Shown one piece after another: positions 1 through 60,443 of a DNA stretch of 60,443 bases; positions within the stretch are counted from its first letter, which is position 1, and each line of letters opens with the position of its first letter. A program made the translations under genes and the position numbers. Location of the stretch: assembly GCA_038895475.1 (NCBI GenBank), contig JAWANI010000003.1, forward strand, positions 1 to 60,443. The letters are read 5' to 3'. The notes beneath the pieces were generated by a model, which was not told where the DNA came from, searched no databases, and worked only from the letters and a program-made list of their open reading frames with translations. The DNA comes from Candidatus Woesearchaeota archaeon. GTDB lineage: Archaea > Nanobdellota > Nanobdellia > Woesearchaeales > UBA9642.

Positions 1-85
1 CTTTTAGTTTTTTATTTTTTTTTGATAGATATTCTTTTTTTTTATTATATCTGTGTATTTTTTTAGTTATTAATTGTTTTTCCAT
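1..85 (-). CDS. 5' end of a Lys-rich ORF running off the left edge (MEKQLITKKIHRYNKKKEYLSKKNKKLK...)
   Basis: ATG at 85..83 on the minus strand, open to position 1. Only about 28 codons are visible and no recognisable domain. Confidence 0.2.
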   Translation of the reverse strand, partial: MEKQLITKKIHRYNKKKEYLSKKNKKLK

Positions 86-331
86 AATAAAAATATATAT
101 CATTAAAATAAATATTTATTTATTTGATATTATAATTTAAACATATTATATTATTTTTAATCATACTTCCATAGATATTATTCGTCACCAACATATAACA
201 ATAAAGTATTCATTTTAAAATAGTTACAAACGAAAGATTTAAATAAAACCACGGAGTAAGACATAACAACAAAAAGAATTATAATAAAAAGAAGGTGGCA
301 TCATTCTCAAACATAATACTCACCTCTTTTT

Positions 332-364
332 CCCGGCAAAACCTTCGCAAGAGGGTTTTCCGGG
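332..364. other. GC-rich hairpin (CCCGG-C-AAAACC / GGTTTT-CCGGG, 10-nt loop)
   Basis: 11-bp stem with one bulged C in otherwise very AT-rich intergenic DNA, about 50 nt beyond the stop of the minus-strand protease gene. T-rich sequence follows on the plus strand only. Confidence 0.35.
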
Positions 365-415
365 TTTAAAATATCTTAATATTACATTCTTATTCTTAAG
401 CATCCAAACAGTTTT

Positions 416-2209
416 TTATTTTTTGCTTTTTATTTTTCTAGAATTAAAATTAGACATACTTTTCTTTTTAACGCTCTTGTTAAATAACCTTATAAACAGA
501 AATATTAAAAGAACAAACAATACTCCAAGAACAAATCCGAAGATGAACTGAATACTAAAATTATTAATGTAAATTTTTTGTTTCTTGACCCCTAAATACA
601 TATCAAGATTGCTCATTTCCAATGCATACTCTGCATATAACATTGCTGAATAAGGGTCTTTTTCCTTTAATGAATTGGCATATTCATAGTAACTATAACC
701 TAATATAGGAAATACTCCGGAATCTATCTGCCCGGATATCATCATTGAAGCAGCATCTAATTTTTCATCCAAAAATTCATCTAAAGAATTTTCCTCTAAA
801 AAAAGTGCACTTAAAATGACATCAACTTCTGCCTTTGCTTTTGAAGCGGCAAAAATACAAAGCGCATATTCATCCTCATAATAATAATCATAAGCCTTAT
901 TAAGACCAGACCTGTCAACACTTTTAAGATTATAAAATCCTAAATAATTTAATCTTTCTTCAACTTCCGAAATTTTTTTGTTGCATGCAATTTTTAAAGT
1001 TTCATTGTTTAAATTTACAAACTTTCCCTCAGAATCAAAAAAATTTGACCAATAAACTGCCGTAGACACCCTCTCTTTTACATACGCAATTACATCACTA
1101 GAAATATTGTCAGGATTCTGCTTTTTTAATGAATCTTTTGCATCCTCTAATCTTTCTTTAACAATCATATATGTTTCAAGATCTGATATAGTTCTTATTT
1201 TTCTTTTATTAAGAATTTCTTCCTGTAATGCTATTTCCCCAAGAAGAGTTGCATATTCCTTTTTCAAAATCTCGTTTGATATATTTTTAAAATAATTTTT
1301 TGATATATATACGTTCCCTCCAAAACACTGACTTGCCGCACTGTAATATTTTTCTTCATTTATTAACTCTAATGCAAATTTAAAATAATCCTTTTTAGAA
1401 TCATTTAATGAAATATTTTCAGAATCCATGTATGATATATCTGGCATTAATAATTGATTATTCCTAAAAGAACCATATTTAGAACATATGTTTATTGTTA
1501 TTGACTTCATTGTTTCAACATAACTGCTTTTTGGAATAGGCTCTTTTTTTTCTGAAGAATAGTTTTTACCAGTAAATACATATAATGCTTCATAAATATT
1601 TGAAACTTTTATTATTTCTAAAGAAGTATCATTTAATTCGTATGTTTCATTAAAAGACTCCCATTTAGGTATTAATGCTTTTTTATACCCGTATTTTTCT
1701 GCAGCCAATGTTTTTTGCGAAATACCTGCGACAGGCCCTATTAAATACCCTGAATTAATTGTTCCGGTCATTATGGTTTTAGAGTCTATCTCTTGATTGT
1801 CAAGCATTGCAATTGTCAATACTGTGGCTGCTGCACCTGCACTCGGGCCTCCAACAATACTGGAATCTGCATTAATAGTGTAAAAAAAATCAAGATTAGA
1901 ACAGTCTATATTTAAGAAATCGCAAGCCAATTCAGATGCAAAACGCATGGTTATTTGAGTATCCAGTCTAGACATTGGGAAACTGTCAATATAAATTCTT
2001 CCGTAACCCGGCTTTATATTTAAAGAAAGACTTGCAACACCTCCTTTGGTACCATTTTGAGTCTCTGAAACAGTTAATAATCCTATTGTGCCTTTTTCTT
2101 TATATGCAAAAACAAAATCAGTAAAGATGCTTAAAAGCATAAATAAAAACATGAACAAAATCATTCTTTTTTTTAATAAAGAAATATTTTCTTTGTTCGG
2201 CTTTTTCAT
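416..2209 (-). CDS. Membrane-anchored Lon-like S16 serine protease without an AAA+ module
   Basis: N-terminal TM helix, then Lon proteolytic-domain motifs: IVGGPSAGAA (catalytic Ser) and GPVAGISQKTLAAEKYGYKKALIP (catalytic Lys). A long helical region, a C-terminal TM helix and a Lys-rich tail follow. No Walker A/B motifs. Confidence 0.7.
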   Translation of the reverse strand: MKKPNKENISLLKKRMILFMFLFMLLSIFTDFVFAYKEKGTIGLLTVSETQNGTKGGVASLSLNIKPGYGRIYIDSFPMSRLDTQITMRFASELACDFLNIDCSNLDFFYTINADSSIVGGPSAGAAATVLTIAMLDNQEIDSKTIMTGTINSGYLIGPVAGISQKTLAAEKYGYKKALIPKWESFNETYELNDTSLEIIKVSNIYEALYVFTGKNYSSEKKEPIPKSSYVETMKSITINICSKYGSFRNNQLLMPDISYMDSENISLNDSKKDYFKFALELINEEKYYSAASQCFGGNVYISKNYFKNISNEILKKEYATLLGEIALQEEILNKRKIRTISDLETYMIVKERLEDAKDSLKKQNPDNISSDVIAYVKERVSTAVYWSNFFDSEGKFVNLNNETLKIACNKKISEVEERLNYLGFYNLKSVDRSGLNKAYDYYYEDEYALCIFAASKAKAEVDVILSALFLEENSLDEFLDEKLDAASMMISGQIDSGVFPILGYSYYEYANSLKEKDPYSAMLYAEYALEMSNLDMYLGVKKQKIYINNFSIQFIFGFVLGVLFVLLIFLFIRLFNKSVKKKSMSNFNSRKIKSKK

Positions 2210-2793
2210 GTTTTCTCCTTATAACGGCCTCTTTGTTCAACCGTTTTTAACCTTTTTAATATTTCTTCTCTATTTTTAGGATTGTAGCCTTTAAGAAAAT
2301 ACTTATAAGCAACATCTGCAACTTTATAATGCTTGCTGTTTAATGCCTGTTTGAAAAGATGTATATCTACTGCCTTATCCTCTATTTTAGAGGACTCGAA
2401 GCTTAATCCGAAGTCTATAAAATATATTTTCTCATTGAACAATATCATATTGCTTGTTGTTAAATCCCCGTGTATTATGTTTGAGTCATGCATTAAAGAG
2501 AGATTTTCAGCAATCTTTTGTGCATATTCAGGTTTTTTGTCAAGTATTTCCCTTAATTTTATTCCATCAATATATTCCATTTCTATTGATGTATCAGTTA
2601 AAGACAGAATTTTTGGTACGGGAATTATTTTTGACAATTTTTTTAGTATTTTTGCCTCTTTTTTGTTTCTCTGAACTCTTAAGGCAGAATCTATTTCTTT
2701 TATACGATAACTTTTTTCTATTCTTTGCTTTTCTATATTTTTGTTATCATTCAGATATATTATTGCTTCTGCTCCAGATGAAATAGTTTTCAT
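2206..2793 (-). CDS. bud32: Bud32/PRPK atypical protein kinase (KEOPS subunit)
   Basis: About 195 aa with HGDLTTSNMI catalytic loop and IDFGLS (DFG-like) motif. Its stop overlaps the start of the downstream protease gene by 4 nt. Confidence 0.85.
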   Translation of the reverse strand: MKTISSGAEAIIYLNDNKNIEKQRIEKSYRIKEIDSALRVQRNKKEAKILKKLSKIIPVPKILSLTDTSIEMEYIDGIKLREILDKKPEYAQKIAENLSLMHDSNIIHGDLTTSNMILFNEKIYFIDFGLSFESSKIEDKAVDIHLFKQALNSKHYKVADVAYKYFLKGYNPKNREEILKRLKTVEQRGRYKEKT

Positions 2794-2835
2794 AAATTAA
2801 AGAATTTGCAAGTATTTTTAAGTGTTATGAAATAT

Positions 2836-3198
2836 TTAACTTAAATCTAATGTTGAATTATATTCTTTTTTGTATAATGCATCAGCCAATTCCATTGTAT
2901 AATCTATCGGCATATCGTTTTTTCTTATCTGTATTTGAAGAGTATAATCCTTATCATAATTATAGAGAATTAATTTTTTCTTGAATAATTCGTTAAAACA
3001 AAAAGGATCTTTACTAACAAAAACATATTCTCTTTGACTTGCAACAGATTTTTTTAGTGTCAGATCATGCCTAAATCCTGTAATCTTGTCAACAACTTCA
3101 TTTAATGTTTTCAATGCCTCTTCTTTTGTGTCAAAATGAAAATTTACATAATCATAGTTAAGTAATGCAATATTTTCTGGTGTTTCTGATTTAATCAT
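2836..3198 (-). CDS. Hypothetical protein (120 aa)
   Basis: ORF preceded by AAGAGGAA. No recognisable motif. Confidence 0.5.
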   Translation of the reverse strand: MIKSETPENIALLNYDYVNFHFDTKEEALKTLNEVVDKITGFRHDLTLKKSVASQREYVFVSKDPFCFNELFKKKLILYNYDKDYTLQIQIRKNDMPIDYTMELADALYKKEYNSTLDLS

Positions 3199-3209
3199 TA
3201 TTATTCCTC

Positions 3210-3347
3210 TTATTCTTCTGTTAAAAATAATTCATCTAATTCGTATTTTGATAATCTGCTTTTATTTAAAACAGCCATTTTTGGCTTTTTTCCGTATTCA
3301 CCTCTCACTTCATCATACTCAAAATCCTCTTCTGAATAATCTTCCAT
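3210..3347 (-). CDS. Small acidic protein (45 aa), not in the ORF track
   Basis: Hand translation: MEDYSEEDFEYDEVRGEYGKKPKMAVLNKSRLSKYELDELFLTEE. AAGGGGG lies 5-6 nt upstream of the ATG. The stop is 11 nt before the next gene start. Confidence 0.4.
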   Translation of the reverse strand: MEDYSEEDFEYDEVRGEYGKKPKMAVLNKSRLSKYELDELFLTEE

Positions 3348-3489
3348 CTTAAACCCCCTTAAATGATATTTTAAAATTAAATAGCATAATAACTACTAAC
3401 ATATAGTAATAACATATTTATAAATTTTTCGGTTTTGTATCTATTGCTAAGTAAATACAAAAACAACTGACCGAAATTAAAAAACAAGC

Positions 3490-3774
3490 CTACCTATAAA
3501 CAAATCTCCTTGCAAAACCACACTCATTACAAGTTAGAATTATTCTTCCCTTTCGGACCCTAACACTAGAATTAACGCCCTTCTTAAGAAAAGAATTACA
3601 TTTTTTGCAAAAACTAAACCTTTTAGACTTATCAATTCTTACCTTATATTTCATGGCAGTTTTTCTAGCAATAAAAATATATCTCCTGCTTAATTCTTTA
3701 TCTACAAGAAACATTTCTTCGGCCTGTGCAAATAATTCATTAATATGCTCGATTGCTTTAGATTTATTATCCAT
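3490..3774 (-). CDS. rnp4: RNase P protein component 4 (Rpp21/Rpr2 family zinc ribbon)
   Basis: Helical N-terminus (INELFAQAEEMF...SRRYIFIARKTAMKYKVRI), then CKKC...x17...CNEC zinc ribbon. I prefer the ATG at 3774 over the track start at 3813, which adds a hydrophobic extension. Confidence 0.8.
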   Translation of the reverse strand: MDNKSKAIEHINELFAQAEEMFLVDKELSRRYIFIARKTAMKYKVRIDKSKRFSFCKKCNSFLKKGVNSSVRVRKGRIILTCNECGFARRFVYR

Positions 3775-3910
3775 ACACAAACAAAATAATGCTATATTTA
3801 TATAATTAACCATAAATCAATCAAATCAAAATACAACATTATAGTATTATCAAATTACAAAGACAATAAATACATAAAGAATATAAATGAATAGAATATA
3901 CACATACAAG

Positions 3911-5194
3911 ATGGGCATTTTAGATTATTTTAAAAAAAAAGAACCTGAAAAAACTCCAAAAATAATAGAATTGAGCAAGATAGATAAACATCTAAATCTT
4001 TTACTAAGAGAAAAATTATCATCTAAAAATAAAACAATACAACAAACAATAGAAGAAATAGAAAACATAAAAAACAACACAGAAATAAAACTTAAAGAGT
4101 TACACAAAAAAAAACTTATAAACCCAAACATACCATTAAGAGAAATACAGATAATGGAAGGAAACAGAGATAATTACATAAAAAATACAAAAAACTTTCT
4201 AAAAGAAATAAATATTCCACAACAATATCTACAAATATACGAATACACAGTAGAAATACTGGAAAAACTTGAAAATCTTTCAAAAACAAACCAAAAAAGC
4301 CATTTCATTCTAAAAGGTTTTTTCGATAATGAAATAAAAGAGATAAATAAAAATTTAAAAGATATCGAGGAAAAAATAACACAGATAAGAATATTGTTTG
4401 AAAAACAAAAAATTAGTACAATAAAAGAAATATATGAAGATGTAGAAAAAATAAAAAAGAACTATATTAAAATAAAACACATAGAACATGAAATAAAAGA
4501 AAACGAGGCTGTAATAAAAGAATATGAGGATAAAATAAAAAAAATAAATGAAAAGATAGAAACAATAAAAACAGGAACAGACTACAGGACACTGGAAAAT
4601 TTCAAACAGGAAAAAGAAAAAACAGAAACAGAAATAAAAAAAATATTCCAAGATTTTGACTCAAAATTTACAGAAATCCAGTATGCACTAAAAAAATTTT
4701 ACTATAAAAACCCCGATAAAAAAATAATAAAAAACTATATTGAAGAACCTTATAAAACATTGATAAATGATGATCAAAAACAGATAATAAACATAATAAA
4801 AGACTTAAAAGAAGATATAGAAAATATAGACCTAAAAGAAAGAAAAAAAGAAACAATAATAGAATACTTAAACAAACTTACACCCGAATATATCGATGAA
4901 ACACAACTCAAACTAAAAAAACTAGAAGACTTAAAACAGGATATACAAGCAAAAATAATACACAATTCATCCTCATTAAACATATCGGAACAGGAATATT
5001 GGATAAAAACAAACAAGGAAAAAATAAATATACATACTGAAAAAATACTAAAACTAGAAGAAGACAATTTAAGATTAAACGGAGAAAACACATTACTTAA
5101 AAAGAAAATAAAAAAAGATTTAGAATTATTAGTATACGAAGAAGTAACTATTATAGATGATTTAAGGGAATTGTTTGAAAACAAAGAACATTAA
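3911..5194 (+). CDS. Long Lys/Glu/Ile-rich coiled-coil protein with MGILDYFKKKE N-terminus
   Basis: Continuous heptad-like K/E/I/N composition over about 427 aa. An alternative upstream ATG is at 3887. No enzymatic motif. Confidence 0.6.
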   Translation: MGILDYFKKKEPEKTPKIIELSKIDKHLNLLLREKLSSKNKTIQQTIEEIENIKNNTEIKLKELHKKKLINPNIPLREIQIMEGNRDNYIKNTKNFLKEINIPQQYLQIYEYTVEILEKLENLSKTNQKSHFILKGFFDNEIKEINKNLKDIEEKITQIRILFEKQKISTIKEIYEDVEKIKKNYIKIKHIEHEIKENEAVIKEYEDKIKKINEKIETIKTGTDYRTLENFKQEKEKTETEIKKIFQDFDSKFTEIQYALKKFYYKNPDKKIIKNYIEEPYKTLINDDQKQIINIIKDLKEDIENIDLKERKKETIIEYLNKLTPEYIDETQLKLKKLEDLKQDIQAKIIHNSSSLNISEQEYWIKTNKEKINIHTEKILKLEEDNLRLNGENTLLKKKIKKDLELLVYEEVTIIDDLRELFENKEH

Positions 5195-5238
5195 CAAAAT
5201 ATAAAAAACAATCAATATTAAAATAAATATTAAGGTAG

Positions 5239-6261
<1,023 letters not shown>

Positions 6262-6320
6262 ATTTATTCGTTAAGTATTTATACTTTTATATTTCATATA
6301 GATTTATAGGGGGCAATAAA

Positions 6321-6644
6321 ATGGAAAAAAAGAACTTTAATCTAACAATATCGACAATTACTTTTATTATTGGTGCGTTCTTTTTATTGTCAAATACCAA
6401 AGACATTACTGGTGCAGTTGTTGGTATATCCGGACCAGGAGGAACAATAACAGCAATAACAGGATTAATATTAATAATCGCATCTACGGCATTTTTTATA
6501 TTTATAATAAATCATGGCGATTTAGAATTAGAAAGATTGGTTAGAGAAACTAAGAATCATGAAGATTTAACAGTTACCAAAAAAATAAAAGAACAAGAAA
6601 TAAAAGAAAAATACCAACAAGAATATGAAGAATATAAAAAATAA
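6321..6644 (+). CDS. Small membrane protein (2 TM) with charged C-terminal tail
   Basis: Two hydrophobic helices followed by a K/E-rich tail. GGGGG lies upstream of the ATG. Confidence 0.5.
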   Translation: MEKKNFNLTISTITFIIGAFFLLSNTKDITGAVVGISGPGGTITAITGLILIIASTAFFIFIINHGDLELERLVRETKNHEDLTVTKKIKEQEIKEKYQQEYEEYKK

Positions 6645-6704
6645 AATTTTAAAACTTATTCTCTAAATTTAAAAATCATAAAAAATTTCTAATAATCAAG
6701 TTAA

Positions 6705-7274
6705 TCAGATATTTTTCATACATCCGCATCCTCCGGAGTTCATGCCGCATGAGCCTATACTCTTAGAAGGAGTGTTTGTTGTTTCAACAGAGGATTGTGT
6801 TTCTGAAATGCGTATGGATTTTGTTTGTGAGTTTATAACATCAACAACTTCAAATTTGCCGAAAAACATGTTCATTGAACAAGCTATAGTTATAGTGCCT
6901 GTTTTTGTTGGTGTAAACTCTATAATATTGTCCCCCTGTTTAACATATTTCCTTACTCCGAAATCCTTTATTACAACATCCCTTGCACAGCCAACAACTG
7001 TGTTTAAATCTACAGTCATTCTTATAGGAACCCCTTTTTTAAAAGTTGAAGGTGTAACAACATACTCCCAATTTCTCATAGACAATACTGCTTCTTGATA
7101 TTCAGTATTTACATTACTGTCTTTAATTCTATTTTCTTGCGTATTGCTTGTTTGCGAATTTATTTGAAGATAATTTGAGAATGCAGTTGCGTCACTTAAG
7201 TTTAATATTAATAAAAACAGCAATACAAAAACAATCACTCCTGCGCCTCCGATAATAAAATATTTTGCTTTCAT
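6705..7274 (-). CDS. Secreted cupredoxin-like domain protein with Cys-rich C-terminus
   Basis: N-terminal signal/TM helix. The domain with GCARDVVIKDFGV...FTPTKTGTITIACSMNMFFGKFEVV resembles the cupredoxin_1/EfeO-like fold often seen beside copA. C-terminal CGMNSGGCGCM. Confidence 0.55.
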   Translation of the reverse strand: MKAKYFIIGGAGVIVFVLLFLLILNLSDATAFSNYLQINSQTSNTQENRIKDSNVNTEYQEAVLSMRNWEYVVTPSTFKKGVPIRMTVDLNTVVGCARDVVIKDFGVRKYVKQGDNIIEFTPTKTGTITIACSMNMFFGKFEVVDVINSQTKSIRISETQSSVETTNTPSKSIGSCGMNSGGCGCMKNI

Positions 7275-7323
7275 TTTTTACCTCCTAAAATAATATAAAC
7301 ACTTAATAAAATTAAATAAAATA

Positions 7324-8019
7324 CTACCCATAATAAGATGCAAATATTGCTGATTTAGGCCCATAAATCATGATAATTATTAATATTGCAGATATGATTA
7401 TGCATGCACTAACAAAAGTCAATAAGTCTATATTGCTCCTAATTAAATCTTCATTACCTTTGATAGCCTCTTCATGATACATTTTCATAAAACCCCATAA
7501 TAACACAAGATTAATTAAAATATAAACTGGCATAAAAACAAACACTCTGTCTGTAAAAATCATTACTGAAATCATCGGACCCATTGTTCCGCCCATTATT
7601 CCAGACATTAATCCCTGAACCCATGACATTGTGCTATTAGAAGTTAAACCTGCAAGTATTCCTCCAACAGAGCCAAATATCATTCCGACCATTGCTCCGG
7701 TAAAATAACCATTTGTCGCACCAATAACTGCACCTATCATCATACCTATCTGCATCCCAATAGTCATTCCTATCATCATTCCTGTCATACATGGAACTTT
7801 TGTCTTGTTTAACATTATATATAATGCGGCCATTGCTATTGATACCACACTGATGTTCAAATAAATAACCCAAATCAAATACTTTGAAAAAAAGCCAGGA
7901 ATATGTCTAAAAAAACCATAATATGCTATTGCTTCAAGAATTATTAAAACTAAAAATGCTGCTGCACCATATGTTAATGTTTTATGATATGTCTTATCAT
8001 TATTGAATTTCTCGTTCAT
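7324..8019 (-). CDS. Met/Gly-rich polytopic membrane protein
   Basis: Several TM helices, including MTGMMIGMTIGMQIGMMIGAVIGATNGYFTGAMVGMIFGSVGG. First ATG is at 8019 (track TTG at 8049). Lies inside the copper cluster. Confidence 0.55.
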   Translation of the reverse strand: MNEKFNNDKTYHKTLTYGAAAFLVLIILEAIAYYGFFRHIPGFFSKYLIWVIYLNISVVSIAMAALYIMLNKTKVPCMTGMMIGMTIGMQIGMMIGAVIGATNGYFTGAMVGMIFGSVGGILAGLTSNSTMSWVQGLMSGIMGGTMGPMISVMIFTDRVFVFMPVYILINLVLLWGFMKMYHEEAIKGNEDLIRSNIDLLTFVSACIIISAILIIIMIYGPKSAIFASYYG

Positions 8020-8076
8020 TTTAGCCTCATGCTTTTTTCCCTTTAACAATATTTGTTTATTTGATTTTTATAATAA

Positions 8077-8283
8077 CTACTCCGTTATTTTATAACCTTC
8101 CCTCTCAATAATTTTTTTTATCATTTCTTCCTTCACTTTCCTTTCATCATAATCAATTGTAACTGTGTTTTTTGCCAATGAAACAACAACACCATTTACA
8201 CCTTCTATTTCCAACAATGAATCCTTAATAATCATCTCACAACTTTTGCAATGCATTCCCTTAACATTTAATGTTATTTTCAT
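8077..8283 (-). CDS. copZ: Heavy-metal-associated (HMA) copper chaperone
   Basis: 68 aa with GMHCKSCE (MxCxxC) motif, immediately downstream of copA. Confidence 0.85.
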   Translation of the reverse strand: MKITLNVKGMHCKSCEMIIKDSLLEIEGVNGVVVSLAKNTVTIDYDERKVKEEMIKKIIEREGYKITE

Positions 8284-8298
8284 AATTTCACCTTTTAA

Positions 8299-10506
8299 TT
8301 ATAATTTTTTATTTTTTAAAAGTAAAGAGTTTGAAACTACAGATACACTGGATAACGCCATTGCTCCACCTGCAATTATTGGATTAAGCAGCCAACCAGT
8401 AAAAGGGTATAATAATCCTGCAGCAACCGGTATTCCTAACACATTATAAAATAAAGCCCAAAACATGTTCTGACGTATCTTACTCATGGTCATTCTGCTC
8501 AATTTTATAGATTTGTATACATCATTTAAATCGTTCTTCATTAATACAATATTTCCTGTTTCCATTGCTACATCTGTAGCTGAACCCATTGCTATACCTA
8601 TATCTGCCTCTGCCAATGCCGGTGCATCATTTATTCCATCGCCAACCATCATTACTACCTTATTTTTCGCTTTTTTCTTCAAAACAGCAATATATTGTGC
8701 TTTTTTTTCTGGAAGAACTTCTGCAAAAACATTTTCTGGTTTTATTCCTGCCTGTTTTGCTATTGCTTTTGCTGTCCTTAAATTATCTCCAGTCATCATA
8801 TAAACCTCAACACCTATCTTGTTTAAATTTTTAACAGCATCATATGCATTACTTTTTATAGTGTCAGCAACAGCAATTAAACCAATAATTTTATTGTCTG
8901 CAAGAATCATTACTGTTTTTCCCTGTTCTTCAAGAGACTCTATTTCTTTCTTAATTGAACTTCCTATAGTTATCTTATTTTTCAATATTAATTTTTGGTT
9001 TCCAAAATAATATTTTTTTCCGAGATAAGATGCAGTTACCCCATATCCGGGAATTGTTTTAAATGATTTAATTGATAATAATTTTATTTTTCCATTTTTG
9101 GCTTTATTAATTATTGCTTCAGCTAAAGGGTGCTCTGAAGCAGACTCTATACTTGCAACAATTTTTAATAATTGTTCAGAAGAAATATTTGCTATTGGAA
9201 TTATGTCTGTTACCTCTGGTTTTCCATTGGTTATAGTTCCTGTCTTATCAAATATAACATATTTTGTTTTATGAGCAATCTCTAAACTATCCGCTCCCTT
9301 AATCAATATACCCTCTTTTGCTCCCCTTCCTATGCCAACTATTATGCTTGTCGGTGTTGCAAGACCTAATGCACAGGGACATGCTATTACTAAAACAGCC
9401 ACACTAGTTAAAATTGAGAACTCTAAATTTTTTTCAAATATAAAAAACCAAGCTATAAAGGTTAATATGGAAATAATTAAAACTATTGGTACAAAATATG
9501 CAGAAACAATGTCGGCAAACCTTTGTATTGGTGCTTTTCTTCCCTGTGCATCATTAATTAATTTTATTATATTTGAAAGAGTGGTATTTTCTCCCACTTT
9601 CGTGGCTTTAAACCTAAATGAACCGTGCTTATTTATTGTTCCTCCAATAACAGTATCTCCTTTTGATTTTTCAACAGGTATGCTTTCGCCTGTTATCATG
9701 GATTCATCAATTGTACTGTCTCCTGAAATTATTATACCATCAACAGGGATTTTTTCTCCCGGCTTTACTATAATTATATCTCCTAAAACTACTTGATCAA
9801 CACTTATTTTTTCTTCTTTTCCATTTCTTATTACCGTTGCTGTTTTAGGACTTAATTGCATAAGACTCTTTATTGCTTCACCAGTTTTTCCTTTTGCCTT
9901 TGCTTCAAGATATCTTCCTAAAACAACAAATGTTATTAATATTGCCGATGTTTCAAAATATTGTCCTAATTCAGGATTAAAGAATATTGCATAAACACTA
10001 TATACATATGCTGCTGTTGTTCCTATTGAAATCAATGTATCCATATTTGCTGTTTTTGCTTTTAATGCGGCCCAGAAATTCCTATAAATATCTGCACCAA
10101 CTATAAACTGTACAGGTGTTGCAAGGATAAAAAGTATAAAATCTGAATAGGGAATCATTATATTGAAAAGCATAAAAACCATGCCTATAATAAAGGCTGG
10201 AACAGAAAATATCAATCCAAATATAAGATTGAATTTATAATTTTTTAGTTCTTCTTCTTGCTCTTTTTCTTTTTTATTTATATCTATTTTGCCTTCACTT
10301 ATTGCCGCATCGTATCCCTTGGATTTAACTATTTTTATTAAATCGTTTTCTTTCAACTTTGATTCATCATACACAATTTGTGCTTTCGCTGTTGCATAGT
10401 TTACATTTGCTTCCTTTACGCCATCTGCTTTAGATAAAGATTTATTTATTAAAACCGCACAGCTTGCACAATGCATTCCCTTTATTTCCAAATCAATTTT
10501 TTTCAT
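8299..10506 (-). CDS. copA: Copper-translocating P1B-type ATPase
   Basis: N-terminal HMA GMHCASC, CPC in a TM helix ([11 protein letters not shown]), DKTGTIT phosphorylation site, [10 protein letters not shown] hinge. Confidence 0.95.
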
Positions 10507-10527
10507 TTTTCAGCAATCATTATTGAG

Positions 10528-11064
10528 TTACCTTTCATTAGATTTTTCTAAATCGTTGATCATTTTCTTCATCAATAATATCTCTTCTGATTGTACTACT
10601 ATTATGTTTTCTGCTAGATTCTTAATTTCCTCTCTAGGACTTGTTTTCAAAACCTTTTGTGCCATAACTATTGCCTGCTCATGATGTTCTATCATTCCGT
10701 ATAAATATGCCATATCTCGTTCTTTTGAAGGAATATACGAAAGTTTAGGCATATTCATCTTTCTGTTCATTGCTTTTCTTCCATAACTTGTTTCATTATA
10801 CCATTCATTTAACCAAGAATCTAAAGTTTTTATTTCCGCAGATTGCAATAGTATTATTTTTTCAGCCAAACTTTTAACTTCCAGATTTTTTGAGTTTAAC
10901 ATGATAATTGAAGCATTTACTGCCTGCTCATGATGCAATATCATTTCAGTTATGAAAGTTTCTTCATCATAAGTCATTAAATCATATTTTCCAAAGTATA
11001 ATACACTTCCTATTACTATAACAACCAATGTTAAAACAACAAACCCTTTTTTATCCGCAAACAT
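10528..11064 (-). CDS. DUF305-family (ferritin-like, copper-resistance-associated) protein, membrane anchored
   Basis: N-terminal TM helix and two copies of the HHEQA(V/I) motif typical of DUF305. Confidence 0.7.
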   Translation of the reverse strand: MFADKKGFVVLTLVVIVIGSVLYFGKYDLMTYDEETFITEMILHHEQAVNASIIMLNSKNLEVKSLAEKIILLQSAEIKTLDSWLNEWYNETSYGRKAMNRKMNMPKLSYIPSKERDMAYLYGMIEHHEQAIVMAQKVLKTSPREEIKNLAENIIVVQSEEILLMKKMINDLEKSNER

Positions 11065-11167
11065 ATTATTACCCCATAATAATCACTAGGTTCATCTTTA
11101 AAACATTTTAAATTAAAGAATAAAAAAATGAAACACCTTATAAATGATGTTGTGAAACTGATTTCAA

Positions 11168-11650
11168 TTATTGTTTTAAAAGCACAACATTGGTCATGCC
11201 TCTTCTTTTCCTTTCTATAAGCCCTTTTCCTTCTAATTTATCAAGAATTCTTGTTATCTTAACTTTTGTATAGTTCGAATTAACTAGTTCTGACTGAAAA
11301 ATAGAACCTTGGGCATCAATTATCTTATTCATCACATATCTTTCATCAGCACTTAGATTAGACAATATTTTTTTGTATGCGTTTTTATCAACTTTTCTAG
11401 AAATAATTTCTTTTTCTTTAATTTCATCTTTAGCAAAAAATATAAAATATAATCCTATAATAATTATTGCAAACATTATTGCCAAACTAACATTGGTCTG
11501 AAACCTTATGGACCCCCACATTGGACAAGTCGGACCATGAGAACAGGAAGCATTAACTATTTCAGTTAATGCACGGTTATACAGCCAAGTTATAAACGCT
11601 ATAAGCAGTGCAAAACCCACAATTATAAAACCAACAACACGATTCTTCAT
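11168..11650 (-). CDS. Membrane-anchored winged-helix (MarR-like) transcriptional regulator
   Basis: Two TM helices flank the loop NASCSHGPTCPMWGS. The C-terminal wHTH reads SIFQSELVNSNYTKVKITRILDKLEGKGLIERKRRGMTNVV. Confidence 0.65.
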   Translation of the reverse strand: MKNRVVGFIIVGFALLIAFITWLYNRALTEIVNASCSHGPTCPMWGSIRFQTNVSLAIMFAIIIIGLYFIFFAKDEIKEKEIISRKVDKNAYKKILSNLSADERYVMNKIIDAQGSIFQSELVNSNYTKVKITRILDKLEGKGLIERKRRGMTNVVLLKQ

Positions 11651-11689
11651 AGATAAAGATTAAAAAAATAAATTAATAAATTTTGTGAA

Positions 11690-13651
11690 TTATTTGTTTT
11701 TAACTTCATTGGAAATAAACATCCACCATGGTCCTTTTACTCTTATAATTTCACCGTTTTCTGCGTTTAAAATCATTTCCTGCTTTGCGGTTATAGGAAT
11801 TATACCCAGTATTCTTCTTTTAGAATCAACCTTAACTAAATATTTTAAACCATCATCTGTATTTTCTAAAATTATTTGTCTTACATTTTTGTTTTCTAAA
11901 TTCTTTGGAATAACTATTGCTGTGCCATTAATAGTTATATTACTGTTGTTTATTAATAATTGTGGGACTTTTATTTTTAACAAACCTTTTCTAATAAACA
12001 CCTGATTATTTTCCTTAGAAACAACAACATTCTCGCCATTAACCATTGTCTCTATTTCTGCATTCTGAATATTAGAAGCCGTTTCCCCTATTGAAACATC
12101 ATCGGGCGTTACACTAACTTCATCTACAATTCCTGAAAAATCATTTAAATTAAGTCTTTGTCTCTCTCTAAGATAATCTTTTATAGCATCTTCTGCCTCT
12201 ATACGCAACTCCCTTATTCTATAATCATCGGCTGTTTCAGACAATACCTCTGCCATTAACAAAGAATAATAATCAGATATCTGAGATGAATTTGTACTGT
12301 TGTCTATTGGCAATCTATTACATCTTGCTTTTATCAATATTATGTTTCTTTCTAAATTATCTATCTTCTTTTTAATATCTCTCAATTGTTCGTCTGATGC
12401 CTGCATAGATTTTAATAATGCATTATATTGTTTATATAAAGACTCCAGTTCTTTTAACATTTCTTCTGGTATTACACATCTTGCTGTGCCTGTTTGTCCT
12501 GGAACAGTATTTTGCATACACTTCTTTTTATATTCATCAATCTTTTTGCCTATTTCTGCAATCTTATTCCTTATTGGCGTTAAATCGACATCATTCGGAG
12601 AGTTAAGCAGTTCTCTGTACTCTTTTAAAGCATCGGATAATTCCCTGTTTAGATATTCCGGAATCTGACATCTCACACCTATTCCTATCTCCCTATCACA
12701 TTGTCTTGATTGCTGTCGCATTATTTCGCCTAATCTTAAAATCTTCACCCTTAAATCAGTAACATCAACTTCTCTTGATCTATCACTTAATTTCTGACGA
12801 AGCTGTCTTATCAAATCAGAATATTCTTTCAAAGTAGTAGGATCTACACACCTATAATTTATATCAAAAATAACATCAGAAACAGATATATTTGTGGTAT
12901 TTGTGATATTAAATGTGTTTGTATTGTTTGTTGTATTATTTATAGTATTATTTATTATAGTATTATTTGTAGAATTAAATCTGGTTATACATTCGAATTT
13001 AGGATTACAATTTGCATCATATCTTACAATGATTCTACCTTTTTTCTCTTCACATGCACTTTCAACATTCTCAGGTACATCATAAACAGGACAACCAACA
13101 AAAGGAACAATATCTGCAGAATTAGTTACGCACTCAAAAGTTGCTTCACACTTTTCATTATATAAAACATTAAGAGTTCCTCCTCTTGCAGCACAATCAT
13201 TAACAACATCCAATGCCGGTTTTACAGGAGGACAAGATACACCTGATTTACATTCATCAACATACCTTGCAGACATATATACTGATTCAACACACTCATA
13301 GCCAACAACACAATTATTTTGTAATTTTTTCTTAACAATCATTCCTTTATTATGACATTCATTACAAAAAATATTGCTTGGAGGGGCAATATCTAATGCA
13401 CAATAATTTCGTGAAGAACCACTTTGTAAAGATTCACAATCATAACCAACAACACAACCATCTCTTACAATATTAACTAACACCAATCCCTGTTGTTCAC
13501 ATTTTTCCCATAAATCTTTATCTGGCAAAGGCAAAGATTTACATAAAACATTGCCTCCAGCATCATAATCAGAAGCATTTAATGCGTTCACATAAAACAA
13601 AATAGAATATAAACTAAAAACAAATACAAACAACAATAATATTTTTTTCAT
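11690..13651 (-). CDS. Secreted Cys-repeat / coiled-repeat surface protein with PepSY-like C-terminus
   Basis: Signal peptide, four Cys modules ending C(V)VGY(D/E)CES or (T/K)FEC(V/I)T, an Asn/Thr-rich N-x-T linker, three roughly 50-aa helical repeats bounded by Cys, and a C-terminal ...VKGPWW segment. Confidence 0.7.
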   Translation of the reverse strand: MKKILLLFVFVFSLYSILFYVNALNASDYDAGGNVLCKSLPLPDKDLWEKCEQQGLVLVNIVRDGCVVGYDCESLQSGSSRNYCALDIAPPSNIFCNECHNKGMIVKKKLQNNCVVGYECVESVYMSARYVDECKSGVSCPPVKPALDVVNDCAARGGTLNVLYNEKCEATFECVTNSADIVPFVGCPVYDVPENVESACEEKKGRIIVRYDANCNPKFECITRFNSTNNTIINNTINNTTNNTNTFNITNTTNISVSDVIFDINYRCVDPTTLKEYSDLIRQLRQKLSDRSREVDVTDLRVKILRLGEIMRQQSRQCDREIGIGVRCQIPEYLNRELSDALKEYRELLNSPNDVDLTPIRNKIAEIGKKIDEYKKKCMQNTVPGQTGTARCVIPEEMLKELESLYKQYNALLKSMQASDEQLRDIKKKIDNLERNIILIKARCNRLPIDNSTNSSQISDYYSLLMAEVLSETADDYRIRELRIEAEDAIKDYLRERQRLNLNDFSGIVDEVSVTPDDVSIGETASNIQNAEIETMVNGENVVVSKENNQVFIRKGLLKIKVPQLLINNSNITINGTAIVIPKNLENKNVRQIILENTDDGLKYLVKVDSKRRILGIIPITAKQEMILNAENGEIIRVKGPWWMFISNEVKNK

Positions 13652-13741
13652 ACTTCCACCTCATAATATCACACAAAAAAACAATACACATACATAAAAT
13701 ATAATACTATTAAAAAAATATAACAAATATAACTTTTTTAA

Positions 13742-14482
13742 TTAGTCGTTCTCTTCTATTCTTGGCGCTAAAATAAAAATCATTTGTATTTTGTCTATCT
13801 CTTTATATTCCAATTTTAAAGGATAGTCTTTGCTGAAGGAGATCTCTACATTATTGCTTATTTTTGATGCCTGAATCATTTTTTTAAGATATTCTATTGA
13901 ATATTTTGATTTAACCTTTTCCTCTGATTTTATTGCGACATTTTCGTCAGATTTTATTTCAATATTTGCTTTTTTTGAATCGCCAGAAGCCGATATTACA
14001 AATTTTTTATCTTCTGACTGAAAACTTACCGATTCAGATATTATTTCCACATCTTCTATAGCATCGTTAAGCATTGTTGATGGACATTTTACATGTGCTT
14101 TAAATTTTAATTCCGGTATTTTTTGCTCTCTTTCATCTAAATCTATTAATGGAAGAAAAAATGTTCTTACGCTATTCCCCTGTAATGTTAATTTTAATTT
14201 ATTCTCAGAAACTTCTAACACCAAATTATCGTTAGCTTTTATTCTTCTTAATACTTGTTTAAAGTCGTTTAAATTTAATCCTAAAACCGTTTCTTCTTTT
14301 ACATTATATTCTATAAATGAACTGCTTAATAGTCTGAAGACAACCATTGCGACATTTGCAGGATCCATTGCTATTAATTCCATGGAGTCCTTCTTTACTT
14401 TAAATCTTGCTTCATTGACAAGATCATTTATAATTGTAACAGGTTCTTTTATAAGTTTTGTTTCAGACAACACAAGTTTCAT
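13742..14482 (-). CDS. pcn: DNA polymerase sliding clamp PCNA
   Basis: 246 aa. N-terminal pattern ...IINDLVNEARFKVKKDSMELIAMDPANVAMVVFRL... and overall length are typical of archaeal PCNA. Confidence 0.85.
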   Translation of the reverse strand: MKLVLSETKLIKEPVTIINDLVNEARFKVKKDSMELIAMDPANVAMVVFRLLSSSFIEYNVKEETVLGLNLNDFKQVLRRIKANDNLVLEVSENKLKLTLQGNSVRTFFLPLIDLDEREQKIPELKFKAHVKCPSTMLNDAIEDVEIISESVSFQSEDKKFVISASGDSKKANIEIKSDENVAIKSEEKVKSKYSIEYLKKMIQASKISNNVEISFSKDYPLKLEYKEIDKIQMIFILAPRIEEND

Positions 14483-14607
14483 TTTAACACCCCAACACCA
14501 TTAATGATGATTCAAATTTTCTAATTAAATTTCTAATTTTTTATTATGATTATATATACCTTAAAACACAAAATATATCAAATATTAAAATATATCTGTT
14601 TAAAAAG

Positions 14608-17217
14608 TTAATCAAATAGGCTTAATGTTCCACCGCTTTTCAAAGGGTTTACATTCAATATTCTTTTTACTACTTCTATATTTTTTTCGCTTAAAAGTTT
14701 TTTATCTAATGAATATATTTTTTCCAGCCAATAATTTTTGTCCAAATAATTCCTTTCTAAAGCGTCTTTTATTAATTCATAAAATATTCTTTCAGGACCA
14801 TTATTTTTATATTTTTTAAAATTAAGATATATTTCAATATCGCCCATCTTTCCTATAATCCTGTCGTTTTTAAAATTTATATATTTAATTCTTCCCAAGG
14901 AGTATCCTGGAAAGTTTTCATTATTGCTGATAATATAGCTTTTAGACCTTGCTTCAAACTTATTTTTTAACAATAAATCCAGCATTTCAGAGTATTTGTT
15001 ATTTAATTTTAATATGCTGTAATCATATATTAATCCATTTATTCTTTCCCAGTTTACATTTCCTAGGTATTCCTGACTAAATATAAAGCTCGTATTTGAT
15101 AAATCTCTTTCAGACTTTCCATCCCTTAAAATATTGCTGAAATATATATCTCTTTGTCTTGACATGTCAGAAAGACTTTGATAAAAATCTTTAATATCAT
15201 ATTTTTCTCCAAACTTCAATCCGGCCATTTCCATGCAATCTCTTACTTTATCTATTGGAACAACTAATGCTGATGCAAGCTTCCATATTAAATCTGTTTT
15301 AACAACTATGTTTTTTTCAGAAATCATTTTATCGTATATAAAATTAAGAACAGGGTCTGAATTTATAATTTGTTTAAATGATTCTATGAATATGTTTGGA
15401 TAATATAATATTCCTTCACTAATACCATATTTTTGTTCTAAAGAAGATATTTTATCCAGCAGAATTGCATCAGGCCTTAATCTTGATTTTAATTTTTCCA
15501 AATGTCTCCTAGGGCTTTTCTCATGCCTATCTCTAAGCGTGTTTAATTTCATAAAGTATCTTCTCTTTCCTGCATCATAAAAATTTTTTACGGGGTCGGA
15601 ATTAAAAACAGAATTTAATGGTTTGTTGACAGCAAAACTCTCAACTATGGCGTTTCTTATTATTTTTAATACAAAATCCCTATTCTTTAAACCGTCGTTT
15701 ATTGTATATGTTACAACTTTTTCTAAACCTTCATACGTTCCTGATTTTATTAAAGATTTCATTTCATCATAATCAATGCTTTTTGTAAATCCTGCCAAAG
15801 TAGCCAATTTATGGTCTGATAAGATATTTAATCTTCTCTTAGAATACTCCTTTGTGTCCAGTATGTCATCAAGATTTTTTTCCCATATTTTTTTATGTGA
15901 ATTAAATTGTTTTAAATGGAGAAAATCAAATTCTATAAAATTATGACCTATTATCTTATAATACTTTTTTGAATCATCATTCAATTTTTTTACTAAGTCT
16001 ATCTCGTTTTCTACAAATTCAAAACTTACGTTTTTAAAACCGTTAATTAATTTTTTCCTGTAGTATTCAGACCTCCATGCTTCTGAAGTAATATATATTT
16101 TATTTTCACTTTCAGAATTTAACGTCGCCATAAATATTCTTCCAGAGGGTATTTTTCCGTTTATAAAATCAATAACTTCTAAATCAATAACTGCGGTGTT
16201 TTTTTTATAAAATTCGCTGCAATGCATCAATGCATCCTCAATATTAACACCATAAGATACATTTTTCAAATACAGAAACGGAAACAATCTGTAGTTCGGC
16301 TGAGACTTTAAAGGCAGATCAGGATTAAATGTTGAGTGTATCGGAAAAAAATCTCTTAATTGCTGTGAAACCCTGTTAAGCATCAACGGATCATATAGCA
16401 ATTGTATTGCATCTACTTCTTGAATTCCAGATTTTGTTTTTGGAAAAATTCCGAGGACATCTAATTTTGAAACAACTTCTGGTCTAGATGTAGCAGTCAC
16501 TTTTAAATAAAATTTTTCCTTCAAGGAAACATCGACAAATTTTACAATTTTTTTAATATCAATATTGCTTCTTAAAAAAGAGTCTTTAGAAATGTTTCTC
16601 AATAATAAACCATATAAAGATTCTGCCTTTTTTTCAGACGAAAAAATTTCTGAAGCGTAAACATTTATTCTAAAAATATTTTTGTTTAGTCTCTTTAATG
16701 TCTTATAATCGCACAGAACCTCTATATTTGAAAAATTAAAGTTTATATCTTCAGAAGACACAGTGTTATTTAGATCTTCTATTATTTTTTCCAGTTCAGA
16801 AACTTCGCGAGTCTCATATGTTCTTGCACGATATCTTTTTTCAGGATTCCTGAAAAATATTTGTTTGCCACTGACAAAAAATTCCAGATTTTTTGCATCC
16901 TCTCGGTTTCCTTTGTGCCATATTATGAAAGAACTGTTTGAATCTTTAGGAAGATCAAATTCTTTATTATTATTTACTCTGCATTTACCATAAGGCATTG
17001 CTTGAAAAACATGTCCGGGATACTTCTCCGTGAGCTTCACAATTAATTCTTTCGGAGTAATGTTATGTTTCGAAGGAATTATCTCCCTTGTAACGGTTAT
17101 TCTCCAAAAATCATCTATTTTTGTTCTTAAAACATAGTCTTCAGTATTGAAATACTCAACCAAAACTTTTTGTCCCTTAAGCCCTAAAGGTTTTATATTT
17201 AGTATGTAGTTTTCCAT
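14608..17217 (-). CDS. Family-B DNA polymerase-like protein with intact exonuclease motifs and degenerate polymerase motifs
   Basis: AVIDLEV (Exo I), IGHNFIEFDFLHL (Exo II), YTINDGL (Exo III). SEGILYYPNIF aligns to motif A DFxSLYPSII without the Asp. No canonical KxxxNSxYG or YxDTD. C-terminal ...GGTLSLFD. Confidence 0.6.
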   Translation of the reverse strand: MENYILNIKPLGLKGQKVLVEYFNTEDYVLRTKIDDFWRITVTREIIPSKHNITPKELIVKLTEKYPGHVFQAMPYGKCRVNNNKEFDLPKDSNSSFIIWHKGNREDAKNLEFFVSGKQIFFRNPEKRYRARTYETREVSELEKIIEDLNNTVSSEDINFNFSNIEVLCDYKTLKRLNKNIFRINVYASEIFSSEKKAESLYGLLLRNISKDSFLRSNIDIKKIVKFVDVSLKEKFYLKVTATSRPEVVSKLDVLGIFPKTKSGIQEVDAIQLLYDPLMLNRVSQQLRDFFPIHSTFNPDLPLKSQPNYRLFPFLYLKNVSYGVNIEDALMHCSEFYKKNTAVIDLEVIDFINGKIPSGRIFMATLNSESENKIYITSEAWRSEYYRKKLINGFKNVSFEFVENEIDLVKKLNDDSKKYYKIIGHNFIEFDFLHLKQFNSHKKIWEKNLDDILDTKEYSKRRLNILSDHKLATLAGFTKSIDYDEMKSLIKSGTYEGLEKVVTYTINDGLKNRDFVLKIIRNAIVESFAVNKPLNSVFNSDPVKNFYDAGKRRYFMKLNTLRDRHEKSPRRHLEKLKSRLRPDAILLDKISSLEQKYGISEGILYYPNIFIESFKQIINSDPVLNFIYDKMISEKNIVVKTDLIWKLASALVVPIDKVRDCMEMAGLKFGEKYDIKDFYQSLSDMSRQRDIYFSNILRDGKSERDLSNTSFIFSQEYLGNVNWERINGLIYDYSILKLNNKYSEMLDLLLKNKFEARSKSYIISNNENFPGYSLGRIKYINFKNDRIIGKMGDIEIYLNFKKYKNNGPERIFYELIKDALERNYLDKNYWLEKIYSLDKKLLSEKNIEVVKRILNVNPLKSGGTLSLFD

Positions 17218-17411
17218 ATGTCTTTGAGGTAATTTGTATATATTTAAAAAATTAACCGATAACTACTACAAAGTAACTTATTAGTAAAAAACGTAATAAT
17301 ATAATGACACATGGAAAACAAAATTTAAAAAACAACCCTTATTAAAGAATAAATAAAAATAAAAAAAGACAAAAATAAATACGATAAAAAAATAATAAAC
17401 AAAAATTAAAA

Positions 17412-19169
17412 ATGAAAGAAGTGTGGAATTTAAATGAATTGGTTAATAAAAAACCTGAAAATATATTAGAGGAAATAAAAAAAGATGTTGAATCATTCAT
17501 AAGATATAAATCAATTATTCATAAAAACAATAAAGACATAATAGATACTGTATTTAAAATAATTCTTCTAAAAGAAAAAATGTATGAAAAACTGATGCTT
17601 CTTAATGGGTATTATTCCTTAAGATTTTATGAAAATACGAAAGACGAAGAGGCATCGGCAAAAATATCTATGCTAAAACAATTAGGCACTGAAATAAATA
17701 ATAAAACGCTTTTCTTCTCACACTGGATAATGAAATTAGATGAAAAAACATATAAAAAAATAATAAACTCAGAAAAACTAAAATCATTTAAACATTATTT
17801 TGAAAAAACAAGAAATCTTAAAAAACATACACTATCAGAAGATAAAGAACAAATAATAAACCTAAAAAACATAGCCTCTTCGGGCTTTTTCGATATATAT
17901 GAACATATAACAAGTTCTTTTACGTTTGATTTCGAAGGCAAAAAAATCACTGAGGAAGAATTAAAAACAAAATGCAGGTCTCCTGATCCCGAAGTCAGGG
18001 AAAAAGCATATATTCTTTTGTTATCTAAATATGAATCTCATAAATCAGAATTAACAGAAATATACAGAAATATAGTTCTTGACTGGTATAATGAAGACAT
18101 ACTAATAAGAAAATATAAACGACCAATAAGTTCAAGAAACATTAGTAATGACTTAAAAGATAAAACCATTGATTCATTAATCAATGTTATTAAAAAAAAT
18201 AATCATGTATTTCAGGAATATTTTAAGGTAAAACATGAAATAATAAACAATAAGCTCCCAAAAAATAAAAGATATGAATTTTCAAGATTTCATCTTTATG
18301 CACCATATGTTTTTAAATCTAAAAAATACAGCTATGAGTTTAGCAAAAAGTATGTATTACAAAAATTTAAGGATTTCGACAAAAGATTCTACGATGCTGC
18401 AAATCTAATATTTAAAAATAAACACATACACAGTCACCCGCAAAAAAACAAAAGAAGCGGAGCATTCTGTAGTTTAATAACAAACAAGCATCTCCCATAC
18501 ATAATGCTTAATCATACTGACGATATAAGAGATTTGTTTACAATGGCACACGAACTTGGACACGGCATACATGATGTTTTAAGTATGAATCAACCAAATC
18601 TATTACAACATGCACCACTCCCATTATGTGAAACAGCATCTATATTCTCTGAAATGATATTAGCTGATGACATATTAAAAAAATCAGACAATATTGAAGA
18701 AAAAAAATACGTTTTAATGAACTTGTTAGATAATCAGTATGCATCAATAACCAGACAGGCATATTTTGTAATATTTGAAATATATGCACACGACAATATG
18801 CACAAGGGGATAACAATAAAAGATTTAGACGATATGTATTTAAAACTGTTAAAAGAACAATTCGGAAACATGAAAATTCCCGAAATATTCAAGAATGAAT
18901 GGAATTATATACCGCACATTCATGAATATCCTTTTTATTGTTATTCATACGCTTTCGGGAATCTTATGGTTTTATCCTTATATGAGATTTACAGAAGAGA
19001 AGGCAAAAAATTCGTAGACAAATATGTAAATATTCTCAGCAAGGGTGGATCTCAAAATCCTGAGGAAATGTTTTTAGGAATAGGCATAGATATAACATCT
19101 GAAGATTTCTGGCAGAAGGGCTTTGAAATAATTAAAGAAGAAGTCAAAAAACTAAAAAACATGAATTAA
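17412..19169 (+). CDS. pepF: Oligoendopeptidase F (M3B metallopeptidase)
   Basis: 585 aa with HELGHGIH zinc motif and M3B-like length and architecture. Confidence 0.85.
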   Translation: MKEVWNLNELVNKKPENILEEIKKDVESFIRYKSIIHKNNKDIIDTVFKIILLKEKMYEKLMLLNGYYSLRFYENTKDEEASAKISMLKQLGTEINNKTLFFSHWIMKLDEKTYKKIINSEKLKSFKHYFEKTRNLKKHTLSEDKEQIINLKNIASSGFFDIYEHITSSFTFDFEGKKITEEELKTKCRSPDPEVREKAYILLLSKYESHKSELTEIYRNIVLDWYNEDILIRKYKRPISSRNISNDLKDKTIDSLINVIKKNNHVFQEYFKVKHEIINNKLPKNKRYEFSRFHLYAPYVFKSKKYSYEFSKKYVLQKFKDFDKRFYDAANLIFKNKHIHSHPQKNKRSGAFCSLITNKHLPYIMLNHTDDIRDLFTMAHELGHGIHDVLSMNQPNLLQHAPLPLCETASIFSEMILADDILKKSDNIEEKKYVLMNLLDNQYASITRQAYFVIFEIYAHDNMHKGITIKDLDDMYLKLLKEQFGNMKIPEIFKNEWNYIPHIHEYPFYCYSYAFGNLMVLSLYEIYRREGKKFVDKYVNILSKGGSQNPEEMFLGIGIDITSEDFWQKGFEIIKEEVKKLKNMN

Positions 19170-19711
19170 TAAAATATTTTTTTATAAGAAAAAGCATTCA
19201 TTCTTGAATATAAACTTAACCAATTTAACAAATCATAATCTTTAGACATAGAATAATCTCTTTTAGATTTTATTCTTGATAAAATATTATTACACAAAGC
19301 AATATTATTGTTTAAAGAATTTTTAATAAGAGAAAAGTTATTATTAAAATAATCGCCCCTTATTATATAATTTTTTGCATCTTCTCCTAAAAATGACTCC
19401 AGCAAATATGAGTGCCAAACAGATATTTTAGTTTCAGGAGCAACCTTTAATAATTCACCATCATTATATATTTTTATGTTTGAATATAATGCACATTTTA
19501 TCATCTCCCTAAAATCCATCTTATCTAAGACTGTTGACATCATATCAATTACAAAAGGAAAATCTTTAATAAATAAGAAATCCGATTTATAACTATCCAA
19601 ATATTGTATTGCAGGTTTATGATAATAAAATCTTTCATCGTATAAAACTATAGATTCAAGTAAATTTTTTTCCCTTTTTGATTCTTTTTTTGCGTTTAAT
19701 CTATTACTCAT
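19166..19711 (-). CDS. Hypothetical protein
   Basis: ORF convergent with pepF, with stops overlapping by 4 nt. First ATG is at 19711 (track TTG at 19747). No motif recognised. Confidence 0.45.
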   Translation of the reverse strand: MSNRLNAKKESKREKNLLESIVLYDERFYYHKPAIQYLDSYKSDFLFIKDFPFVIDMMSTVLDKMDFREMIKCALYSNIKIYNDGELLKVAPETKISVWHSYLLESFLGEDAKNYIIRGDYFNNNFSLIKNSLNNNIALCNNILSRIKSKRDYSMSKDYDLLNWLSLYSRMNAFSYKKIFY

Positions 19712-19869
19712 AGCCCTATAAACACTTAAAGTGCTTAAAATATGCAAAATTTAGTGTCAACAATAATCAGAATATTATGGTGGAAATCATTTATAAAATT
19801 TATTATTCGAATATTATTATAATACGTTTATATTATTATATAATTATTATTTAATTAGTTATAAAAAAT

Positions 19870-21186
19870 TTATTTAAAAGCCATTTTCTGCCCGTTTTTT
19901 AGCAAGAATACGTTTTTATTTTCCCTATAATTTAACTCTTCTGCAAGCTCTAAAAATTGTTCTGCAGTAGCTATCTCAGAATGTGCAGGTATAAGATTTT
20001 TTGGTTTAATCAAATTAATTAAATCTCTTGCATCCTCCCTTGCTCCATGACCTGAAACATGTATATCCCTAAATATGCGCACTTTCTTCTTTTTCAATTC
20101 AGACTCCATCAATTCCCTGTTTTTTATATTTTCCTCACCAGGAATTATGTTACATGAAAATATTACAATATCTTCTTTTTTAAAATGAAAGTAATTATTA
20201 AATATCATTCTTGCAAGCACTGATTTTGGTTCGCCTTGGTGTCCTGTGACTACAAAAACGTAATCTTCGGGATTCTTGCATTTTTTAAGAAAATTTTGCA
20301 CCTGCTGGCGATACTTTATTACTTTTGAGCTTTTTGAAAAGGATATTGCCTTAATGTTTTCCCCTGCACGGATATATTTTTCTAAGCTTCTCCCTAAAAA
20401 AACAACTTTCCTGTTTAACTGTTTTGAAAACTCCATAATGCTTTTCAATCTTGCCAAATGGCTTGAAAATGTGCTCACTATAATTGCTTTTCCATTACTA
20501 TTAGTAGATATCATTACCTCTCTTAGTAATTCTCTTGCAACTGATTCAGAAGGTGTTTTAATTGCCTTATTTGCATATAATGAATCCATTATCATTATCT
20601 TCACTTCTTTAAGCTGTGATAATCTTCCAAGATTTGATTTGCTCCCCAATGTCGGCTGATTGTCTATTTTAAAATCATTGGCATATACTAATTTTCCATA
20701 TTTTGTATGAACAATAATTATTGCGGCATGTATAACCGAATGTGTTACACTTACAAATTCTATTTTAATATTTTCAGAAACCTTAAAAACACTGTTTATC
20801 TCATGAACCACTAATTTATTTGGGAGTTTAATGTTTTTGTCTTCTAAAATTACTTTTAAAACCTCTATTGTATAGGGTGTTCCGTGTATAGGACAATCAA
20901 ATTCTTGTGCGAGAAATGGTGCTGCACCTACATGATCAAGGTGTGCATGACTTATACATATTGCTTTAACTTTAGGGATCCATTCTGTAATAATGCTTAT
21001 ATCAGGAATTGCTTCTATTTCAGTTAATGTTTCTAAAGAAACATCAGCATCATCATCCTGAGTATATTTTATATAATTTTGCAAATGCAGACCCATATCA
21101 AGAATTATTACTTCATCATCAACTTTTATAGCAGTACAATTTTTGCCTACTTCCCTATAACCGCCTATTGGCATTATCTCTATCAT
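19870..21186 (-). CDS. rnj: Archaeal RNase J (beta-CASP metallo-beta-lactamase ribonuclease)
   Basis: HAHLDHVGA (HxHxDH) motif and beta-CASP region; 438 aa, typical of archaeal RNase J. Confidence 0.85.
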   Translation of the reverse strand: MIEIMPIGGYREVGKNCTAIKVDDEVIILDMGLHLQNYIKYTQDDDADVSLETLTEIEAIPDISIITEWIPKVKAICISHAHLDHVGAAPFLAQEFDCPIHGTPYTIEVLKVILEDKNIKLPNKLVVHEINSVFKVSENIKIEFVSVTHSVIHAAIIIVHTKYGKLVYANDFKIDNQPTLGSKSNLGRLSQLKEVKIMIMDSLYANKAIKTPSESVARELLREVMISTNSNGKAIIVSTFSSHLARLKSIMEFSKQLNRKVVFLGRSLEKYIRAGENIKAISFSKSSKVIKYRQQVQNFLKKCKNPEDYVFVVTGHQGEPKSVLARMIFNNYFHFKKEDIVIFSCNIIPGEENIKNRELMESELKKKKVRIFRDIHVSGHGAREDARDLINLIKPKNLIPAHSEIATAEQFLELAEELNYRENKNVFLLKNGQKMAFK

Positions 21187-21288
21187 TTAACCGCCTTTAA
21201 TGAAATAAAAAATTAATGTGCCAAAAAAAAATTGCAATAATAAAAAAATAAAATAAATATTAATAAGATAAATATTTTATTTAAAAAT

Positions 21289-21819
21289 TTACTTATTATT
21301 AAATGCAGAAGTTACATAATCGAAACAGTCGTTTTTTGGTTTTCGATATCCGTTAGGTTTTTCAGTATATGATATTGGTTCTCTGCTGCCAAATATCTCT
21401 TCTTCTGAAATATTCTTATTAGTAACAGAACCTATGCTTGGAGCGATGTTTGTTAAAGCAAAAGGCACTGTTTTCTGTTTTGATATTGGTTTAAAACCAT
21501 ATCCCAAATAATTTTGTTCTAATAATGAATCTAAACTTTCAACATTTTTTTTATCAATGTCTGTTATGGATAAATAAAAGTTTGTTCCATGATTATTTAG
21601 TTTAATATATTCTTTTCGTCCTATTTTTTGTATATTATCTATATAATTGATTCCGCATGGTTCTTCTGAAATATTCTTAAATGATTTTTCTAAGAGTATT
21701 CCCAGATTTTCTTTTAACATTTTTTTCTTATTATTTATTTTTACAATTCTTCCGTCAGATAAAATTACTCCATCAATATTGTTTATTATTTCATTAACTT
21801 CTTTTGTAAAATAGTCCAT
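21289..21819 (-). CDS. Hypothetical protein (176 aa)
   Basis: Strong GGAGGGAG upstream of the ATG. No recognisable domain. Confidence 0.5.
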   Translation of the reverse strand: MDYFTKEVNEIINNIDGVILSDGRIVKINNKKKMLKENLGILLEKSFKNISEEPCGINYIDNIQKIGRKEYIKLNNHGTNFYLSITDIDKKNVESLDSLLEQNYLGYGFKPISKQKTVPFALTNIAPSIGSVTNKNISEEEIFGSREPISYTEKPNGYRKPKNDCFDYVTSAFNNK

Positions 21820-21990
21820 TTTCTCCCTCCGATATGTTTATGTTTTTTATAAATTTCTTTTTAAGTTTCTTTTAGGATACTAAGTTATTTAAAAATTTTA
21901 TCATCTCTAAAAAGTAGTAATTAAAAACAGAATGATGTTTAAATAATATTAAATTAAGATTAGAATATTTCTAATTTTTAATTGATAATA

Positions 21991-22139
21991 TGCGGGGGGT
22001 AGGAAATTCGAGCAGTAAGCTTTTCGAACCCACGAAGGCACTAAGCCAACAGATATCTCAACTATTCATAACGAATAACGGATAGGCTCTGCCTCAGAGT
22101 GCTTGAGTCTGTCCCATTTGGCCACTCTGGAACCCCCGC
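21991..22139 (-). tRNA. tRNA-Leu(CAA), class II, with two introns (37/38, 47 nt; 59/60, 18 nt)
   Basis: Acceptor GCGGGGG/CCCCCGC plus discriminator A. 3-bp D stem with GG in the loop. Anticodon stem ACAGA/TCTGT with loop CTCAAG|intron|A. 15-nt variable arm. T stem GTGGG/CCTAC enclosing TTCGAA|18 nt|T. No encoded CCA. Confidence 0.75.
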
Positions 22140-22163
22140 ATAAAAAAAAGAATAAAACAAGGA

Positions 22164-22171
22164 TTTATAAA
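22164..22171 (-). promoter_or_regulatory. Candidate TATA box for the tRNA-Leu gene
   Basis: TTTATAAA on the minus strand about 24 nt upstream of tRNA position 1. Caveat: such strings are common in this AT-rich DNA. Confidence 0.35.
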
Positions 22172-22241
22172 ACTTATCTTAAATGCCATCATCTTAAAAT
22201 CTTACCAAATTATTAAAATAATGAATCATCTTTACAATTAA

Positions 22242-22673
22242 TTATCCTAATGCTATTAGTATTGCACCAGCAGTTATTAACGCAGCACCTATTCCTGTTT
22301 TCAAAGAAATATGTTCACCTAAAAATATAAATGCCAAAACTATTGCAAAAACAACGCTAAGCCTATCAATAGGAACAACTTTAGAAACTTCTCCAGACTT
22401 AATAGCTATAAAATAAAACAGCCAGGACAATGCACCTGCAACACCGCTCAAAACAATAAACAATAATGCTTTGCTGTTATTTAATATTGGAGAAATATCT
22501 TTAAGCTTTCCCTGAAAAATTATTACCCCTATTAAAAATAATGCCATAATAATAGCTCTTACCGCTGTAGCAGTATTAGAATCAATACCTTGTAGACCTA
22601 TTTTTCCGAATATTGCAACTAAAGCAGCGAATACCGCTGAAAGCAATGCAAAAATCAACCACATGTAATCCAT
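22242..22673 (-). CDS. Small EamA/DMT-superfamily transporter (single EamA domain)
   Basis: 143 aa, 5 TM helices. Sequence pattern ALLSAVFAALVAIFGKIGLQGIDSNTATAVRA...LSGVAGALSWLFYFIAIKSGEVSKVVPIDRLSVV is typical of half-size EamA proteins. Confidence 0.75.
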   Translation of the reverse strand: MDYMWLIFALLSAVFAALVAIFGKIGLQGIDSNTATAVRAIIMALFLIGVIIFQGKLKDISPILNNSKALLFIVLSGVAGALSWLFYFIAIKSGEVSKVVPIDRLSVVFAIVLAFIFLGEHISLKTGIGAALITAGAILIALG

Positions 22674-22746
22674 AAATAAAATAAAAATTTTCTAATTAAT
22701 ATATTTTTCGAAAATCCTTTTTTTCAAAATTTTCATTAAAGAATTT

Positions 22747-23157
22747 TTATTCTAAACTCTTTATTTTTTCTTCCAAAGCAGCCAATGCAGATTCTAACTT
22801 ATGAAGTTCTGAATGTTCTTGAGTAACTGCTTCAGCCTTTTTAGATTCTTTTTTCTCTTTTTGCGTTTCTTTTTTTACAACATCCTTATGCGTACTTCTA
22901 AAAGAATTAAGTATCTCTGTATTATAATCAGGAAGCATTTGTGAAAGCTTATTATATAAGAATGAAAGCTCTTTTATTGATTGCCTTAAATCTTCTAAAT
23001 GTTTTAGTTTTTCTTTTCTTATTAGAATCATTTTATGATAATTTTTTAATGAAATTATGCTTTTTTTCGTGCACTCCAATAATTGTCTTCTTGTTTCTAA
23101 CGGGGATTTAATGGAAACATAGTATGATTCTTCATCCCTTGAAACTTTTTTTGTCAT
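22747..23157 (-). CDS. Coiled-coil protein (136 aa), third member of the tandem coiled-coil trio
   Basis: YYVSIKSPLETRRQLLECTKKSI followed by long helical K/E/L repeats. Only loosely similar to the two upstream genes. Confidence 0.5.
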   Translation of the reverse strand: MTKKVSRDEESYYVSIKSPLETRRQLLECTKKSIISLKNYHKMILIRKEKLKHLEDLRQSIKELSFLYNKLSQMLPDYNTEILNSFRSTHKDVVKKETQKEKKESKKAEAVTQEHSELHKLESALAALEEKIKSLE

Positions 23158-23200
23158 TTTAATTTTTTAATCGTTCTTTAATTATCAATTATTAAAAATA

Positions 23201-23425
23201 TCAATCATTGTCAAAAAAAGCATTATCTATAAAAACCAATCTTTTGGCTATTTCATTAACATTTCTTTCCCATTCCTGCAATTCTGCATCTTCCTGTGCT
23301 TTAAGTTCTTTTACTTTTGCTAACTGTTGCTTAGTCTCCTTAAGCTTCTTTTTCATCACATCTATAATATCAAGCACTTCTTTATAATTATCAATTTTTA
23401 CAAAAACCGGAGCATTTTGCATCAT
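23201..23425 (-). CDS. Coiled-coil protein (74 aa), paralogue of the C-terminus of the upstream gene
   Basis: A gapless hand alignment to the last 67 aa of the 273-aa neighbour gives about 17 identities (VF..., DY, KK.L, KR...ID..F). Confidence 0.55.
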   Translation of the reverse strand: MMQNAPVFVKIDNYKEVLDIIDVMKKKLKETKQQLAKVKELKAQEDAELQEWERNVNEIAKRLVFIDNAFFDND

Positions 23426-23466
23426 ATCACCTTTTTTTCATTATCATTTTTTTTCAATTTTTTCAA

Positions 23467-24288
23467 TTATACAAACACTTTTTTATCAATCAAAAGCATT
23501 CTCTTATATAATGATTCCATGTTTTCCTTAGATGTATTCAAAACAGACTCCTCTTTTTTAAAAGTCTCTATGACTTGGGATATTTTTTCATCCTGCACTG
23601 CAAGTGTTTTTTTAATAAAATTAATTTCATTAAATATCTTTCCATAATCGCTGCCTCTTATAAAAACATCGTATGGAACATCTTCAGGTATTGAATGTTC
23701 GGATAAATCTTCATCGGTTATTTCTGGTAAAGTATAATTCCTGGATTTTGACTCAAAAGACATGTTGTTTGAATCAATAGTTAATTCTTCTGCTGAAGGC
23801 AGTTTAAGATCACTGCCCGCCTTACCCAAAAAATCCTCTGCTCTCGGGGGTTCTATTTTTTCCTCATGATACGGCTCATAATCTTCATTATTCCTTGAAC
23901 CTGACAGTAATAATTTGTTTTCAGAATATTTGTCATCATTTTTGTTCTCATTAAAACTTTCAAATGCAGTATTTTGAACAACATTTTGATCTGCAGCTTC
24001 TCTTAAATCATGCTCATCAACATACGAGTCGTTAAATGAAGGCAACTCATCAGAATAATTATTTTCGTTTATATCGTTTAATTTCTCAGCACCTTCTGAA
24101 AAAGCATTATCTGAAAGAGGAGTGTTAATGTTGTTATCATTAATATTGTTACCTGATGGAAAGGTTTCCTCTAGAGAAGGCAAGGAAAGATCGCCCCCAG
24201 ATATTGAAGGCAGATCGGTATTTAAACTACTTAAATCGTTGCTAGAAACATCTTTTTCTTTCTTCTTAAAGAAGCTAAAAAAACCCAT
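23467..24288 (-). CDS. Protein with N-terminal amphipathic helix, acidic/Asn-rich disordered linker and C-terminal coiled-coil module
   Basis: MGFFSFFKKKEKD start (ATG at 24288; the track uses GTG at 24294), about 190 aa of D/E/N/S-rich low complexity, then VFIRGSDYGKIFNEINFIKKTL...KRMLLIDKKVF. Confidence 0.55.
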   Translation of the reverse strand: MGFFSFFKKKEKDVSSNDLSSLNTDLPSISGGDLSLPSLEETFPSGNNINDNNINTPLSDNAFSEGAEKLNDINENNYSDELPSFNDSYVDEHDLREAADQNVVQNTAFESFNENKNDDKYSENKLLLSGSRNNEDYEPYHEEKIEPPRAEDFLGKAGSDLKLPSAEELTIDSNNMSFESKSRNYTLPEITDEDLSEHSIPEDVPYDVFIRGSDYGKIFNEINFIKKTLAVQDEKISQVIETFKKEESVLNTSKENMESLYKRMLLIDKKVFV

Positions 24289-24485
24289 AAACACCCCTTT
24301 TTAAAATATAGAGAATACTACTTTGAGATAATATTAAAAGTTTTCTTATTATTTTAAAATAGTAAAGAAACAATTTTTACAAAAATTTCATAAAAAACAA
24401 ATGTGAAATTATAAAAGGAAAAAAACATAAAATAAAGATAAAACAATCATAAAATTAAAATACATAATAATAAACAAAATAGTTT

Positions 24486-25505
24486 ATGATTGAAGAAATA
24501 AACAATCAAAATTTCTATAAAATAAAAAATTTTTACAAGAAGGAAAAAGAAACAATAATATGTAATCTTTGCCCGCACAATTGTCGCATCAACAATAACA
24601 AAAAAGGCATTTGTGGTACAAGAATTAACATAAACGGACAATTCTATAGCATGGTTTACGGAAAAGTGAGTGCAATACATGTTGATCCTATAGAAAAAAA
24701 ACCATTATACCATTTTTATCCCGGAGAAAAAATATTATCGATAGGAACAATAGGATGCAATTTATTTTGTAGGGGTTGTCAAAATTATGAAATAAGCAAA
24801 AACCACACCCCTATTTCTGAAATACAGTTTATTTCTCCAAAAGAAATTGTTGAAATAGCAATAAAAAACAATATACGAATGATTGCATATACATATAATG
24901 AACCGACAATTTTCTATGAATACATGGTTGATATAGCAAAATTGGCAAAAAAACACAATATAAAAAATGTTATGGTGAGCAATGGATATATTAACGAAAA
25001 ACCATTAAAAAAATTACTTAAATACATAGATGCTGCAAATATAGACTTAAAAGGTTTTAATGAAAAATTTTATAGAGAATATGCCAATGCAAAATTAGAA
25101 CCTGTGCTTAAAACAATAAAAATAATAAAAGAATCAAAAAAATGGCTTGAAATAACCAACCTCATAATACCTAAAACAAACGATGATTTAAAAGAAATTA
25201 AAAAAATGTGCATATGGATAAAAGAAAACGCCAATTCTCCTCTGCATTTTTCAAGATTTTTTCCATACTTTAAAGCGGCCGATAAAGAGATAACACCCAA
25301 AGAAACACTTTTTGAGGCAAAAAAAATTGCAATTAATACAGGAATAAAATATGTATATATTGGAAATATTGGCTTTTTAGACAATACATATTGTCCCAAA
25401 TGCAATAATCTTTTAATAAAAAGAAACCCGTATATAGAAGTTTGCGGTATTTCAAAAGGAAAATGCAAAAAGTGCAACAACAAAATTCCGGGCTTTTTTA
25501 AATAA
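24486..25505 (+). CDS. AmmeMemoRadiSam-system radical SAM enzyme
   Basis: N-terminal CNLCPHNC, CNLFCRGCQN (CxxxCxxC) radical SAM cluster motif, C-terminal CPKC...CKKC. Confidence 0.8.
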   Translation: MIEEINNQNFYKIKNFYKKEKETIICNLCPHNCRINNNKKGICGTRININGQFYSMVYGKVSAIHVDPIEKKPLYHFYPGEKILSIGTIGCNLFCRGCQNYEISKNHTPISEIQFISPKEIVEIAIKNNIRMIAYTYNEPTIFYEYMVDIAKLAKKHNIKNVMVSNGYINEKPLKKLLKYIDAANIDLKGFNEKFYREYANAKLEPVLKTIKIIKESKKWLEITNLIIPKTNDDLKEIKKMCIWIKENANSPLHFSRFFPYFKAADKEITPKETLFEAKKIAINTGIKYVYIGNIGFLDNTYCPKCNNLLIKRNPYIEVCGISKGKCKKCNNKIPGFFK

Positions 25506-25608
25506 TTTTTAATTATTTCATATTATTATGTATTTCTTATCAATTAGACCGAAAATCTTTCGATTAAAATACAGATTAAAATATTAATCTGAAAATAATT
25601 GCAAAAAC

Positions 25609-27282
25609 ATGCTTGTTAAAAATTTTTTTAGATTAAAAAAATTGTATAAATCTAAAATCAATTATTTGAATAAATTAAAAAAAATAATGTTCGCTTTCTT
25701 TTATATATTTTTAATTTTTTTAACAATAAAATCCGCATATTCTATAAAATTTAATGAAATAATGCCCAATCCATTAGGAAGCGATGTCGGAAGAGAGTGG
25801 ATAGAGCTTTCAAACCCGTATTGTGAAGATGTTTCGAAAATAAAATTATTCGAAAACAACATAAACCACAACATAGTTCTGTACAGAAATGGAAGTTGTG
25901 ATTATCCGATAATTTGTAATGATTGTTCAAAACTTGTTTCTGAATACAATATTTTCTCCCAACTATATGAAAGCTCATTCACTCTCAACAATAATGGGGA
26001 ATATGTTGCATTAAAATATGGAGAAATAACACTGGACTGGATAAATTATAGCGTGGTTCCTGAAGGATATTCATTAACAAAATATGATGAATGGATAACT
26101 ACGACACCTACACCAGGATATCATTTGGAATATGTGCTTCTGTTTAATATAACCAATGCAACACAAAATAGCACATACAACAACACATTAATATTGAATA
26201 ATACAGAAACACAAAACAATACAGAAACATCAAATAATACATATATATTAAATAATACGGACTTTATGAATCAAACTGACATCTATAATATAACCAACAG
26301 CACACCTATTCCGGACACAATAAATGAAACAAATAATACACAAAATAAAACCATAAACATATCAGATGATGTAAAAATATGCAATATAAGCATCGGTATT
26401 AAACTTAAAGAAGAAAAACAAATATATGAAAACAAAGAATCTATTAAATTCTATAACACACTTAACATCACGCCATACTACAAATCCAATTTTTCAATAG
26501 AGTACTGGGTCGAGGATTTGTATGGGACTATTTTAAAAAGCAAAATTCAGACAACAAATCTTAATGAAAAAACCTTTACACCAAACATAAAAGAAAAAGT
26601 TTCTGCAATAATCATAAAAAATAATTTAATAAATATAGAAAGTAATTGTTCAGAAAATATACTTAATGATGGTGCAGAAAAAATATTAATAATAAAAAAT
26701 CCGTACTATGAAGAAAAAAAGTGTGAGGTGGCAGAAACAAATGTTCAGGGCAAGGATGAAAGCAAAAATTCTTTAGAAACATCTTTTATTGATACGAAAA
26801 TAGATGAAAAAAACATAATCGTAAATGCATATAGGGGAAATGATAGAAAGTACTCAGTAAATATTCAGATTAAAAACAATCAAAATAAAAAAACAACAGA
26901 AATAAAATTATATTTGGAAAAAAACTCTTTTACAGAATTGTTTTTCCCATTAAAAAATCTTGAATGTGGAAATTATACCATAACAACAGAAGGATTAGGC
27001 TATAAAACAACTGAATATTATAATGAACCATGTGCAGATACCGAAGTCACATCTAAAGGCAACTCTGCTAAAAATTTTACATTAAAACCCTCAAATAACT
27101 TAAACAGCACAAAATTCAACAGCACCGGATTAGATGCAAAATTTTATAATTCACCAATAACAGGCAAAACAGTCTATGCCTCAAGAAATGAACAAACAAA
27201 AAAATATAGTCTAATAGGCATAATTATAATTTTCTCATCCACTATAACTTATTTTTCATACAAATATTTATTCAAAAAATAA
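25609..27282 (+). CDS. Surface protein with lamin-tail domain (LTD), Asn-rich sequon region and C-terminal TM anchor
   Basis: FNEIMPNPLGSDVGREWIELSNP LTD signature, dense N-x-T/S repeats, C-terminal hydrophobic helix plus basic tail. The start may be the internal ATG at 25687. Confidence 0.7.
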   Translation: MLVKNFFRLKKLYKSKINYLNKLKKIMFAFFYIFLIFLTIKSAYSIKFNEIMPNPLGSDVGREWIELSNPYCEDVSKIKLFENNINHNIVLYRNGSCDYPIICNDCSKLVSEYNIFSQLYESSFTLNNNGEYVALKYGEITLDWINYSVVPEGYSLTKYDEWITTTPTPGYHLEYVLLFNITNATQNSTYNNTLILNNTETQNNTETSNNTYILNNTDFMNQTDIYNITNSTPIPDTINETNNTQNKTINISDDVKICNISIGIKLKEEKQIYENKESIKFYNTLNITPYYKSNFSIEYWVEDLYGTILKSKIQTTNLNEKTFTPNIKEKVSAIIIKNNLINIESNCSENILNDGAEKILIIKNPYYEEKKCEVAETNVQGKDESKNSLETSFIDTKIDEKNIIVNAYRGNDRKYSVNIQIKNNQNKKTTEIKLYLEKNSFTELFFPLKNLECGNYTITTEGLGYKTTEYYNEPCADTEVTSKGNSAKNFTLKPSNNLNSTKFNSTGLDAKFYNSPITGKTVYASRNEQTKKYSLIGIIIIFSSTITYFSYKYLFKK

Positions 27283-27351
27283 AAACCAAATAAACATTAT
27301 AAGAAGATTCTACCAAAAGATTTATAAAAAAAATAGCTCTCATCAAAAATC

Positions 27352-27939
27352 ATGAATGAAAAAGAGATTAAAGAATTAGTGGGTAAGGGATATGTTTTTT
27401 GTAGAATAATTTTTGAAATGGCAGGAAATCCTAAAGAATATGTGGAAGAATCACTAAAAAAATACATTTCTAAAATAAAAGAAGATCCTGAGTATATATT
27501 TATGAATGAATATTTTGCTCCGGCAGAAGAAAAAGATGGCATATGGAGCACTTTTTTTGAATCAGAATTATTGGTATCAAATTTAGAAAAATTAAATATT
27601 TTATGTTTCAATCTAGGGCCAGCAAGCGTAGAAATATTAGAACCAGAAAATTTCAGTTTTACACAAAAAGATTTAACCTATTGGTACAATGACATAATAT
27701 CGAAGATACACGAAATATCTATTGAATTAAAAAACGCGGCATCAGAAAACAATTTACTTAAAGTAAATCTCAATAGGGCAATAAAAAACAGCATAATACT
27801 CTCTTTAAGCGAGCCTAGAACAATTGAAGAAATATCTTCTAGGGTAGGCATTGATAAAGAACAATTAAAACCATTCTTAGATTCATTAATAAAGGAAAAA
27901 AATTTAATTTTAGATGGAAATAGATATATAAAAAAATAA
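27352..27939 (+). CDS. Hypothetical protein with C-terminal winged-helix domain
   Basis: C-terminus LSEPRTIEEISSRVGIDKEQLKPFLDSLIKEKNLILDG looks like a wHTH. Located directly upstream of scpB. Confidence 0.5.
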   Translation: MNEKEIKELVGKGYVFCRIIFEMAGNPKEYVEESLKKYISKIKEDPEYIFMNEYFAPAEEKDGIWSTFFESELLVSNLEKLNILCFNLGPASVEILEPENFSFTQKDLTYWYNDIISKIHEISIELKNAASENNLLKVNLNRAIKNSIILSLSEPRTIEEISSRVGIDKEQLKPFLDSLIKEKNLILDGNRYIKK

Positions 27940-27974
27940 AATTAAAATACTGCAAAAAACATTATAATTCAAAG

Positions 27975-28859
27975 ATGAAATCTTCTATAAAAAAATCTAT
28001 GAACGAAGAAATCTCAGAAGATAAAAATAAGATAGAGGCATTGCTTTTTGCATACGGAAAATATATAGACCAAAAAACAATAGCAGAACTATGCGGCATA
28101 GAAAAAAATAAAACCAAAAAAATATTGAACGAACTAAAAGAAGACTATGAAAAAAGAAATTCTGCATTAGCAATATATCAAGAAGGTGAAAATTGGAAAA
28201 TTAATGTTAGAGAAAAATATTTGTCCATAGTTAGAAAAATAGTTGCAGATACTGAATTGCCAAAATCAGTAATGGAAACCCTTGCAATAATTGCCTGGAA
28301 ATCGCCGGTATTTCAGTCTGAAGTAGTAAAGATAAGGGGAAATAAGTGTTATGACCATATAGATTTATTAGAAGAAACAGGTTTTATACTAAAAGAAAAG
28401 AAAGGCAGAAGTTATATAATTAAAACAGCAGACAAATTCTATAATTATTTTGAAATAGACCATGGCAATCTTAAAAGCATTTTTGATGAGGTAAAAATAC
28501 CTGTAAAAGAAGAACAAAAAACTTTGAAGGAGGAAATTCCTGAAGTGATTGAAATAGAAAAAAAAATAGAAATGATTGAGACTAAAAAAATGACAGAAAC
28601 AGAGGAAGAAAAGGAACAGCAAAAAATTTTTTTAGAATCAATTGAGAATAAGATACTGGAAGTAAAAGAAAAAACAATGAAAATTGAAGAAGAGATACCT
28701 GTAAAAACCTTGAATGACGAAACAGTTCAAATAAAAGAAGAAACTGCTGCTGAAACATCCTCTCAGGAGAAAAAGCCGAAGTCTTTAACAAAAAAACAAC
28801 TAGAAAAAAAATATAAGGAAGAACTCTTAAAAATTAGAGAAAAATTAAAAAACAATTAA
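27975..28859 (+). CDS. scpB: Segregation and condensation protein B (ScpB) with Glu/Lys-rich tail
   Basis: IEALLFAYGKYIDQKTIAELCG and LETLAIIAWKSPVFQSEVVKIRG tandem winged-helix signatures. Confidence 0.8.
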   Translation: MKSSIKKSMNEEISEDKNKIEALLFAYGKYIDQKTIAELCGIEKNKTKKILNELKEDYEKRNSALAIYQEGENWKINVREKYLSIVRKIVADTELPKSVMETLAIIAWKSPVFQSEVVKIRGNKCYDHIDLLEETGFILKEKKGRSYIIKTADKFYNYFEIDHGNLKSIFDEVKIPVKEEQKTLKEEIPEVIEIEKKIEMIETKKMTETEEEKEQQKIFLESIENKILEVKEKTMKIEEEIPVKTLNDETVQIKEETAAETSSQEKKPKSLTKKQLEKKYKEELLKIREKLKNN

Positions 28860-28876
28860 TGTTACAATATAATGAG

Positions 28877-29038
28877 ATGATTATAGTAATGTGTCCTAAA
28901 TGTTTTAAAAAACAAAAATACCTTCCACAAAAAGGATTGTTGTCTGAAAAATCAAAGAGATGTGTATACTGCGGACATACTTTTAAAATATATATCAATC
29001 CCTACAAAAACAGAATTTTAAAAATAGAAAAAAACTAA
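28877..29038 (+). CDS. Small zinc-ribbon protein (53 aa), not in the ORF track
   Basis: Hand translation: MIIVMCPKCFKKQKYLPQKGLLSEKSKRCVYCGHTFKIYINPYKNRILKIEKN, with CPxC...CxxC. Resembles small archaeal DUF1922-type zinc fingers (from memory). Confidence 0.45.
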   Translation: MIIVMCPKCFKKQKYLPQKGLLSEKSKRCVYCGHTFKIYINPYKNRILKIEKN

Positions 29039-29150
29039 AATAAACTTTTTCTAAAAAATTTACTAAAAAAGCACTCTGAATACTTTGTTTTTAAGCATAT
29101 TTTTCAACCAAAAAAGTTATAAACGAGGAACATTTCTAAAAACAGAGAAT

Positions 29151-31610
29151 ATGACAGAAAATATTGCTAAAAACGGGGAAAATGGTTCTTATAAAATAAT
29201 TAATCAGCCTATTGAAGATGAGATGAAAAAATCCTACTTAGATTATGCAATGTCTGTAATAGTTGGGAGGGCTTTGCCTGATGTTAGGGACGGACTAAAA
29301 CCTGTGCACAGAAGAATACTTTTTGCAATGAATGAACTTGGAAATACTTATAATAAGCCTTTTAAAAAATGTGCCAGAATAGTGGGAGAGGTTTTAGGTA
29401 AGTATCATCCTCATGGTGATGCAGCAGTATATGATTCCTTAGTTAGAATGGCACAAGATTTCTCATTGAGATATACACTAATACAAGGTCAGGGAAATTT
29501 TGGATCAATAGACGGTGATAATGCTGCAGCAATGAGGTATACTGAGGCGAGACTTTCAAAAATAAGCGATGAGCTTTTACAAGATATAGATAAAGAAACA
29601 GTAGAGTTTATACCGAATTTTGATGGTACTTTAAAAGAACCTGTTGTTCTACCTTCTAAATTTCCTAATTTATTGGTTAATGGGAGTTCAGGAATCGCTG
29701 TAGGAATGGCTACAAACATACCTCCACATAATTTGAAAGAATCTTGTGAAGCAGTTAAGGCATTAATAAATAATCCAGACATAAGTGTTGAAGAAATATT
29801 CGAAATATTAAAAGGTCCTGATTTTCCTACGGGTGCAGAAATATTAGGGAAAAAAGGAATTCTTGAAGCGTATAAAAATGGCAAAGGAATAATAAAAATA
29901 AGATCTGTAATAGATGTTGAGAAAAATAAAGATAAAACAAGACTTATAGTTAAAGAAATACCTTATCAAATAAATAAATCTAGTTTGGTAGAAAACATTG
30001 CAGAACTTGTTAGGGACAAAAAAATAAATGATATTTCTGATTTAAGAGATGAATCTGATAAAGAAGGCATAAGAATAGTAATAGAATTGAAAAAAGATGC
30101 AAATCCTGAAATTGTCAAAAATCTCCTATATACACATTCCAGACTACAAGATACTTTTGGAATAAACTTTGTTGCTTTAGTAAATAAGGAACCAAAATTA
30201 CTGAATATAAAAGAATATCTTAACAGTTACTTAAATCACAGGCTGATTATTGTCAGAAAAAGAACAGAGTATGATTTAAAAAAAGCAGAGGAAAGAGCAC
30301 ATATTCTTGAAGGTTTAAAGATTGCTCTAGAAAATATTGATGATGTGGTTTTTAAGATAAAAAACAGCAAATCAGCTGAGGAAGCTAAAACTGTTTTAAT
30401 AAAAAAATATTCTCTAACTGAGATTCAGGCTAATGCAATATTAGATATGAAACTTCAGAAACTTGCTGCACTAGAACAAGAAAAAATAAAGAATGAATAT
30501 GAAGAAATTAATGTTAAAATAAAAGATTACAAAAACATATTATCTTCTGAAGAAAAAATTTTAAGCATTATAAAAAACGAAATGGATGAAATTATAGAAA
30601 AATATTCAAAAAATGATTCTAGAAAAACAAAAATAGTTGAAATCGATGATGATGAAGATTTTGATATAGAAGACTTAATACCTAATGAGCCTGTTGTTAT
30701 AACAATAACTAATTCTGGATACATAAAAAGAATGCCTATTGAATATTATAAGACACAAAACAGAGGCGGAAAAGGGATAATTGCTTCAGACTTAAAAGAT
30801 GGAGATTTTATAGAACAGGTTTTTGTTGCAGAAACGCATTCATATTTGCTTATTATAACTAATAAAGGTGTGTTGCATTGGCTTAAAGTATATAAAATAC
30901 CTGATGCATCAAGACACTCATTAGGAAAAGCGATTGTAAATCTTTTAGAACTTGAAACTGATGAAAAAGTAAATGCAATAATTCCCATAAAAGATTTTGA
31001 TGATAAACATTATCTTATTATGATAACTAAAAAAGGGATTATCAAAAAAACAAATTTGATAGAATTTAGCAATCCGAGAAAGGGCGGCATAATTGCAATA
31101 AATATGGATGCAGAAAACGGGGATAAATTGATTGGTGCAAAACTTACAGATGGGACAAAAAATATTTTAATTGCCACAAAAAACGGACAGGCGGCATTAT
31201 TTGATGAACAAGATGTTAGACCGACAGGCAGACAATCACAAGGTGTAAGGGGTATAAAACTTGAAAATGATGATGAAGTTATAGGAATGATAATAGCTGA
31301 AAATGATAAACAAGTATTAACATTGACAGAAAACGGGTATGGAAAAAGAACACCAATATCCGAGTATAGATTAATCTCCAGGGGAGGTAAAGGTGTTAGA
31401 AATATAATTTGTTCAGAGAGAAACGGAAAAGTTGTTTCCATATTATCTGTAAAAGATGATGATGAAGTTTTGTTTATAAGCAAAAAAGGTTTAATTATAA
31501 GAACTGAATGTTCTCAAATAAGCTCTGTAGGGAGAAACACTCAAGGAGTAAGACTCATGAAACTTATTTCAGGGGATAAAGCTGTAAGCATGACTAAAAT
31601 AATGAAATAA
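29151..31610 (+). CDS. gyrA: DNA gyrase subunit A
   Basis: [28 protein letters not shown] (active-site Tyr), C-terminal beta-pinwheel repeats. I prefer the ATG at 29151 over the TTG at 29085. Confidence 0.95.
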
Positions 31611-31617
31611 TTTTACA

Positions 31618-33123
31618 ATGAATAACACTCAAATAAAAAAAGAATTGAATAGATTAAAAGAAATTGATAAAGAAATAAGCATTCTTAACAGTGCTGCAAA
31701 TTTATTATGGTGGGATAGGGCCACTTTGATGCCTGCAAAGGCTGCAGAAGAGAGAGCAGAACAAATATCATTCATTGCAGTACTAATACATGAAAAAACA
31801 ACTTCTAAAGAGCTTAACAGAATAATTTTAAATTTGTCTAAAAACATTACAAAACTCAATAATATAGAAAAGGCAATTGTTACAAATTATTCGTGGAAAT
31901 TGTCAAGAATAAACAAACTTCCTAAAAAATATGTATCAGAATTATTCAAGATAACTGGTTTGGCACAACATTATTGGGAGATTGCTAAAAAGAATAATGA
32001 CTTCAAACTTTTTGAACCCTATCTAGAAAAAATATTTGAACTGAAAAAGAAAGAAGCCAAATATATTGATCCAAAAAAACACCCCTATGAAGTATTGCTT
32101 CAGGATTATGAGCGGGGAATAACACTGAAAATTCTTGATGAAACATTCAACAAATTAAAAAACGAACTCAAAATAATTATTGAAAAGGTAAAAAAATCGT
32201 CAAAATATGGCAAAGAATTCAATATAAATGCATTTACACTGCCTAAGGAAATACAAAAGATAACATGTCAAGAAATATCTACAATGATACTTGATGATAA
32301 TGAAAGATTTCTTATAGCAGAATCTAGACATCCATTTATGACAAAGATAAGTCCTAATGATTTAAGAATAACAACTTCTTTCAGAAATCCTTTATTTTCA
32401 TTTCTGTCTACAGCTCATGAGTCAGGACATGCCCTGTATGAATCACAATTCGGCAAAGAATTAAAATATACCATACTTTATGATGCCCCAAGTTTAGGGA
32501 TACATGAATCCCAATCAAGACTTTGGGAGAATCAAATAGTTAGAAGCATAAATTTTTGGAGGTTTTACTATCCTAAATACAAAAAGTATTTTCCTCAACT
32601 GAAAAATGTTAGTTTAGAAAAATTTTATGAATCGATAAACATCGTCAGGCCTTCATTAATAAGGATAGAGTCTGATGAATTAACTTATAATATACACATA
32701 ATAATAAGGTATGAGATAGAAAAAGAAGTTTTGGAAGGAAAATTAAAAGTAAAAGACATTCCTAAAGTATGGAATTTTAAGTATAAAGAGTATCTGGGTA
32801 TAGAACCGAAAACATATTCAGAGGGTTTGCTACAAGATGTGCATTGGTCGCAAGGCAGCATAGCATATTTTCCTACATATAGCTTAGGCACAATATATTC
32901 TGCGATGATTTATGAACAAATGTTAAAGGAAAACACTAAATTAGAAAACGAGATAAGTAATGGAAATTTTAACTTCATAAAAAATTGGCTTAAAGAAAAA
33001 ATCCATAAACATGGTTCAAAACTAACAACTCTAGAGATTATTAATGGAGCGTGCAAAAAAGATGTTGATATATTGCCTTTAATAAATTATTATAAGAAAA
33101 AATTTTATGGGATATATCTCTAA
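31618..33123 (+). CDS. Carboxypeptidase Taq-like (M32 metallocarboxypeptidase)
   Basis: HESGHALYE zinc motif, GIHESQSRLWEN, and about 500 aa. Confidence 0.9.
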   Translation: MNNTQIKKELNRLKEIDKEISILNSAANLLWWDRATLMPAKAAEERAEQISFIAVLIHEKTTSKELNRIILNLSKNITKLNNIEKAIVTNYSWKLSRINKLPKKYVSELFKITGLAQHYWEIAKKNNDFKLFEPYLEKIFELKKKEAKYIDPKKHPYEVLLQDYERGITLKILDETFNKLKNELKIIIEKVKKSSKYGKEFNINAFTLPKEIQKITCQEISTMILDDNERFLIAESRHPFMTKISPNDLRITTSFRNPLFSFLSTAHESGHALYESQFGKELKYTILYDAPSLGIHESQSRLWENQIVRSINFWRFYYPKYKKYFPQLKNVSLEKFYESINIVRPSLIRIESDELTYNIHIIIRYEIEKEVLEGKLKVKDIPKVWNFKYKEYLGIEPKTYSEGLLQDVHWSQGSIAYFPTYSLGTIYSAMIYEQMLKENTKLENEISNGNFNFIKNWLKEKIHKHGSKLTTLEIINGACKKDVDILPLINYYKKKFYGIYL

Positions 33124-33174
33124 ATATAAAAGATAATTCTTTGAAAGAACAAAATTTAGTGGCTTAAAAATTAT

Positions 33175-33548
33175 TTAACAATTGCCGATATGGATGAATC
33201 ATTATTGTCCCGTTCATAAAAATTCATCCTATAAGCAGTATTTACTCGTAAAAACTGTGGAAGGACGGTTTTTGAAATTGCTATTCACCTCAATTTCCCG
33301 AGTCGAAAATAACAAACAATTAGTTATATTTTAAATATTAAACATAATAATTTTCATAGCAATTTCAGTTCCCAATCCTATTATGCCCACTACCAAAGCG
33401 AGTTTACTACTTATTTTTCCTATACTGCACTGTTAGATGCAAAATATAGGTGGACTCATTTTTTGAACTAACTTTATTCTCTCCTTATGCACTTTTGTGC
33501 GGATTGAATTATGATTCACCTCCGAAATCCTCCATCGGCAATTGTTAA
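33175..33548. repeat. Inverted-repeat-bounded 374-bp non-coding unit (MITE-like or closing helix of a structured RNA)
   Basis: TTAACAATTGCCGAT at 33175-33189 is the perfect reverse complement of 33534-33548. The pairing extends imperfectly (GGA, then TGAATCAT/ATGATTCA). No ORF of 60 aa or more. TA or TTAA lies at both ends. Confidence 0.45.
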
Positions 33549-33571
33549 TATGTATTCTTTGCCCTTTGTCA

Positions 33572-33638
33572 CAATCCCCATTGACGTGACTATTAGTTTC
33601 CCTCTAAGCCAGGGGCTCAGAGGGGGAGTTAAGGATTG
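33572..33638 (+). other. GC-rich compound hairpin followed by oligo-T runs
   Basis: Upper stem CCCTCT-A-AGCC/GGCT-C-AGAGGG (33600-33624), lower stem CAATCC/GGATTG (33572-77 / 33633-38). T5, T6 and T5 runs at 33654-33680. Confidence 0.35.
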
Positions 33639-33775
33639 CGTTTGAGTATGATATTTTTAGATTTTTTACAAAGTTTTTGTTGAATTGTTATTAAACCCAA
33701 CAAGATCAAACGATTGTTGATAGGATTTAAGATTATCTTTAAAGGAACTGCGTTTTGCTTCAAAGTTTAAATAAA

Positions 33776-33813
33776 CCTTCCTCTTTTGTCCAAAAGTATT
33801 TGGACTTTGAAGG
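33776..33813 (-). terminator. Hairpin downstream of the channel gene (possible terminator)
   Basis: CCTTC...GTCCAAA-agta-TTTGGAC...GAAGG, about 30 nt after the minus-strand stop at 33843, followed on the minus strand by T-rich sequence. Confidence 0.3.
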
Positions 33814-33842
33814 GTTGAAATCGTCTTAAATGTGCTTACATT

Positions 33843-34589
33843 TTACAACGATTTCTGCAATTCCTCAATAGTCCTATCCAAGTCTTCTAACTTCTCTCCA
33901 ACAATCTTGTATAATTGGTCTTGAGGCGTTGTTTTTTCAAAATACTCTTTTAGTAGTTGATTAGATTTTTTTGCTTCTAAGATTGTTGTTGTTATTGACT
34001 CTTTTTTCCAACCTGTTTTTTTCTTGTTGAATTCTTTTAACAATTCAACAAACTTTGACAAGGAGTTATTTATGCTTGCTGTCAATAATGATAATTCCAT
34101 TACTGACGTTTGGGGGTTATTTGTTTTTGTCTGATTTAATGATTTTAAGGAATTACCTATTAATAAGCTAAAATATTCAATATCCTCTGCATTTATTTTT
34201 TTGTAACCTTTTTCTGTTATTTGGTTTCTAAGTATGTACAGTTCTGTTATTGTTTTCTGTATTGTTTCTTCAAAATTTAGGGTATCTATTTTTTCTATAA
34301 TTTCATCCTGTTTTATTGACACTATTTTACCTATTATTAATCCCAAAATAAATATGCTGATTGTTGCCTCAAATATTACAAGCACCTTTTCAGTTAGTGT
34401 TGTAAAGGCGCCATTTCCTAATGTTAGGGCAGTGGTAAAGCTTAAATAAAATGCGTTGATTATGTTTTCGATGAATGTTTTTTGTGTTGTTTGTAAAAAA
34501 AGATATATTATTCCAAAAACGGTTATGTTTAAAAGCCAACAAAGTGTTAGCTCTTTGAATGTGAGTTTTTCAAATACATGAATCTTCAT
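33843..34589 (-). CDS. Two-TM pore-loop ion channel (K+-channel-like) with cytoplasmic coiled-coil tail
   Basis: TM, pore helix, then FTTALTLGNGAF filter-like segment, a second TM and about 150 aa of helical tail. Confidence 0.55.
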   Translation of the reverse strand: MKIHVFEKLTFKELTLCWLLNITVFGIIYLFLQTTQKTFIENIINAFYLSFTTALTLGNGAFTTLTEKVLVIFEATISIFILGLIIGKIVSIKQDEIIEKIDTLNFEETIQKTITELYILRNQITEKGYKKINAEDIEYFSLLIGNSLKSLNQTKTNNPQTSVMELSLLTASINNSLSKFVELLKEFNKKKTGWKKESITTTILEAKKSNQLLKEYFEKTTPQDQLYKIVGEKLEDLDRTIEELQKSL

Positions 34590-34762
34590 TTTCGTTATGG
34601 ATGTTTCGTATTAATAAAAAGTATTGGGTATAAAGGTATACGCTTTTGTATACCAATATCTAATTTAATGATATAACTTATATTTAAATATTTCGTTTTG
34701 TGCTCAAAATATATATAAAAAGAGTCATAAAGTTTAAAAAAAAGACCCATTTCTTAGAGAAA

Positions 34763-35827
34763 ATGTTAAACAAATATGCTAGGGAAGAATTAGAAAGACA
34801 GCAATATAGAATAATAGGAGAACATTCAGCAGTAAAAACATGTGGCTGGACAAAAAACATGATAAAAGGCAAAGGTGGATGCTATAAACTAAAATTCTAT
34901 GGAATAATGAGTAATCAATGCATGCAAATGACTACAAGCATAAGCTGTGCAAACAGGTGTACATTCTGCTGGAGAGGATATAAAGCACCAGTAAGCAAAG
35001 AATGGAAATGGAATGTTGATGAACCAAAAATGATATTTAAAGAAAGCATAAAAGCACATCATAAACTACTAGAAGGATATGGTGGAATGCCTGAGGCAAA
35101 AAAAAGTTATGAAAAATCAAAAACAGTAAAACATGTTGCATTATCATTAACGGGAGAACCAATAATATATCCAAGAATAAATGAATTATTAGAGGAATTT
35201 AATAAAAATAATATAAGTACATTCCTAGTGACAAATGCACAATACCCAGAAGCAATAAAAAACCTAAATCCAATAACACAATTATACATAAGCATAGATG
35301 CACCAAACAAAGAATTACTAAAAGAAGTAGATCTTCCATTATTTGAAGACTATTGGGAAAGACTCATAAAAAGCCTAGAATATTTATCAAAAAAAGAACA
35401 AAGAACATGTGTAAGATTGACAATAATAAAATCAATAAATGATAAACAACCGGAAAAATATGCAGAATTAATACATATTGGAAATCCTGATTTTATTGAA
35501 GTAAAAGCATACATGCATATAGGTGCAAGCAGATTAAGACTAAAAAGGGAAAACATGCCGACACATGAAGAAATTATTTACTTTACAAAAGAATTAAAAA
35601 AATTCCTTCCAGAATATGAAATAGTTTCAGATCACAAACCATCAAGAGTGGTAATGTTGGCTAAAAAGAAATTTAAAATAAATGGAAACTGGCATACCTG
35701 GATAGATTTTAAAAAATGGAATGAACTAATAAATTCTGAAAAAACACCAAAAACAATGGATTATATAAAGAAAAATCCTGAATACACACAAGCAGAAGAA
35801 AAACAAGAAGAAATAACGCTGGAATAA
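34763..35827 (+). CDS. taw1: tRNA 4-demethylwyosine synthase Taw1/TYW1 (radical SAM)
   Basis: GEHSAVKTCGWTK, CANRCTFCWR cluster motif, archaeal Taw1 length. I prefer the ATG at 34763. Confidence 0.85.
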   Translation: MLNKYAREELERQQYRIIGEHSAVKTCGWTKNMIKGKGGCYKLKFYGIMSNQCMQMTTSISCANRCTFCWRGYKAPVSKEWKWNVDEPKMIFKESIKAHHKLLEGYGGMPEAKKSYEKSKTVKHVALSLTGEPIIYPRINELLEEFNKNNISTFLVTNAQYPEAIKNLNPITQLYISIDAPNKELLKEVDLPLFEDYWERLIKSLEYLSKKEQRTCVRLTIIKSINDKQPEKYAELIHIGNPDFIEVKAYMHIGASRLRLKRENMPTHEEIIYFTKELKKFLPEYEIVSDHKPSRVVMLAKKKFKINGNWHTWIDFKKWNELINSEKTPKTMDYIKKNPEYTQAEEKQEEITLE

Positions 35828-35854
35828 GAAATAATTAATCTCTATTTGCTATAA

Positions 35855-36235
35855 TTATTCTGCAACAAGTTTGTCAATACAGCCTGTTTTTTCTGCCAAA
35901 AAATATAGGCTTTGAGTTCCAGGATATAAAGAATTGTTTATAATCCAGGTTGGATAACCTTCAATGCCTGCATTTATGCATTCATTCTTGTACTTGTCAC
36001 AATCGATATATTTTATTAGTTTAAAAGAACTGCCAAATAATTGTTTTTGGTTTTTGCAATGGGGACACCATTCTGTTCCGTACATTTTTGCTCCTGAACT
36101 AGTAATACATGATGCTAATTCATCTAAATTTTTATTCTCCTCTACAGGAGTGCTGCATGCTGCTAAAAATAGCAATATAAATAATAAAAAGAGTGCTGAT
36201 TTATTATTTAGTTTGTTAGATAAATTGTTTTTCAT
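35855..36235 (-). CDS. Secreted thioredoxin-fold lipoprotein (VKOR-associated Trx-like type)
   Basis: Lipobox-like LAACS, WCPHCKNQKQLFG active site, additional Cys pair, GYPTW motif. Confidence 0.65.
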   Translation of the reverse strand: MKNNLSNKLNNKSALFLLFILLFLAACSTPVEENKNLDELASCITSSGAKMYGTEWCPHCKNQKQLFGSSFKLIKYIDCDKYKNECINAGIEGYPTWIINNSLYPGTQSLYFLAEKTGCIDKLVAE

Positions 36236-36238
36236 ATT

Positions 36239-36778
36239 TTATTTTTTCTTCAAATGAGTGTTTTTCTTATAATTTTCTATTCCTTTTAATACTAGTTTTC
36301 TTGCTATTACGCTGTTTTTCATGTCTAATACTTTTACTTTTTTGTTTTGAAGCTGCTTATATGTTTCAAAGAAATGTTTTATTTCAGCAACCAAATGTTC
36401 AGGAACATCAGAAATATCCATATATTTAGAAAATCTTGGATCCCCTGCATGTACTGCAATTATCTTGTCATCTTGTTCATCATTGTCTATTACATGAATC
36501 ACACCTATAGGTCTTGCCTTGACAATTGTTAAAGGATATACGGGATAATTTGATAATATTAATATATCTAACGGATCATTATCGCTCCAGTATGTTCTTG
36601 GAATAAAACCATAATCTCCGGGATAATGTACTGCACTATATAATACCCTGTCTAATTTTATTAATCCTGTTTTTTTGTCTAATTCATATTTTAATGTAGA
36701 ATTTTTAGGAACTTCTATTATCGCATTAACCTCTTCCGGAGCATCTTCTCCATAATGAACATCATGCCAAGGATTCAT
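36239..36778 (-). CDS. ppa: Inorganic pyrophosphatase, family I
   Basis: EVPKNSTLKYELDK, DYGFIP and DNDPLDILIL signatures. Confidence 0.95.
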   Translation of the reverse strand: MNPWHDVHYGEDAPEEVNAIIEVPKNSTLKYELDKKTGLIKLDRVLYSAVHYPGDYGFIPRTYWSDNDPLDILILSNYPVYPLTIVKARPIGVIHVIDNDEQDDKIIAVHAGDPRFSKYMDISDVPEHLVAEIKHFFETYKQLQNKKVKVLDMKNSVIARKLVLKGIENYKKNTHLKKK

Positions 36779-36864
36779 AATACGGGAAAAAATAAGTAAT
36801 ATTTAATGTTTTTTATTTTAAGAATAACAATAAAACTTTTAAATAATTATATAATAACTTTAAT

Positions 36865-38358
36865 ATGAAAAATAAAGATATAAATGGCAGTGAATTTGAT
36901 GACAAAAATGCCGCAAAAAAAGATATTGGTATAACTGTTGGCAAGAATGAAGATTTTAGTGAGTGGTATCAGCAAGCAATTTTAAAAGCTGAACTAATAG
37001 AATATGGCCCTGTTTCTGGCTGTATGATTATTAGACCTTATGCATATGCTATTTGGGAGAATATTCAAGAATATTTTAATGAAAAAATAAAAGCAATGGG
37101 CGTAAAAAATGCTTATTTTCCATTATTTATACCTGAAAGTTTATTTAGCAAGGAAAAAGAACATGTTGAGGGATTTTCCCCGGAAGTTGCATGGGTTACT
37201 CAGGGAGGTTCATCTGAACTGCCTGAAAAACTTGGCATAAGACCTACTTCTGAAACAATAATGTATGATGCATATTCCAAATGGATAAGATCCTGGAGGG
37301 ATTTACCGTTAAAAATAAATCAGTGGTGCAATGTTGTTAGATGGGAATTCAAGCACCCTGTACCTTTTCTCAGAACAAGAGAATTTCTGTGGCAGGAGGG
37401 ACATACTGTTTTTGAAACAAGAGAAGAGGCAGAAAAAGAGGTTTTAGACATTTTGTTCTTGTACAAAAAAATTTTCGAGGAGATTTATGCAGTTCCTGTT
37501 CTTGAGGGAATAAAATCTGAAAATGAAAAGTTTGCCGGTGCAGTTTATACTTTAAGTGTTGAAACTGTTTTTCCTAATGGAAAAGCAATACAGGGTGCAA
37601 CATCACATTTTTTAGGACAAAACTTTTCAAAATCATTTAATATTTTTTTCTTAAATAAAAATGGCGAAAAAGAATTTGCCTGGCAAAATTCTTGGGGCAT
37701 AAGCACCAGAAGCATAGGAATTATGCTTGCAATACATGGAGATGACAAAGGGATAATTATGCCTCCAAAAATTGCACCAATACATATAGTTATAGTTCCT
37801 ATTTTATTTGATGACAATGAAGAAATTCTTTTGAAATGCGATGAATTGAAAAAAGAACTCTCCAAAATAACATTTAATGGAAAAAAACTAAACATTATTG
37901 TTGATGACAGAAACTACACTCCCGGATATAAGTATAATCACTGGGAACTCAGGGGTGTTCCGTTAAGGATAGAAATTGGACCAAAAGAATTGAAAAATAA
38001 CAGCATATTTATTGTAAGAAGAGATACTGGAGAAAAAATTGTTTTAAATAAAAATATAGATGAAAACATTAAAAAAGTATTAGAGGACATACAATCAAAA
38101 TTGTTTGAAAAAGCCAAAGAAAACCTTAACAATTCAATAATAACCACTGCAGATTTTGATGTTTTCAAAAAGAGTGTTGATGAGAAAAAAATTGTCTTTG
38201 CACCATTCTGCAATAATCCGGAATGTGAAAAAAACATTAAAGAAATAACTGGTGCAAAAACATTAAATGCCCCTATTGTTCAGGATTTCGAAAAAAGTAA
38301 TTGTGTTGCTTGCGGAGCATATGCAGAAAAGTGGTTTTATTTCGGAAAAAGCTACTAA
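36865..38358 (+). CDS. proS: Prolyl-tRNA synthetase, archaeal/eukaryotic type
   Basis: FSEWYQQAILKAELIEYGPVSGCMIIRP start, class II motifs, C-terminal zinc-binding domain ending ...WFYFGKSY. Confidence 0.95.
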   Translation: MKNKDINGSEFDDKNAAKKDIGITVGKNEDFSEWYQQAILKAELIEYGPVSGCMIIRPYAYAIWENIQEYFNEKIKAMGVKNAYFPLFIPESLFSKEKEHVEGFSPEVAWVTQGGSSELPEKLGIRPTSETIMYDAYSKWIRSWRDLPLKINQWCNVVRWEFKHPVPFLRTREFLWQEGHTVFETREEAEKEVLDILFLYKKIFEEIYAVPVLEGIKSENEKFAGAVYTLSVETVFPNGKAIQGATSHFLGQNFSKSFNIFFLNKNGEKEFAWQNSWGISTRSIGIMLAIHGDDKGIIMPPKIAPIHIVIVPILFDDNEEILLKCDELKKELSKITFNGKKLNIIVDDRNYTPGYKYNHWELRGVPLRIEIGPKELKNNSIFIVRRDTGEKIVLNKNIDENIKKVLEDIQSKLFEKAKENLNNSIITTADFDVFKKSVDEKKIVFAPFCNNPECEKNIKEITGAKTLNAPIVQDFEKSNCVACGAYAEKWFYFGKSY

Positions 38359-38810
38359 TTACACTTAAAAGAATTATTCTTAACATGTATTATAAATATT
38401 GCAGTGAACATAAAAAGACCATACACACACGTAGGCATTCCTAATGAAAATCTTGTGTTTTGAGTAAAAAATAATTCTATTATAGCATAATATAAAGAAA
38501 ATAAAATGCCTACGAATGATATTTTTAAAATTAAAAACTTGTTAAATAAATCATCTTTATAATAAAAGGCTATTGATGAAAGTAATAGTATGAAAAAAAG
38601 AATAAAACCATAAACACATACAGGATAACCCCATAAGTTTGCACAGCCCTCATTTATTGGACAGAAACCTAAAAATAATTTTGTATAAGTTAAATAGCCG
38701 GAAAATAGGCTTCCTATTAATGAAAGCAATACCAACAAACTTTTATGATTCATAATGATTGTTATAACTATAAATTTATAAACATTTCTATAAACTAGCG
38801 GCATTTCCAT
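38355..38810 (-). CDS. Small 4-TM membrane protein with conserved Cys motifs (possible VKOR/DsbB-like oxidoreductase)
   Basis: FCPINEGC loop, then GYPVCVYG and GMPTCVYG at TM starts. No canonical CxxC. The start may be the internal ATG near 38753. Confidence 0.4.
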   Translation of the reverse strand: MEMPLVYRNVYKFIVITIIMNHKSLLVLLSLIGSLFSGYLTYTKLFLGFCPINEGCANLWGYPVCVYGFILFFILLLSSIAFYYKDDLFNKFLILKISFVGILFSLYYAIIELFFTQNTRFSLGMPTCVYGLFMFTAIFIIHVKNNSFKCN

Positions 38811-38899
38811 GAGATAGTAATTATTTTATCATAGAAAAAACCTGTCACTACGCAAAAATTTATAAATAAGTTCGTATAACATATATAAAGGGTGGTTTG

Positions 38900-39697
38900 A
38901 TGAAGCGGTTTTTTAGAAAACTCTCAACAGCTTTAGGAAGTGCTGCTTTATTTTTTACAATATCAATCATATTGTTTGGAATAATAAAAGCAACATATTT
39001 ACTTTTAAAAAAGGATTTGTTTATATCAAAATATACGATTGCTGGAACGATTTTTATATTTATAATTTTAGGAATAATATATGGCATAAAGAGTGCTTCA
39101 AAGAAAAACAAATATTCTAAAACAATAAGTATAAACAAGATTAATTTTTTAATGACATTGTTTGTTTCAATAACATTTACACTCGGAGCATATTTAATTA
39201 TTTCAGAAGGTTTCAAAACCTATATTTCCTTAAAAACATTAATCGGTATATTCATAATATTAACGGTGTTAATGTATCCTTTTTGCGCAATTTTTTCACT
39301 CATAATATCTCAAAAGAAAACTGCAAAAAAAAATTATGTATTCTTAATACTTTTTAATCCCTTATTTATAGTAATGTTTTTCCTAATATTTACAACATTA
39401 ATATATAATTCTATATATGTGCCCTGCGGAGTCATAATAAAAGGCATAGAAGAAAACAAAAATACAATAAACACAAAAAACCTAGAAATAAAATCTGGAG
39501 AAATACTGCAAAAGATTGATGATAAAGAAATAAAAAGCATATCTGAAGTAAAAAAATATCTTGAAAATATTGAGACAACAAAAGAAATACAAATAGAAAC
39601 AGAAAAAAACATCTACTATATAAAAACATATGAGGAAAATAACAACAAAAAAACAGGATTAATACTATCACAGGCATATTGTGAGAGAAAATATTAA
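38900..39697 (+). CDS. Polytopic membrane protein with C-terminal PDZ-like domain
   Basis: AAGGGTGG upstream of the ATG at 38900, about 5 TM helices, then IIKGIEEN...GEILQKIDDKEIKSISEVKKYL, a PDZ-like segment. Confidence 0.5.
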   Translation: MKRFFRKLSTALGSAALFFTISIILFGIIKATYLLLKKDLFISKYTIAGTIFIFIILGIIYGIKSASKKNKYSKTISINKINFLMTLFVSITFTLGAYLIISEGFKTYISLKTLIGIFIILTVLMYPFCAIFSLIISQKKTAKKNYVFLILFNPLFIVMFFLIFTTLIYNSIYVPCGVIIKGIEENKNTINTKNLEIKSGEILQKIDDKEIKSISEVKKYLENIETTKEIQIETEKNIYYIKTYEENNNKKTGLILSQAYCERKY

Positions 39698-39749
39698 ACA
39701 TTAAAATTAAAACAATAAGTTTTATATATTTCTTAAATATTTTTAAATC

Positions 39750-40322
39750 GTGAAAGAAACAGAATTTGAACCCGTATATGAGTATATTGAAAAGGAAAAA
39801 GTCCAATTAATAGAAATAAAAATAAAAAAAATTAATCAATTGTTTAATTCCTTTGATCCCAGTCCGTTTCTAGAAAAAGATCTTGATGATGATGCATTTG
39901 AATATATTGTCAGTTCAGTAGAGGAACATCCTCTAAAAACTAAACAAAAAATAATAATACATTTACCAAAAAAAGAACTAAAAAAAATTTCTGAACAAGA
40001 AATAAGAAACGCGATACATCACCATTTCAATTACAGAAAAAAATTGGCTGAAAAAAACATCAAACATAAAATAAGTGAAGGACAATTAAGCTTCATAATA
40101 GGAATAACATTTCTTACATCCTGCTTAATAATCAGCAGATTAATATCCAAAAATTACGACACATTATTGTCTAATATACTTGTTGAAGGTTTAATAATAA
40201 GCGGATGGGTTGCAATGTGGAAGCCTATAAGCAACATATTGTATGATTGGTGGCCGATGAACAAACAGAAAAAAATATATGAAAAAATATCAAATATGGA
40301 AATCACTTTTAAAGAATATTAA
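39750..40322 (+). CDS. Hypothetical membrane protein (GTG start)
   Basis: Acidic N-terminal domain (FDPSPFLEKDLDDDAFEYI) followed by two TM helices. The only in-frame start is GTG. Confidence 0.4.
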   Translation: MKETEFEPVYEYIEKEKVQLIEIKIKKINQLFNSFDPSPFLEKDLDDDAFEYIVSSVEEHPLKTKQKIIIHLPKKELKKISEQEIRNAIHHHFNYRKKLAEKNIKHKISEGQLSFIIGITFLTSCLIISRLISKNYDTLLSNILVEGLIISGWVAMWKPISNILYDWWPMNKQKKIYEKISNMEITFKEY

Positions 40323-40330
40323 TTAACATA

Positions 40331-41107
40331 TTATTTGTCGTTCTGATTTTTTCTTATAAAATAATAGTTTAAATGCCACAATATGTGGAATACAGAAATT
40401 ATAATCATAATTAATCCTGTAATTATATGCCAATAAGAGGTATTTATAGGCAATCTTATTCCAAGAGAATATTCTGCATTTAATATCCATATAAGTGCAA
40501 AAAATGTTGTAAAAACGAAAAACACCAATAAAAGCCAATTCCATATTTTTCTATGTGCAATTAAAGAGATAATATTTTTCTTTGACAGAAAAAAAGTAAA
40601 CAAATACAATGTGGTTGAAATAATGATAATATGCAAAAAATAGTACTTTGTTTTTTTGGAAGATATCTGTTTATATTCAGAAGCGATATTGAGATTGTTT
40701 TTAATTCTTGAGGCTACTTCCTTAACTTGTGACATTCCTAAACCGTTATTGTCATGCAATAATTGTAAAGAATCCTTCGGATAAACTTTTGCATTTATTA
40801 TTTTTCCCAACTCTTCTGCAAACACGTTCTTGTCTATACTATATAATGCTGCAACTTCCTCAACAGTCATTTCTTTTAACTCTGCACCAGATAATTCTAA
40901 GCCATTTGGATTGTTACTGGTTGAATTTACACTGCAATTATGGGGTTCTGATAAATCGCATATTTCATTATAATTATTATCTATATATCTTGAACATTGT
41001 CCTGGAGCAGTATCATTAATTAACCCGAAAGGACATTCTGTTTCTACAGCATAAACAAATAAAGGCAAAAATATTATTAAAAAAATAATGTTTTCATAGT
41101 ATATCAT
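40331..41107 (-). CDS. Membrane protein with Cys-rich outer domain and His-containing 4-TM module (DUF4405/cytochrome-b-like?)
   Basis: Signal anchor, ETECPFG...CSRY...CDLSEPHNC, then TM helices with HRKIWNW and FHILWH. The ATG at 41107 overlaps the peroxiredoxin stop by 1 nt. Confidence 0.5.
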   Translation of the reverse strand: MIYYENIIFLIIFLPLFVYAVETECPFGLINDTAPGQCSRYIDNNYNEICDLSEPHNCSVNSTSNNPNGLELSGAELKEMTVEEVAALYSIDKNVFAEELGKIINAKVYPKDSLQLLHDNNGLGMSQVKEVASRIKNNLNIASEYKQISSKKTKYYFLHIIIISTTLYLFTFFLSKKNIISLIAHRKIWNWLLLVFFVFTTFFALIWILNAEYSLGIRLPINTSYWHIITGLIMIIISVFHILWHLNYYFIRKNQNDK

Positions 41108-41682
41108 TATATTTTTCCCACTAATTCTTTTCCTGGTTTTAACGTTTTCTGCCCCGGCTTCCAATTCATAGGACACACTTCGCCATTATGCTCTTCAACA
41201 AATTTTGCGGCCTGTATCTTTCTCAATAATTCATCAACACTTCTACCTATACTATTGTCATGAAATTCATATGCTTTTAGTATCCCCTCAGGATCTATTA
41301 GAAAAGTTGCTCTTAAAGACAATCCTTCATCCGGCTTGCCATTTTCTATTAAAGTACCATATGCTGTGCATACTCTTTTTGTCGGGTCTGCAAGCATTGG
41401 AAACTTAACTTTTTTTATTGTTTCTGAAGTATCATGCCATGCTTTATGCACAAACCAGGTATCTGTAGAAACAGATATTATTTCTGCACCCAATTTTTTA
41501 AATTCATCATAATGTTTTGCCAATTCGCCCAATTCTGTGGGACATACAAATGTAAAATCTGCTGGATAAAAAAACAAAACAACCCATTTTCCCCTATAAT
41601 CTTTTAAACTTATTTTTTTTACATCATTGTCTATGTATGCATCTTCTTTAAATTCCGGTGCCTTCTCGTTTATTTTTATCAT
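41107..41682 (-). CDS. Peroxiredoxin (2-Cys Prx, AhpC/TSA family)
   Basis: FYPADFTFVCPTE peroxidatic Cys motif, resolving Cys in EVCPMNW. GGAGG upstream. Confidence 0.92.
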   Translation of the reverse strand: MIKINEKAPEFKEDAYIDNDVKKISLKDYRGKWVVLFFYPADFTFVCPTELGELAKHYDEFKKLGAEIISVSTDTWFVHKAWHDTSETIKKVKFPMLADPTKRVCTAYGTLIENGKPDEGLSLRATFLIDPEGILKAYEFHDNSIGRSVDELLRKIQAAKFVEEHNGEVCPMNWKPGQKTLKPGKELVGKI

Positions 41683-41897
41683 TTTTCCTCCAATACTATT
41701 TTATTTTTAACAATTTTTCCATCGTATAAAAATTTATTAAAATCAACATCGTATATTTTCATATATCTTATGTTTCTATTATAAGCTATTATGATTTTAT
41801 GACCGTCATAAATTCCGGCTACTTTAAAACTAAAAAGCACCTCTTGCTCTAATGATCCTTTTGTCAATAACGTGACTAAAGTATGTGTTTTTTTCAT
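41679..41897 (-). CDS. Small hypothetical protein (72 aa) between trxB and prx
   Basis: ORF whose stop overlaps the prx start (ATGA). No motif recognised. Confidence 0.4.
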   Translation of the reverse strand: MKKTHTLVTLLTKGSLEQEVLFSFKVAGIYDGHKIIIAYNRNIRYMKIYDVDFNKFLYDGKIVKNKIVLEEK

Positions 41898-41954
41898 CTA
41901 AATCATCAATATATCTTGTTTTTAAAACTCTCCCTGTTATGTTAATGTTTTAGT

Positions 41955-42854
41955 TCATCTTGAGCGTAAATAGTCATAAGCGCCCAGGGCCGCAGTACAT
42001 CCATCACCTGCAGATATTACCAATTGTTTGTATGGATTATTAACAACGTCTCCTGCAGCAAAAAATCCCGGGACATGGGTCATTTTTTTAGCATCTACCG
42101 AAACATATCCCAATGGATCTAAATTTACTAGATTTTTTATTGGTTCTGTTATAGGAGTATACCCCACATTAACTATTACCCCTTGTAATTGTATGTTTTT
42201 TTCTCCTTCAGGAGTTATGATTGTTATGCCACTAACTAATTTTTCACCATGTATTTCTTTTACTCTAGCATTATGTATTAGCTCTACTTTTTTATTATTT
42301 ATTAGTTTTTCTGCAAGTATTGGATCCCCTTTTATTGTCGGGTTTTTATTTATTAAGTAGACCTTTTCTGCTATTTCTGACATATATATCGCTGATGTCA
42401 ATCCGTTATTTCCTGCCCCCACCACTGCAACGGCTTTTCCCTTAAATAAAGGCCCGTCACATGTCGAACAATATGTTACTCCTCTTCCCTTGAATTTTTC
42501 TTCCCCGGGAACTTTTAATTCCCTGTATTTTGAACCTGTTGCCCAAATTACTGTTTTGGATTCAAAAGTTTTTTCATATGTTTTTACTATAAATTTTTCC
42601 CCCTCTTTTTTTACTTCAGTAACTATGTCTTCTACAATTTTTACATTTAAACTTTTCATATGTTCAAAATATTTTTGTGCTAACTCCATTCCTCCTATAT
42701 GTTTTTCCCCTGGCCAGTTTTCAACATAAGGAGTATTAGCTATTTCTCCGCCAAATTCCGGGCTTATGATTATGAAGTTCATTTCTTTTCTTGCGGCATA
42801 TATTGCTGCAGTTATTCCTGCAAGACCTCCTCCGACAATTATTAAATCATACAT
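41955..42854 (-). CDS. trxB: Thioredoxin-disulfide reductase
   Basis: IIVGGGLAG FAD motif, CSTCDG redox-active disulfide, VVGAGNNG NADPH motif. GAAGGTGG lies upstream of the ATG at 42854. Confidence 0.92.
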   Translation of the reverse strand: MYDLIIVGGGLAGITAAIYAARKEMNFIIISPEFGGEIANTPYVENWPGEKHIGGMELAQKYFEHMKSLNVKIVEDIVTEVKKEGEKFIVKTYEKTFESKTVIWATGSKYRELKVPGEEKFKGRGVTYCSTCDGPLFKGKAVAVVGAGNNGLTSAIYMSEIAEKVYLINKNPTIKGDPILAEKLINNKKVELIHNARVKEIHGEKLVSGITIITPEGEKNIQLQGVIVNVGYTPITEPIKNLVNLDPLGYVSVDAKKMTHVPGFFAAGDVVNNPYKQLVISAGDGCTAALGAYDYLRSR

Positions 42855-42914
42855 TTTTCCACCTTCAATCACTATTCTTAATTCTTAATTTATTAAGTTT
42901 GTTTTTATTTAATT

Positions 42915-43145
42915 TTATTTTATCTTTAATAGTTCTTTTATTCTTTCCCTGTCAAAACCTATTATTATTTCTCCATTTATGTCTATTACTGGAACGCCCA
43001 TTTGGCCCGATTTTTCTATCATTTCCATTGCTCCTGCCCTGTCTCTACTTACATCTATGTCTTTAAAGGAAACATTATTTTGTTTTAAAAATTCTTTTGC
43101 CCTTATACACCAAGGACATGTTGGTGTCGAATAAACAGTTATCAT
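42915..43145 (-). CDS. Glutaredoxin/NrdH-like small redoxin
   Basis: MITVYSTPTCPWCIRAKEFL with CPWC, and a GVPV motif. GGAGGT lies upstream of the ATG at 43145. Confidence 0.85.
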   Translation of the reverse strand: MITVYSTPTCPWCIRAKEFLKQNNVSFKDIDVSRDRAGAMEMIEKSGQMGVPVIDINGEIIIGFDRERIKELLKIK

Positions 43146-43339
43146 TTTTACCTCCTGCACAAAATAACTAAATGTGCTATTTCTTACACTAGTGTAGAAT
43201 TAAACACATATTTATAAATATAATGAAGGAGTGAAAAAAACAGCAAAGAAATGCACACACATATCAAAAAAAAACCAACACTCCCATCACTAGACAACCA
43301 CCCATAGGATATTTAAATTAATCATAATCAAATTTAAAT

Positions 43340-45652
43340 ATGCCTGAAACATTACAAAAAGTGATAACAATAACTGATTTTACACCTAAACCGGAGCATA
43401 AGATGTATCTTAAAGATTTCCAGCCCAGGCTGTATCAAGAAGCAATATTTAATACATGCACTAAACATAATACATTAGTAATATTACCTACAGGAATTGG
43501 AAAAACAGCGATATTTCTTATGATGGCGGCATATAGGCTTAATTTATATCCGAAAAGCAAGATTCTACTTTTGGGACCTACAAGACCTTTAATTGAACAA
43601 TATTATGCAGTATTTAAAAAATATTTTAACATAGAAGAAAACAAAATGAGCGTTTTTACAGGATTTGTAAGTCCTGAAAAAAGGCAGGAATTATGGAACA
43701 ATTCACAAATAATCTTCTCAACACCGCAAGGATTAGAAAACGACATAATGTCAAATCGAATATCATTAAATGATGTTTCACTAATAGGTTTTGATGAATG
43801 CCATAGAAGCGTAGGCGATTACAGTTATAATTTTATCGCAAAACAATATATGAAAAAAGCAATTCATCCTAGAATAATAGGATTAACAGCAAGCCCCGGT
43901 TCAGACAACGAAAAAATACAAGAAGTATGTCAAAATTTATTCATAGAAAAAATAGAAATAAGAACAACAAAAGATAAAGATGTAATGCCTTACGTTCAGG
44001 AAGTTGTTACAGAAAAAATATTTGTAGAACTTCCAGATAAATTAAAAGAGATTAAAACATATTTTGATAATGCGACAAAATCAAGATTGAAAGAACTAAA
44101 AAATTATGGTCTAACAACAGAATCAATAATTAACTCTAAAAAAAATATTCTTGCTGCACAAGCATCATTACATGCAAAAATAGCAAAAGGCGAAAAGGAT
44201 TTTGAAACACTAAAAAGTTTAAGTCTTATTGCGGAAATAATCAAAATATTACATGCACTTGAACTTTTAGAAACACAAGGGGTTTCTCCATTAAAAGAAT
44301 ATTTAGAAAAACTAAATCAAGAAGCAAATTCCGGAAAAACAAAAGCATCACAAAACATTGTTAAAGATATTAATTTCAAAGCAGCATATTATAAGTTAAA
44401 AGAAATTAATGAAATAGAACATCCAAAACTTGAAGAGTTAAAAAAAATAGTTAAAGAAGAACTTAAAGATTTAAACAAAAAGATAATAATATTCTCGCAA
44501 TACAGGGATTCCGGGAATAAAATAACAGAAACAATAAACAATCTCGGATTTAAAGCAAAATTATTTGTTGGACAAGCAAAGAAAAAAGAAACAGGATTAT
44601 CACAAAAAAAACAAAAAGAAATATTAGAACAATTCTCAAAATCCGAGTTTAATGTTTTAGTGTCAAGTTCTGTCGGAGAGGAAGGTTTGGATGTTCCACA
44701 GGTTGATTTAGTTATATTTTATGAGCCGATACCTAGTGCAATAAGAAAAATACAGAGAAGCGGAAGAACAGGCAGATTATCGAAAGGAAAAATAATCATG
44801 CTTATAACAAAAAATACTATGGACGAAGTATATTATCATGTTGCAAGAAACAAAGAAAGAAAAATGTATGATGCAATAAAAACGATAAAAAACACCCCTG
44901 CATTAAATAATTTCATGAACAATACAGAATATAATAAAGAAAATAATAAAATAAAAACATTAAATGATTATTCTCTAAACGATCATTCTTCAAATGAAAA
45001 CAATTTAGAAAACACTTTAAAAATAGTTGCAGATTACAGGGAAAAAGGGTCTCCTGTATTAAAAGAATTAATAAATAAAAACATTACTTTAAATCTTGAG
45101 AAACTTTCAATAGGGGATTTTTTATTAAGCAGTAAAGTCGTCGTAGAATATAAAACAGTTTCTGATTTCGTTGATTCTATAATTGATGGAAGAATGCTTT
45201 CACAGCTAAAAGAACTGAAAAAATATGAAAAACCATTAATAATAATAGAAGGAACAGAAGATATTTATATGATGAGAAAGATACATCCTAATGCAATAAG
45301 AGGAATGCTTGTAACCATTACAATATCTTACGGAATTCCTTTAATTCAAACAAAAAACCACAAGGAAACGGCAGAATTATTATTGTTAATAGCAAAAAAA
45401 GAACAATTGGAAGAAAAATCCGATATAACATACCATTTTGCCAAGCCTTTAACATTAAAAGAACAACAAGAATACTTTATATCTGCATTACCAAACATAG
45501 GAATAGGTGGTGCAAGACCATTATTAAAACATTTCAAAACAATAAAAAACATAGTGAATGCTTCTGAAAAAGAGCTACAAGAAGTAGACTTAATTGGCCC
45601 GAAAAAAGCAAAAACATTGAAAGACCTATTTAATGAAAATTATGAAACATAA
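43340..45652 (+). CDS. hef: Hef (helicase-associated endonuclease for fork-structured DNA; XPF/FANCM-like)
   Basis: PTGIGKT (motif I), DECH (motif II), QRSGRTGR (motif VI), ERCC4 nuclease region (VADYRE...GDFLLSS...VEYKTVSDF), C-terminal HhH2. Confidence 0.9.
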   Translation: MPETLQKVITITDFTPKPEHKMYLKDFQPRLYQEAIFNTCTKHNTLVILPTGIGKTAIFLMMAAYRLNLYPKSKILLLGPTRPLIEQYYAVFKKYFNIEENKMSVFTGFVSPEKRQELWNNSQIIFSTPQGLENDIMSNRISLNDVSLIGFDECHRSVGDYSYNFIAKQYMKKAIHPRIIGLTASPGSDNEKIQEVCQNLFIEKIEIRTTKDKDVMPYVQEVVTEKIFVELPDKLKEIKTYFDNATKSRLKELKNYGLTTESIINSKKNILAAQASLHAKIAKGEKDFETLKSLSLIAEIIKILHALELLETQGVSPLKEYLEKLNQEANSGKTKASQNIVKDINFKAAYYKLKEINEIEHPKLEELKKIVKEELKDLNKKIIIFSQYRDSGNKITETINNLGFKAKLFVGQAKKKETGLSQKKQKEILEQFSKSEFNVLVSSSVGEEGLDVPQVDLVIFYEPIPSAIRKIQRSGRTGRLSKGKIIMLITKNTMDEVYYHVARNKERKMYDAIKTIKNTPALNNFMNNTEYNKENNKIKTLNDYSLNDHSSNENNLENTLKIVADYREKGSPVLKELINKNITLNLEKLSIGDFLLSSKVVVEYKTVSDFVDSIIDGRMLSQLKELKKYEKPLIIIEGTEDIYMMRKIHPNAIRGMLVTITISYGIPLIQTKNHKETAELLLLIAKKEQLEEKSDITYHFAKPLTLKEQQEYFISALPNIGIGGARPLLKHFKTIKNIVNASEKELQEVDLIGPKKAKTLKDLFNENYET

Positions 45653-45708
45653 AATCGTATATTTTTTTATTAATAAAATTTAAATAAATCCTAAAAATAC
45701 AAAATAAT

Positions 45709-46965
45709 ATGGGGGCAATTAAAAAAATATTTTTATTGACTGCAACAGCACTATTTATAAATAACATTAATATACAATTAAAGTATGAAAATAAGAAAAC
45801 AGAATTATTCAATAATTTAGAGGAAAAAGATTATTTTGAAATATATGCTGCCGACAAATATGCTCAAATAATACCTGCAAATTCTTTGAAAAGAGATTTG
45901 AATATTTCAGATTTGGTTTTAAAATTAATACCTGGAGAAACAGCATACATTGATAATCCAGAGATAGATTTAACACCCACAATTACAAAAACCATTTATG
46001 GAAAAACTCTTAGATTGGAAAAACAAGTGCTTCTTCATAATCCTAGTGAACAAAATGAATATGTACTTATAAAAAAAGATCAAGATGGACAATTGGTTTT
46101 TCATATAAATAATAGTGCAGTATTCAATGGCCCGTTTGTAGCATATAAAGAAAATAATAAAATAAGAGTATCCTGTGCGTATGAACTTGGTGATGTGGTG
46201 CCATTAAAAGTTAAGTTAATGGATAAAAACGAAGAATCTATAATTTTTGTTTCTAAAAATAACCAGCCAGCATATTTTATTTCTGAGAATATGAAATATA
46301 AAAAATTAAATGGAGAAGATATAATAGAAATGCTTAAATCATACGATAACGCATATGGAGATTACTTCAATACAAGTCCCAAAACAATGGTGTGCACGGA
46401 CCAATTAACATTGCCTTTCCTTACATCAGGAATAGATTTAGAACAAATAATAGAAAAACACAAAATATCCGGAAATGAATATAAGCACAGGAATATTAAT
46501 GTAATTCTTAAATTGTTAGATATTTATAATGTTAAAAACAAATATATACATTATTTTCATAATGGGGACAAAAAAAAGATATACGCTGCAGAAGGATATA
46601 GTGCTTTAAATCCAGAAAGTTTTGGTATAAATAGTTTCAAAGCTGGGCAAGGCATAATATTTACAAGATATTATAATGACGGTCCATTAAAAGGACAGGA
46701 ACAACGCACCAATGTGCACGTAGGAGTAATATCTGAGGTTAATGATGGGAAAATAATTAAGGTTTCTATGGTTACTTCCAGAGCAGAAAAACCACCTTAT
46801 GATAAAAAAATAATGTCAACTACAGATGTAGATTTTTATCATTGGTATGAAAATTTAAGAAGAGAATATGTTGGATCTGATGAAACACCGCACACACTGA
46901 CATATAGGGTGCTTGCAATTATAGATCTTCCCGAAATAATAAATCATTTCAAGAATGTATTATAA
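45709..46965 (+). CDS. Hypothetical secreted or membrane-anchored protein (418 aa)
   Basis: N-terminal hydrophobic segment. The only hint is a weak NlpC/P60-like TNVHVGVISEV with an upstream Cys (MVCTDQ). Confidence 0.45.
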   Translation: MGAIKKIFLLTATALFINNINIQLKYENKKTELFNNLEEKDYFEIYAADKYAQIIPANSLKRDLNISDLVLKLIPGETAYIDNPEIDLTPTITKTIYGKTLRLEKQVLLHNPSEQNEYVLIKKDQDGQLVFHINNSAVFNGPFVAYKENNKIRVSCAYELGDVVPLKVKLMDKNEESIIFVSKNNQPAYFISENMKYKKLNGEDIIEMLKSYDNAYGDYFNTSPKTMVCTDQLTLPFLTSGIDLEQIIEKHKISGNEYKHRNINVILKLLDIYNVKNKYIHYFHNGDKKKIYAAEGYSALNPESFGINSFKAGQGIIFTRYYNDGPLKGQEQRTNVHVGVISEVNDGKIIKVSMVTSRAEKPPYDKKIMSTTDVDFYHWYENLRREYVGSDETPHTLTYRVLAIIDLPEIINHFKNVL

Positions 46966-46995
46966 AAAAACATATCATAAAAATAGCAAAAATTG

Positions 46996-47586
46996 CTAAT
47001 GTTTTATTATCTTTTTATATATTTCACTAAAATCTTTGTATATCTTTGAATTTTCTATTGGTCCTTTTATTTCCTCATCATTGTTTATTAAAAAATCTGC
47101 CTGTACTAAACACATTCCTACTTGCTGTCCGTTTAATGGTTCTCCAAATCCTCTGTCTCTTGCATCATCAATAACAAACCGGTCATGATTTAACAAATCA
47201 GAATCCCTGTTTCTTTTTTTAACCCTTTCCCATCTTATTTCTAACGGCGCATCTATTCCTATTAGATAAAATTTTGAGTTTTCTTTAAGATATTTTATCT
47301 CATCAAGATTTCTTATACCAATTATAACTAGTGGTGCCGAATAAGATTGAAATTTTTTTAAAGCCCTTTCTGCAAGCACATGCCCACCAAATTCCTTTCT
47401 TAATTGATTACCTAAATCCTGCTGGTTTTGTCTTGTTAATGGAATGCCTTTTTTAGATAATTCTTCTCTTATTATTTCTCCTAAACTTATAATCTGAAAA
47501 CCTTTTTCTTTAAAGAAACCGGCAATTAAATCTTTTCCAGATGCAATCGTTCCTGTTATTCCAACAACTATTTTTTTGTCCATCAT
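46996..47586 (-). CDS. P-loop nucleotide kinase (dephospho-CoA kinase / dNMP kinase-like)
   Basis: GITGTIASGKD Walker A, about 196 aa, kinase-like LID region RWERVKKRNRDSD. Confidence 0.6.
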   Translation of the reverse strand: MMDKKIVVGITGTIASGKDLIAGFFKEKGFQIISLGEIIREELSKKGIPLTRQNQQDLGNQLRKEFGGHVLAERALKKFQSYSAPLVIIGIRNLDEIKYLKENSKFYLIGIDAPLEIRWERVKKRNRDSDLLNHDRFVIDDARDRGFGEPLNGQQVGMCLVQADFLINNDEEIKGPIENSKIYKDFSEIYKKIIKH

Positions 47587-47600
47587 TTTATTGATGTATT

Positions 47601-47828
47601 CTATGATTTATTAATACCATGTTTTAATGCCAATTTAATGTCTTCTGCTTTTATTGTTTTCCTGCCTGCATGAATAGCAAATTTTGACGCAGTCTTCGCA
47701 ATTTCCTCACCATATTCTTCCAGAACAATTCTTAATTCGTCTTTTGCTGGTTCACTAACTCTTATATCTGGGGACCCTTTTTTCAATATTCTTTCCATTG
47801 CAGCTAATGGCAGTATTTTATCAGTCAT
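47601..47828 (-). CDS. Archaeal histone (histone-fold, HMf/CBF-NFY-like)
   Basis: 75 aa: LPLAAMERILKK...RVSEPAKDELRIVLEEYGEEIAKTASKFAIHAGRKTIKAEDIKLALK matches the histone-fold pattern. Confidence 0.85.
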   Translation of the reverse strand: MTDKILPLAAMERILKKGSPDIRVSEPAKDELRIVLEEYGEEIAKTASKFAIHAGRKTIKAEDIKLALKHGINKS

Positions 47829-48025
47829 AACATCACCAATTAATCTAATTTTAAAAAATATATAAATTTTGTGGATATAATTAAAAATAATTTGTTAATT
47901 TTAAATTACATTTAGGTATTAATTTTTAAGAAAAAGAAAAAAAATAATAAAAGAACCAGTATTTATTTTTAAAAAGTTTTCATAAAACATATAAATAAAA
48001 AAAAATATCAGTTAAAGGTGATAAT

Positions 48026-48889
48026 ATGGTTAAAGCACAATTTGCAGGACAATTCTATGAGGAAAAAGATTATGCTCTCGAAAAACAAATAACCTCTTGT
48101 TTTGAGGACAAAAATGGTCCGGGAGATCTTCCTGTTAATGAAAGGAAAAATAAAATTAAAGCAATAATTGCACCGCATGCTGGTTACATGTATTCAGGAC
48201 CGTGTGCTGCATGGGCATATAAGGAAATTGCTGAAGCAGAATTTGCAGATATCTACATAATAATAGGTCCTAATCATTCAGGTAATGGAAATTTTTTAGC
48301 TTTAAGCGGATATGAAACACCTTTTGGTCTTGCAAGAGCAGACAAAGAATTTGCAAGTATGCTCTTAGAAAAAAATGATGAATTAAAAGCAGACGACTCC
48401 GCATTTAAATATGAACATTCTGTAGAGGTTCAAATACCTTTCCTGCAATTTGTTACAAAAGACAAAATGCATCAATTAAAAATACTTCCAATAATACTTA
48501 GTTCAGAAATAGATATAGCAAAATTTGCCCTTGACTTAAAGGAAACAATAATTGAATCTGGGAAAAATGTTATAATAATTATAAGTTCTGATTTTACACA
48601 TTACGGAAGAAATTATCATTATGTTCCTTTTAGTACAGATGTTAAAAATAAAATTTATGAAATGGATAGAAAAGCCATTGAGTTTATAGAAAAATTTGAT
48701 GCTGACGGATGGTTGGAGTATGTTCAGAATAATTTTATGACTGTGTGCGGATTTATACCTATAGCTGTATTGCTTAAAACAATTAAACCATGTAAGGTTA
48801 GATTAGAACATTATTATACTTCAGCAGATCTTGATCCTGATTCAGATTATAAGAATTCTGTAAGTTATGCAGCAATAATATTTGAATAA
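48026..48889 (+). CDS. MEMO1-family protein (AmmeMemoRadiSam system protein B)
   Basis: IIAPHAGYMYSGPCAAWAY, HSVEVQIPFLQ and SSDFTHYG signatures. Confidence 0.9.
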   Translation: MVKAQFAGQFYEEKDYALEKQITSCFEDKNGPGDLPVNERKNKIKAIIAPHAGYMYSGPCAAWAYKEIAEAEFADIYIIIGPNHSGNGNFLALSGYETPFGLARADKEFASMLLEKNDELKADDSAFKYEHSVEVQIPFLQFVTKDKMHQLKILPIILSSEIDIAKFALDLKETIIESGKNVIIIISSDFTHYGRNYHYVPFSTDVKNKIYEMDRKAIEFIEKFDADGWLEYVQNNFMTVCGFIPIAVLLKTIKPCKVRLEHYYTSADLDPDSDYKNSVSYAAIIFE

Positions 48890-50459
48890 TATGCTTAAAG
48901 AAACAGATAAAAAAAATATAGAAAAGACAAAGAAATGTTCTATTAAAGACGGTGCTGCATGGAGTGTAATGTATGGTTTTGGGGAACAATACATTGTTCC
49001 TTTTGCTTTAAAATTGGGTGCTACTGCATCACAAATAGGAATATTAAGCTCTGTGCCTGCATTTATAGGGTCATTATTTCAAGTAGCCGGGGCAAAATTA
49101 ACTGACAAATATAGTAGTAGAAAAAAAATTGTGACAATATTTGTATTTTTTCAAGCTTTATTGATGATTCCTTTATTTATTCTCCCTTTTATTACTAAAA
49201 ATTTTTTGGTTTTAACACTGCTTTTTACAATATACTACATTTTTGCAAATATTGTCGGTCCTGCATGGTCTTCATGGATTTCTGATGTGGTTGATGAAAA
49301 AGAAAGATCACTATATTTCGGCAGAAGAAACAAAATCGTCATAATAAGCACAATGATAAGTGTTTTGATTGCTGGAATAATTCTTAATTACTTCGAAAAA
49401 ATAAATATTTGGATTGGTTTCGGAGTATTGTTTAGTGTTGCATTTATTGGTAGATTAATATCCTGGTATTATTTGATTAAACAGTTTGAACCAAAATATA
49501 CCTCACCAGAAAAAGAAACATTTCTATCTTTCATCAAAAATATGCAAAATACAAATTTTGGAAATTTCATAATATTCAGATCTTTAATGGCTTTTTCCAT
49601 AATGATTGCAGGACCTTTCTTCGCTGTGTTCATGCTTAAAGAAGCAGGATTCAGTTATATACAATACACAATTCTTATTCTTGTTCCCATGGCTTCTAAA
49701 GCTTTAACAATGACATACTGGGGAAAGTATGCGAATAAGTATGGCACAAGAAACATACTTGTCATTTCCGGGGCAGGTGTTGCATTAATACCCTTATTTT
49801 GGTTTTTAGCAGGATACTTATTCAGTGATTATATATTATTTTATTTATTAATAATCATAGAGATTTTTTCTGGGTTTGCATGGGCCGGTTTTGAACTAAC
49901 AACATTCAATTATGTTATAGAAACAGTCAGTCCGGAAAAACGTGCAAGAAGCTTCGCCTATTTTAATCTTATATTCGGAACGCTTGTTCTTTTGGGAGGA
50001 TTATCAGGTTCTTTTTTAATAAATAAACTTCCAAATTGGGGATCTAAAATTCTTTTATTGTTTTTAATTTCGGCAATAATGAGACTAATAGTGATTACTG
50101 TTTTTTCATCTAAAATAAAAGAAGTCAAGGTTTCAAGAAGAATAAATGAAAACAAATTATTTTTTGAATTAATAATTGCCAAACCTGTTAATTATGCAAT
50201 AACACATACATCAATAACTTTTCTTAATACTGAGAGAGATGTCAAAAATTTTGTTGACACAACAAAAGACAAATTACTGTATCATTCTAAACCCGCATTA
50301 AAAAAAATTGATAAAACCTTAGATAAACTAAACAGTATAAAAGAGAAAATCGAACCTGAAAAATTGAAGAAATATAGAAAAAAAGCATATCAAGAACTGA
50401 CAGACACAAATATTAATAAGAAATTAGAAAAATTCTACAATAAGAAAAGAAAAAAATAA
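48882..50459 (+). CDS. MFS transporter with long charged C-terminal tail
   Basis: About 12 TM helices, DKYSSRKK-like loop 2-3 motif. Overlaps the memo stop by 8 nt. Confidence 0.7.
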   Translation: MNNMLKETDKKNIEKTKKCSIKDGAAWSVMYGFGEQYIVPFALKLGATASQIGILSSVPAFIGSLFQVAGAKLTDKYSSRKKIVTIFVFFQALLMIPLFILPFITKNFLVLTLLFTIYYIFANIVGPAWSSWISDVVDEKERSLYFGRRNKIVIISTMISVLIAGIILNYFEKINIWIGFGVLFSVAFIGRLISWYYLIKQFEPKYTSPEKETFLSFIKNMQNTNFGNFIIFRSLMAFSIMIAGPFFAVFMLKEAGFSYIQYTILILVPMASKALTMTYWGKYANKYGTRNILVISGAGVALIPLFWFLAGYLFSDYILFYLLIIIEIFSGFAWAGFELTTFNYVIETVSPEKRARSFAYFNLIFGTLVLLGGLSGSFLINKLPNWGSKILLLFLISAIMRLIVITVFSSKIKEVKVSRRINENKLFFELIIAKPVNYAITHTSITFLNTERDVKNFVDTTKDKLLYHSKPALKKIDKTLDKLNSIKEKIEPEKLKKYRKKAYQELTDTNINKKLEKFYNKKRKK

Positions 50460-50555
50460 AAGAGAAAAAACAACATAATAAAAAAATAAAATAAAAAGAA
50501 AATTAAAATAAGCATTAACACATAAAAATTTTAGTAAAAATATTTTTTTTAATAA

Positions 50556-52337
50556 CTATTTTTTTCTGTTTTTTTTAACTTTTTTTAAAGTTGATTTTTT
50601 TAACACGTTACTTGTTTTTTTATTGCTTTTTACTTTTTCTTTAATAACAACTCTCTGAACACTTGCTGTTTTTTCTTTTTCTTCTGAAAAATATATTGTG
50701 TTAAATAAATCTATTACATTTAATTCTATTACTGAAACAGGCATTTCTAAAGACCAATTCAACAATACCTGTGGGTGAATCTCCCCTATTGTTCCAATTT
50801 TTTTATTATTTAATATTATTCTGCCAACCCTTCCTTTGATAAAAGAAGTATGGTCTGTTTCATGCAATTCATATTTTAAACCCAATGAATCAAATATTGC
50901 ATCCAAAGACTGCTTTGCTTTAGTAAAATTTGCATCATTACCGCAAAATGCAATGGCCATTTTTTCAATTTCTTGAACCTTCGTTTCAAAAGAATCGTTT
51001 CTCCTAAAAACAGTTCCTATTTCAAAAATATTCTGTGGATAATCATAATGTTTATTATCCTTCAAAACACCCAATAAACAAGGAACCAGCCAATATCTTA
51101 AAGAATCATATTCTTGATTCACAGAATTATTTAAACAGATGCTTTCTCCTGAAAAATTCATTAATTTAAACTGTTTTTCTGAATTTGTTAAATGATAATT
51201 CTTTACCTCTAACAATCCTTGACCTATAAGTATTTCCCTTAATTTATTTTTAAAGACCTCTAAATGATTCTCTGAAGCTGTTGTTGCTATTTGTATTATT
51301 TTACTTTCAAAAGAATCATAACCGTATGCTATTGCAATATCCTCTATTAAATCTATCTGATGTAAGATGTCTGCACGGTATGCGGGAATTATTGCTTTTT
51401 TTGCATTATAACCCATGCCCATCTTTTCCAACAAAAATTTAAGATCTTTTTCTTTTAACTCTAAACCAAGAATTTTATTTACATACTCCAGACTTATTTT
51501 CATTTCTCGTCCTTCAAGGTTTGGACATAATCTTTTTTTATCTGGATATATAACCTCTACACTATATATTTCTCCGCCCATATCTGCCATTGCAGTAACA
51601 ATTATATTTAAACATGTATGTAAATAATCAAAATCAAAACCTGAACATTCTATAAAGACTTCCTTTGTCTGTGTAGTTACTTTTCCAACAGTATTGCTGT
51701 TTATTATTGGGGGCATGCTCATAATATTTAATTTGCTATCCATAAATACAGGAAATTTATCCAGTCCTTCAAGCAGATAACCATACTCCCTACCTGTTGG
51801 GTGTATTGCAAGTATTTGATAACCCGTCAAATCTTTATTCATATCTAGCGGTTTAAATTTTATTTCCTCTGGATGCAAGGCTTTATAATATACAGGTGGT
51901 TTTATGTATTCTAACGGATAAATTCCAATGGCTGCTTTTTTTCTGTTTCTACCATAGGTGATATGCAATTTTTCTTGTATTTGTATTATTGCCTTAATTT
52001 TTTCATCATTAAGTTTTAATCCTTTAACTATTGCACATGCAGTATATGGTCTTACATTTTTAACAGATTTATCAACAACAACTTTCACATTCGACTTTTT
52101 CACAGCATAATTTTTAAATCCTGGTTTTATACTTAAGAATGTTTTTAATGCTCTAGCAAGTCCTTGTTCTGACAAGAAATCAGGCCTGTTAGGAAATATT
52201 TCTATTGTTATTTCATCACCTTCTAATGATTCGACATTAGCACCAATATAGTTGATGCTATGCACTAATTGTTCATCAGATATTTTTCTTCCCAAAAACT
52301 CCAATAATAAACTTTTACTAAAATTTACAGTCGGCAT
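50556..52337 (-). CDS. pheT: Phenylalanyl-tRNA synthetase beta subunit (archaeal type)
   Basis: MPTVNFSKSLLLEFLG start, B3/4 and B5 domain pattern, archaeal length, with an extra Lys-rich tail. Confidence 0.9.
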   Translation of the reverse strand: MPTVNFSKSLLLEFLGRKISDEQLVHSINYIGANVESLEGDEITIEIFPNRPDFLSEQGLARALKTFLSIKPGFKNYAVKKSNVKVVVDKSVKNVRPYTACAIVKGLKLNDEKIKAIIQIQEKLHITYGRNRKKAAIGIYPLEYIKPPVYYKALHPEEIKFKPLDMNKDLTGYQILAIHPTGREYGYLLEGLDKFPVFMDSKLNIMSMPPIINSNTVGKVTTQTKEVFIECSGFDFDYLHTCLNIIVTAMADMGGEIYSVEVIYPDKKRLCPNLEGREMKISLEYVNKILGLELKEKDLKFLLEKMGMGYNAKKAIIPAYRADILHQIDLIEDIAIAYGYDSFESKIIQIATTASENHLEVFKNKLREILIGQGLLEVKNYHLTNSEKQFKLMNFSGESICLNNSVNQEYDSLRYWLVPCLLGVLKDNKHYDYPQNIFEIGTVFRRNDSFETKVQEIEKMAIAFCGNDANFTKAKQSLDAIFDSLGLKYELHETDHTSFIKGRVGRIILNNKKIGTIGEIHPQVLLNWSLEMPVSVIELNVIDLFNTIYFSEEKEKTASVQRVVIKEKVKSNKKTSNVLKKSTLKKVKKNRKK

Positions 52338-52362
52338 TTTTTCTCCTTGTATACCTCATCAA

Positions 52363-52614
52363 CTACTTTTTACTTCTCATGCTTTTAGCTTTTACTTCAT
52401 TTGCTATATCCAATATTTCTTCTAATAAGCGCTCTTTTTTTATATTGCCTGATTTTATAGACTCAACAAGTGATGCCACTCTTACAGCAAGCAAATCAAA
52501 CAACGTATTATTCATCATCTTAAGTTCATGTATTACACCTTGTAGTAATTCTACTGTTTTTTTATTATCATCTAAATTTTTTGTGGCGTTCATCAATAAA
52601 TCTAATGCTTTCAT
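52363..52614 (-). CDS. Small helical hypothetical protein (83 aa)
   Basis: ORF packed between pheS and pheT. No motif. Confidence 0.45.
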   Translation of the reverse strand: MKALDLLMNATKNLDDNKKTVELLQGVIHELKMMNNTLFDLLAVRVASLVESIKSGNIKKERLLEEILDIANEVKAKSMRSKK

Positions 52615-52616
52615 TT

Positions 52617-52880
52617 TTATAACTCCTTTATTTTTTTTGATATGGTTTTCATTTTTTGGTCTATTGTCATTATTCCTATTAATCCCGTAAGTATTAACAT
52701 TACACTTACAATGAATAGTGCAAAATCAAAGCTGTAAATATTTATGATATACAATATTATTCCCATTAACAACAATAATATCAATCCCGCTATGAATATT
52801 ATTTGCTTAGTATATGCTAATTTTAATCTTGTAAGCTCGTATACTTTGCGATCATCCATTTTCTCCTGACCATTTATCAA
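52617..52880 (-). CDS. Small 2-TM membrane protein (87 aa)
   Basis: Two hydrophobic helices. 4 nt after the pheS stop and 2 nt before the next ORF. Confidence 0.45.
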   Translation of the reverse strand: MINGQEKMDDRKVYELTRLKLAYTKQIIFIAGLILLLLMGIILYIINIYSFDFALFIVSVMLILTGLIGIMTIDQKMKTISKKIKEL

Positions 52881-52884
52881 AACA

Positions 52885-54432
52885 TTATCTTGGCAATAAT
52901 AACCATTTTTTCATGCTGCGAAGTTGTTTTATGTCGTTTTTATTAAAATCTCTTAAATCTTCAATGCCATAATAAGGCACTACAACTCTTCCCAAACCTA
53001 AACCCCATGCTAATACTGGACATTCAAAACCCATTAATGTTTTTGTAACTTCCGGCCTAAATATTCCTGCGCCACCTAATTCTATCCATTCTTTCCTTTG
53101 ATTGTTATATACTAATATTTCAGCGGATGGCTCTGTATAAGGAAAATGTGATGGTCTTATCATTATTTTGTCATAATTCATTCTTCTGAAAAATTCTTCT
53201 AAATATCCTTTGAGATGACTAAAATTTGCATCAGGATCAACAACAATTCCTTCTACCTGATAAAATTCAAATAAATGTTTCCAATCAACTGCTTCATTTC
53301 TAAATACTTTACCTATTGAAAAGAATTTTGCAGGCAGATTTTCCTTTTTTAATCTTGAGATGGTTTGTGCTGATAAAACAGTTGTGTGCGTTCTTAATAA
53401 TAGTTGTGATGCTTTTTCCTCACTCCAAGAACTTTTCCAACCCATACTGCCTGTATCTCCCCCGGTTTCATGAACCTCTTTTACCTTCTTTTTTAAATCT
53501 GAGGGAATGTCTCCTTTTGATGGATTTTTTAAATAAAAAGTATCTTGCATCTCTCTTGCAGGATGATCCTGTGGGACAAATAAACTGTCTAAATCCCAGA
53601 ATGCTGTTTGCACAATGCTTCCACGCATTTCCTTAAAACCCATATTTAACCATACTGATTTCACATATTCTATTGATTCATTTTCGAAATGTTTTTTCCC
53701 GAACGATATCTTGGGTACTGCAGAATTCAAGTCATATCTCCTGAATTCTTTGTTTAACCAACTCTTATTTTTAATGGATTCTTGTGTTAATGAATCTATG
53801 ACTTCTTTATCCAATTTATTGTCGCTGTTCAAAATTGATTTCCCTAATTCTGTTAAGAGTATTATCTTTGTTTTTTGCAGTTCTAACTTTAGAATGTCTT
53901 TCCTTTTTAATAACTCTCCCATAGCATATGATTCTTCTGGAGAAAGATTTTTTGGATCTAAAGGAAATGTTTTTTTCAAGAATTGTTCTTCCAATGATTC
54001 TTTTTTAAGCATATTTCTGCCTAAATCTGTCAGTGATACAAAAACTTCATTTCCCTTTTTTGAAATGTTTATTGCATTTTTCTTCTTCAATATCCCTAAA
54101 CTTACAGACAACTCTTCTTTACTCAGTTTTGAAGAACGTTCTATTTCTTTTAAAGACATTTCACGGTTCAGACTTTCCAGAAATTTTCTCTCTGGAAGGC
54201 CCTGTTTTGAATATAATTTACCATTTTTTTCCAAAAATAATGTCTCTTTAGATTCTTCTTTTATCTCTATTAATTGCTTATTTTTAAGCCATTGAATCGC
54301 CCTAGAAACCTCTACTTCTTTTAAGCCTGAAATAACCAATAATTCTGAAAAAGAGTTTGTTTTTCTTAATAACGGCAATATTTTTCTTTCTAACGGGTGT
54401 AATTTATCTATAATAGTGTTGATATCCACCAT
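52885..54432 (-). CDS. pheS: Phenylalanyl-tRNA synthetase alpha subunit (archaeal type)
   Basis: N-terminal winged-helix repeats; class II catalytic core HPAREMQDTF, FRNEAVDWKHLFEFYQVEG, GAGIFRPEV. Confidence 0.95.
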   Translation of the reverse strand: MVDINTIIDKLHPLERKILPLLRKTNSFSELLVISGLKEVEVSRAIQWLKNKQLIEIKEESKETLFLEKNGKLYSKQGLPERKFLESLNREMSLKEIERSSKLSKEELSVSLGILKKKNAINISKKGNEVFVSLTDLGRNMLKKESLEEQFLKKTFPLDPKNLSPEESYAMGELLKRKDILKLELQKTKIILLTELGKSILNSDNKLDKEVIDSLTQESIKNKSWLNKEFRRYDLNSAVPKISFGKKHFENESIEYVKSVWLNMGFKEMRGSIVQTAFWDLDSLFVPQDHPAREMQDTFYLKNPSKGDIPSDLKKKVKEVHETGGDTGSMGWKSSWSEEKASQLLLRTHTTVLSAQTISRLKKENLPAKFFSIGKVFRNEAVDWKHLFEFYQVEGIVVDPDANFSHLKGYLEEFFRRMNYDKIMIRPSHFPYTEPSAEILVYNNQRKEWIELGGAGIFRPEVTKTLMGFECPVLAWGLGLGRVVVPYYGIEDLRDFNKNDIKQLRSMKKWLLLPR

Positions 54433-54546
54433 AACCCCCTTGTTTTAACAATTTAAATCATAACAAATATATAAAACTATCTATTATTTTAAAAGTAAAA
54501 AAGACACTTATAAAGAGAATAAATTTAAAAATAATCTATTAATAAA

Positions 54547-54560
54547 CCACTAAATAGTGG
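54547..54560. promoter_or_regulatory. Palindrome CCACTA-AA-TAGTGG in the pheS/trmB divergent intergenic region
   Basis: Perfect 6+6 inverted repeat, the only G/C-containing symmetric element I noticed in this roughly 390-bp AT-rich spacer. Confidence 0.25.
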
Positions 54561-54822
54561 CTTCATATTTTTAAAAGTATTCTAAAAAACACATAAAAAA
54601 ACTATTTAAAACAAATACAAAATATTCTTTACTCCCTTAGAAACAATAAATAAAAGAAACCATTTTATAAAAGTAAAAAACCGTAACATATTTAAAGTAG
54701 TATATCACACATATTATTTAACAGTAAAACAAAATATAAATTAGATTGAATATAAAGGTGTATAAAAAAAAGAGTATAAAAAGAAAGGGGTGAGTGCCGA
54801 CAAAAAGATGTCGGAGGTTAAA

Positions 54823-55641
54823 ATGATTGTTAAAGACGAATTTTTAAGCAAACTAAGAAGATATTTTGGATTAAATCTTTATGAAGTAAAAATATGGACT
54901 GCATTATTGTCCAGAGGAGTAAGCACCGCAGGAGAACTCTCGGATATTGCAAATGTTCCACGATCAAGAAGCTACGACATTCTAGAATCATTAGAAAAAA
55001 AAGGATTTGTGGTTATGAAAATTGGAAAACCAATAAAATATATTGCCGTATCTCCTAAAGAAATAGTTGATAGGGTTAAGAAAAACGTTAGAATGGAATC
55101 AGAAGAAAGATTAAAAAGATTAGAAGAACTTAAAGGAACAGATATTGTTGACGAATTAAACAATTTACATACACAAGGAATCGAGCTTGTTGAGCCTACA
55201 GAACTTTCAGGAGCATTAAAAGGCAGACATAATTTATATAATCATATGGAATTAACAATAAAAAACGCAGAAGAAACAGTAACTATAATGACAACTTCCC
55301 AAGGATTATTAAGAAAAATAGAGGGACTTAAACCGGTGTTTGAACAATTAAAAAAGAGAGGCGTTAAAATAAAAATATGCGCACCATTGACTAAAGAAGC
55401 GATACCTGCAATAAAAGATTTAGGAAATATTGCAGAAATAAAACATACTGATGCCAAAGCAAGATTTATTATTGTAGATAGAAAAGAATTGCTTTTCATG
55501 ATTACGGATGATTCACAAGTACATCCAACATACGATGTAGGGATATGGGTAAACACACCTTTCTTTGCAAGTGCTTTAGAAGAATTATTTGAACTTGCAT
55601 GGAAAGAGATGAAACCTGCAAAACAAGTTTTAAGATTATAA
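54823..55641 (+). CDS. trmB: TrmB-family transcriptional regulator
   Basis: FGLNLYEVKIWTALLSRGVSTAGELSDIANVPRSRSYDILESLEKKGFV wHTH plus C-terminal TrmB_C-like domain. GGAGGT lies upstream of the ATG at 54823. Confidence 0.85.
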   Translation: MIVKDEFLSKLRRYFGLNLYEVKIWTALLSRGVSTAGELSDIANVPRSRSYDILESLEKKGFVVMKIGKPIKYIAVSPKEIVDRVKKNVRMESEERLKRLEELKGTDIVDELNNLHTQGIELVEPTELSGALKGRHNLYNHMELTIKNAEETVTIMTTSQGLLRKIEGLKPVFEQLKKRGVKIKICAPLTKEAIPAIKDLGNIAEIKHTDAKARFIIVDRKELLFMITDDSQVHPTYDVGIWVNTPFFASALEELFELAWKEMKPAKQVLRL

Positions 55642-55702
55642 TTTTTTATTATTCAGTTTCTTTTTCATTAAATTTGTTATTTATTTTTTTATTAAACTTT
55701 AT

Positions 55703-56581
55703 CTATTTCTTTTTTATTAAATACAGTAATTCATTTTCTATAACGTGCTTTTCCCATTTCCAACCCAGTTTTCTCAATAAATTTTCTAACCATAACCTTC
55801 TGTATTCTTTTATCTCCCTTACACCAGACAATGATAATGTTGGAAAAGTTACTGCTAATATTTTTGCATTTATTGCATTAAATAATTTTTCTGTTATGTT
55901 TCTTTTAACTCTCTCCAAACCATCCAATGCTTTAAATATTAAACAAACATCGCAATTTATTCTTGATAATTTTTTAAAAGATTTTTCCTCTAACAAATCA
56001 AGGGGAAAAACCTCGCTTTCAAGGTTTGTCTTTGAAAAATATGTTTTTAAAAAATTACAATCTTCGGTGCTTATATCTGAGGCATAATATTTTTTTATTT
56101 TGTCTCTTACGAAAATATTTGATATTGGATTTAAACCGCAAGCAATATCCAAAACAACCACTTTTTCAGAAAATCCTGAAAATATTTTTTCGTATAATTC
56201 TTTATAATGACTTAAACGTTCATTAGTTGATTTGTGAAGTTTTAATAATTCAATGTGTTCTTCTAAATCGTTTTCTCCCTGCAGTTTTTTTAATATTATA
56301 TTTCTTTTTTCATATTCTTTTAAAATAAATGCGCCATATACCTTTCTTAATTCTGCACGGATTTTTTTTAGCAGATATTTGTATTCCCTGCTTTTTTTAA
56401 ACTGCACATAATCCTTGCTTTTTGATAATTTTTCAATAATTTTTTCTTTATACTGATAATCGCGTATATCTTCAAAGAAGTCATATATTTTTCTTTCTAC
56501 AAAATCCTCATCTAAAGTTCGTAATTCTTTTTTAGACTTTATGTCAGATATTAATTCTGGCAGATATTTTATTTGAAACAT
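55703..56581 (-). CDS. ArmA/RmtB/FmrO-family 16S rRNA (G1405-N7) methyltransferase homologue
   Basis: LHKSTNERLSHYKELYEKIF, VVLDIACGLNP, DVCLIFKALDGLE, AVTFPTLSLSG and NELLYLI parallel ArmA blocks IHSSTNERV..FY..VF, ILDFGCGFNP, VVFLLKMLPVL, VISFPIKSLSG and NELVYI (recalled from memory). Confidence 0.7.
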   Translation of the reverse strand: MFQIKYLPELISDIKSKKELRTLDEDFVERKIYDFFEDIRDYQYKEKIIEKLSKSKDYVQFKKSREYKYLLKKIRAELRKVYGAFILKEYEKRNIILKKLQGENDLEEHIELLKLHKSTNERLSHYKELYEKIFSGFSEKVVVLDIACGLNPISNIFVRDKIKKYYASDISTEDCNFLKTYFSKTNLESEVFPLDLLEEKSFKKLSRINCDVCLIFKALDGLERVKRNITEKLFNAINAKILAVTFPTLSLSGVREIKEYRRLWLENLLRKLGWKWEKHVIENELLYLIKKK

Positions 56582-56664
56582 TTTAAATTTTTAATTTGAA
56601 TTTTAAATATTATTCAAGATAATGCTATTTAAGATGATGTTATTCTTTATATTTTTAGACAGTT

Positions 56665-57705
56665 TTAGTATTCTTCCTTCCATCTTAAAACACATGCAAT
56701 TCCCGATAATCCGTCTAATTTTTTTAAGGCATCAGCCGAGCTTATTATCCTTACATCAGCATTAATGTTTTCTGCCTGCTGCATAATATAATCTATTTCT
56801 GAAGATTTTTTTTCAGAACGCATTTTTCTTATTAAGTTTTCAGAAATTAACAGCACAGAAACATTTCCAGCACTAATTTTTGATTGAACTTCTTTAAAAC
56901 CATATGATGCTATTCCCTTGCTTATGGATTTGAGCAATTCATCAACTATAATTGTTTCATTAAAAGATTTGTCTTTTTCTAATACTGTTTTAAGTTCGGG
57001 TCTTTTTAATATTTCATTAATGGTGCTTGAATCTATGCTGGAACATGTTGCTAAAGTGATTTTTTTTCTTAATTCTTCATCATTTAACTCATTCAATAAG
57101 TATTCTTTCCAAAAAGCCGGACTTGCAAGAATTATGCTGTTAAAAGAAAACTTTTGATCATATTCTTTGATGGAAGATATTATCTTATTATAAAAATCTG
57201 ATTTTTTTTCTTCGAAACCTTTTTTTGTTACCTCGCCCTTAATTTCAAGCAATATCTCATATCCGTTATTTTTCAGAACAGCAAATATAGCGTCTTCCCT
57301 GTCAAATGCCACAATTAAAATATTATTTCTCGTAATTGTTGATTGTTCTATTTTTTTTAGCTCATACACGGACCATTTTTCTTTTTCTATTGTCAATACT
57401 GTACCTATGCCTACATTAAAAGTATGATAGTCGCCTTTTGGAATGTCTTCTGGACCTTCAATTATGGGCCCTAATAATCTTAAAGTGTCATCAAAAGATA
57501 TTTTTTCAACACGTATTTTTAAAAAAACATGCACCCTGGATATTTTAGATTTTTCATCTGAAGAGCCTATTCTTATTTTTCTTTCGGACATTCCACTAAC
57601 AATATCGTTTTGTTGTATTATTTTCTCTAAATACCATAAATCTTCCTCGGATTCTGTTTTTAACTTTAATAGTCCGTGTTTTAAATCTTTTTGAAGTATC
57701 TTCAT
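56665..57705 (-). CDS. pelA: Pelota/Dom34 (mRNA surveillance, ribosome rescue)
   Basis: 346 aa, three-domain eRF1-like layout. N-terminus MKILQKDLKHGLLKLKTESEEDLWYLEKII and a C-terminal domain typical of archaeal Pelota. Confidence 0.85.
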   Translation of the reverse strand: MKILQKDLKHGLLKLKTESEEDLWYLEKIIQQNDIVSGMSERKIRIGSSDEKSKISRVHVFLKIRVEKISFDDTLRLLGPIIEGPEDIPKGDYHTFNVGIGTVLTIEKEKWSVYELKKIEQSTITRNNILIVAFDREDAIFAVLKNNGYEILLEIKGEVTKKGFEEKKSDFYNKIISSIKEYDQKFSFNSIILASPAFWKEYLLNELNDEELRKKITLATCSSIDSSTINEILKRPELKTVLEKDKSFNETIIVDELLKSISKGIASYGFKEVQSKISAGNVSVLLISENLIRKMRSEKKSSEIDYIMQQAENINADVRIISSADALKKLDGLSGIACVLRWKEEY

Positions 57706-57766
57706 ATATCGTGTATTGATTTGTGTTATTATAAATTTTGTTATAAACTTTTTTGCAAAATTAAAA

Positions 57767-58663
57767 CTAAATATTTATTTTTAATATATACTTCTTAAGA
57801 AATATAAAAAACAGGAACTGGCTTAACAATGCAATAACAACAGGGATTATTGTTAAAGAGGAAAACAAACCTACAGATATTGCCAATGCTGTGCCCTCAT
57901 TTTTTTGTGTTGCATACAATGTAAAATTAATTGCCTCGGCTTTTGTAAACAGTCTGTTTGTGATGAAATAAACTAAAAAGCCCCCTAAAAAGAATATTGA
58001 CAAAATTAAAAAATATATTTTTATTGTGTCTGAATTGAATGTAAGAAAAAAGTTTCTGTTTAAAGATACGGCAATAAACAAAACTGCAGATAAACAAATA
58101 TTGCTTATTATTTTTGAATAAGAAAACAAGCGGAATTTTTTTTCACTCAACAAATACGCTAAAATAAGCGGAACAATAATTATTTTAAGCATAATTGATA
58201 ACAGTAAATAAATGTCTGCATATTTTTTAAAAGCAAAAAAAATAACTGATGGAATTATAAGTAAAGATAATGCGAAAGATAAAAATAAAGAATTGTCTGC
58301 TATTTCAGGTTCGCACTTGGTTGCATAACACAGCGGAACTATTGAAATTGCTGGAGGAACAATTGCTAGCAAAATAAATCCGACATAATAAGGCGATGAT
58401 TTAAAAAATAAAGTTCCCACGATAATAAATAATCCTGATAAAAAAACATAATTAAAGAATATAGATAAAAATATTTTCTTATAATTGTTTTTTATGTCAA
58501 AATTTTTTCTAAAAAAAGGTCTTATTGAAAAGAACATCATTATTCCCAACAAATAATCTATTAAAAAACCTATCTTTATTTTTAAGCTGATTATTAATCC
58601 TAAAACAATGCTTATTAAAAGCATTACCTCGGTTTTGCTTAAAATTTCTTTAATATAGCTCAT
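57767..58663 (-). CDS. Polytopic membrane transporter (possibly BASS/SBF-like or AEC-like)
   Basis: About 9-10 TM helices and 298 aa. Family assignment is tentative. Confidence 0.4.
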   Translation of the reverse strand: MSYIKEILSKTEVMLLISIVLGLIISLKIKIGFLIDYLLGIMMFFSIRPFFRKNFDIKNNYKKIFLSIFFNYVFLSGLFIIVGTLFFKSSPYYVGFILLAIVPPAISIVPLCYATKCEPEIADNSLFLSFALSLLIIPSVIFFAFKKYADIYLLLSIMLKIIIVPLILAYLLSEKKFRLFSYSKIISNICLSAVLFIAVSLNRNFFLTFNSDTIKIYFLILSIFFLGGFLVYFITNRLFTKAEAINFTLYATQKNEGTALAISVGLFSSLTIIPVVIALLSQFLFFIFLKKYILKINI

Positions 58664-58962
58664 ATAAAAAAAATATTTTATATTATTTATAAATTTTTAC
58701 AAAAGGTTTTACAAAAAGGCAACACAGAAAATGATAATTAATGATAATTAAAATAAAGAATAAATAAAAAGAGCAATTTAAATAAAATAAACGCAGCAAA
58801 AACTGACAAAACAAACAATAACTAATAATAAAAACCAATAATAATATTTATAAATATTAACAACAGAGTAATAGTATAATATAGTGAATTATTAAAAAAC
58901 ACATACTAAAAAATATTTTTAATACAAAAATAAATACAAAAATATTTACAAAGGTGAAATTT

Positions 58963-60443
58963 ATGCGTAAAGGACAATCTTCAAGTAGTGCTGCTGCATT
59001 TATAGCAATTCTTACTGTTCTAATAATATTGTATATATTGTTTTTACCTCCTGATATAAGAGAGGAACTGCTTAACGAAAAAAGTTCCGGAAGTGATTAT
59101 TACGATAATACTCCTCAGACAAAAACCACAACGCTCTTAAGAGAAACCGTAGGAAGAATAACTTATTATAAAGATACTGAAAAATATTACGATATACCTA
59201 CTGTAAGAATATCTACCCCTGTGTCCGGACAATTACTTAAAACAATACCTTCTTTTTTTATAAAAAACTCTTTATTTGATAAGGAACAGGCAAAATATAT
59301 AACTACATTTACTGCAGACATAACCGCCACAGAAAATGTTGTTTTAAGCTTTAATGTTAAAGAACATACAGGTCCCTTAAAAATAACTCTCAATGGAAGG
59401 GAGATATTTAATGGAGAAGTAAACAATAACAAAATAATAACCCTGCAAAGATCTGATTTAAACAACAATAATGAATTAATATTTTCAGTTCCAAATCCGG
59501 GTGTTGCATTTTGGGTAGCTAACAAATACTTAATAGAAAATCTGCAAATAACAGGCGATGTTACTGATTATAGCAATAGTTATGCTATACAAAAATTTGT
59601 CCTGACAAAAACAGAGAAAGATTCCCTAAAAGAAGTATCTCTTTATTTTAGGCCTGTATGCAGTATTTCAGAGGTTGGAAACTTACAGATAAGCATTAAT
59701 GGAGAAACAATTTATAATTCAGTTGCGGATTGCGGCACAAGAAGTTTTGTTGTTCTGGATAAAAACAATATATATTCGGGTGCAAATGAATTAAGATTCA
59801 GCACAAAAAAAGGCTCTTACCTATTAGATAATTTAAAAGTTAAAATTTCTCTTGAAAAACCATCATATAAAACATATTATTTTGATATTAACAAACAATA
59901 CTTCTATTCAAATCCTGAAAAAGCCAAATGTGGAGAATATGACAATATTTGTCCTTCTGGTTGTGCTGATATAACAGATCCGGATTGTTGTTTTAAGAGA
60001 AATGGTAATTGGTGTGCATTACCAACAAGAAACCCTAATGACAGATGTGTTTATTATGTAGATCCTTCAGATTGTGAATTATGCCCTACGGGCTATTATA
60101 ATAAAAATCGTGATGTTCCAGAAAACTGTGAAGGAAAATGTGGAGATAATACTGATGGAATTTGTCCTTCAGACTGTCCTTCCAATGCAAAATATTATGA
60201 TGCTGATTGTTGTTGGAACGAAAATCCGGACTATTATTTTTGTCAGGAAGTCCCTATAACTGGAATAATGGATAGGTGCAGGGCCTCAATAACATATTCA
60301 CAATGCGAATTATGTCCGTCTGACTATAAAAATGAGGATGGATCAAAACCTGGTTCCTGCTATGAACCTTCACAAACATATACTAATGAAGAAGAAATTT
60401 TAGATGACAAATATGATGTTGTACTAAAAATTAATTTTGTAAA
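58963..60443 (+). CDS. Large secreted protein with class III (type IV pilin-like) signal peptide and Cys-rich CGD..C..DCC modules; 3' partial
   Basis: Hand translation is open from the ATG at 58963 (AAAGGTGA upstream) to the window end. N-terminus MRKGQSSSSAAAFIAILTVLIILYILFL. Two beta-rich modules, then repeats such as CGEYDNICPSGCADITDPDCC and CGDNTDGICPSDCPSNAKYYDADCC. Missing from the ORF track because it has no stop. Confidence 0.7.
   Translation, partial: MRKGQSSSSAAAFIAILTVLIILYILFLPPDIREELLNEKSSGSDYYDNTPQTKTTTLLRETVGRITYYKDTEKYYDIPTVRISTPVSGQLLKTIPSFFIKNSLFDKEQAKYITTFTADITATENVVLSFNVKEHTGPLKITLNGREIFNGEVNNNKIITLQRSDLNNNNELIFSVPNPGVAFWVANKYLIENLQITGDVTDYSNSYAIQKFVLTKTEKDSLKEVSLYFRPVCSISEVGNLQISINGETIYNSVADCGTRSFVVLDKNNIYSGANELRFSTKKGSYLLDNLKVKISLEKPSYKTYYFDINKQYFYSNPEKAKCGEYDNICPSGCADITDPDCCFKRNGNWCALPTRNPNDRCVYYVDPSDCELCPTGYYNKNRDVPENCEGKCGDNTDGICPSDCPSNAKYYDADCCWNENPDYYFCQEVPITGIMDRCRASITYSQCELCPSDYKNEDGSKPGSCYEPSQTYTNEEEILDDKYDVVLKINFV

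What the first reader, a model, noticed from the sequence alone, without database searches (positions are those of the whole stretch)
13742..17217. PolB-like protein with intact proofreading motifs but a degenerate polymerase active site, directly upstream of PCNA
The 869-aa ORF carries the three DEDDy exonuclease motifs in family-B order and spacing: AVIDLEV, IGHNFIEFDFLHL and YTINDGL, about 80 aa apart. About 98 aa after Exo III, SEGILYYPNIF aligns residue for residue with motif A (L-D-F-x-S-L-Y-P-S-I-I), but the metal-binding Asp position holds Glu. I cannot find a properly spaced KxxxNSxYG; there is only KQIINS 10 aa later. There is also no YxDTD. The best motif C candidates are SYIISNNEN or KMGDIEIY. 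About 340 aa precede Exo I, compared with about 130-140 in Pfu-type enzymes, and the region after the motif C candidates is short. The protein ends ...KSGGTLSLFD, which resembles a C-terminal PIP box without the Gln. The PCNA gene follows 125 bp downstream on the same strand. Inactivated archaeal PolBs are known, but as I recall they have lost the exonuclease residues too. An exonuclease-competent, polymerase-dead, PCNA-linked PolB would be a different thing: a clamp-tethered stand-alone proofreader or nuclease. The alternative is an extremely divergent replicase using Glu ligands.
Basis: partly seen in the sequence, partly recalled or inferred. Interest (0 to 1): 0.72.

Follow-up and report, generated by a model that had tools for sequence, protein, structure and literature searches.

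The report
Proofreading-only PolB relative beside PCNA
A small group of uncultivated archaea (Woesearchaeota/Nanoarchaeota) carries, usually right next to its sliding-clamp gene, a relative of the family B DNA polymerases that keeps every proofreading-nuclease residue but has lost the residues needed to make DNA, so it is probably a clamp-bound DNA-trimming enzyme rather than a polymerase.

Summary
An 869-aa ORF (14608-17217, minus strand) lies 125 bp upstream of a PCNA gene (13742-14482, minus strand). Pfam and NCBIfam find nothing in the ORF. A profile of its 34-cluster family, all from Woesearchaeota/Nanoarchaeota, matches Pfu/Tgo/KOD PolB from Exo I to motif A (E about 1e-9). A high-confidence AlphaFold model (pLDDT 90) returns only family B polymerases from PDB (Foldseek probability 1.0).

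Exo I (D345, E347), Exo II (N426, D431) and Exo III (Y504, D508) are conserved in every member that covers those columns, down to about 20% identity. The residue aligned to the motif A Asp (E601) varies: E, D, N, K, R, S, Q or H. No member has KxxxNSxYG or YxDTD, and no column after Exo III holds an invariant acid. The polymerase-like half is still conserved, so it is not decaying.

Most members end in ...G-T-L-x-L-F, a clamp-binding-like tail. PCNA lies directly downstream in 6 of 8 loci examined.

The most likely function is a PCNA-tethered 3'-5' exonuclease built on a dead PolB scaffold. This is inferred, not assayed. I found no description of it in the papers I searched. I rate it a new variant of a known kind. 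The genome's other polymerases could not be inventoried.

The parts
14608..17217 (-). Gene for the 869-aa PolB-derived protein. The exonuclease motifs are intact and the polymerase motifs are degenerate.
   Evidence: The ORF is listed. It has 8 close and 34 clustered homologues, all from Woesearchaeota/Nanoarchaeota. The family profile matches PolB structures at E=1.7e-9. The AF2 model has pLDDT 90, and the Foldseek top 50 are all family B polymerases.
16243..17217 (-). Long N-terminal region, residues 1-325. It is probably an enlarged PolB N-terminal domain.
   Evidence: It is confidently folded in the model and conserved in the family (31.8% mean pairwise identity in the core). It does not align to PolB by sequence. 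The only hint is weak: the poor first model, in which residues 130-270 were the main confidently folded stretch, matched Sso PolB1 and the Pol epsilon core.
15628..16242 (-). DEDDy 3'-5' exonuclease domain of family B type, residues about 326-530.
   Evidence: hhalign to Pfu PolB gives 96% probability and E=4e-9. hhalign to E. coli Pol II gives 93%. Distant members pass the Pfam PF03104 cut-off.
16174..16194 (-). Exo I, AVIDLEV (D345, E347).
   Evidence: It aligns to Pfu D141/E143. D and E are present in all 33 sequences that cover the column. Coordinates checked.
15913..15951 (-). Exo II, IGHNFIEFDFLHL (N426, D431).
   Evidence: It aligns to Pfu N210/D215. D431 is present in 32 of 32 sequences and N426 in 30 of 32.
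15688..15708 (-). Exo III, YTINDGL (Y504, D508).
   Evidence: It aligns to Pfu Y311/D315. Both residues are invariant in 34 of 34 sequences.
15520..15594 (-). The family's most conserved non-exonuclease block, PVKNFYDAGKRRYFMKLNTLRDRHE (residues 542-566). It corresponds to the second N-terminal-domain segment of PolB. It is probably a DNA-contact or structural element.
   Evidence: P542, Y554, T560 and H565 are invariant in the 23-member core, and R552 and R564 are present in 22 of 23. The 531-597 segment has the highest identity of any segment, 46% in the core. It aligns to Pfu residues about 345-370.
15385..15426 (-). Remnant of motif A, GISEGILYYPNIFI (residues 598-611). E601 stands where the catalytic Asp should be.
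   Evidence: HMMER and hhalign place E601 opposite Pfu D405 and Y606-P607 opposite Y410-P411. Column 601 reads E/D/N/K/R/S/Q/H. An alternative hhalign path deletes the Asp-bearing strand altogether.
15247..15300 (-). First helix of the fingers-like region, with K640 and D656-K657. There is no motif B.
   Evidence: The model has a long helix at 637-664. K640 is invariant in the core, and D656 and K657 are each present in 22 of 23 core members, but all three vary in distant members. No member has KxxxNSxYG.
15022..15051 (-). Putative equivalent of the motif C hairpin, WERINGLIYD (residues 723-732). The turn is N-G and there is no DTD.
   Evidence: The assignment rests on element order only: helix, hairpin, helix, then three strands, as in the Pfu palm. 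The supporting hhalign alignment is not significant. The turn columns are variable. D732 is D or E in 18 of 29 sequences. The hairpin is missing from the alignment in several distant members.
14611..14640 (-). Disordered C-terminal tail, KSGGTLSLFD. It resembles a PIP box or clamp-binding motif.
   Evidence: pLDDT is below 50 for residues 863-869. L867 is present in 20 of 20 and F868 in 17 of 20 core sequences. About 20 of the 34 members carry an LF within their last few residues. It is the only plausible window ORF with such a tail; the scan's only other hit was a hydrophobic 103-aa ORF.
14483..14607 (-). 125-bp intergenic spacer between the PolB-like gene and PCNA.
   Evidence: Sequence. A GGTG/GGGGTG run (Shine-Dalgarno-like) lies just upstream of the PCNA ATG. 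Co-transcription was not tested.
13742..14482 (-). PCNA sliding-clamp gene, 246 aa.
   Evidence: Pfam PCNA_N and PCNA_C match, and NCBIfam matches 'DNA polymerase sliding clamp' at about 200 bits. Orthologues lie directly downstream of the family gene in L001, L002, L003, L006 and L008.
17236..17250 (-). TATA-like box, TTTTTAAATATATAC, about 26 nt upstream of the ATG. It may be an archaeal promoter.
   Evidence: Sequence read directly. The genome is about 28% G+C, so such strings are common by chance. This is inference only.

Best explanation
The gene encodes a member of a family confined to Nanoarchaeota/Woesearchaeota that descends from a family B DNA polymerase. It keeps the whole PolB body plan: a large N-terminal domain, the exonuclease domain, and shrunken palm-, fingers- and thumb-like parts. 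It also keeps a complete DEDDy 3'-5' exonuclease active site. It has lost the motif A and motif C metal-binding carboxylates and the motif B dNTP-binding residues, so it most likely cannot polymerise.

The degenerate polymerase half is still under purifying selection and probably serves to hold primer-template DNA. The flexible C-terminal ...G-T-L-S-L-F tail probably docks on PCNA, whose gene usually lies immediately downstream.

The proposed function is a clamp-tethered exonuclease that trims 3' ends, whether mismatched, damaged or flapped, for polymerases working on the same clamp. That would make it an archaeal counterpart of the bacterial epsilon proofreading subunit.

Shown here: the homology, the pattern of residue conservation, the gene linkage and the taxonomic range. 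Inferred: exonuclease activity, lack of polymerase activity, PCNA binding and the cellular role.
For: Homology:
- The A2 family profile matches Pfu/Tgo/KOD PolB at E=1.7e-9.
- hhalign gives 96% against Pfu, 95.9% against an 11-sequence alignment of diverse PolBs and 92.9% against E. coli Pol II.
- Pfam DNA_pol_B_exo1 is passed by P0030, P0031 and P0038.
- The AF2 model has pLDDT 90 and pTM 0.86. All of the Foldseek top 50 in PDB are PolBs, with E down to 5.6e-14 and alignments of 760-1000 columns. The viral library also returns PolBs.

Exonuclease intact:
- D345, E347, N426, D431, Y504 and D508 are conserved across the family wherever the sequence covers them.
- So are D454, L471 and K479, which match the PolB-invariant D259, L275 and K287.

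Polymerase degenerate:
- Column 601 is variable.
- No member has motif B or a DTD at the motif C position.
- No column after Exo III holds an invariant acid, in either the default MAFFT or the L-INS-i alignment.
- No member hits PF00136.

Still under selection:
- Core pairwise identity is 31-35% in the palm- and fingers-like parts, against 41% in the exonuclease domain.

Clamp link:
- PCNA is directly downstream in the window, L001, L002, L003, L006 and L008. This includes a homologue only 24-25% identical.
- The terminal L-x-L-F is conserved and disordered.

Chromosomal rather than mobile:
- The neighbours are GyrA, Hef, RNase J, ScpB and aminoacyl-tRNA synthetases, and the synteny is shared with L003 and L006.
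Against: - There is no biochemical evidence of any kind.
- Model coordinates could not be exported, so I could not read by superposition which residues occupy the two catalytic Asp positions. The motif C assignment rests on the order of secondary-structure elements and on an alignment that is not significant (Prob 0.7%).
- Foldseek TM-scores are only 0.3-0.4, so PolB likeness of the C-terminal third is less certain than that of the exonuclease domain.
- In the window protein and its close relatives, an acid is present both at 601 (E or D in 5 of 8) and at 732 (D or E in 8 of 8). Residual catalysis in this subgroup is therefore not strictly excluded.
- The tail lacks the Gln and the second aromatic residue of a canonical PIP box.
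- Two of eight loci (L004 and L007) have no PCNA gene nearby.
- I could not check whether the same genomes carry PolD or a B7 PolB. This is assumed from the literature (PMC6355029, PMC7544198, PMC8204110).
Confidence: 0.55

Rival explanations
1. It is an exonuclease-active, polymerase-dead PolB derivative that works independently of PCNA. It could be a repair or end-processing nuclease, or it could act with the neighbouring RNase J in nucleic-acid turnover or primer removal. On this reading the adjacency to PCNA reflects shared regulation or chance.
For: L004 and L007 have no PCNA gene nearby. The tail is not a canonical PIP box. RNase J lies just upstream in 4 of 8 loci. The 125-bp spacer may carry PCNA's own start signals.
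Against: PCNA is adjacent in 6 of 8 loci, across homologues only 24-80% identical. The L-x-L-F motif sits at the extreme C-terminus and is disordered, which is the usual place and form of a clamp-binding peptide. Pfu PolB itself binds PCNA through its C-terminal tail, as seen in PDB 3a2f, which was the top sequence hit; this last point is from my own knowledge.
Confidence: 0.2
2. It is a non-catalytic replisome scaffold, like the inactivated C-terminal half of Pol epsilon or herpesvirus UL8. The exonuclease motifs would be retained for binding DNA ends or for folding, not for hydrolysis.
For: Inactivated PolB modules with structural roles are known (PMC2669801, PMC7544198, PMC8187027). The polymerase-like half is conserved although it lacks the catalytic residues.
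Against: In the known inactivated modules the exonuclease residues are lost too; in the B2 group Exo I is not conserved and Exo III is missing (PMC7544198). Here all six DEDDy residues are conserved down to about 20% identity, which is the signature of a working active site.
Confidence: 0.1
3. It is an extremely divergent but active DNA polymerase. It would use unconventional ligands, such as Glu601 with Asp732 or another acid, and could be the replicase of these reduced genomes.
For: E601 aligns with the motif A Asp. D732 is acidic in all 8 close homologues, and a low-confidence alignment places it opposite the second motif C Asp. Primer-independent PolBs work with only one motif C Asp (PMC7544198). 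The overall PolB fold is retained.
Against: Position 601 is N or K in 49-59% identical orthologues. It is non-acidic in 10 of the 23 core sequences and 16 of all 34. Position 732 is Y, S or N in several core members and is missing from the alignment in distant ones. There is no motif B and no conserved acid anywhere in the palm. The thumb-like part is short, about 65 aa by my own domain split of the model against 185 aa in Tgo. The literature reports PolD and a Pol II-like B7 PolB in this lineage (PMC6355029, PMC7544198, PMC8204110).
Confidence: 0.08
4. It is a decaying or mobile-element-derived PolB remnant from a casposon, pipolin or provirus, with no cellular role.
For: Many orphan PolBs in archaea come from mobile elements; this is from my own knowledge.
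Against: The ORF is full length and conserved across 34 clusters, with intact reading frames and a conserved N-terminus. It has a stable chromosomal neighbourhood of RNase J, PCNA, GyrA and Hef. Nothing resembling an integrase, Cas1 or a terminal protein turned up among the Pfam hits to the larger window ORFs. PHROGs and PADLOC give no meaningful hit.
Confidence: 0.02

Closest known systems
Archaeal family B replicative/repair polymerases of the Thermococcales type (Pfu, Tgo, KOD, 9°N; the best PDB matches)
   Same: The domain order is the same, and Exo I, II and III have the same spacing. The exo-domain invariants D259, L275 and K287 are shared. The Y-P of motif A is retained. The order of palm secondary-structure elements is similar. 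Both have a C-terminal clamp-binding tail at the extreme end.
   Different: There is no motif A Asp, no motif B and no motif C DTD. The N-terminal region is about 325 aa rather than about 130. The thumb-like part is about 65 aa rather than about 185. No Pfam PF00136 signal is present. Identity is only about 21% and is confined to the exonuclease half.
Inactivated archaeal PolB (B2 group) and other dead PolB modules (Pol epsilon C-terminal half, herpesvirus UL8)
   Same: They are PolB-fold proteins whose polymerase motifs are disrupted but which are kept by selection (PMC7544198, PMC2669801, PMC8187027).
   Different: Those modules have lost the exonuclease residues as well; in B2, Exo I is not conserved and Exo III is missing. 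Here the exonuclease site is fully conserved, which is the opposite pattern. B2 also keeps one motif C Asp and a D(K/R) motif, and I did not see either at that position here.
Stand-alone PolB-type exonucleases (Pfam PF10108 DNA_pol_B_exo2 / PF13482 RNase_H_2, YprB-like)
   Same: They have a DEDDy exonuclease of PolB type with no polymerase activity. Foldseek also finds such viral proteins at weaker scores.
   Different: Those are single-domain proteins of about 200-350 aa. This protein is 869 aa and keeps the N-terminal, palm-, fingers- and thumb-like parts of a polymerase. It also has a clamp-binding-like tail and a gene link to PCNA.
Bacterial DnaQ (epsilon), the clamp-tethered proofreading subunit that works in trans
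   Same: This is a functional analogy only: a DEDD exonuclease held at the replication fork through a short clamp-binding peptide, editing for a separate polymerase. The tail ...TLSLF resembles the bacterial QL[SD]LF clamp motif. Both points are from my own knowledge.
   Different: It belongs to a different branch of the DEDD superfamily. DnaQ is a small protein that binds the beta clamp and the Pol III alpha subunit. No homology beyond the superfamily level was tested or is claimed.

Membership tests
Family B DNA polymerase (homologous superfamily) | Significant profile or structural similarity to known PolBs | tested here: met
   hmmsearch gives E=1.7e-9 against Pfu PolB. hhalign gives 96%, 95.9% and 92.9%. 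Foldseek gives probability 1.0 and E=5.6e-14, with the top 50 all PolBs. TM-scores are only 0.3-0.4.
Family B DNA polymerase (homologous superfamily) | Exo I (DxE), Exo II (NxxxFD) and Exo III (YxxxD) in order | tested here: met
   D345/E347, N426/D431 and Y504/D508 align to Pfu D141/E143, N210/D215 and Y311/D315. They are conserved in every family sequence that covers them.
Family B DNA polymerase (homologous superfamily) | Pfam PF03104 (exonuclease domain) above the gathering score | tested here: inconclusive
   The window protein gives no hit at E<=1. The distant family members P0030, P0031 and P0038 pass, at 25-31 bits against a cut-off of 23.
Family B DNA polymerase (active enzyme) | Motif A, DxxSLYPS, with an invariant metal-binding Asp | tested here: not met
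   The aligned residue is E601. The column reads E/D/N/K/R/S/Q/H.
Family B DNA polymerase (active enzyme) | Motif B, KxxxNSxYG, in the fingers | tested here: not met
No conserved K...N...YG is found in the fingers-like helices.
Family B DNA polymerase (active enzyme) | Motif C, YxDTD, or at least one invariant Asp at the hairpin | tested here: not met
   No member has a DT[DE] or D[ST]D at the motif C position. The putative hairpin at 723-732 has a variable N-G turn, and D732 is acidic in only 18 of 29 sequences. The positional assignment is low confidence.
Family B DNA polymerase (active enzyme) | Pfam PF00136 (polymerase domain) | tested here: not met
   There is no hit in the window protein or in the 17 other family members scanned, even at E<=1 to 10. 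hhalign of the C-terminal half against the PolB palm, fingers and thumb gives Prob 0.7%.
Inactivated archaeal PolB, group B2 | Exo I not conserved and Exo III missing (PMC7544198) | tested here: not met
   Exo I and Exo III are invariant here, so this protein is not a B2-type member.
PCNA-interacting proteins with a PIP box | Q-x-x-[LIM]-x-x-[FY]-[FYW], typically at a disordered terminus | tested here: inconclusive
   In the tail K-S-G-G-T-L-S-L-F-D, the L and F positions are conserved (L867 in 20 of 20, F868 in 17 of 20 core sequences), and the tail is disordered in the model. Gln is present in only a few members, for example P0005 with SQGTLSLFD. The second aromatic residue is absent.
PCNA-interacting proteins with a PIP box | Physical binding to PCNA | not testable with these tools
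   Only gene adjacency could be scored: 6 of 8 loci. No complex prediction or assay was available.

The most novel reading that the evidence does not exclude
Nanoarchaeota would have converted a complete family B polymerase into a dedicated proofreader or 3'-end editor that rides on PCNA. It would act in trans for the lineage's other polymerases (PolD, or the bacterial-type B7 PolB). This would be the first archaeal equivalent of the bacterial epsilon subunit, and the first known PolB with the reverse inactivation pattern: exonuclease on, polymerase off.
Probability: 0.4. Interest if true: 0.8.

Novelty: new variant of a known kind. Interest (0 to 1): 0.62.

Why it matters
Every inactivated PolB module I found described, in the papers searched or from my own knowledge, has lost the exonuclease as well, or only the exonuclease: archaeal B2, the Pol epsilon C-terminal half, UL8, and the dead exonuclease domains of Pol alpha and Pol zeta. 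A family that keeps the exonuclease and discards the polymerase, while staying genetically tied to the sliding clamp, shows a different evolutionary outcome for a replicase.

It also suggests that some archaea separate proofreading or 3'-end trimming from synthesis, as bacteria do with epsilon. If so, this bears on how DPANN archaea with tiny genomes keep replication accurate. It would add an unannotated component to the archaeal replisome, since databases currently call it 'hypothetical protein'. It would also give a natural example of a polymerase fold reused purely as a DNA-holding scaffold for a nuclease.

Tried and rejected
- Direct Pfam, NCBIfam and PDB sequence searches with the single protein found nothing: no hit at all in Pfam or NCBIfam, and only chance antibody matches in PDB. 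Scanning the eight close homologues one by one against Pfam was also empty.
- The 8-sequence profile found nothing in PDB and gave a poor AF2 model, pLDDT 53. Only the 34-sequence alignment worked.
- I spent one large protein search on Pfu PolB to build a diverse PolB profile. It returned only Thermococcales sequences above 70% identity.
- A viral-contig scan with the PolB alignment A3 chose poor patterns and confirmed no relative of the query. I assembled a diverse PolB alignment from phage records instead.
- Re-searching with the family alignment added no members.
With A1 it found only 3 loci.
- hhalign of the C-terminal half alone against the PolB palm, fingers and thumb was not significant. 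I used it only for the order of elements.
- I could not obtain model coordinates, so no residue-level superposition was possible.
- I extended the window by 10 kb on each side. This found an RFC small subunit, Cdc48 and a 279-aa metallophosphatase, but no PolD or PolB.
- The supplements held for PMC7544198 had no Woesearchaeota table.
- I rejected a split-gene polymerase, because the model is a complete PolB-like body. I rejected a mobile-element origin, because the chromosomal synteny is conserved and nothing resembling an integrase turned up among the Pfam hits to the larger window ORFs. I rejected a defence system, because PADLOC gave no relevant hit.
- Descent from the lineage's bacterial-type B7/Pol II also looks unlikely. 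The family scores much better against archaeal PolBs (E about 1e-9) than against E. coli Pol II (E about 0.1).

Full report
**1. What is in the sequence**

On the minus strand, an 869-aa ORF occupies 14608-17217. A 246-aa ORF occupies 13742-14482, 125 bp downstream. The finding's coordinates cover both. The downstream gene is an ordinary archaeal PCNA: Pfam PCNA_N and PCNA_C match at 1e-14 to 1e-16, and NCBIfam matches 'DNA polymerase sliding clamp' at about 200 bits.

- AVIDLEV, residues 342-348
- IGHNFIEFDFLHL, residues 423-435
- YTINDGL, residues 504-510
- SEGILYYPNIF, from S600
- KQIINS, residues 615-620
- the C-terminus KSGGTLSLFD

The window is about 28% G+C. It looks like a normal DPANN chromosome: GyrA, Hef, RNase J, ScpB, both PheRS subunits, ProRS, a Pelota/aRF1-family protein, GAPDH and a copper ATPase. 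None of the larger ORFs I scanned is a polymerase.

**2. Is it a PolB relative?**

On its own the protein is invisible to Pfam, NCBIfam and a PDB sequence search. It has 8 close homologues. An exhaustive search found 34 clusters at 50% identity. Every named member comes from Woesearchaeota or Nanoarchaeota MAGs.

A profile of the 34-sequence alignment (A2) gave these results:
- It hits Pfu, Tgo, KOD and related PolB structures at E=1.7e-9 downward. The match runs from just after Exo I to motif A, Pfu residues 161-415.
- hhalign gives 96% against Pfu PolB.
- hhalign gives 95.9% against an 11-sequence alignment of diverse PolBs built from Thermococcales, E. coli Pol II and seven phage and halovirus enzymes.
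- hhalign gives 92.9% against E. coli Pol II alone, for the exonuclease domain only.
- Three distant family members pass Pfam's own threshold for DNA_pol_B_exo1.

With the 34-sequence alignment, AlphaFold2 gave a confident model (pLDDT 90, pTM 0.86). The 8-sequence alignment had given only pLDDT 53. Foldseek returned only family B polymerases among the top 50 PDB hits, with probability 1.0, E down to 5.6e-14 and alignments of 760-1000 columns. The top 12 named hits in the viral library were also PolBs.

TM-scores are low (0.3-0.4). This is expected when domains are oriented differently. It also means that PolB likeness is firmest for the exonuclease half.

**3. Which residues are conserved?**

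The alignment to Pfu pairs these residues:
- D345/E347 with D141/E143 (Exo I)
- N426/D431 with N210/D215 (Exo II)
- Y504/D508 with Y311/D315 (Exo III)

All six are conserved in every family sequence that covers those columns, down to about 20% identity to the window protein. The family also keeps D454, L471 and K479. These pair with D259, L275 and K287, which are invariant in my diverse PolB alignment. So this is a genuine family B exonuclease domain, not just a generic DEDD fold.

The polymerase half is different. HMMER and hhalign put E601 opposite the motif A Asp (Pfu D405), and Y606-P607 opposite Y410-P411. But column 601 reads E, E, E, D, N, K, D, N in the eight close homologues, and E/D/N/K/R/S/Q/H across the family. 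No family sequence has KxxxNSxYG, and none has a DTD at the motif C position.

After Exo III, no column carries an invariant acid, in either the default MAFFT alignment or an L-INS-i realignment. The best columns are 584, 656 and 703, where 79-89% of sequences have D or E, and none of them lies at a catalytic position.

The model's element order after motif A parallels the Pfu palm, fingers and thumb as I know them:
- a long helical pair (637-664 and 675-694)
- a helix (703-717)
- a short hairpin (723-726 and 729-732)
- a helix (734-752)
- three strands (771-782, 786-791, 794-798)
- a small helical bundle

On that mapping, the motif C hairpin is WERINGLIYD with an N-G turn. A permissive hhalign run gave the same order but is not significant (Prob 0.7%), so I treat this as a low-confidence assignment.

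D732 is acidic in 18 of 29 sequences. It is Y, S or N in several core members, and the hairpin is missing from the alignment in the most distant ones.

The polymerase-like half is not decaying. Mean pairwise identity in the 23-member core is 31-35% for the palm- and fingers-like parts and 46% for the 531-597 block (NFYDAGKRRYFMKLNTLRDRHE), against 41% for the exonuclease domain.

**4. The link to PCNA**

The last seven residues are disordered in the model. The terminal L and F are conserved: L867 in 20 of 20 and F868 in 17 of 20 core sequences. About 20 of the 34 members carry an LF within their last few residues, typically in the form ...K-S-K-G-T-L-x-L-F. This fits the L and first aromatic positions of a PIP box, but it lacks the Gln in most members and lacks the second aromatic. 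It also resembles the bacterial QL[SD]LF clamp motif, a point from my own knowledge. Apart from one hydrophobic 103-aa ORF that is probably spurious, no other window ORF ends this way.

A PCNA gene lies directly downstream, on the same strand, in six loci: the window, L001 (39% identical homologue), L002 (36%), L003 (24-25%), L006 (62%) and L008 (34%). It is absent from L004 and L007. Keeping this adjacency across such divergence argues for a functional tie.

**5. Mechanism**

I think the most likely reading is a PCNA-tethered 3'-5' exonuclease built on a catalytically dead PolB scaffold. The conserved N-terminal and palm/fingers remnants would hold the primer-template. The tail would hold the clamp. 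The DEDDy site would trim 3' ends for other polymerases on the same clamp.

The literature reports other polymerases in this lineage. PolD is widely distributed, including in DPANN (PMC6355029). Both PolD subunits are reported in Pacearchaeota (PMC8204110). A bacterial-type B7 PolB is reported in Woesearchaeota and Pacearchaeota (PMC7544198). I could not check this in the source genome, GCA_038894215.1. Ten kilobases beyond each window end showed an RFC small subunit, Cdc48 and a metallophosphatase, but no polymerase.

My estimates for the separate steps are:
- PolB descent, about 0.97
- exonuclease active, about 0.85
- polymerase inactive, about 0.85
- PCNA binding through the tail, about 0.6

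The rivals are a PCNA-independent nuclease (0.2), a pure scaffold (0.1), a divergent but active polymerase (0.08) and a mobile-element remnant (0.02).

**6. Comparison with what is known**

The protein is a homologue of family B polymerases, but it fails the tests that define an active member: motifs A, B and C, and Pfam PF00136.

It is not a B2-type inactivated PolB, because B2 has lost Exo I and Exo III (PMC7544198). The Pol epsilon C-terminal half and UL8 have lost both activities (PMC2669801, PMC8187027).

Small stand-alone PolB-type exonucleases exist (PF10108, PF13482), but they lack the polymerase body and any tie to the clamp.

Four literature searches found no description of a PolB with an intact exonuclease and a dead polymerase. 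NCBI labels members 'hypothetical protein' or, in one case, '3'-5' exonuclease'. I therefore rate it a new variant of a known kind.

**7. Limits**

- There is no biochemistry.
- The polymerase inventory of carrier genomes was not possible with the tools and caps available.
- Synteny statistics rest on only eight loci.

Noticed in passing
window 19870-21186 (-); L001 4089-5405; L006 6094-7410; L008 8598-9896: An RNase J (beta-CASP) gene lies just upstream of the PolB-like gene on the same strand in 4 of 8 loci. This gives a recurrent RNase J / PolB-like / PCNA neighbourhood. In the window and in L006, an M3 oligopeptidase (17412-19169, +) and a 193-aa ORF are inserted between the two genes.
   Followed up: partly
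L006 (CAZJFT010000001.1): The closest genome-collection homologue (62% identity, same RNase J / M3 peptidase / PCNA synteny) sits on a contig titled 'uncultured Methanosarcinales archaeon'. The contig is probably mis-binned or mislabelled and really comes from Woesearchaeota.
   Followed up: no
window 45709-46965 (+): A 418-aa ORF directly after Hef (43340-45652) has no Pfam hit. In L003 the gene in the same position after Hef has weak PriS/PriL primase hits, so this ORF may be a divergent fused primase. tblastn found no match between them, but the L003 gene is cut off by the end of the locus.
   Followed up: partly
window 11690-13651 (-): A 653-aa Cys-rich ORF lies immediately downstream of PCNA. 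It has a hydrophobic N-terminus, an Asn/Thr-rich low-complexity stretch and coiled-coil-like repeats. It was not scanned against any domain library. L006 holds a weak relative, 26% identical over the C-terminal third.
   Followed up: no
window 25609-27282 (+), 3887-5194 (+), and L018 1-1376: Several large ORFs have no Pfam domain: 557 aa and 435 aa in the window, and an 809-aa ORF just beyond the right end of the window next to an RFC small subunit. This is typical DPANN dark matter. The 809-aa ORF next to RFC may be worth checking as a replication factor.
   Followed up: no
L004 15363-16130: The genome of the distant family member P0038 also encodes a small stand-alone PolB-type exonuclease (PF13482 RNase_H_2, 255 aa). 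It lies about 3 kb downstream, beside a HhH-GPD glycosylase and a LigD_N-like gene, so this may be a small repair cluster.
   Followed up: no

Follow-up and report, generated by a model that had tools for sequence, protein, structure and literature searches.

To our knowledge, rRNA, RNase P RNA and SRP RNA are the only large non-coding RNAs with complex folds in Archaea, and we found no literature that contradicts this picture. Each bacterial RNA class of such size, i.e. OLE, GOLLD, ROOL and raiA, has given access to new biology, with RNA-only cages and membrane RNPs as examples. OLE RNA (RF01071) of Bacillota, which forms the OLE-OapA RNP, is encoded upstream of the membrane-protein gene with which it is associated. 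GOLLD-, ROOL- and raiA-type RNAs are bacterial or phage-borne and are often linked to mobile elements. Archaeal RNase P RNA (RF00373) is characterized by CR-I to CR-V, P3 and a bulged U, while helix 8 is the most conserved end of SRP (7S) RNA (RF01857 in Archaea). Here we compare with these systems an ORF-free block in the genome of a Woesearchaeota-like member of the DPANN archaea, located within a stretch of 60,443 nucleotides that is hereafter called the window. Judging from sequence comparison, the block is very probably the gene for a new large structured non-coding RNA, transcribed from the minus strand. This RNA gave no match to any described RNA family, which makes it a candidate for a new class rather than a transposon or a dead gene.

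The block and its composition

Positions 33124-33842 comprise 719 nt without an ORF of 60 aa or more on either strand. An earlier note on this DNA had singled the block out for this reason, and it is indeed the longest such gap in the 60-kb window. The upper limit of about 390 bp given there for the other spacers is slightly too low, since the second true ORF-free gap (21820-22241) measures 422 nt. The block had also been called GC-enriched, which holds for parts of it (35.2% GC at 33181-33660 and 45.5% at 33560-33660), but as a whole the block is only modestly enriched (32.3%, as compared to 28.4% for the window), and the GC content of the core described below is matched or exceeded by 13.6% of 374-nt windows. 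The AT-rich stretch reported at 33305-33360 is real, with 14% GC.

The neighbouring genes in the window are gyrA and those for an M32 peptidase, an Ion_trans_2 protein and Taw1, and no orc1/cdc6 gene adjoins the locus. No tRNA or tmRNA was detected by ARAGORN. The search of Rfam 15 that the earlier note had proposed returned no known family in the whole window at gathering thresholds; at E <= 10, five 400-nt slices from the window and two related loci (L002 and L030) gave only chance matches of the snoRNA/miRNA type. A description of the RNA in the literature was not found either. Four small ORFs of 32-50 aa are present in the block, none with a Pfam match at E <= 1, and a 44-codon ORF that had been taken as a possible sign of foreign coding sequence does exist, but is unsupported.

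Orthologous loci, covariation and strand

The inverted repeat described in the earlier note is exact: the 15-nt sequence TTAACAATTGCCGAT (33175-33189) is a perfect complement of 33534-33548, and the pairing extends further through TGAATCAT/ATGATTCA. The 374-nt unit delimited in this way folds with an MFE of -117 kcal/mol when read as the minus strand (z = -9.4), as against -92 kcal/mol for the plus strand (z = -7.0), and in both cases none of 100 shuffles folds as well.

The same element was found at the same place in 12 further loci of related DPANN (Woesearchaeota-like) archaea, so that the comparison set comprises 13 sequences, all from one clade. Neighbouring proteins of the element-bearing loci are as little as 35% identical to each other. 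The nhmmer search revealed a single match per locus and in the window, and together with 15-mer searches and a metagenome scan for an internal motif it yielded 15 matches, three of them real and all of these syntenic. Within 10-21 kb compared, the element is absent from the non-syntenic relatives L027 and L029, whose Taw1 is 71-74% identical, and L032, which contains a distant paralogue of the channel-like protein.

These results bear directly on the suggestion that the block might be a MITE or a remnant of a mobile element with terminal inverted repeats. A 374-bp unit with perfect 15-bp inverted ends beside TA/TTAA is what such an element would look like. However, the copy-number check proposed earlier uncovered single, syntenic copies only: the window contains just one, TTAACAATTGCCGAT not recurring there even with up to two mismatches, and so does each related locus. 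Occupation of an identical site in 13 of 13 diverged genomes is unexpected for a mobile element. The flanks are not conserved, and the arms vary in sequence yet remain complementary, often by means of G·U pairs that would be meaningless for DNA ends; in relatives they read GCAAUUGCCGA/UCGGUAAUUGC (with G·U), GUCGA/UCGAC, GUAUCGA/UCGAUAC or GGUGUCGA/UCGGCACC. No homologue was detected by blastn in plasmid and phage collections, or by a loose pattern scan of viral contigs among the at least 120 chance matches listed. A mobile origin is thus almost certainly the wrong explanation.

The structured-RNA reading gains from the covariation analysis that the earlier note had recommended. An alifold analysis of three sequences exhibits compensatory changes in 35 of 107 pairs. 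The core alignment of 11 sequences, which is partly spliced (the variable tip was replaced by GAAA) and in which L028 is imperfectly aligned in places, comprises 14 helices with 79 pairs and is 93.6% paired there, as compared to 35-40% with slid partners. Double compensatory changes occur in 31 pairs. The slid controls had 5-14 such pairs, and shuffles that ignore phylogeny had 11.6 +/- 2.6, with 31 reached in none of 500 trials. The divergent subclade of L028, L030 and L031 adopts the same architecture.

Read on the minus strand, the aligned pairs contain 65 G·U cells as opposed to 19 A·C cells. A run of five to nine T residues is found 0-11 nt from the closing helix in 10 of the 13 loci; two others have a T4 run there, and L028 has no T run nearby. 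We place the RNA on the minus strand because G·U cells outnumber A·C cells, the minus-strand fold is the more stable one and oligo-T follows the closing helix. Therefore, the region 33549-33842, which the earlier note had taken for a 3' end with a downstream hairpin and oligo-T runs, is instead the upstream 5' domain. Its idea of a structured RNA with paired ends was right as to the kind of element, but not as to the strand and the extent.

Two further explanations at the level of DNA were considered, namely a replication origin or a regulatory region, with palindromes that bind proteins round an A/T-rich core for unwinding, and a decayed foreign gene. Nested inverted repeats do surround the core with 14% GC, gyrA is nearby and small ORFs are present. 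On the other hand, the ~14 helices all differ from one another in sequence, no box motif was seen to recur, the G·U pairs are strand-asymmetric, and conservation is lowest in the A/T-rich core, which in L028 comes down to 36 nt that are not A/T-rich; the lack of an adjacent orc1/cdc6 gene also argues against an origin. As for a decayed gene, relatives differ by indels whose lengths are not multiples of three, and conserved blocks follow helices and not codons, in addition to the negative Pfam search. Neither explanation is in our opinion credible.

Predicted architecture of the RNA

The full conserved locus, as delimited by alignments, nhmmer matches and lengths, occupies 33166-33813 on the minus strand, to which all features below belong. 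Counted from hairpin U1, the first that is conserved, through to the last base of the closing helix, it measures 639 nt in the window and 743-1017 nt in relatives. The rod-like core accounts for ~330-450 nt and is preceded by a further 300-650 nt that also contain covarying hairpins, to give a total of 0.64-1.0 kb. Transcription would start either where the channel gene ends or at a TATA-like box (33766-33775) and would proceed to the T5 run at 33166-33170, a likely archaeal transcription terminator in view of the T runs of relatives.

The 5' third of the RNA is predicted to form a string of conserved hairpins. The first of them, U1 (33776-33813), is present in 13 of 13 loci and reads CCUUC-AAA-[GUCCAAA-UACU-UUUGGAC]-AAAAGA-GGAAGG; its inner stem covaries, with AAA/UUU changed to AGG/CUU, AAG/UUU or AU/AU. 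The A/U-rich box UUUAUUUAAA (33766-33775) keeps its position directly after U1 and takes the form CUUAUGAAAA, CUAUAAAUAG or CUAUUAAAAC in relatives; it may be the archaeal TATA box of a promoter specific to the RNA. Hairpin U2 (33677-33703; UUGUUG...CAACAA, in relatives GUUUUGAAAUUG...CAAUUCAAC) is supported by compensatory changes in L028 and more weakly in L030 and L031. It is followed by the single-stranded ACGCAAUCC (33633-33641), contained within AAAGUAUUCACGCAAUCC of relatives and invariant in all 13 loci, and by hairpin U4 (33600-33626; CCCUCUGAGCC-CCU-GGCUUAGAGGG), a perfect hairpin of 9-12 bp in every locus despite at least six different stem sequences. Hairpin U5 (33568-33590; GUCAC...GUGAC, in relatives AGUCA...UGACU) and the block GGCAAAGAA (33555-33563), conserved in the alignment, precede the core.

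The 3' two-thirds would fold into a rod closed by a 15-bp helix and bearing two side hairpins, strongly conserved joining strands and a long arm whose A/U-rich tip is variable. The closing helix P1 is formed by the two inverted repeats of the earlier note, with the right one (33534-33548) as the 5' arm and the left one (33175-33189) as the 3' arm. On its inner side the alignment reveals a purine-rich asymmetric bulge, GGAGGAUUUCGGA (33521-33533), which in most relatives reads AGGAGGAAAGAGAAG and is accompanied by an extra covarying helix AGAUC/GGUCU, as read from the alignment rows. Helix 2 (helices 3-4 of the alignment) pairs its 5' strand GGUGAAUCAU (33511-33520) with 33192-33202 and appears in relatives as AACCAU/AUGGUU, GACUAU/AUAGUC or GGCUAU/AUAGCC. 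Side hairpin H_A (33476-33510; helices 5-6) is 97% paired, with double changes in 6 of 11 pairs. Its tip GCAC-AAAA-GUGC corresponds to the palindrome GCAC-TTTT-GTGC that the earlier note had recognized, located at 33489-33500 and kept in all relatives.

The joining strand AAAGUUAG (33468-33475) is invariant in 13 of 13 loci. It leads to side hairpin H_B (33419-33453; helices 8-9 of the alignment), the loop of which, CUAACA (33431-33436), is invariant save for its first base (C, U or A). The complementarity between GUUA of the joining strand and UAAC of the loop suggests that these two motifs may form a pseudoknot. The 5' strand of the long arm (33356-33418; helices 10-14) carries the conserved A-rich junction GGAAAAAUAAG and a bulge, and pairs with the 3' strand at 33231-33284, both according to the alignment; the arm includes a perfect 12-nt repeat, 33356-33367/33273-33284. 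Its tip (33306-33355), i.e. the AT-rich stretch mentioned above, is not conserved in sequence and varies from 36 to 133 nt in relatives. The adjacent small hairpin CGACUC-GGGAAAUU-GAGGUG (33286-33305) carries the loop motif GGGAAA(A)A(G). This motif is found at the tip of the arm in members of the main clade and appears again in L028, L030 and L031 within the 5' domain. Between the long arm and P1, the stretch 33192-33211 consists of the invariant junction GGGACAAUAAU and, after it, the 3' strand of helix 2. A bulge-helix-bulge in the closing helix, typical of a BHB/circular-RNA processing stem, was not found, nor were any convincing K-turn or tetraloop-receptor motifs.

Some features of the earlier note turned out to be peculiar to the window. 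The hairpins at 33251-33272 and 33274-33297 and the direct 9-mer repeat ATTCACCTC are present in its sequence but are not preserved in relatives, in which the bases concerned take part in long-range helices.

The core size of ~330-450 nt, the paired ends and the helix that adjoins the closing one raise the question of whether we are dealing with a highly derived universal RNA. The strands GAGGUAAACCAU...ACAAUAAUGGUU loosely resemble CR-I/CR-V of P4 in RNase P RNA, and the rod with a three-way junction bears a loose likeness to SRP RNA. However, none of the RNase P and SRP covariance models matched the slices searched (400 nt each, from the window, L002 and L030), even at E <= 10. When P1-P4 and the conserved regions were mapped by hand, CR-I (GAGGAAAGUCC) and CR-V (ACAGAA..GGCUUA) could not be recognized; the P4-like helix varies freely (GAAUCAU, AACCAU, GACUAU, GGCUAU), its partner strand changing to match, and is fully paired, without a bulged U. 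RNase P RNA has P3 between P2 and P4 and, inside P4, the large stem of the specificity domain ahead of the P15 stem. Here the purine-rich bulge stands in place of P3, and a small hairpin comes before the large branched stem, i.e. the order of the domains is reversed. As regards SRP RNA, helix 8 is its most conserved end, whereas the distal end of the new RNA is the most variable and unalignable part; helix-8 motifs are missing, and the conserved hairpin loop is CUAACA. We therefore regard descent from either universal RNA as very improbable.

The channel-like neighbour and comparison with known systems

Directly upstream of the RNA and co-oriented with it (33843-34589, minus strand) lies the gene for a two-TM protein that resembles ion channels (Ion_trans_2) and has a C-terminal domain made of helices. 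This gene is the invariable neighbour of the RNA on the same strand in 13 of 13 loci. The linkage holds despite changes in the other neighbours: the M32 peptidase gene is present or absent, L031 is devoid of Taw1, and extra genes are found in L028 and L031. Hairpin U1 begins 29 nt past the channel stop codon in the window and 23-31 nt past it across all 13 loci, and no T run intervenes. The RNA is probably co-expressed with the channel gene; it would be made with the channel mRNA or right after it.

Such an arrangement could also be that of a cis-acting structured 3' UTR of the channel mRNA, serving its stability, localisation or regulation without an RNA function of its own. The close and constant spacing on one strand fits this explanation, as does the position of the sole consistent terminator, which follows the closing helix. 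On the other hand, the element (0.64-1.0 kb) equals or exceeds the coding region (0.75-0.9 kb) in length, it comprises at least 14 covarying helices together with invariant junction strands, and the conserved TATA-like box between U1 and the remainder suggests a separate start. We know of no archaeal 3' UTR element of comparable size and complexity. A UTR element thus appears unlikely, and we prefer a separate non-coding RNA.

As to what this non-coding RNA might do, the invariant junctions and the probable GUUA/UAAC pseudoknot would bring about a compact tertiary core, which could in turn provide a scaffold for an RNP, possibly acting with the membrane neighbour. By analogy to OLE RNA and OapA, our leading guess, though less likely than not, is a protein-binding scaffold that may include the neighbouring membrane protein. 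Nothing points to RNA binding by the channel protein itself: its C-terminal domain has a pI of 5.4-8.0, i.e. is not basic, and its AlphaFold2 model is a helical bundle (pLDDT 84.5) in which no likeness to RNA-binding folds was found. A Foldseek comparison of the model with the PDB returned nothing at E <= 0.001, and only the pore region resembles NaK. It is conceivable, if somewhat doubtful, that a new class of large ornate RNAs begins with this one, that no earlier class was specific to Archaea, and that the RNA performs its own biochemical task, either as a ribozyme built on the junction/pseudoknot core or as a membrane RNP subunit together with the channel-like protein; the latter would be an archaeal counterpart of OLE.

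An important function is suggested by the fact that the tiny genomes of DPANN archaea retain an RNA of 0.64-1.0 kb with invariant junctions. The family offers a synthesisable target for structure determination and for ribozyme and RNP assays, and it indicates that major RNAs of a DPANN lineage escape Rfam-based annotation.

In comparison with MITEs derived from Tc1/mariner or IS630, the element shares the length of a few hundred bp and the perfect inverted ends by TA/TTAA, but it is single-copy and orthologous from genome to genome, with ends that change in the manner of an RNA helix. With archaeal SRP RNA it shares the rod shape, the paired ends and a three-way junction with two arms; it differs in the absence of helix-8/helix-6 motifs and GNAR loops, in the variable tip and in its much greater length when the 5' domain is included. 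Archaeal RNase P RNA is similar in core size, in the helix that closes the 5' and 3' ends, in the nested second helix and in its apparently single-copy, vertical inheritance, whereas its characteristic regions and domain order set it apart. Like the GOLLD-, ROOL- and raiA-type RNAs, the new RNA is a large, covariation-supported orphan that emerged from comparative genomics of long intergenic regions, but it is chromosomal, syntenic, archaeal and dissimilar to them (Rfam negative). OLE RNA is the nearest parallel, although it is bacterial and has no covariance-model or sequence similarity to the DPANN RNA. The latter gave no match to the OLE family in Rfam, its neighbours are gyrA, the M32 peptidase, the Ion_trans_2 protein and Taw1 instead of oapA, oapB or oapC, it is encoded downstream of the neighbour and not upstream, and its two-TM channel-like protein is unrelated to OapA. 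Nevertheless, both are ornate multi-helix RNAs of ~0.6-1 kb with conserved junction strands, confined to one clade, whose function is not evident from sequence, and each is genetically linked to a membrane-protein gene that has the same orientation.

Genomic context and homologues of the RNA locus

The window is a fragment of an A/T-rich archaeal genome (28.4% GC), and its closest relatives are metagenome-assembled genomes (MAGs) with the Woesearchaeota label. The ORF-free block described in the earlier note (33124-33842, 719 nt) is indeed the longest stretch of the window without an ORF of at least 60 aa; the genes around it encode gyrA, an M32 carboxypeptidase, a 2-TM Ion_trans_2 protein (the channel gene), the wyosine enzyme Taw1/TYW1, a pyrophosphatase and ProRS. 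The GC enrichment claimed for the block is real but only modest (32-35%, locally 45%, with an A/T-rich core of 14%). The inverted repeat 33175-33189/33534-33548 proved perfect over its 15 nt and has no second copy in the window; nested within it is a second perfect pair of 12 nt (33273-33284/33356-33367). Compared with dinucleotide shuffles, the segment spanning the unit (33170-33555, 386 nt) has a far more stable fold on either strand, the more so on the minus strand (z = -9.4; -117 kcal/mol) than on the plus strand (z = -7.0; -92 kcal/mol).

A protein-anchored scan revealed two genomes with identical gene order, in which the gap is still longer than that of the window and aligns to it in conserved blocks, both repeat arms included. 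The metagenome scan with an internal motif returned 15 matches and only three homologues (L005, identical to L017, and L009), with the element again located between gyrA and the channel gene. Further loci were added via contigs encoding close Taw1 homologues (L020/L021, L022, L024, L025, L026 and the divergent L028) or more distant channel homologues (L030 and L031). Each of the 13 loci, the window included, has a single copy of the element, which shares its strand with the channel gene and starts 23-31 nt past the stop codon of that gene. The M32 gene next to the element is present in some loci and absent in others, extra genes occur at the L028 and L031 loci, and Taw1 is absent beside L031. 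No copy was found in the fetched DNA of L032, which encodes a distant channel paralogue, or of the non-syntenic relatives L027 and L029.

Some relatives carry an intein in gyrA (L009, 805-4470; L017, 9504-13361; L026), with the Intein_splicing domain and, in L017, a LAGLIDADG domain; gyrA of the window, L002, L003 and L028 is without one. L002 (CAZQDS010000025.1) is a MAG contig titled 'uncultured Methanosarcinales archaeon', with which the Woesearchaeota-labelled contigs share the gene order, the RNA and proteins that are 74-82% identical; its label probably stems from an error of binning or classification.

Elsewhere in the window, the channel gene and Taw1 are separated by a 110-nt divergent promoter region with an imperfect palindrome, TTGGGTATAAAGGTATAC-GCTTTT-GTATACCAATA (34624-34664), which may be an operator. 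A GC-rich island of ~150 nt (21991-22141, minus strand; fold z-score = -3.2) lies inside the 422-nt ORF-free gap 21820-22241; its ends pair over 7 bp (5' GCGGGGG ... CCCCCGC-A 3'), it includes sequences resembling a T-loop (GGGUUCGAA) and a D-loop (AGAGUGGCCAAAUGG), and a TTTATAAA box (22164-22171, minus strand) is found ~25-32 nt upstream. Neither ARAGORN nor Rfam gave a match to the island. tRNA genes with non-canonical introns are common in DPANN archaea, and the island has the appearance of such a gene, with one or more introns. A long ORF at 58964-60443 (plus strand), with a signal-peptide-like N-terminus followed by a Cys-rich C-terminal part, runs past the window end and is therefore unlisted, showing up as false ORF-free gaps.

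Core structure and its covariation

Of the 107 pairs that RNAalifold predicted from three sequences, 35 show compensatory double changes. For the 11-sequence core alignment, an artificial GAAA took the place of the long-arm tip, which could not be aligned, and the sequences were realigned; the resulting consensus has 14 helices and 79 pairs. Standard pairs occupy 93.6% of its cells, compared with 35-40% when the partners are slid by 1-3 columns, and both sides have changed in 31 pairs, as opposed to 5-14 with slid partners and 11.6 +/- 2.6 after shuffling; none of 500 shuffles matches any of the observed pairing measures. The divergent L028, L030 and L031, folded separately, exhibit an architecture identical to that of the main set, with the closing helix GUAUCGA/UCGAUAC or GGUGUCGA/UCGGCACC instead of GCAAUUGCCGA/UCGGCAAUUGC. 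The covariation and the common fold of the divergent trio therefore identify the presumed 'terminal inverted repeat' as the closing helix of an RNA. The earlier suggestion of a MITE is contradicted by the arms evolving as a helix and by the element being single-copy and orthologous; it also has no match in plasmids or phages, nor any homologue among the viral contigs sampled.

On the minus strand, the closing helix (33548-33534 with 33189-33175) is followed by a purine-rich bulge (33533-33521), helix 2 (33520-33511 with 33202-33192), side hairpin H_A with the tip GCAC-AAAA-GUGC (33510-33476), the invariant strand AAAGUUAG (33475-33468), a short helix GUUC/GGAC (33468-33465 with 33210-33207), side hairpin H_B with the loop CUAACA (33453-33419), a five-helix long arm (33418-33356 with 33284-33231) with its variable tip (33355-33306), a small GGGAAAUU hairpin (33305-33286) and the invariant GGGACAAUAAU (33211-33201). 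In each of the 13 sequences, UAAC of the H_B loop has its complement in GUUA of the joining strand, which suggests a pseudoknot, although both sides are invariant and hence give no covariation. The motif (C)GGGAAAAAGAG occurs at the long-arm tip in the main clade (33286-33305 in the window) and in the 5' domain in L028, L030 and L031, while a similar motif, UGGGAAAAG, occurs in the 5' domain of the main clade; the motif may serve as a docking or protein-binding module that can change position.

Rfam 15 gave no match at gathering scores, nor at E <= 10 with short slices of three homologues. RNase P RNA was rejected: the helix with a superficial likeness to P4 changes its sequence freely with compensation and is without the bulged U, P3 is absent, and the order of the small and large sub-domains is reversed. 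SRP RNA does not fit either, as the distal end is the most variable part and the helix-8 and GNAR features are absent. Derivation of the element from a universal RNA is highly improbable. Nor is it a decayed gene, as had been proposed, the ORFs being without a Pfam match and the indels not multiples of three. A replication origin was dismissed, as each helix has its own sequence, wobble pairs are strand-asymmetric and conservation does not extend to the A/T-rich core.

The 5' domain, strand and ends of the RNA

The region from the channel stop codon to the closing helix (290-650 nt; fold z = -4.1 in the window) comprises conserved blocks that are separated by variable hairpin insertions. The inner stem of hairpin U1 (33813-33776, minus strand) covaries, and hairpin U4 (33626-33600, minus strand) is a perfect helix of 9-12 bp in all 13 loci, its stem occurring in at least six sequence versions; conservation extends to hairpins U5 and U2 and to the invariant strands ACGCAAUCC and GGCAAAGAA. 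A hairpin module that can be repeated (GCUAAAGU-...-ACUUU...UUCA.G) is present in approximately two copies in L002 (4955-5160, minus strand), where it precedes the invariant AAAGUAUUCACGCAAUCC, and also in the equivalent regions of L005, L009, L022, L024, L025, L028, L030 and L031; several loci have one copy and the window, L003 and L026 none, and the RNA appears to grow through module duplication.

Among the paired cells, read on the minus strand, G·U outnumbers A·C by 65 to 19, which argues for a minus-strand RNA, since the opposite bias would be expected for the plus strand. A run of T5-T9 is found 0-11 nt past the closing helix on the minus strand in ten of the 13 loci; L003 and L031 have T4 runs there, and L028 has no T run close by. 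On the plus strand of the window, no comparable run follows the closing helix. Thus, of the structured RNA envisaged in the earlier note, the paired ends hold, but not the 3' end formed by the downstream hairpin and oligo-T, the T run following the helix on the minus strand only. Counted from U1 through the closing helix, the RNA measures 639 nt in the window, its smallest version, and 743-1017 nt in the relatives.

Directly past U1, an A/U-rich box is conserved that reads UUUAUUUAAA in the window and CUUAUGAAAA, CUAUAAAUAG or CUAUUAAAAC elsewhere and looks like an archaeal TATA box. Transcription could start ~25 nt downstream of this box, or the RNA could arise by read-through from the channel gene and subsequent processing; no T-run lies between the channel stop codon and the element. 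The product would be either a stable RNA that acts in trans or a fragment processed from the 3' part of the channel transcript, and a purely cis-acting 3' UTR is an unlikely identity for the element.

A possible protein partner and comparison with known RNAs

Comparative sequence analysis demonstrates a conserved, strand-specific and highly structured RNA locus, single-copy in every fetched locus and positionally tied to the channel-like gene. The invariant junction strands and the probable pseudoknot would form a tertiary core that binds one or more proteins, and the positional linkage suggests the neighbouring membrane protein, the only candidate partner to which the data point. In this protein (33843-34589, minus strand; homologues in L002, L003, L005, L009 and L028), the K+ selectivity filter is degenerate and reads TLGNG in the window, TIGSG in L003, TIGYN in L005 and L028 and TLGYG in some relatives. 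The protein's conserved, all-helical C-terminal domain of ~150 aa is not basic, and the predicted fold has no informative structural match. Because positional linkage is the sole evidence, the domain is not basic and the fold is uninformative, an OLE-like RNP with the membrane protein is proposed only tentatively.

We found no description of the RNA in the open-access library and Rfam, neither of which is exhaustive, and regard it as a candidate new RNA class. It has none of the diagnostic features of OLE or any other RNA family; in kind, its closest analogue is OLE RNA, which is likewise a large and ornate RNA with a clade-restricted distribution and a link to a membrane-protein gene.
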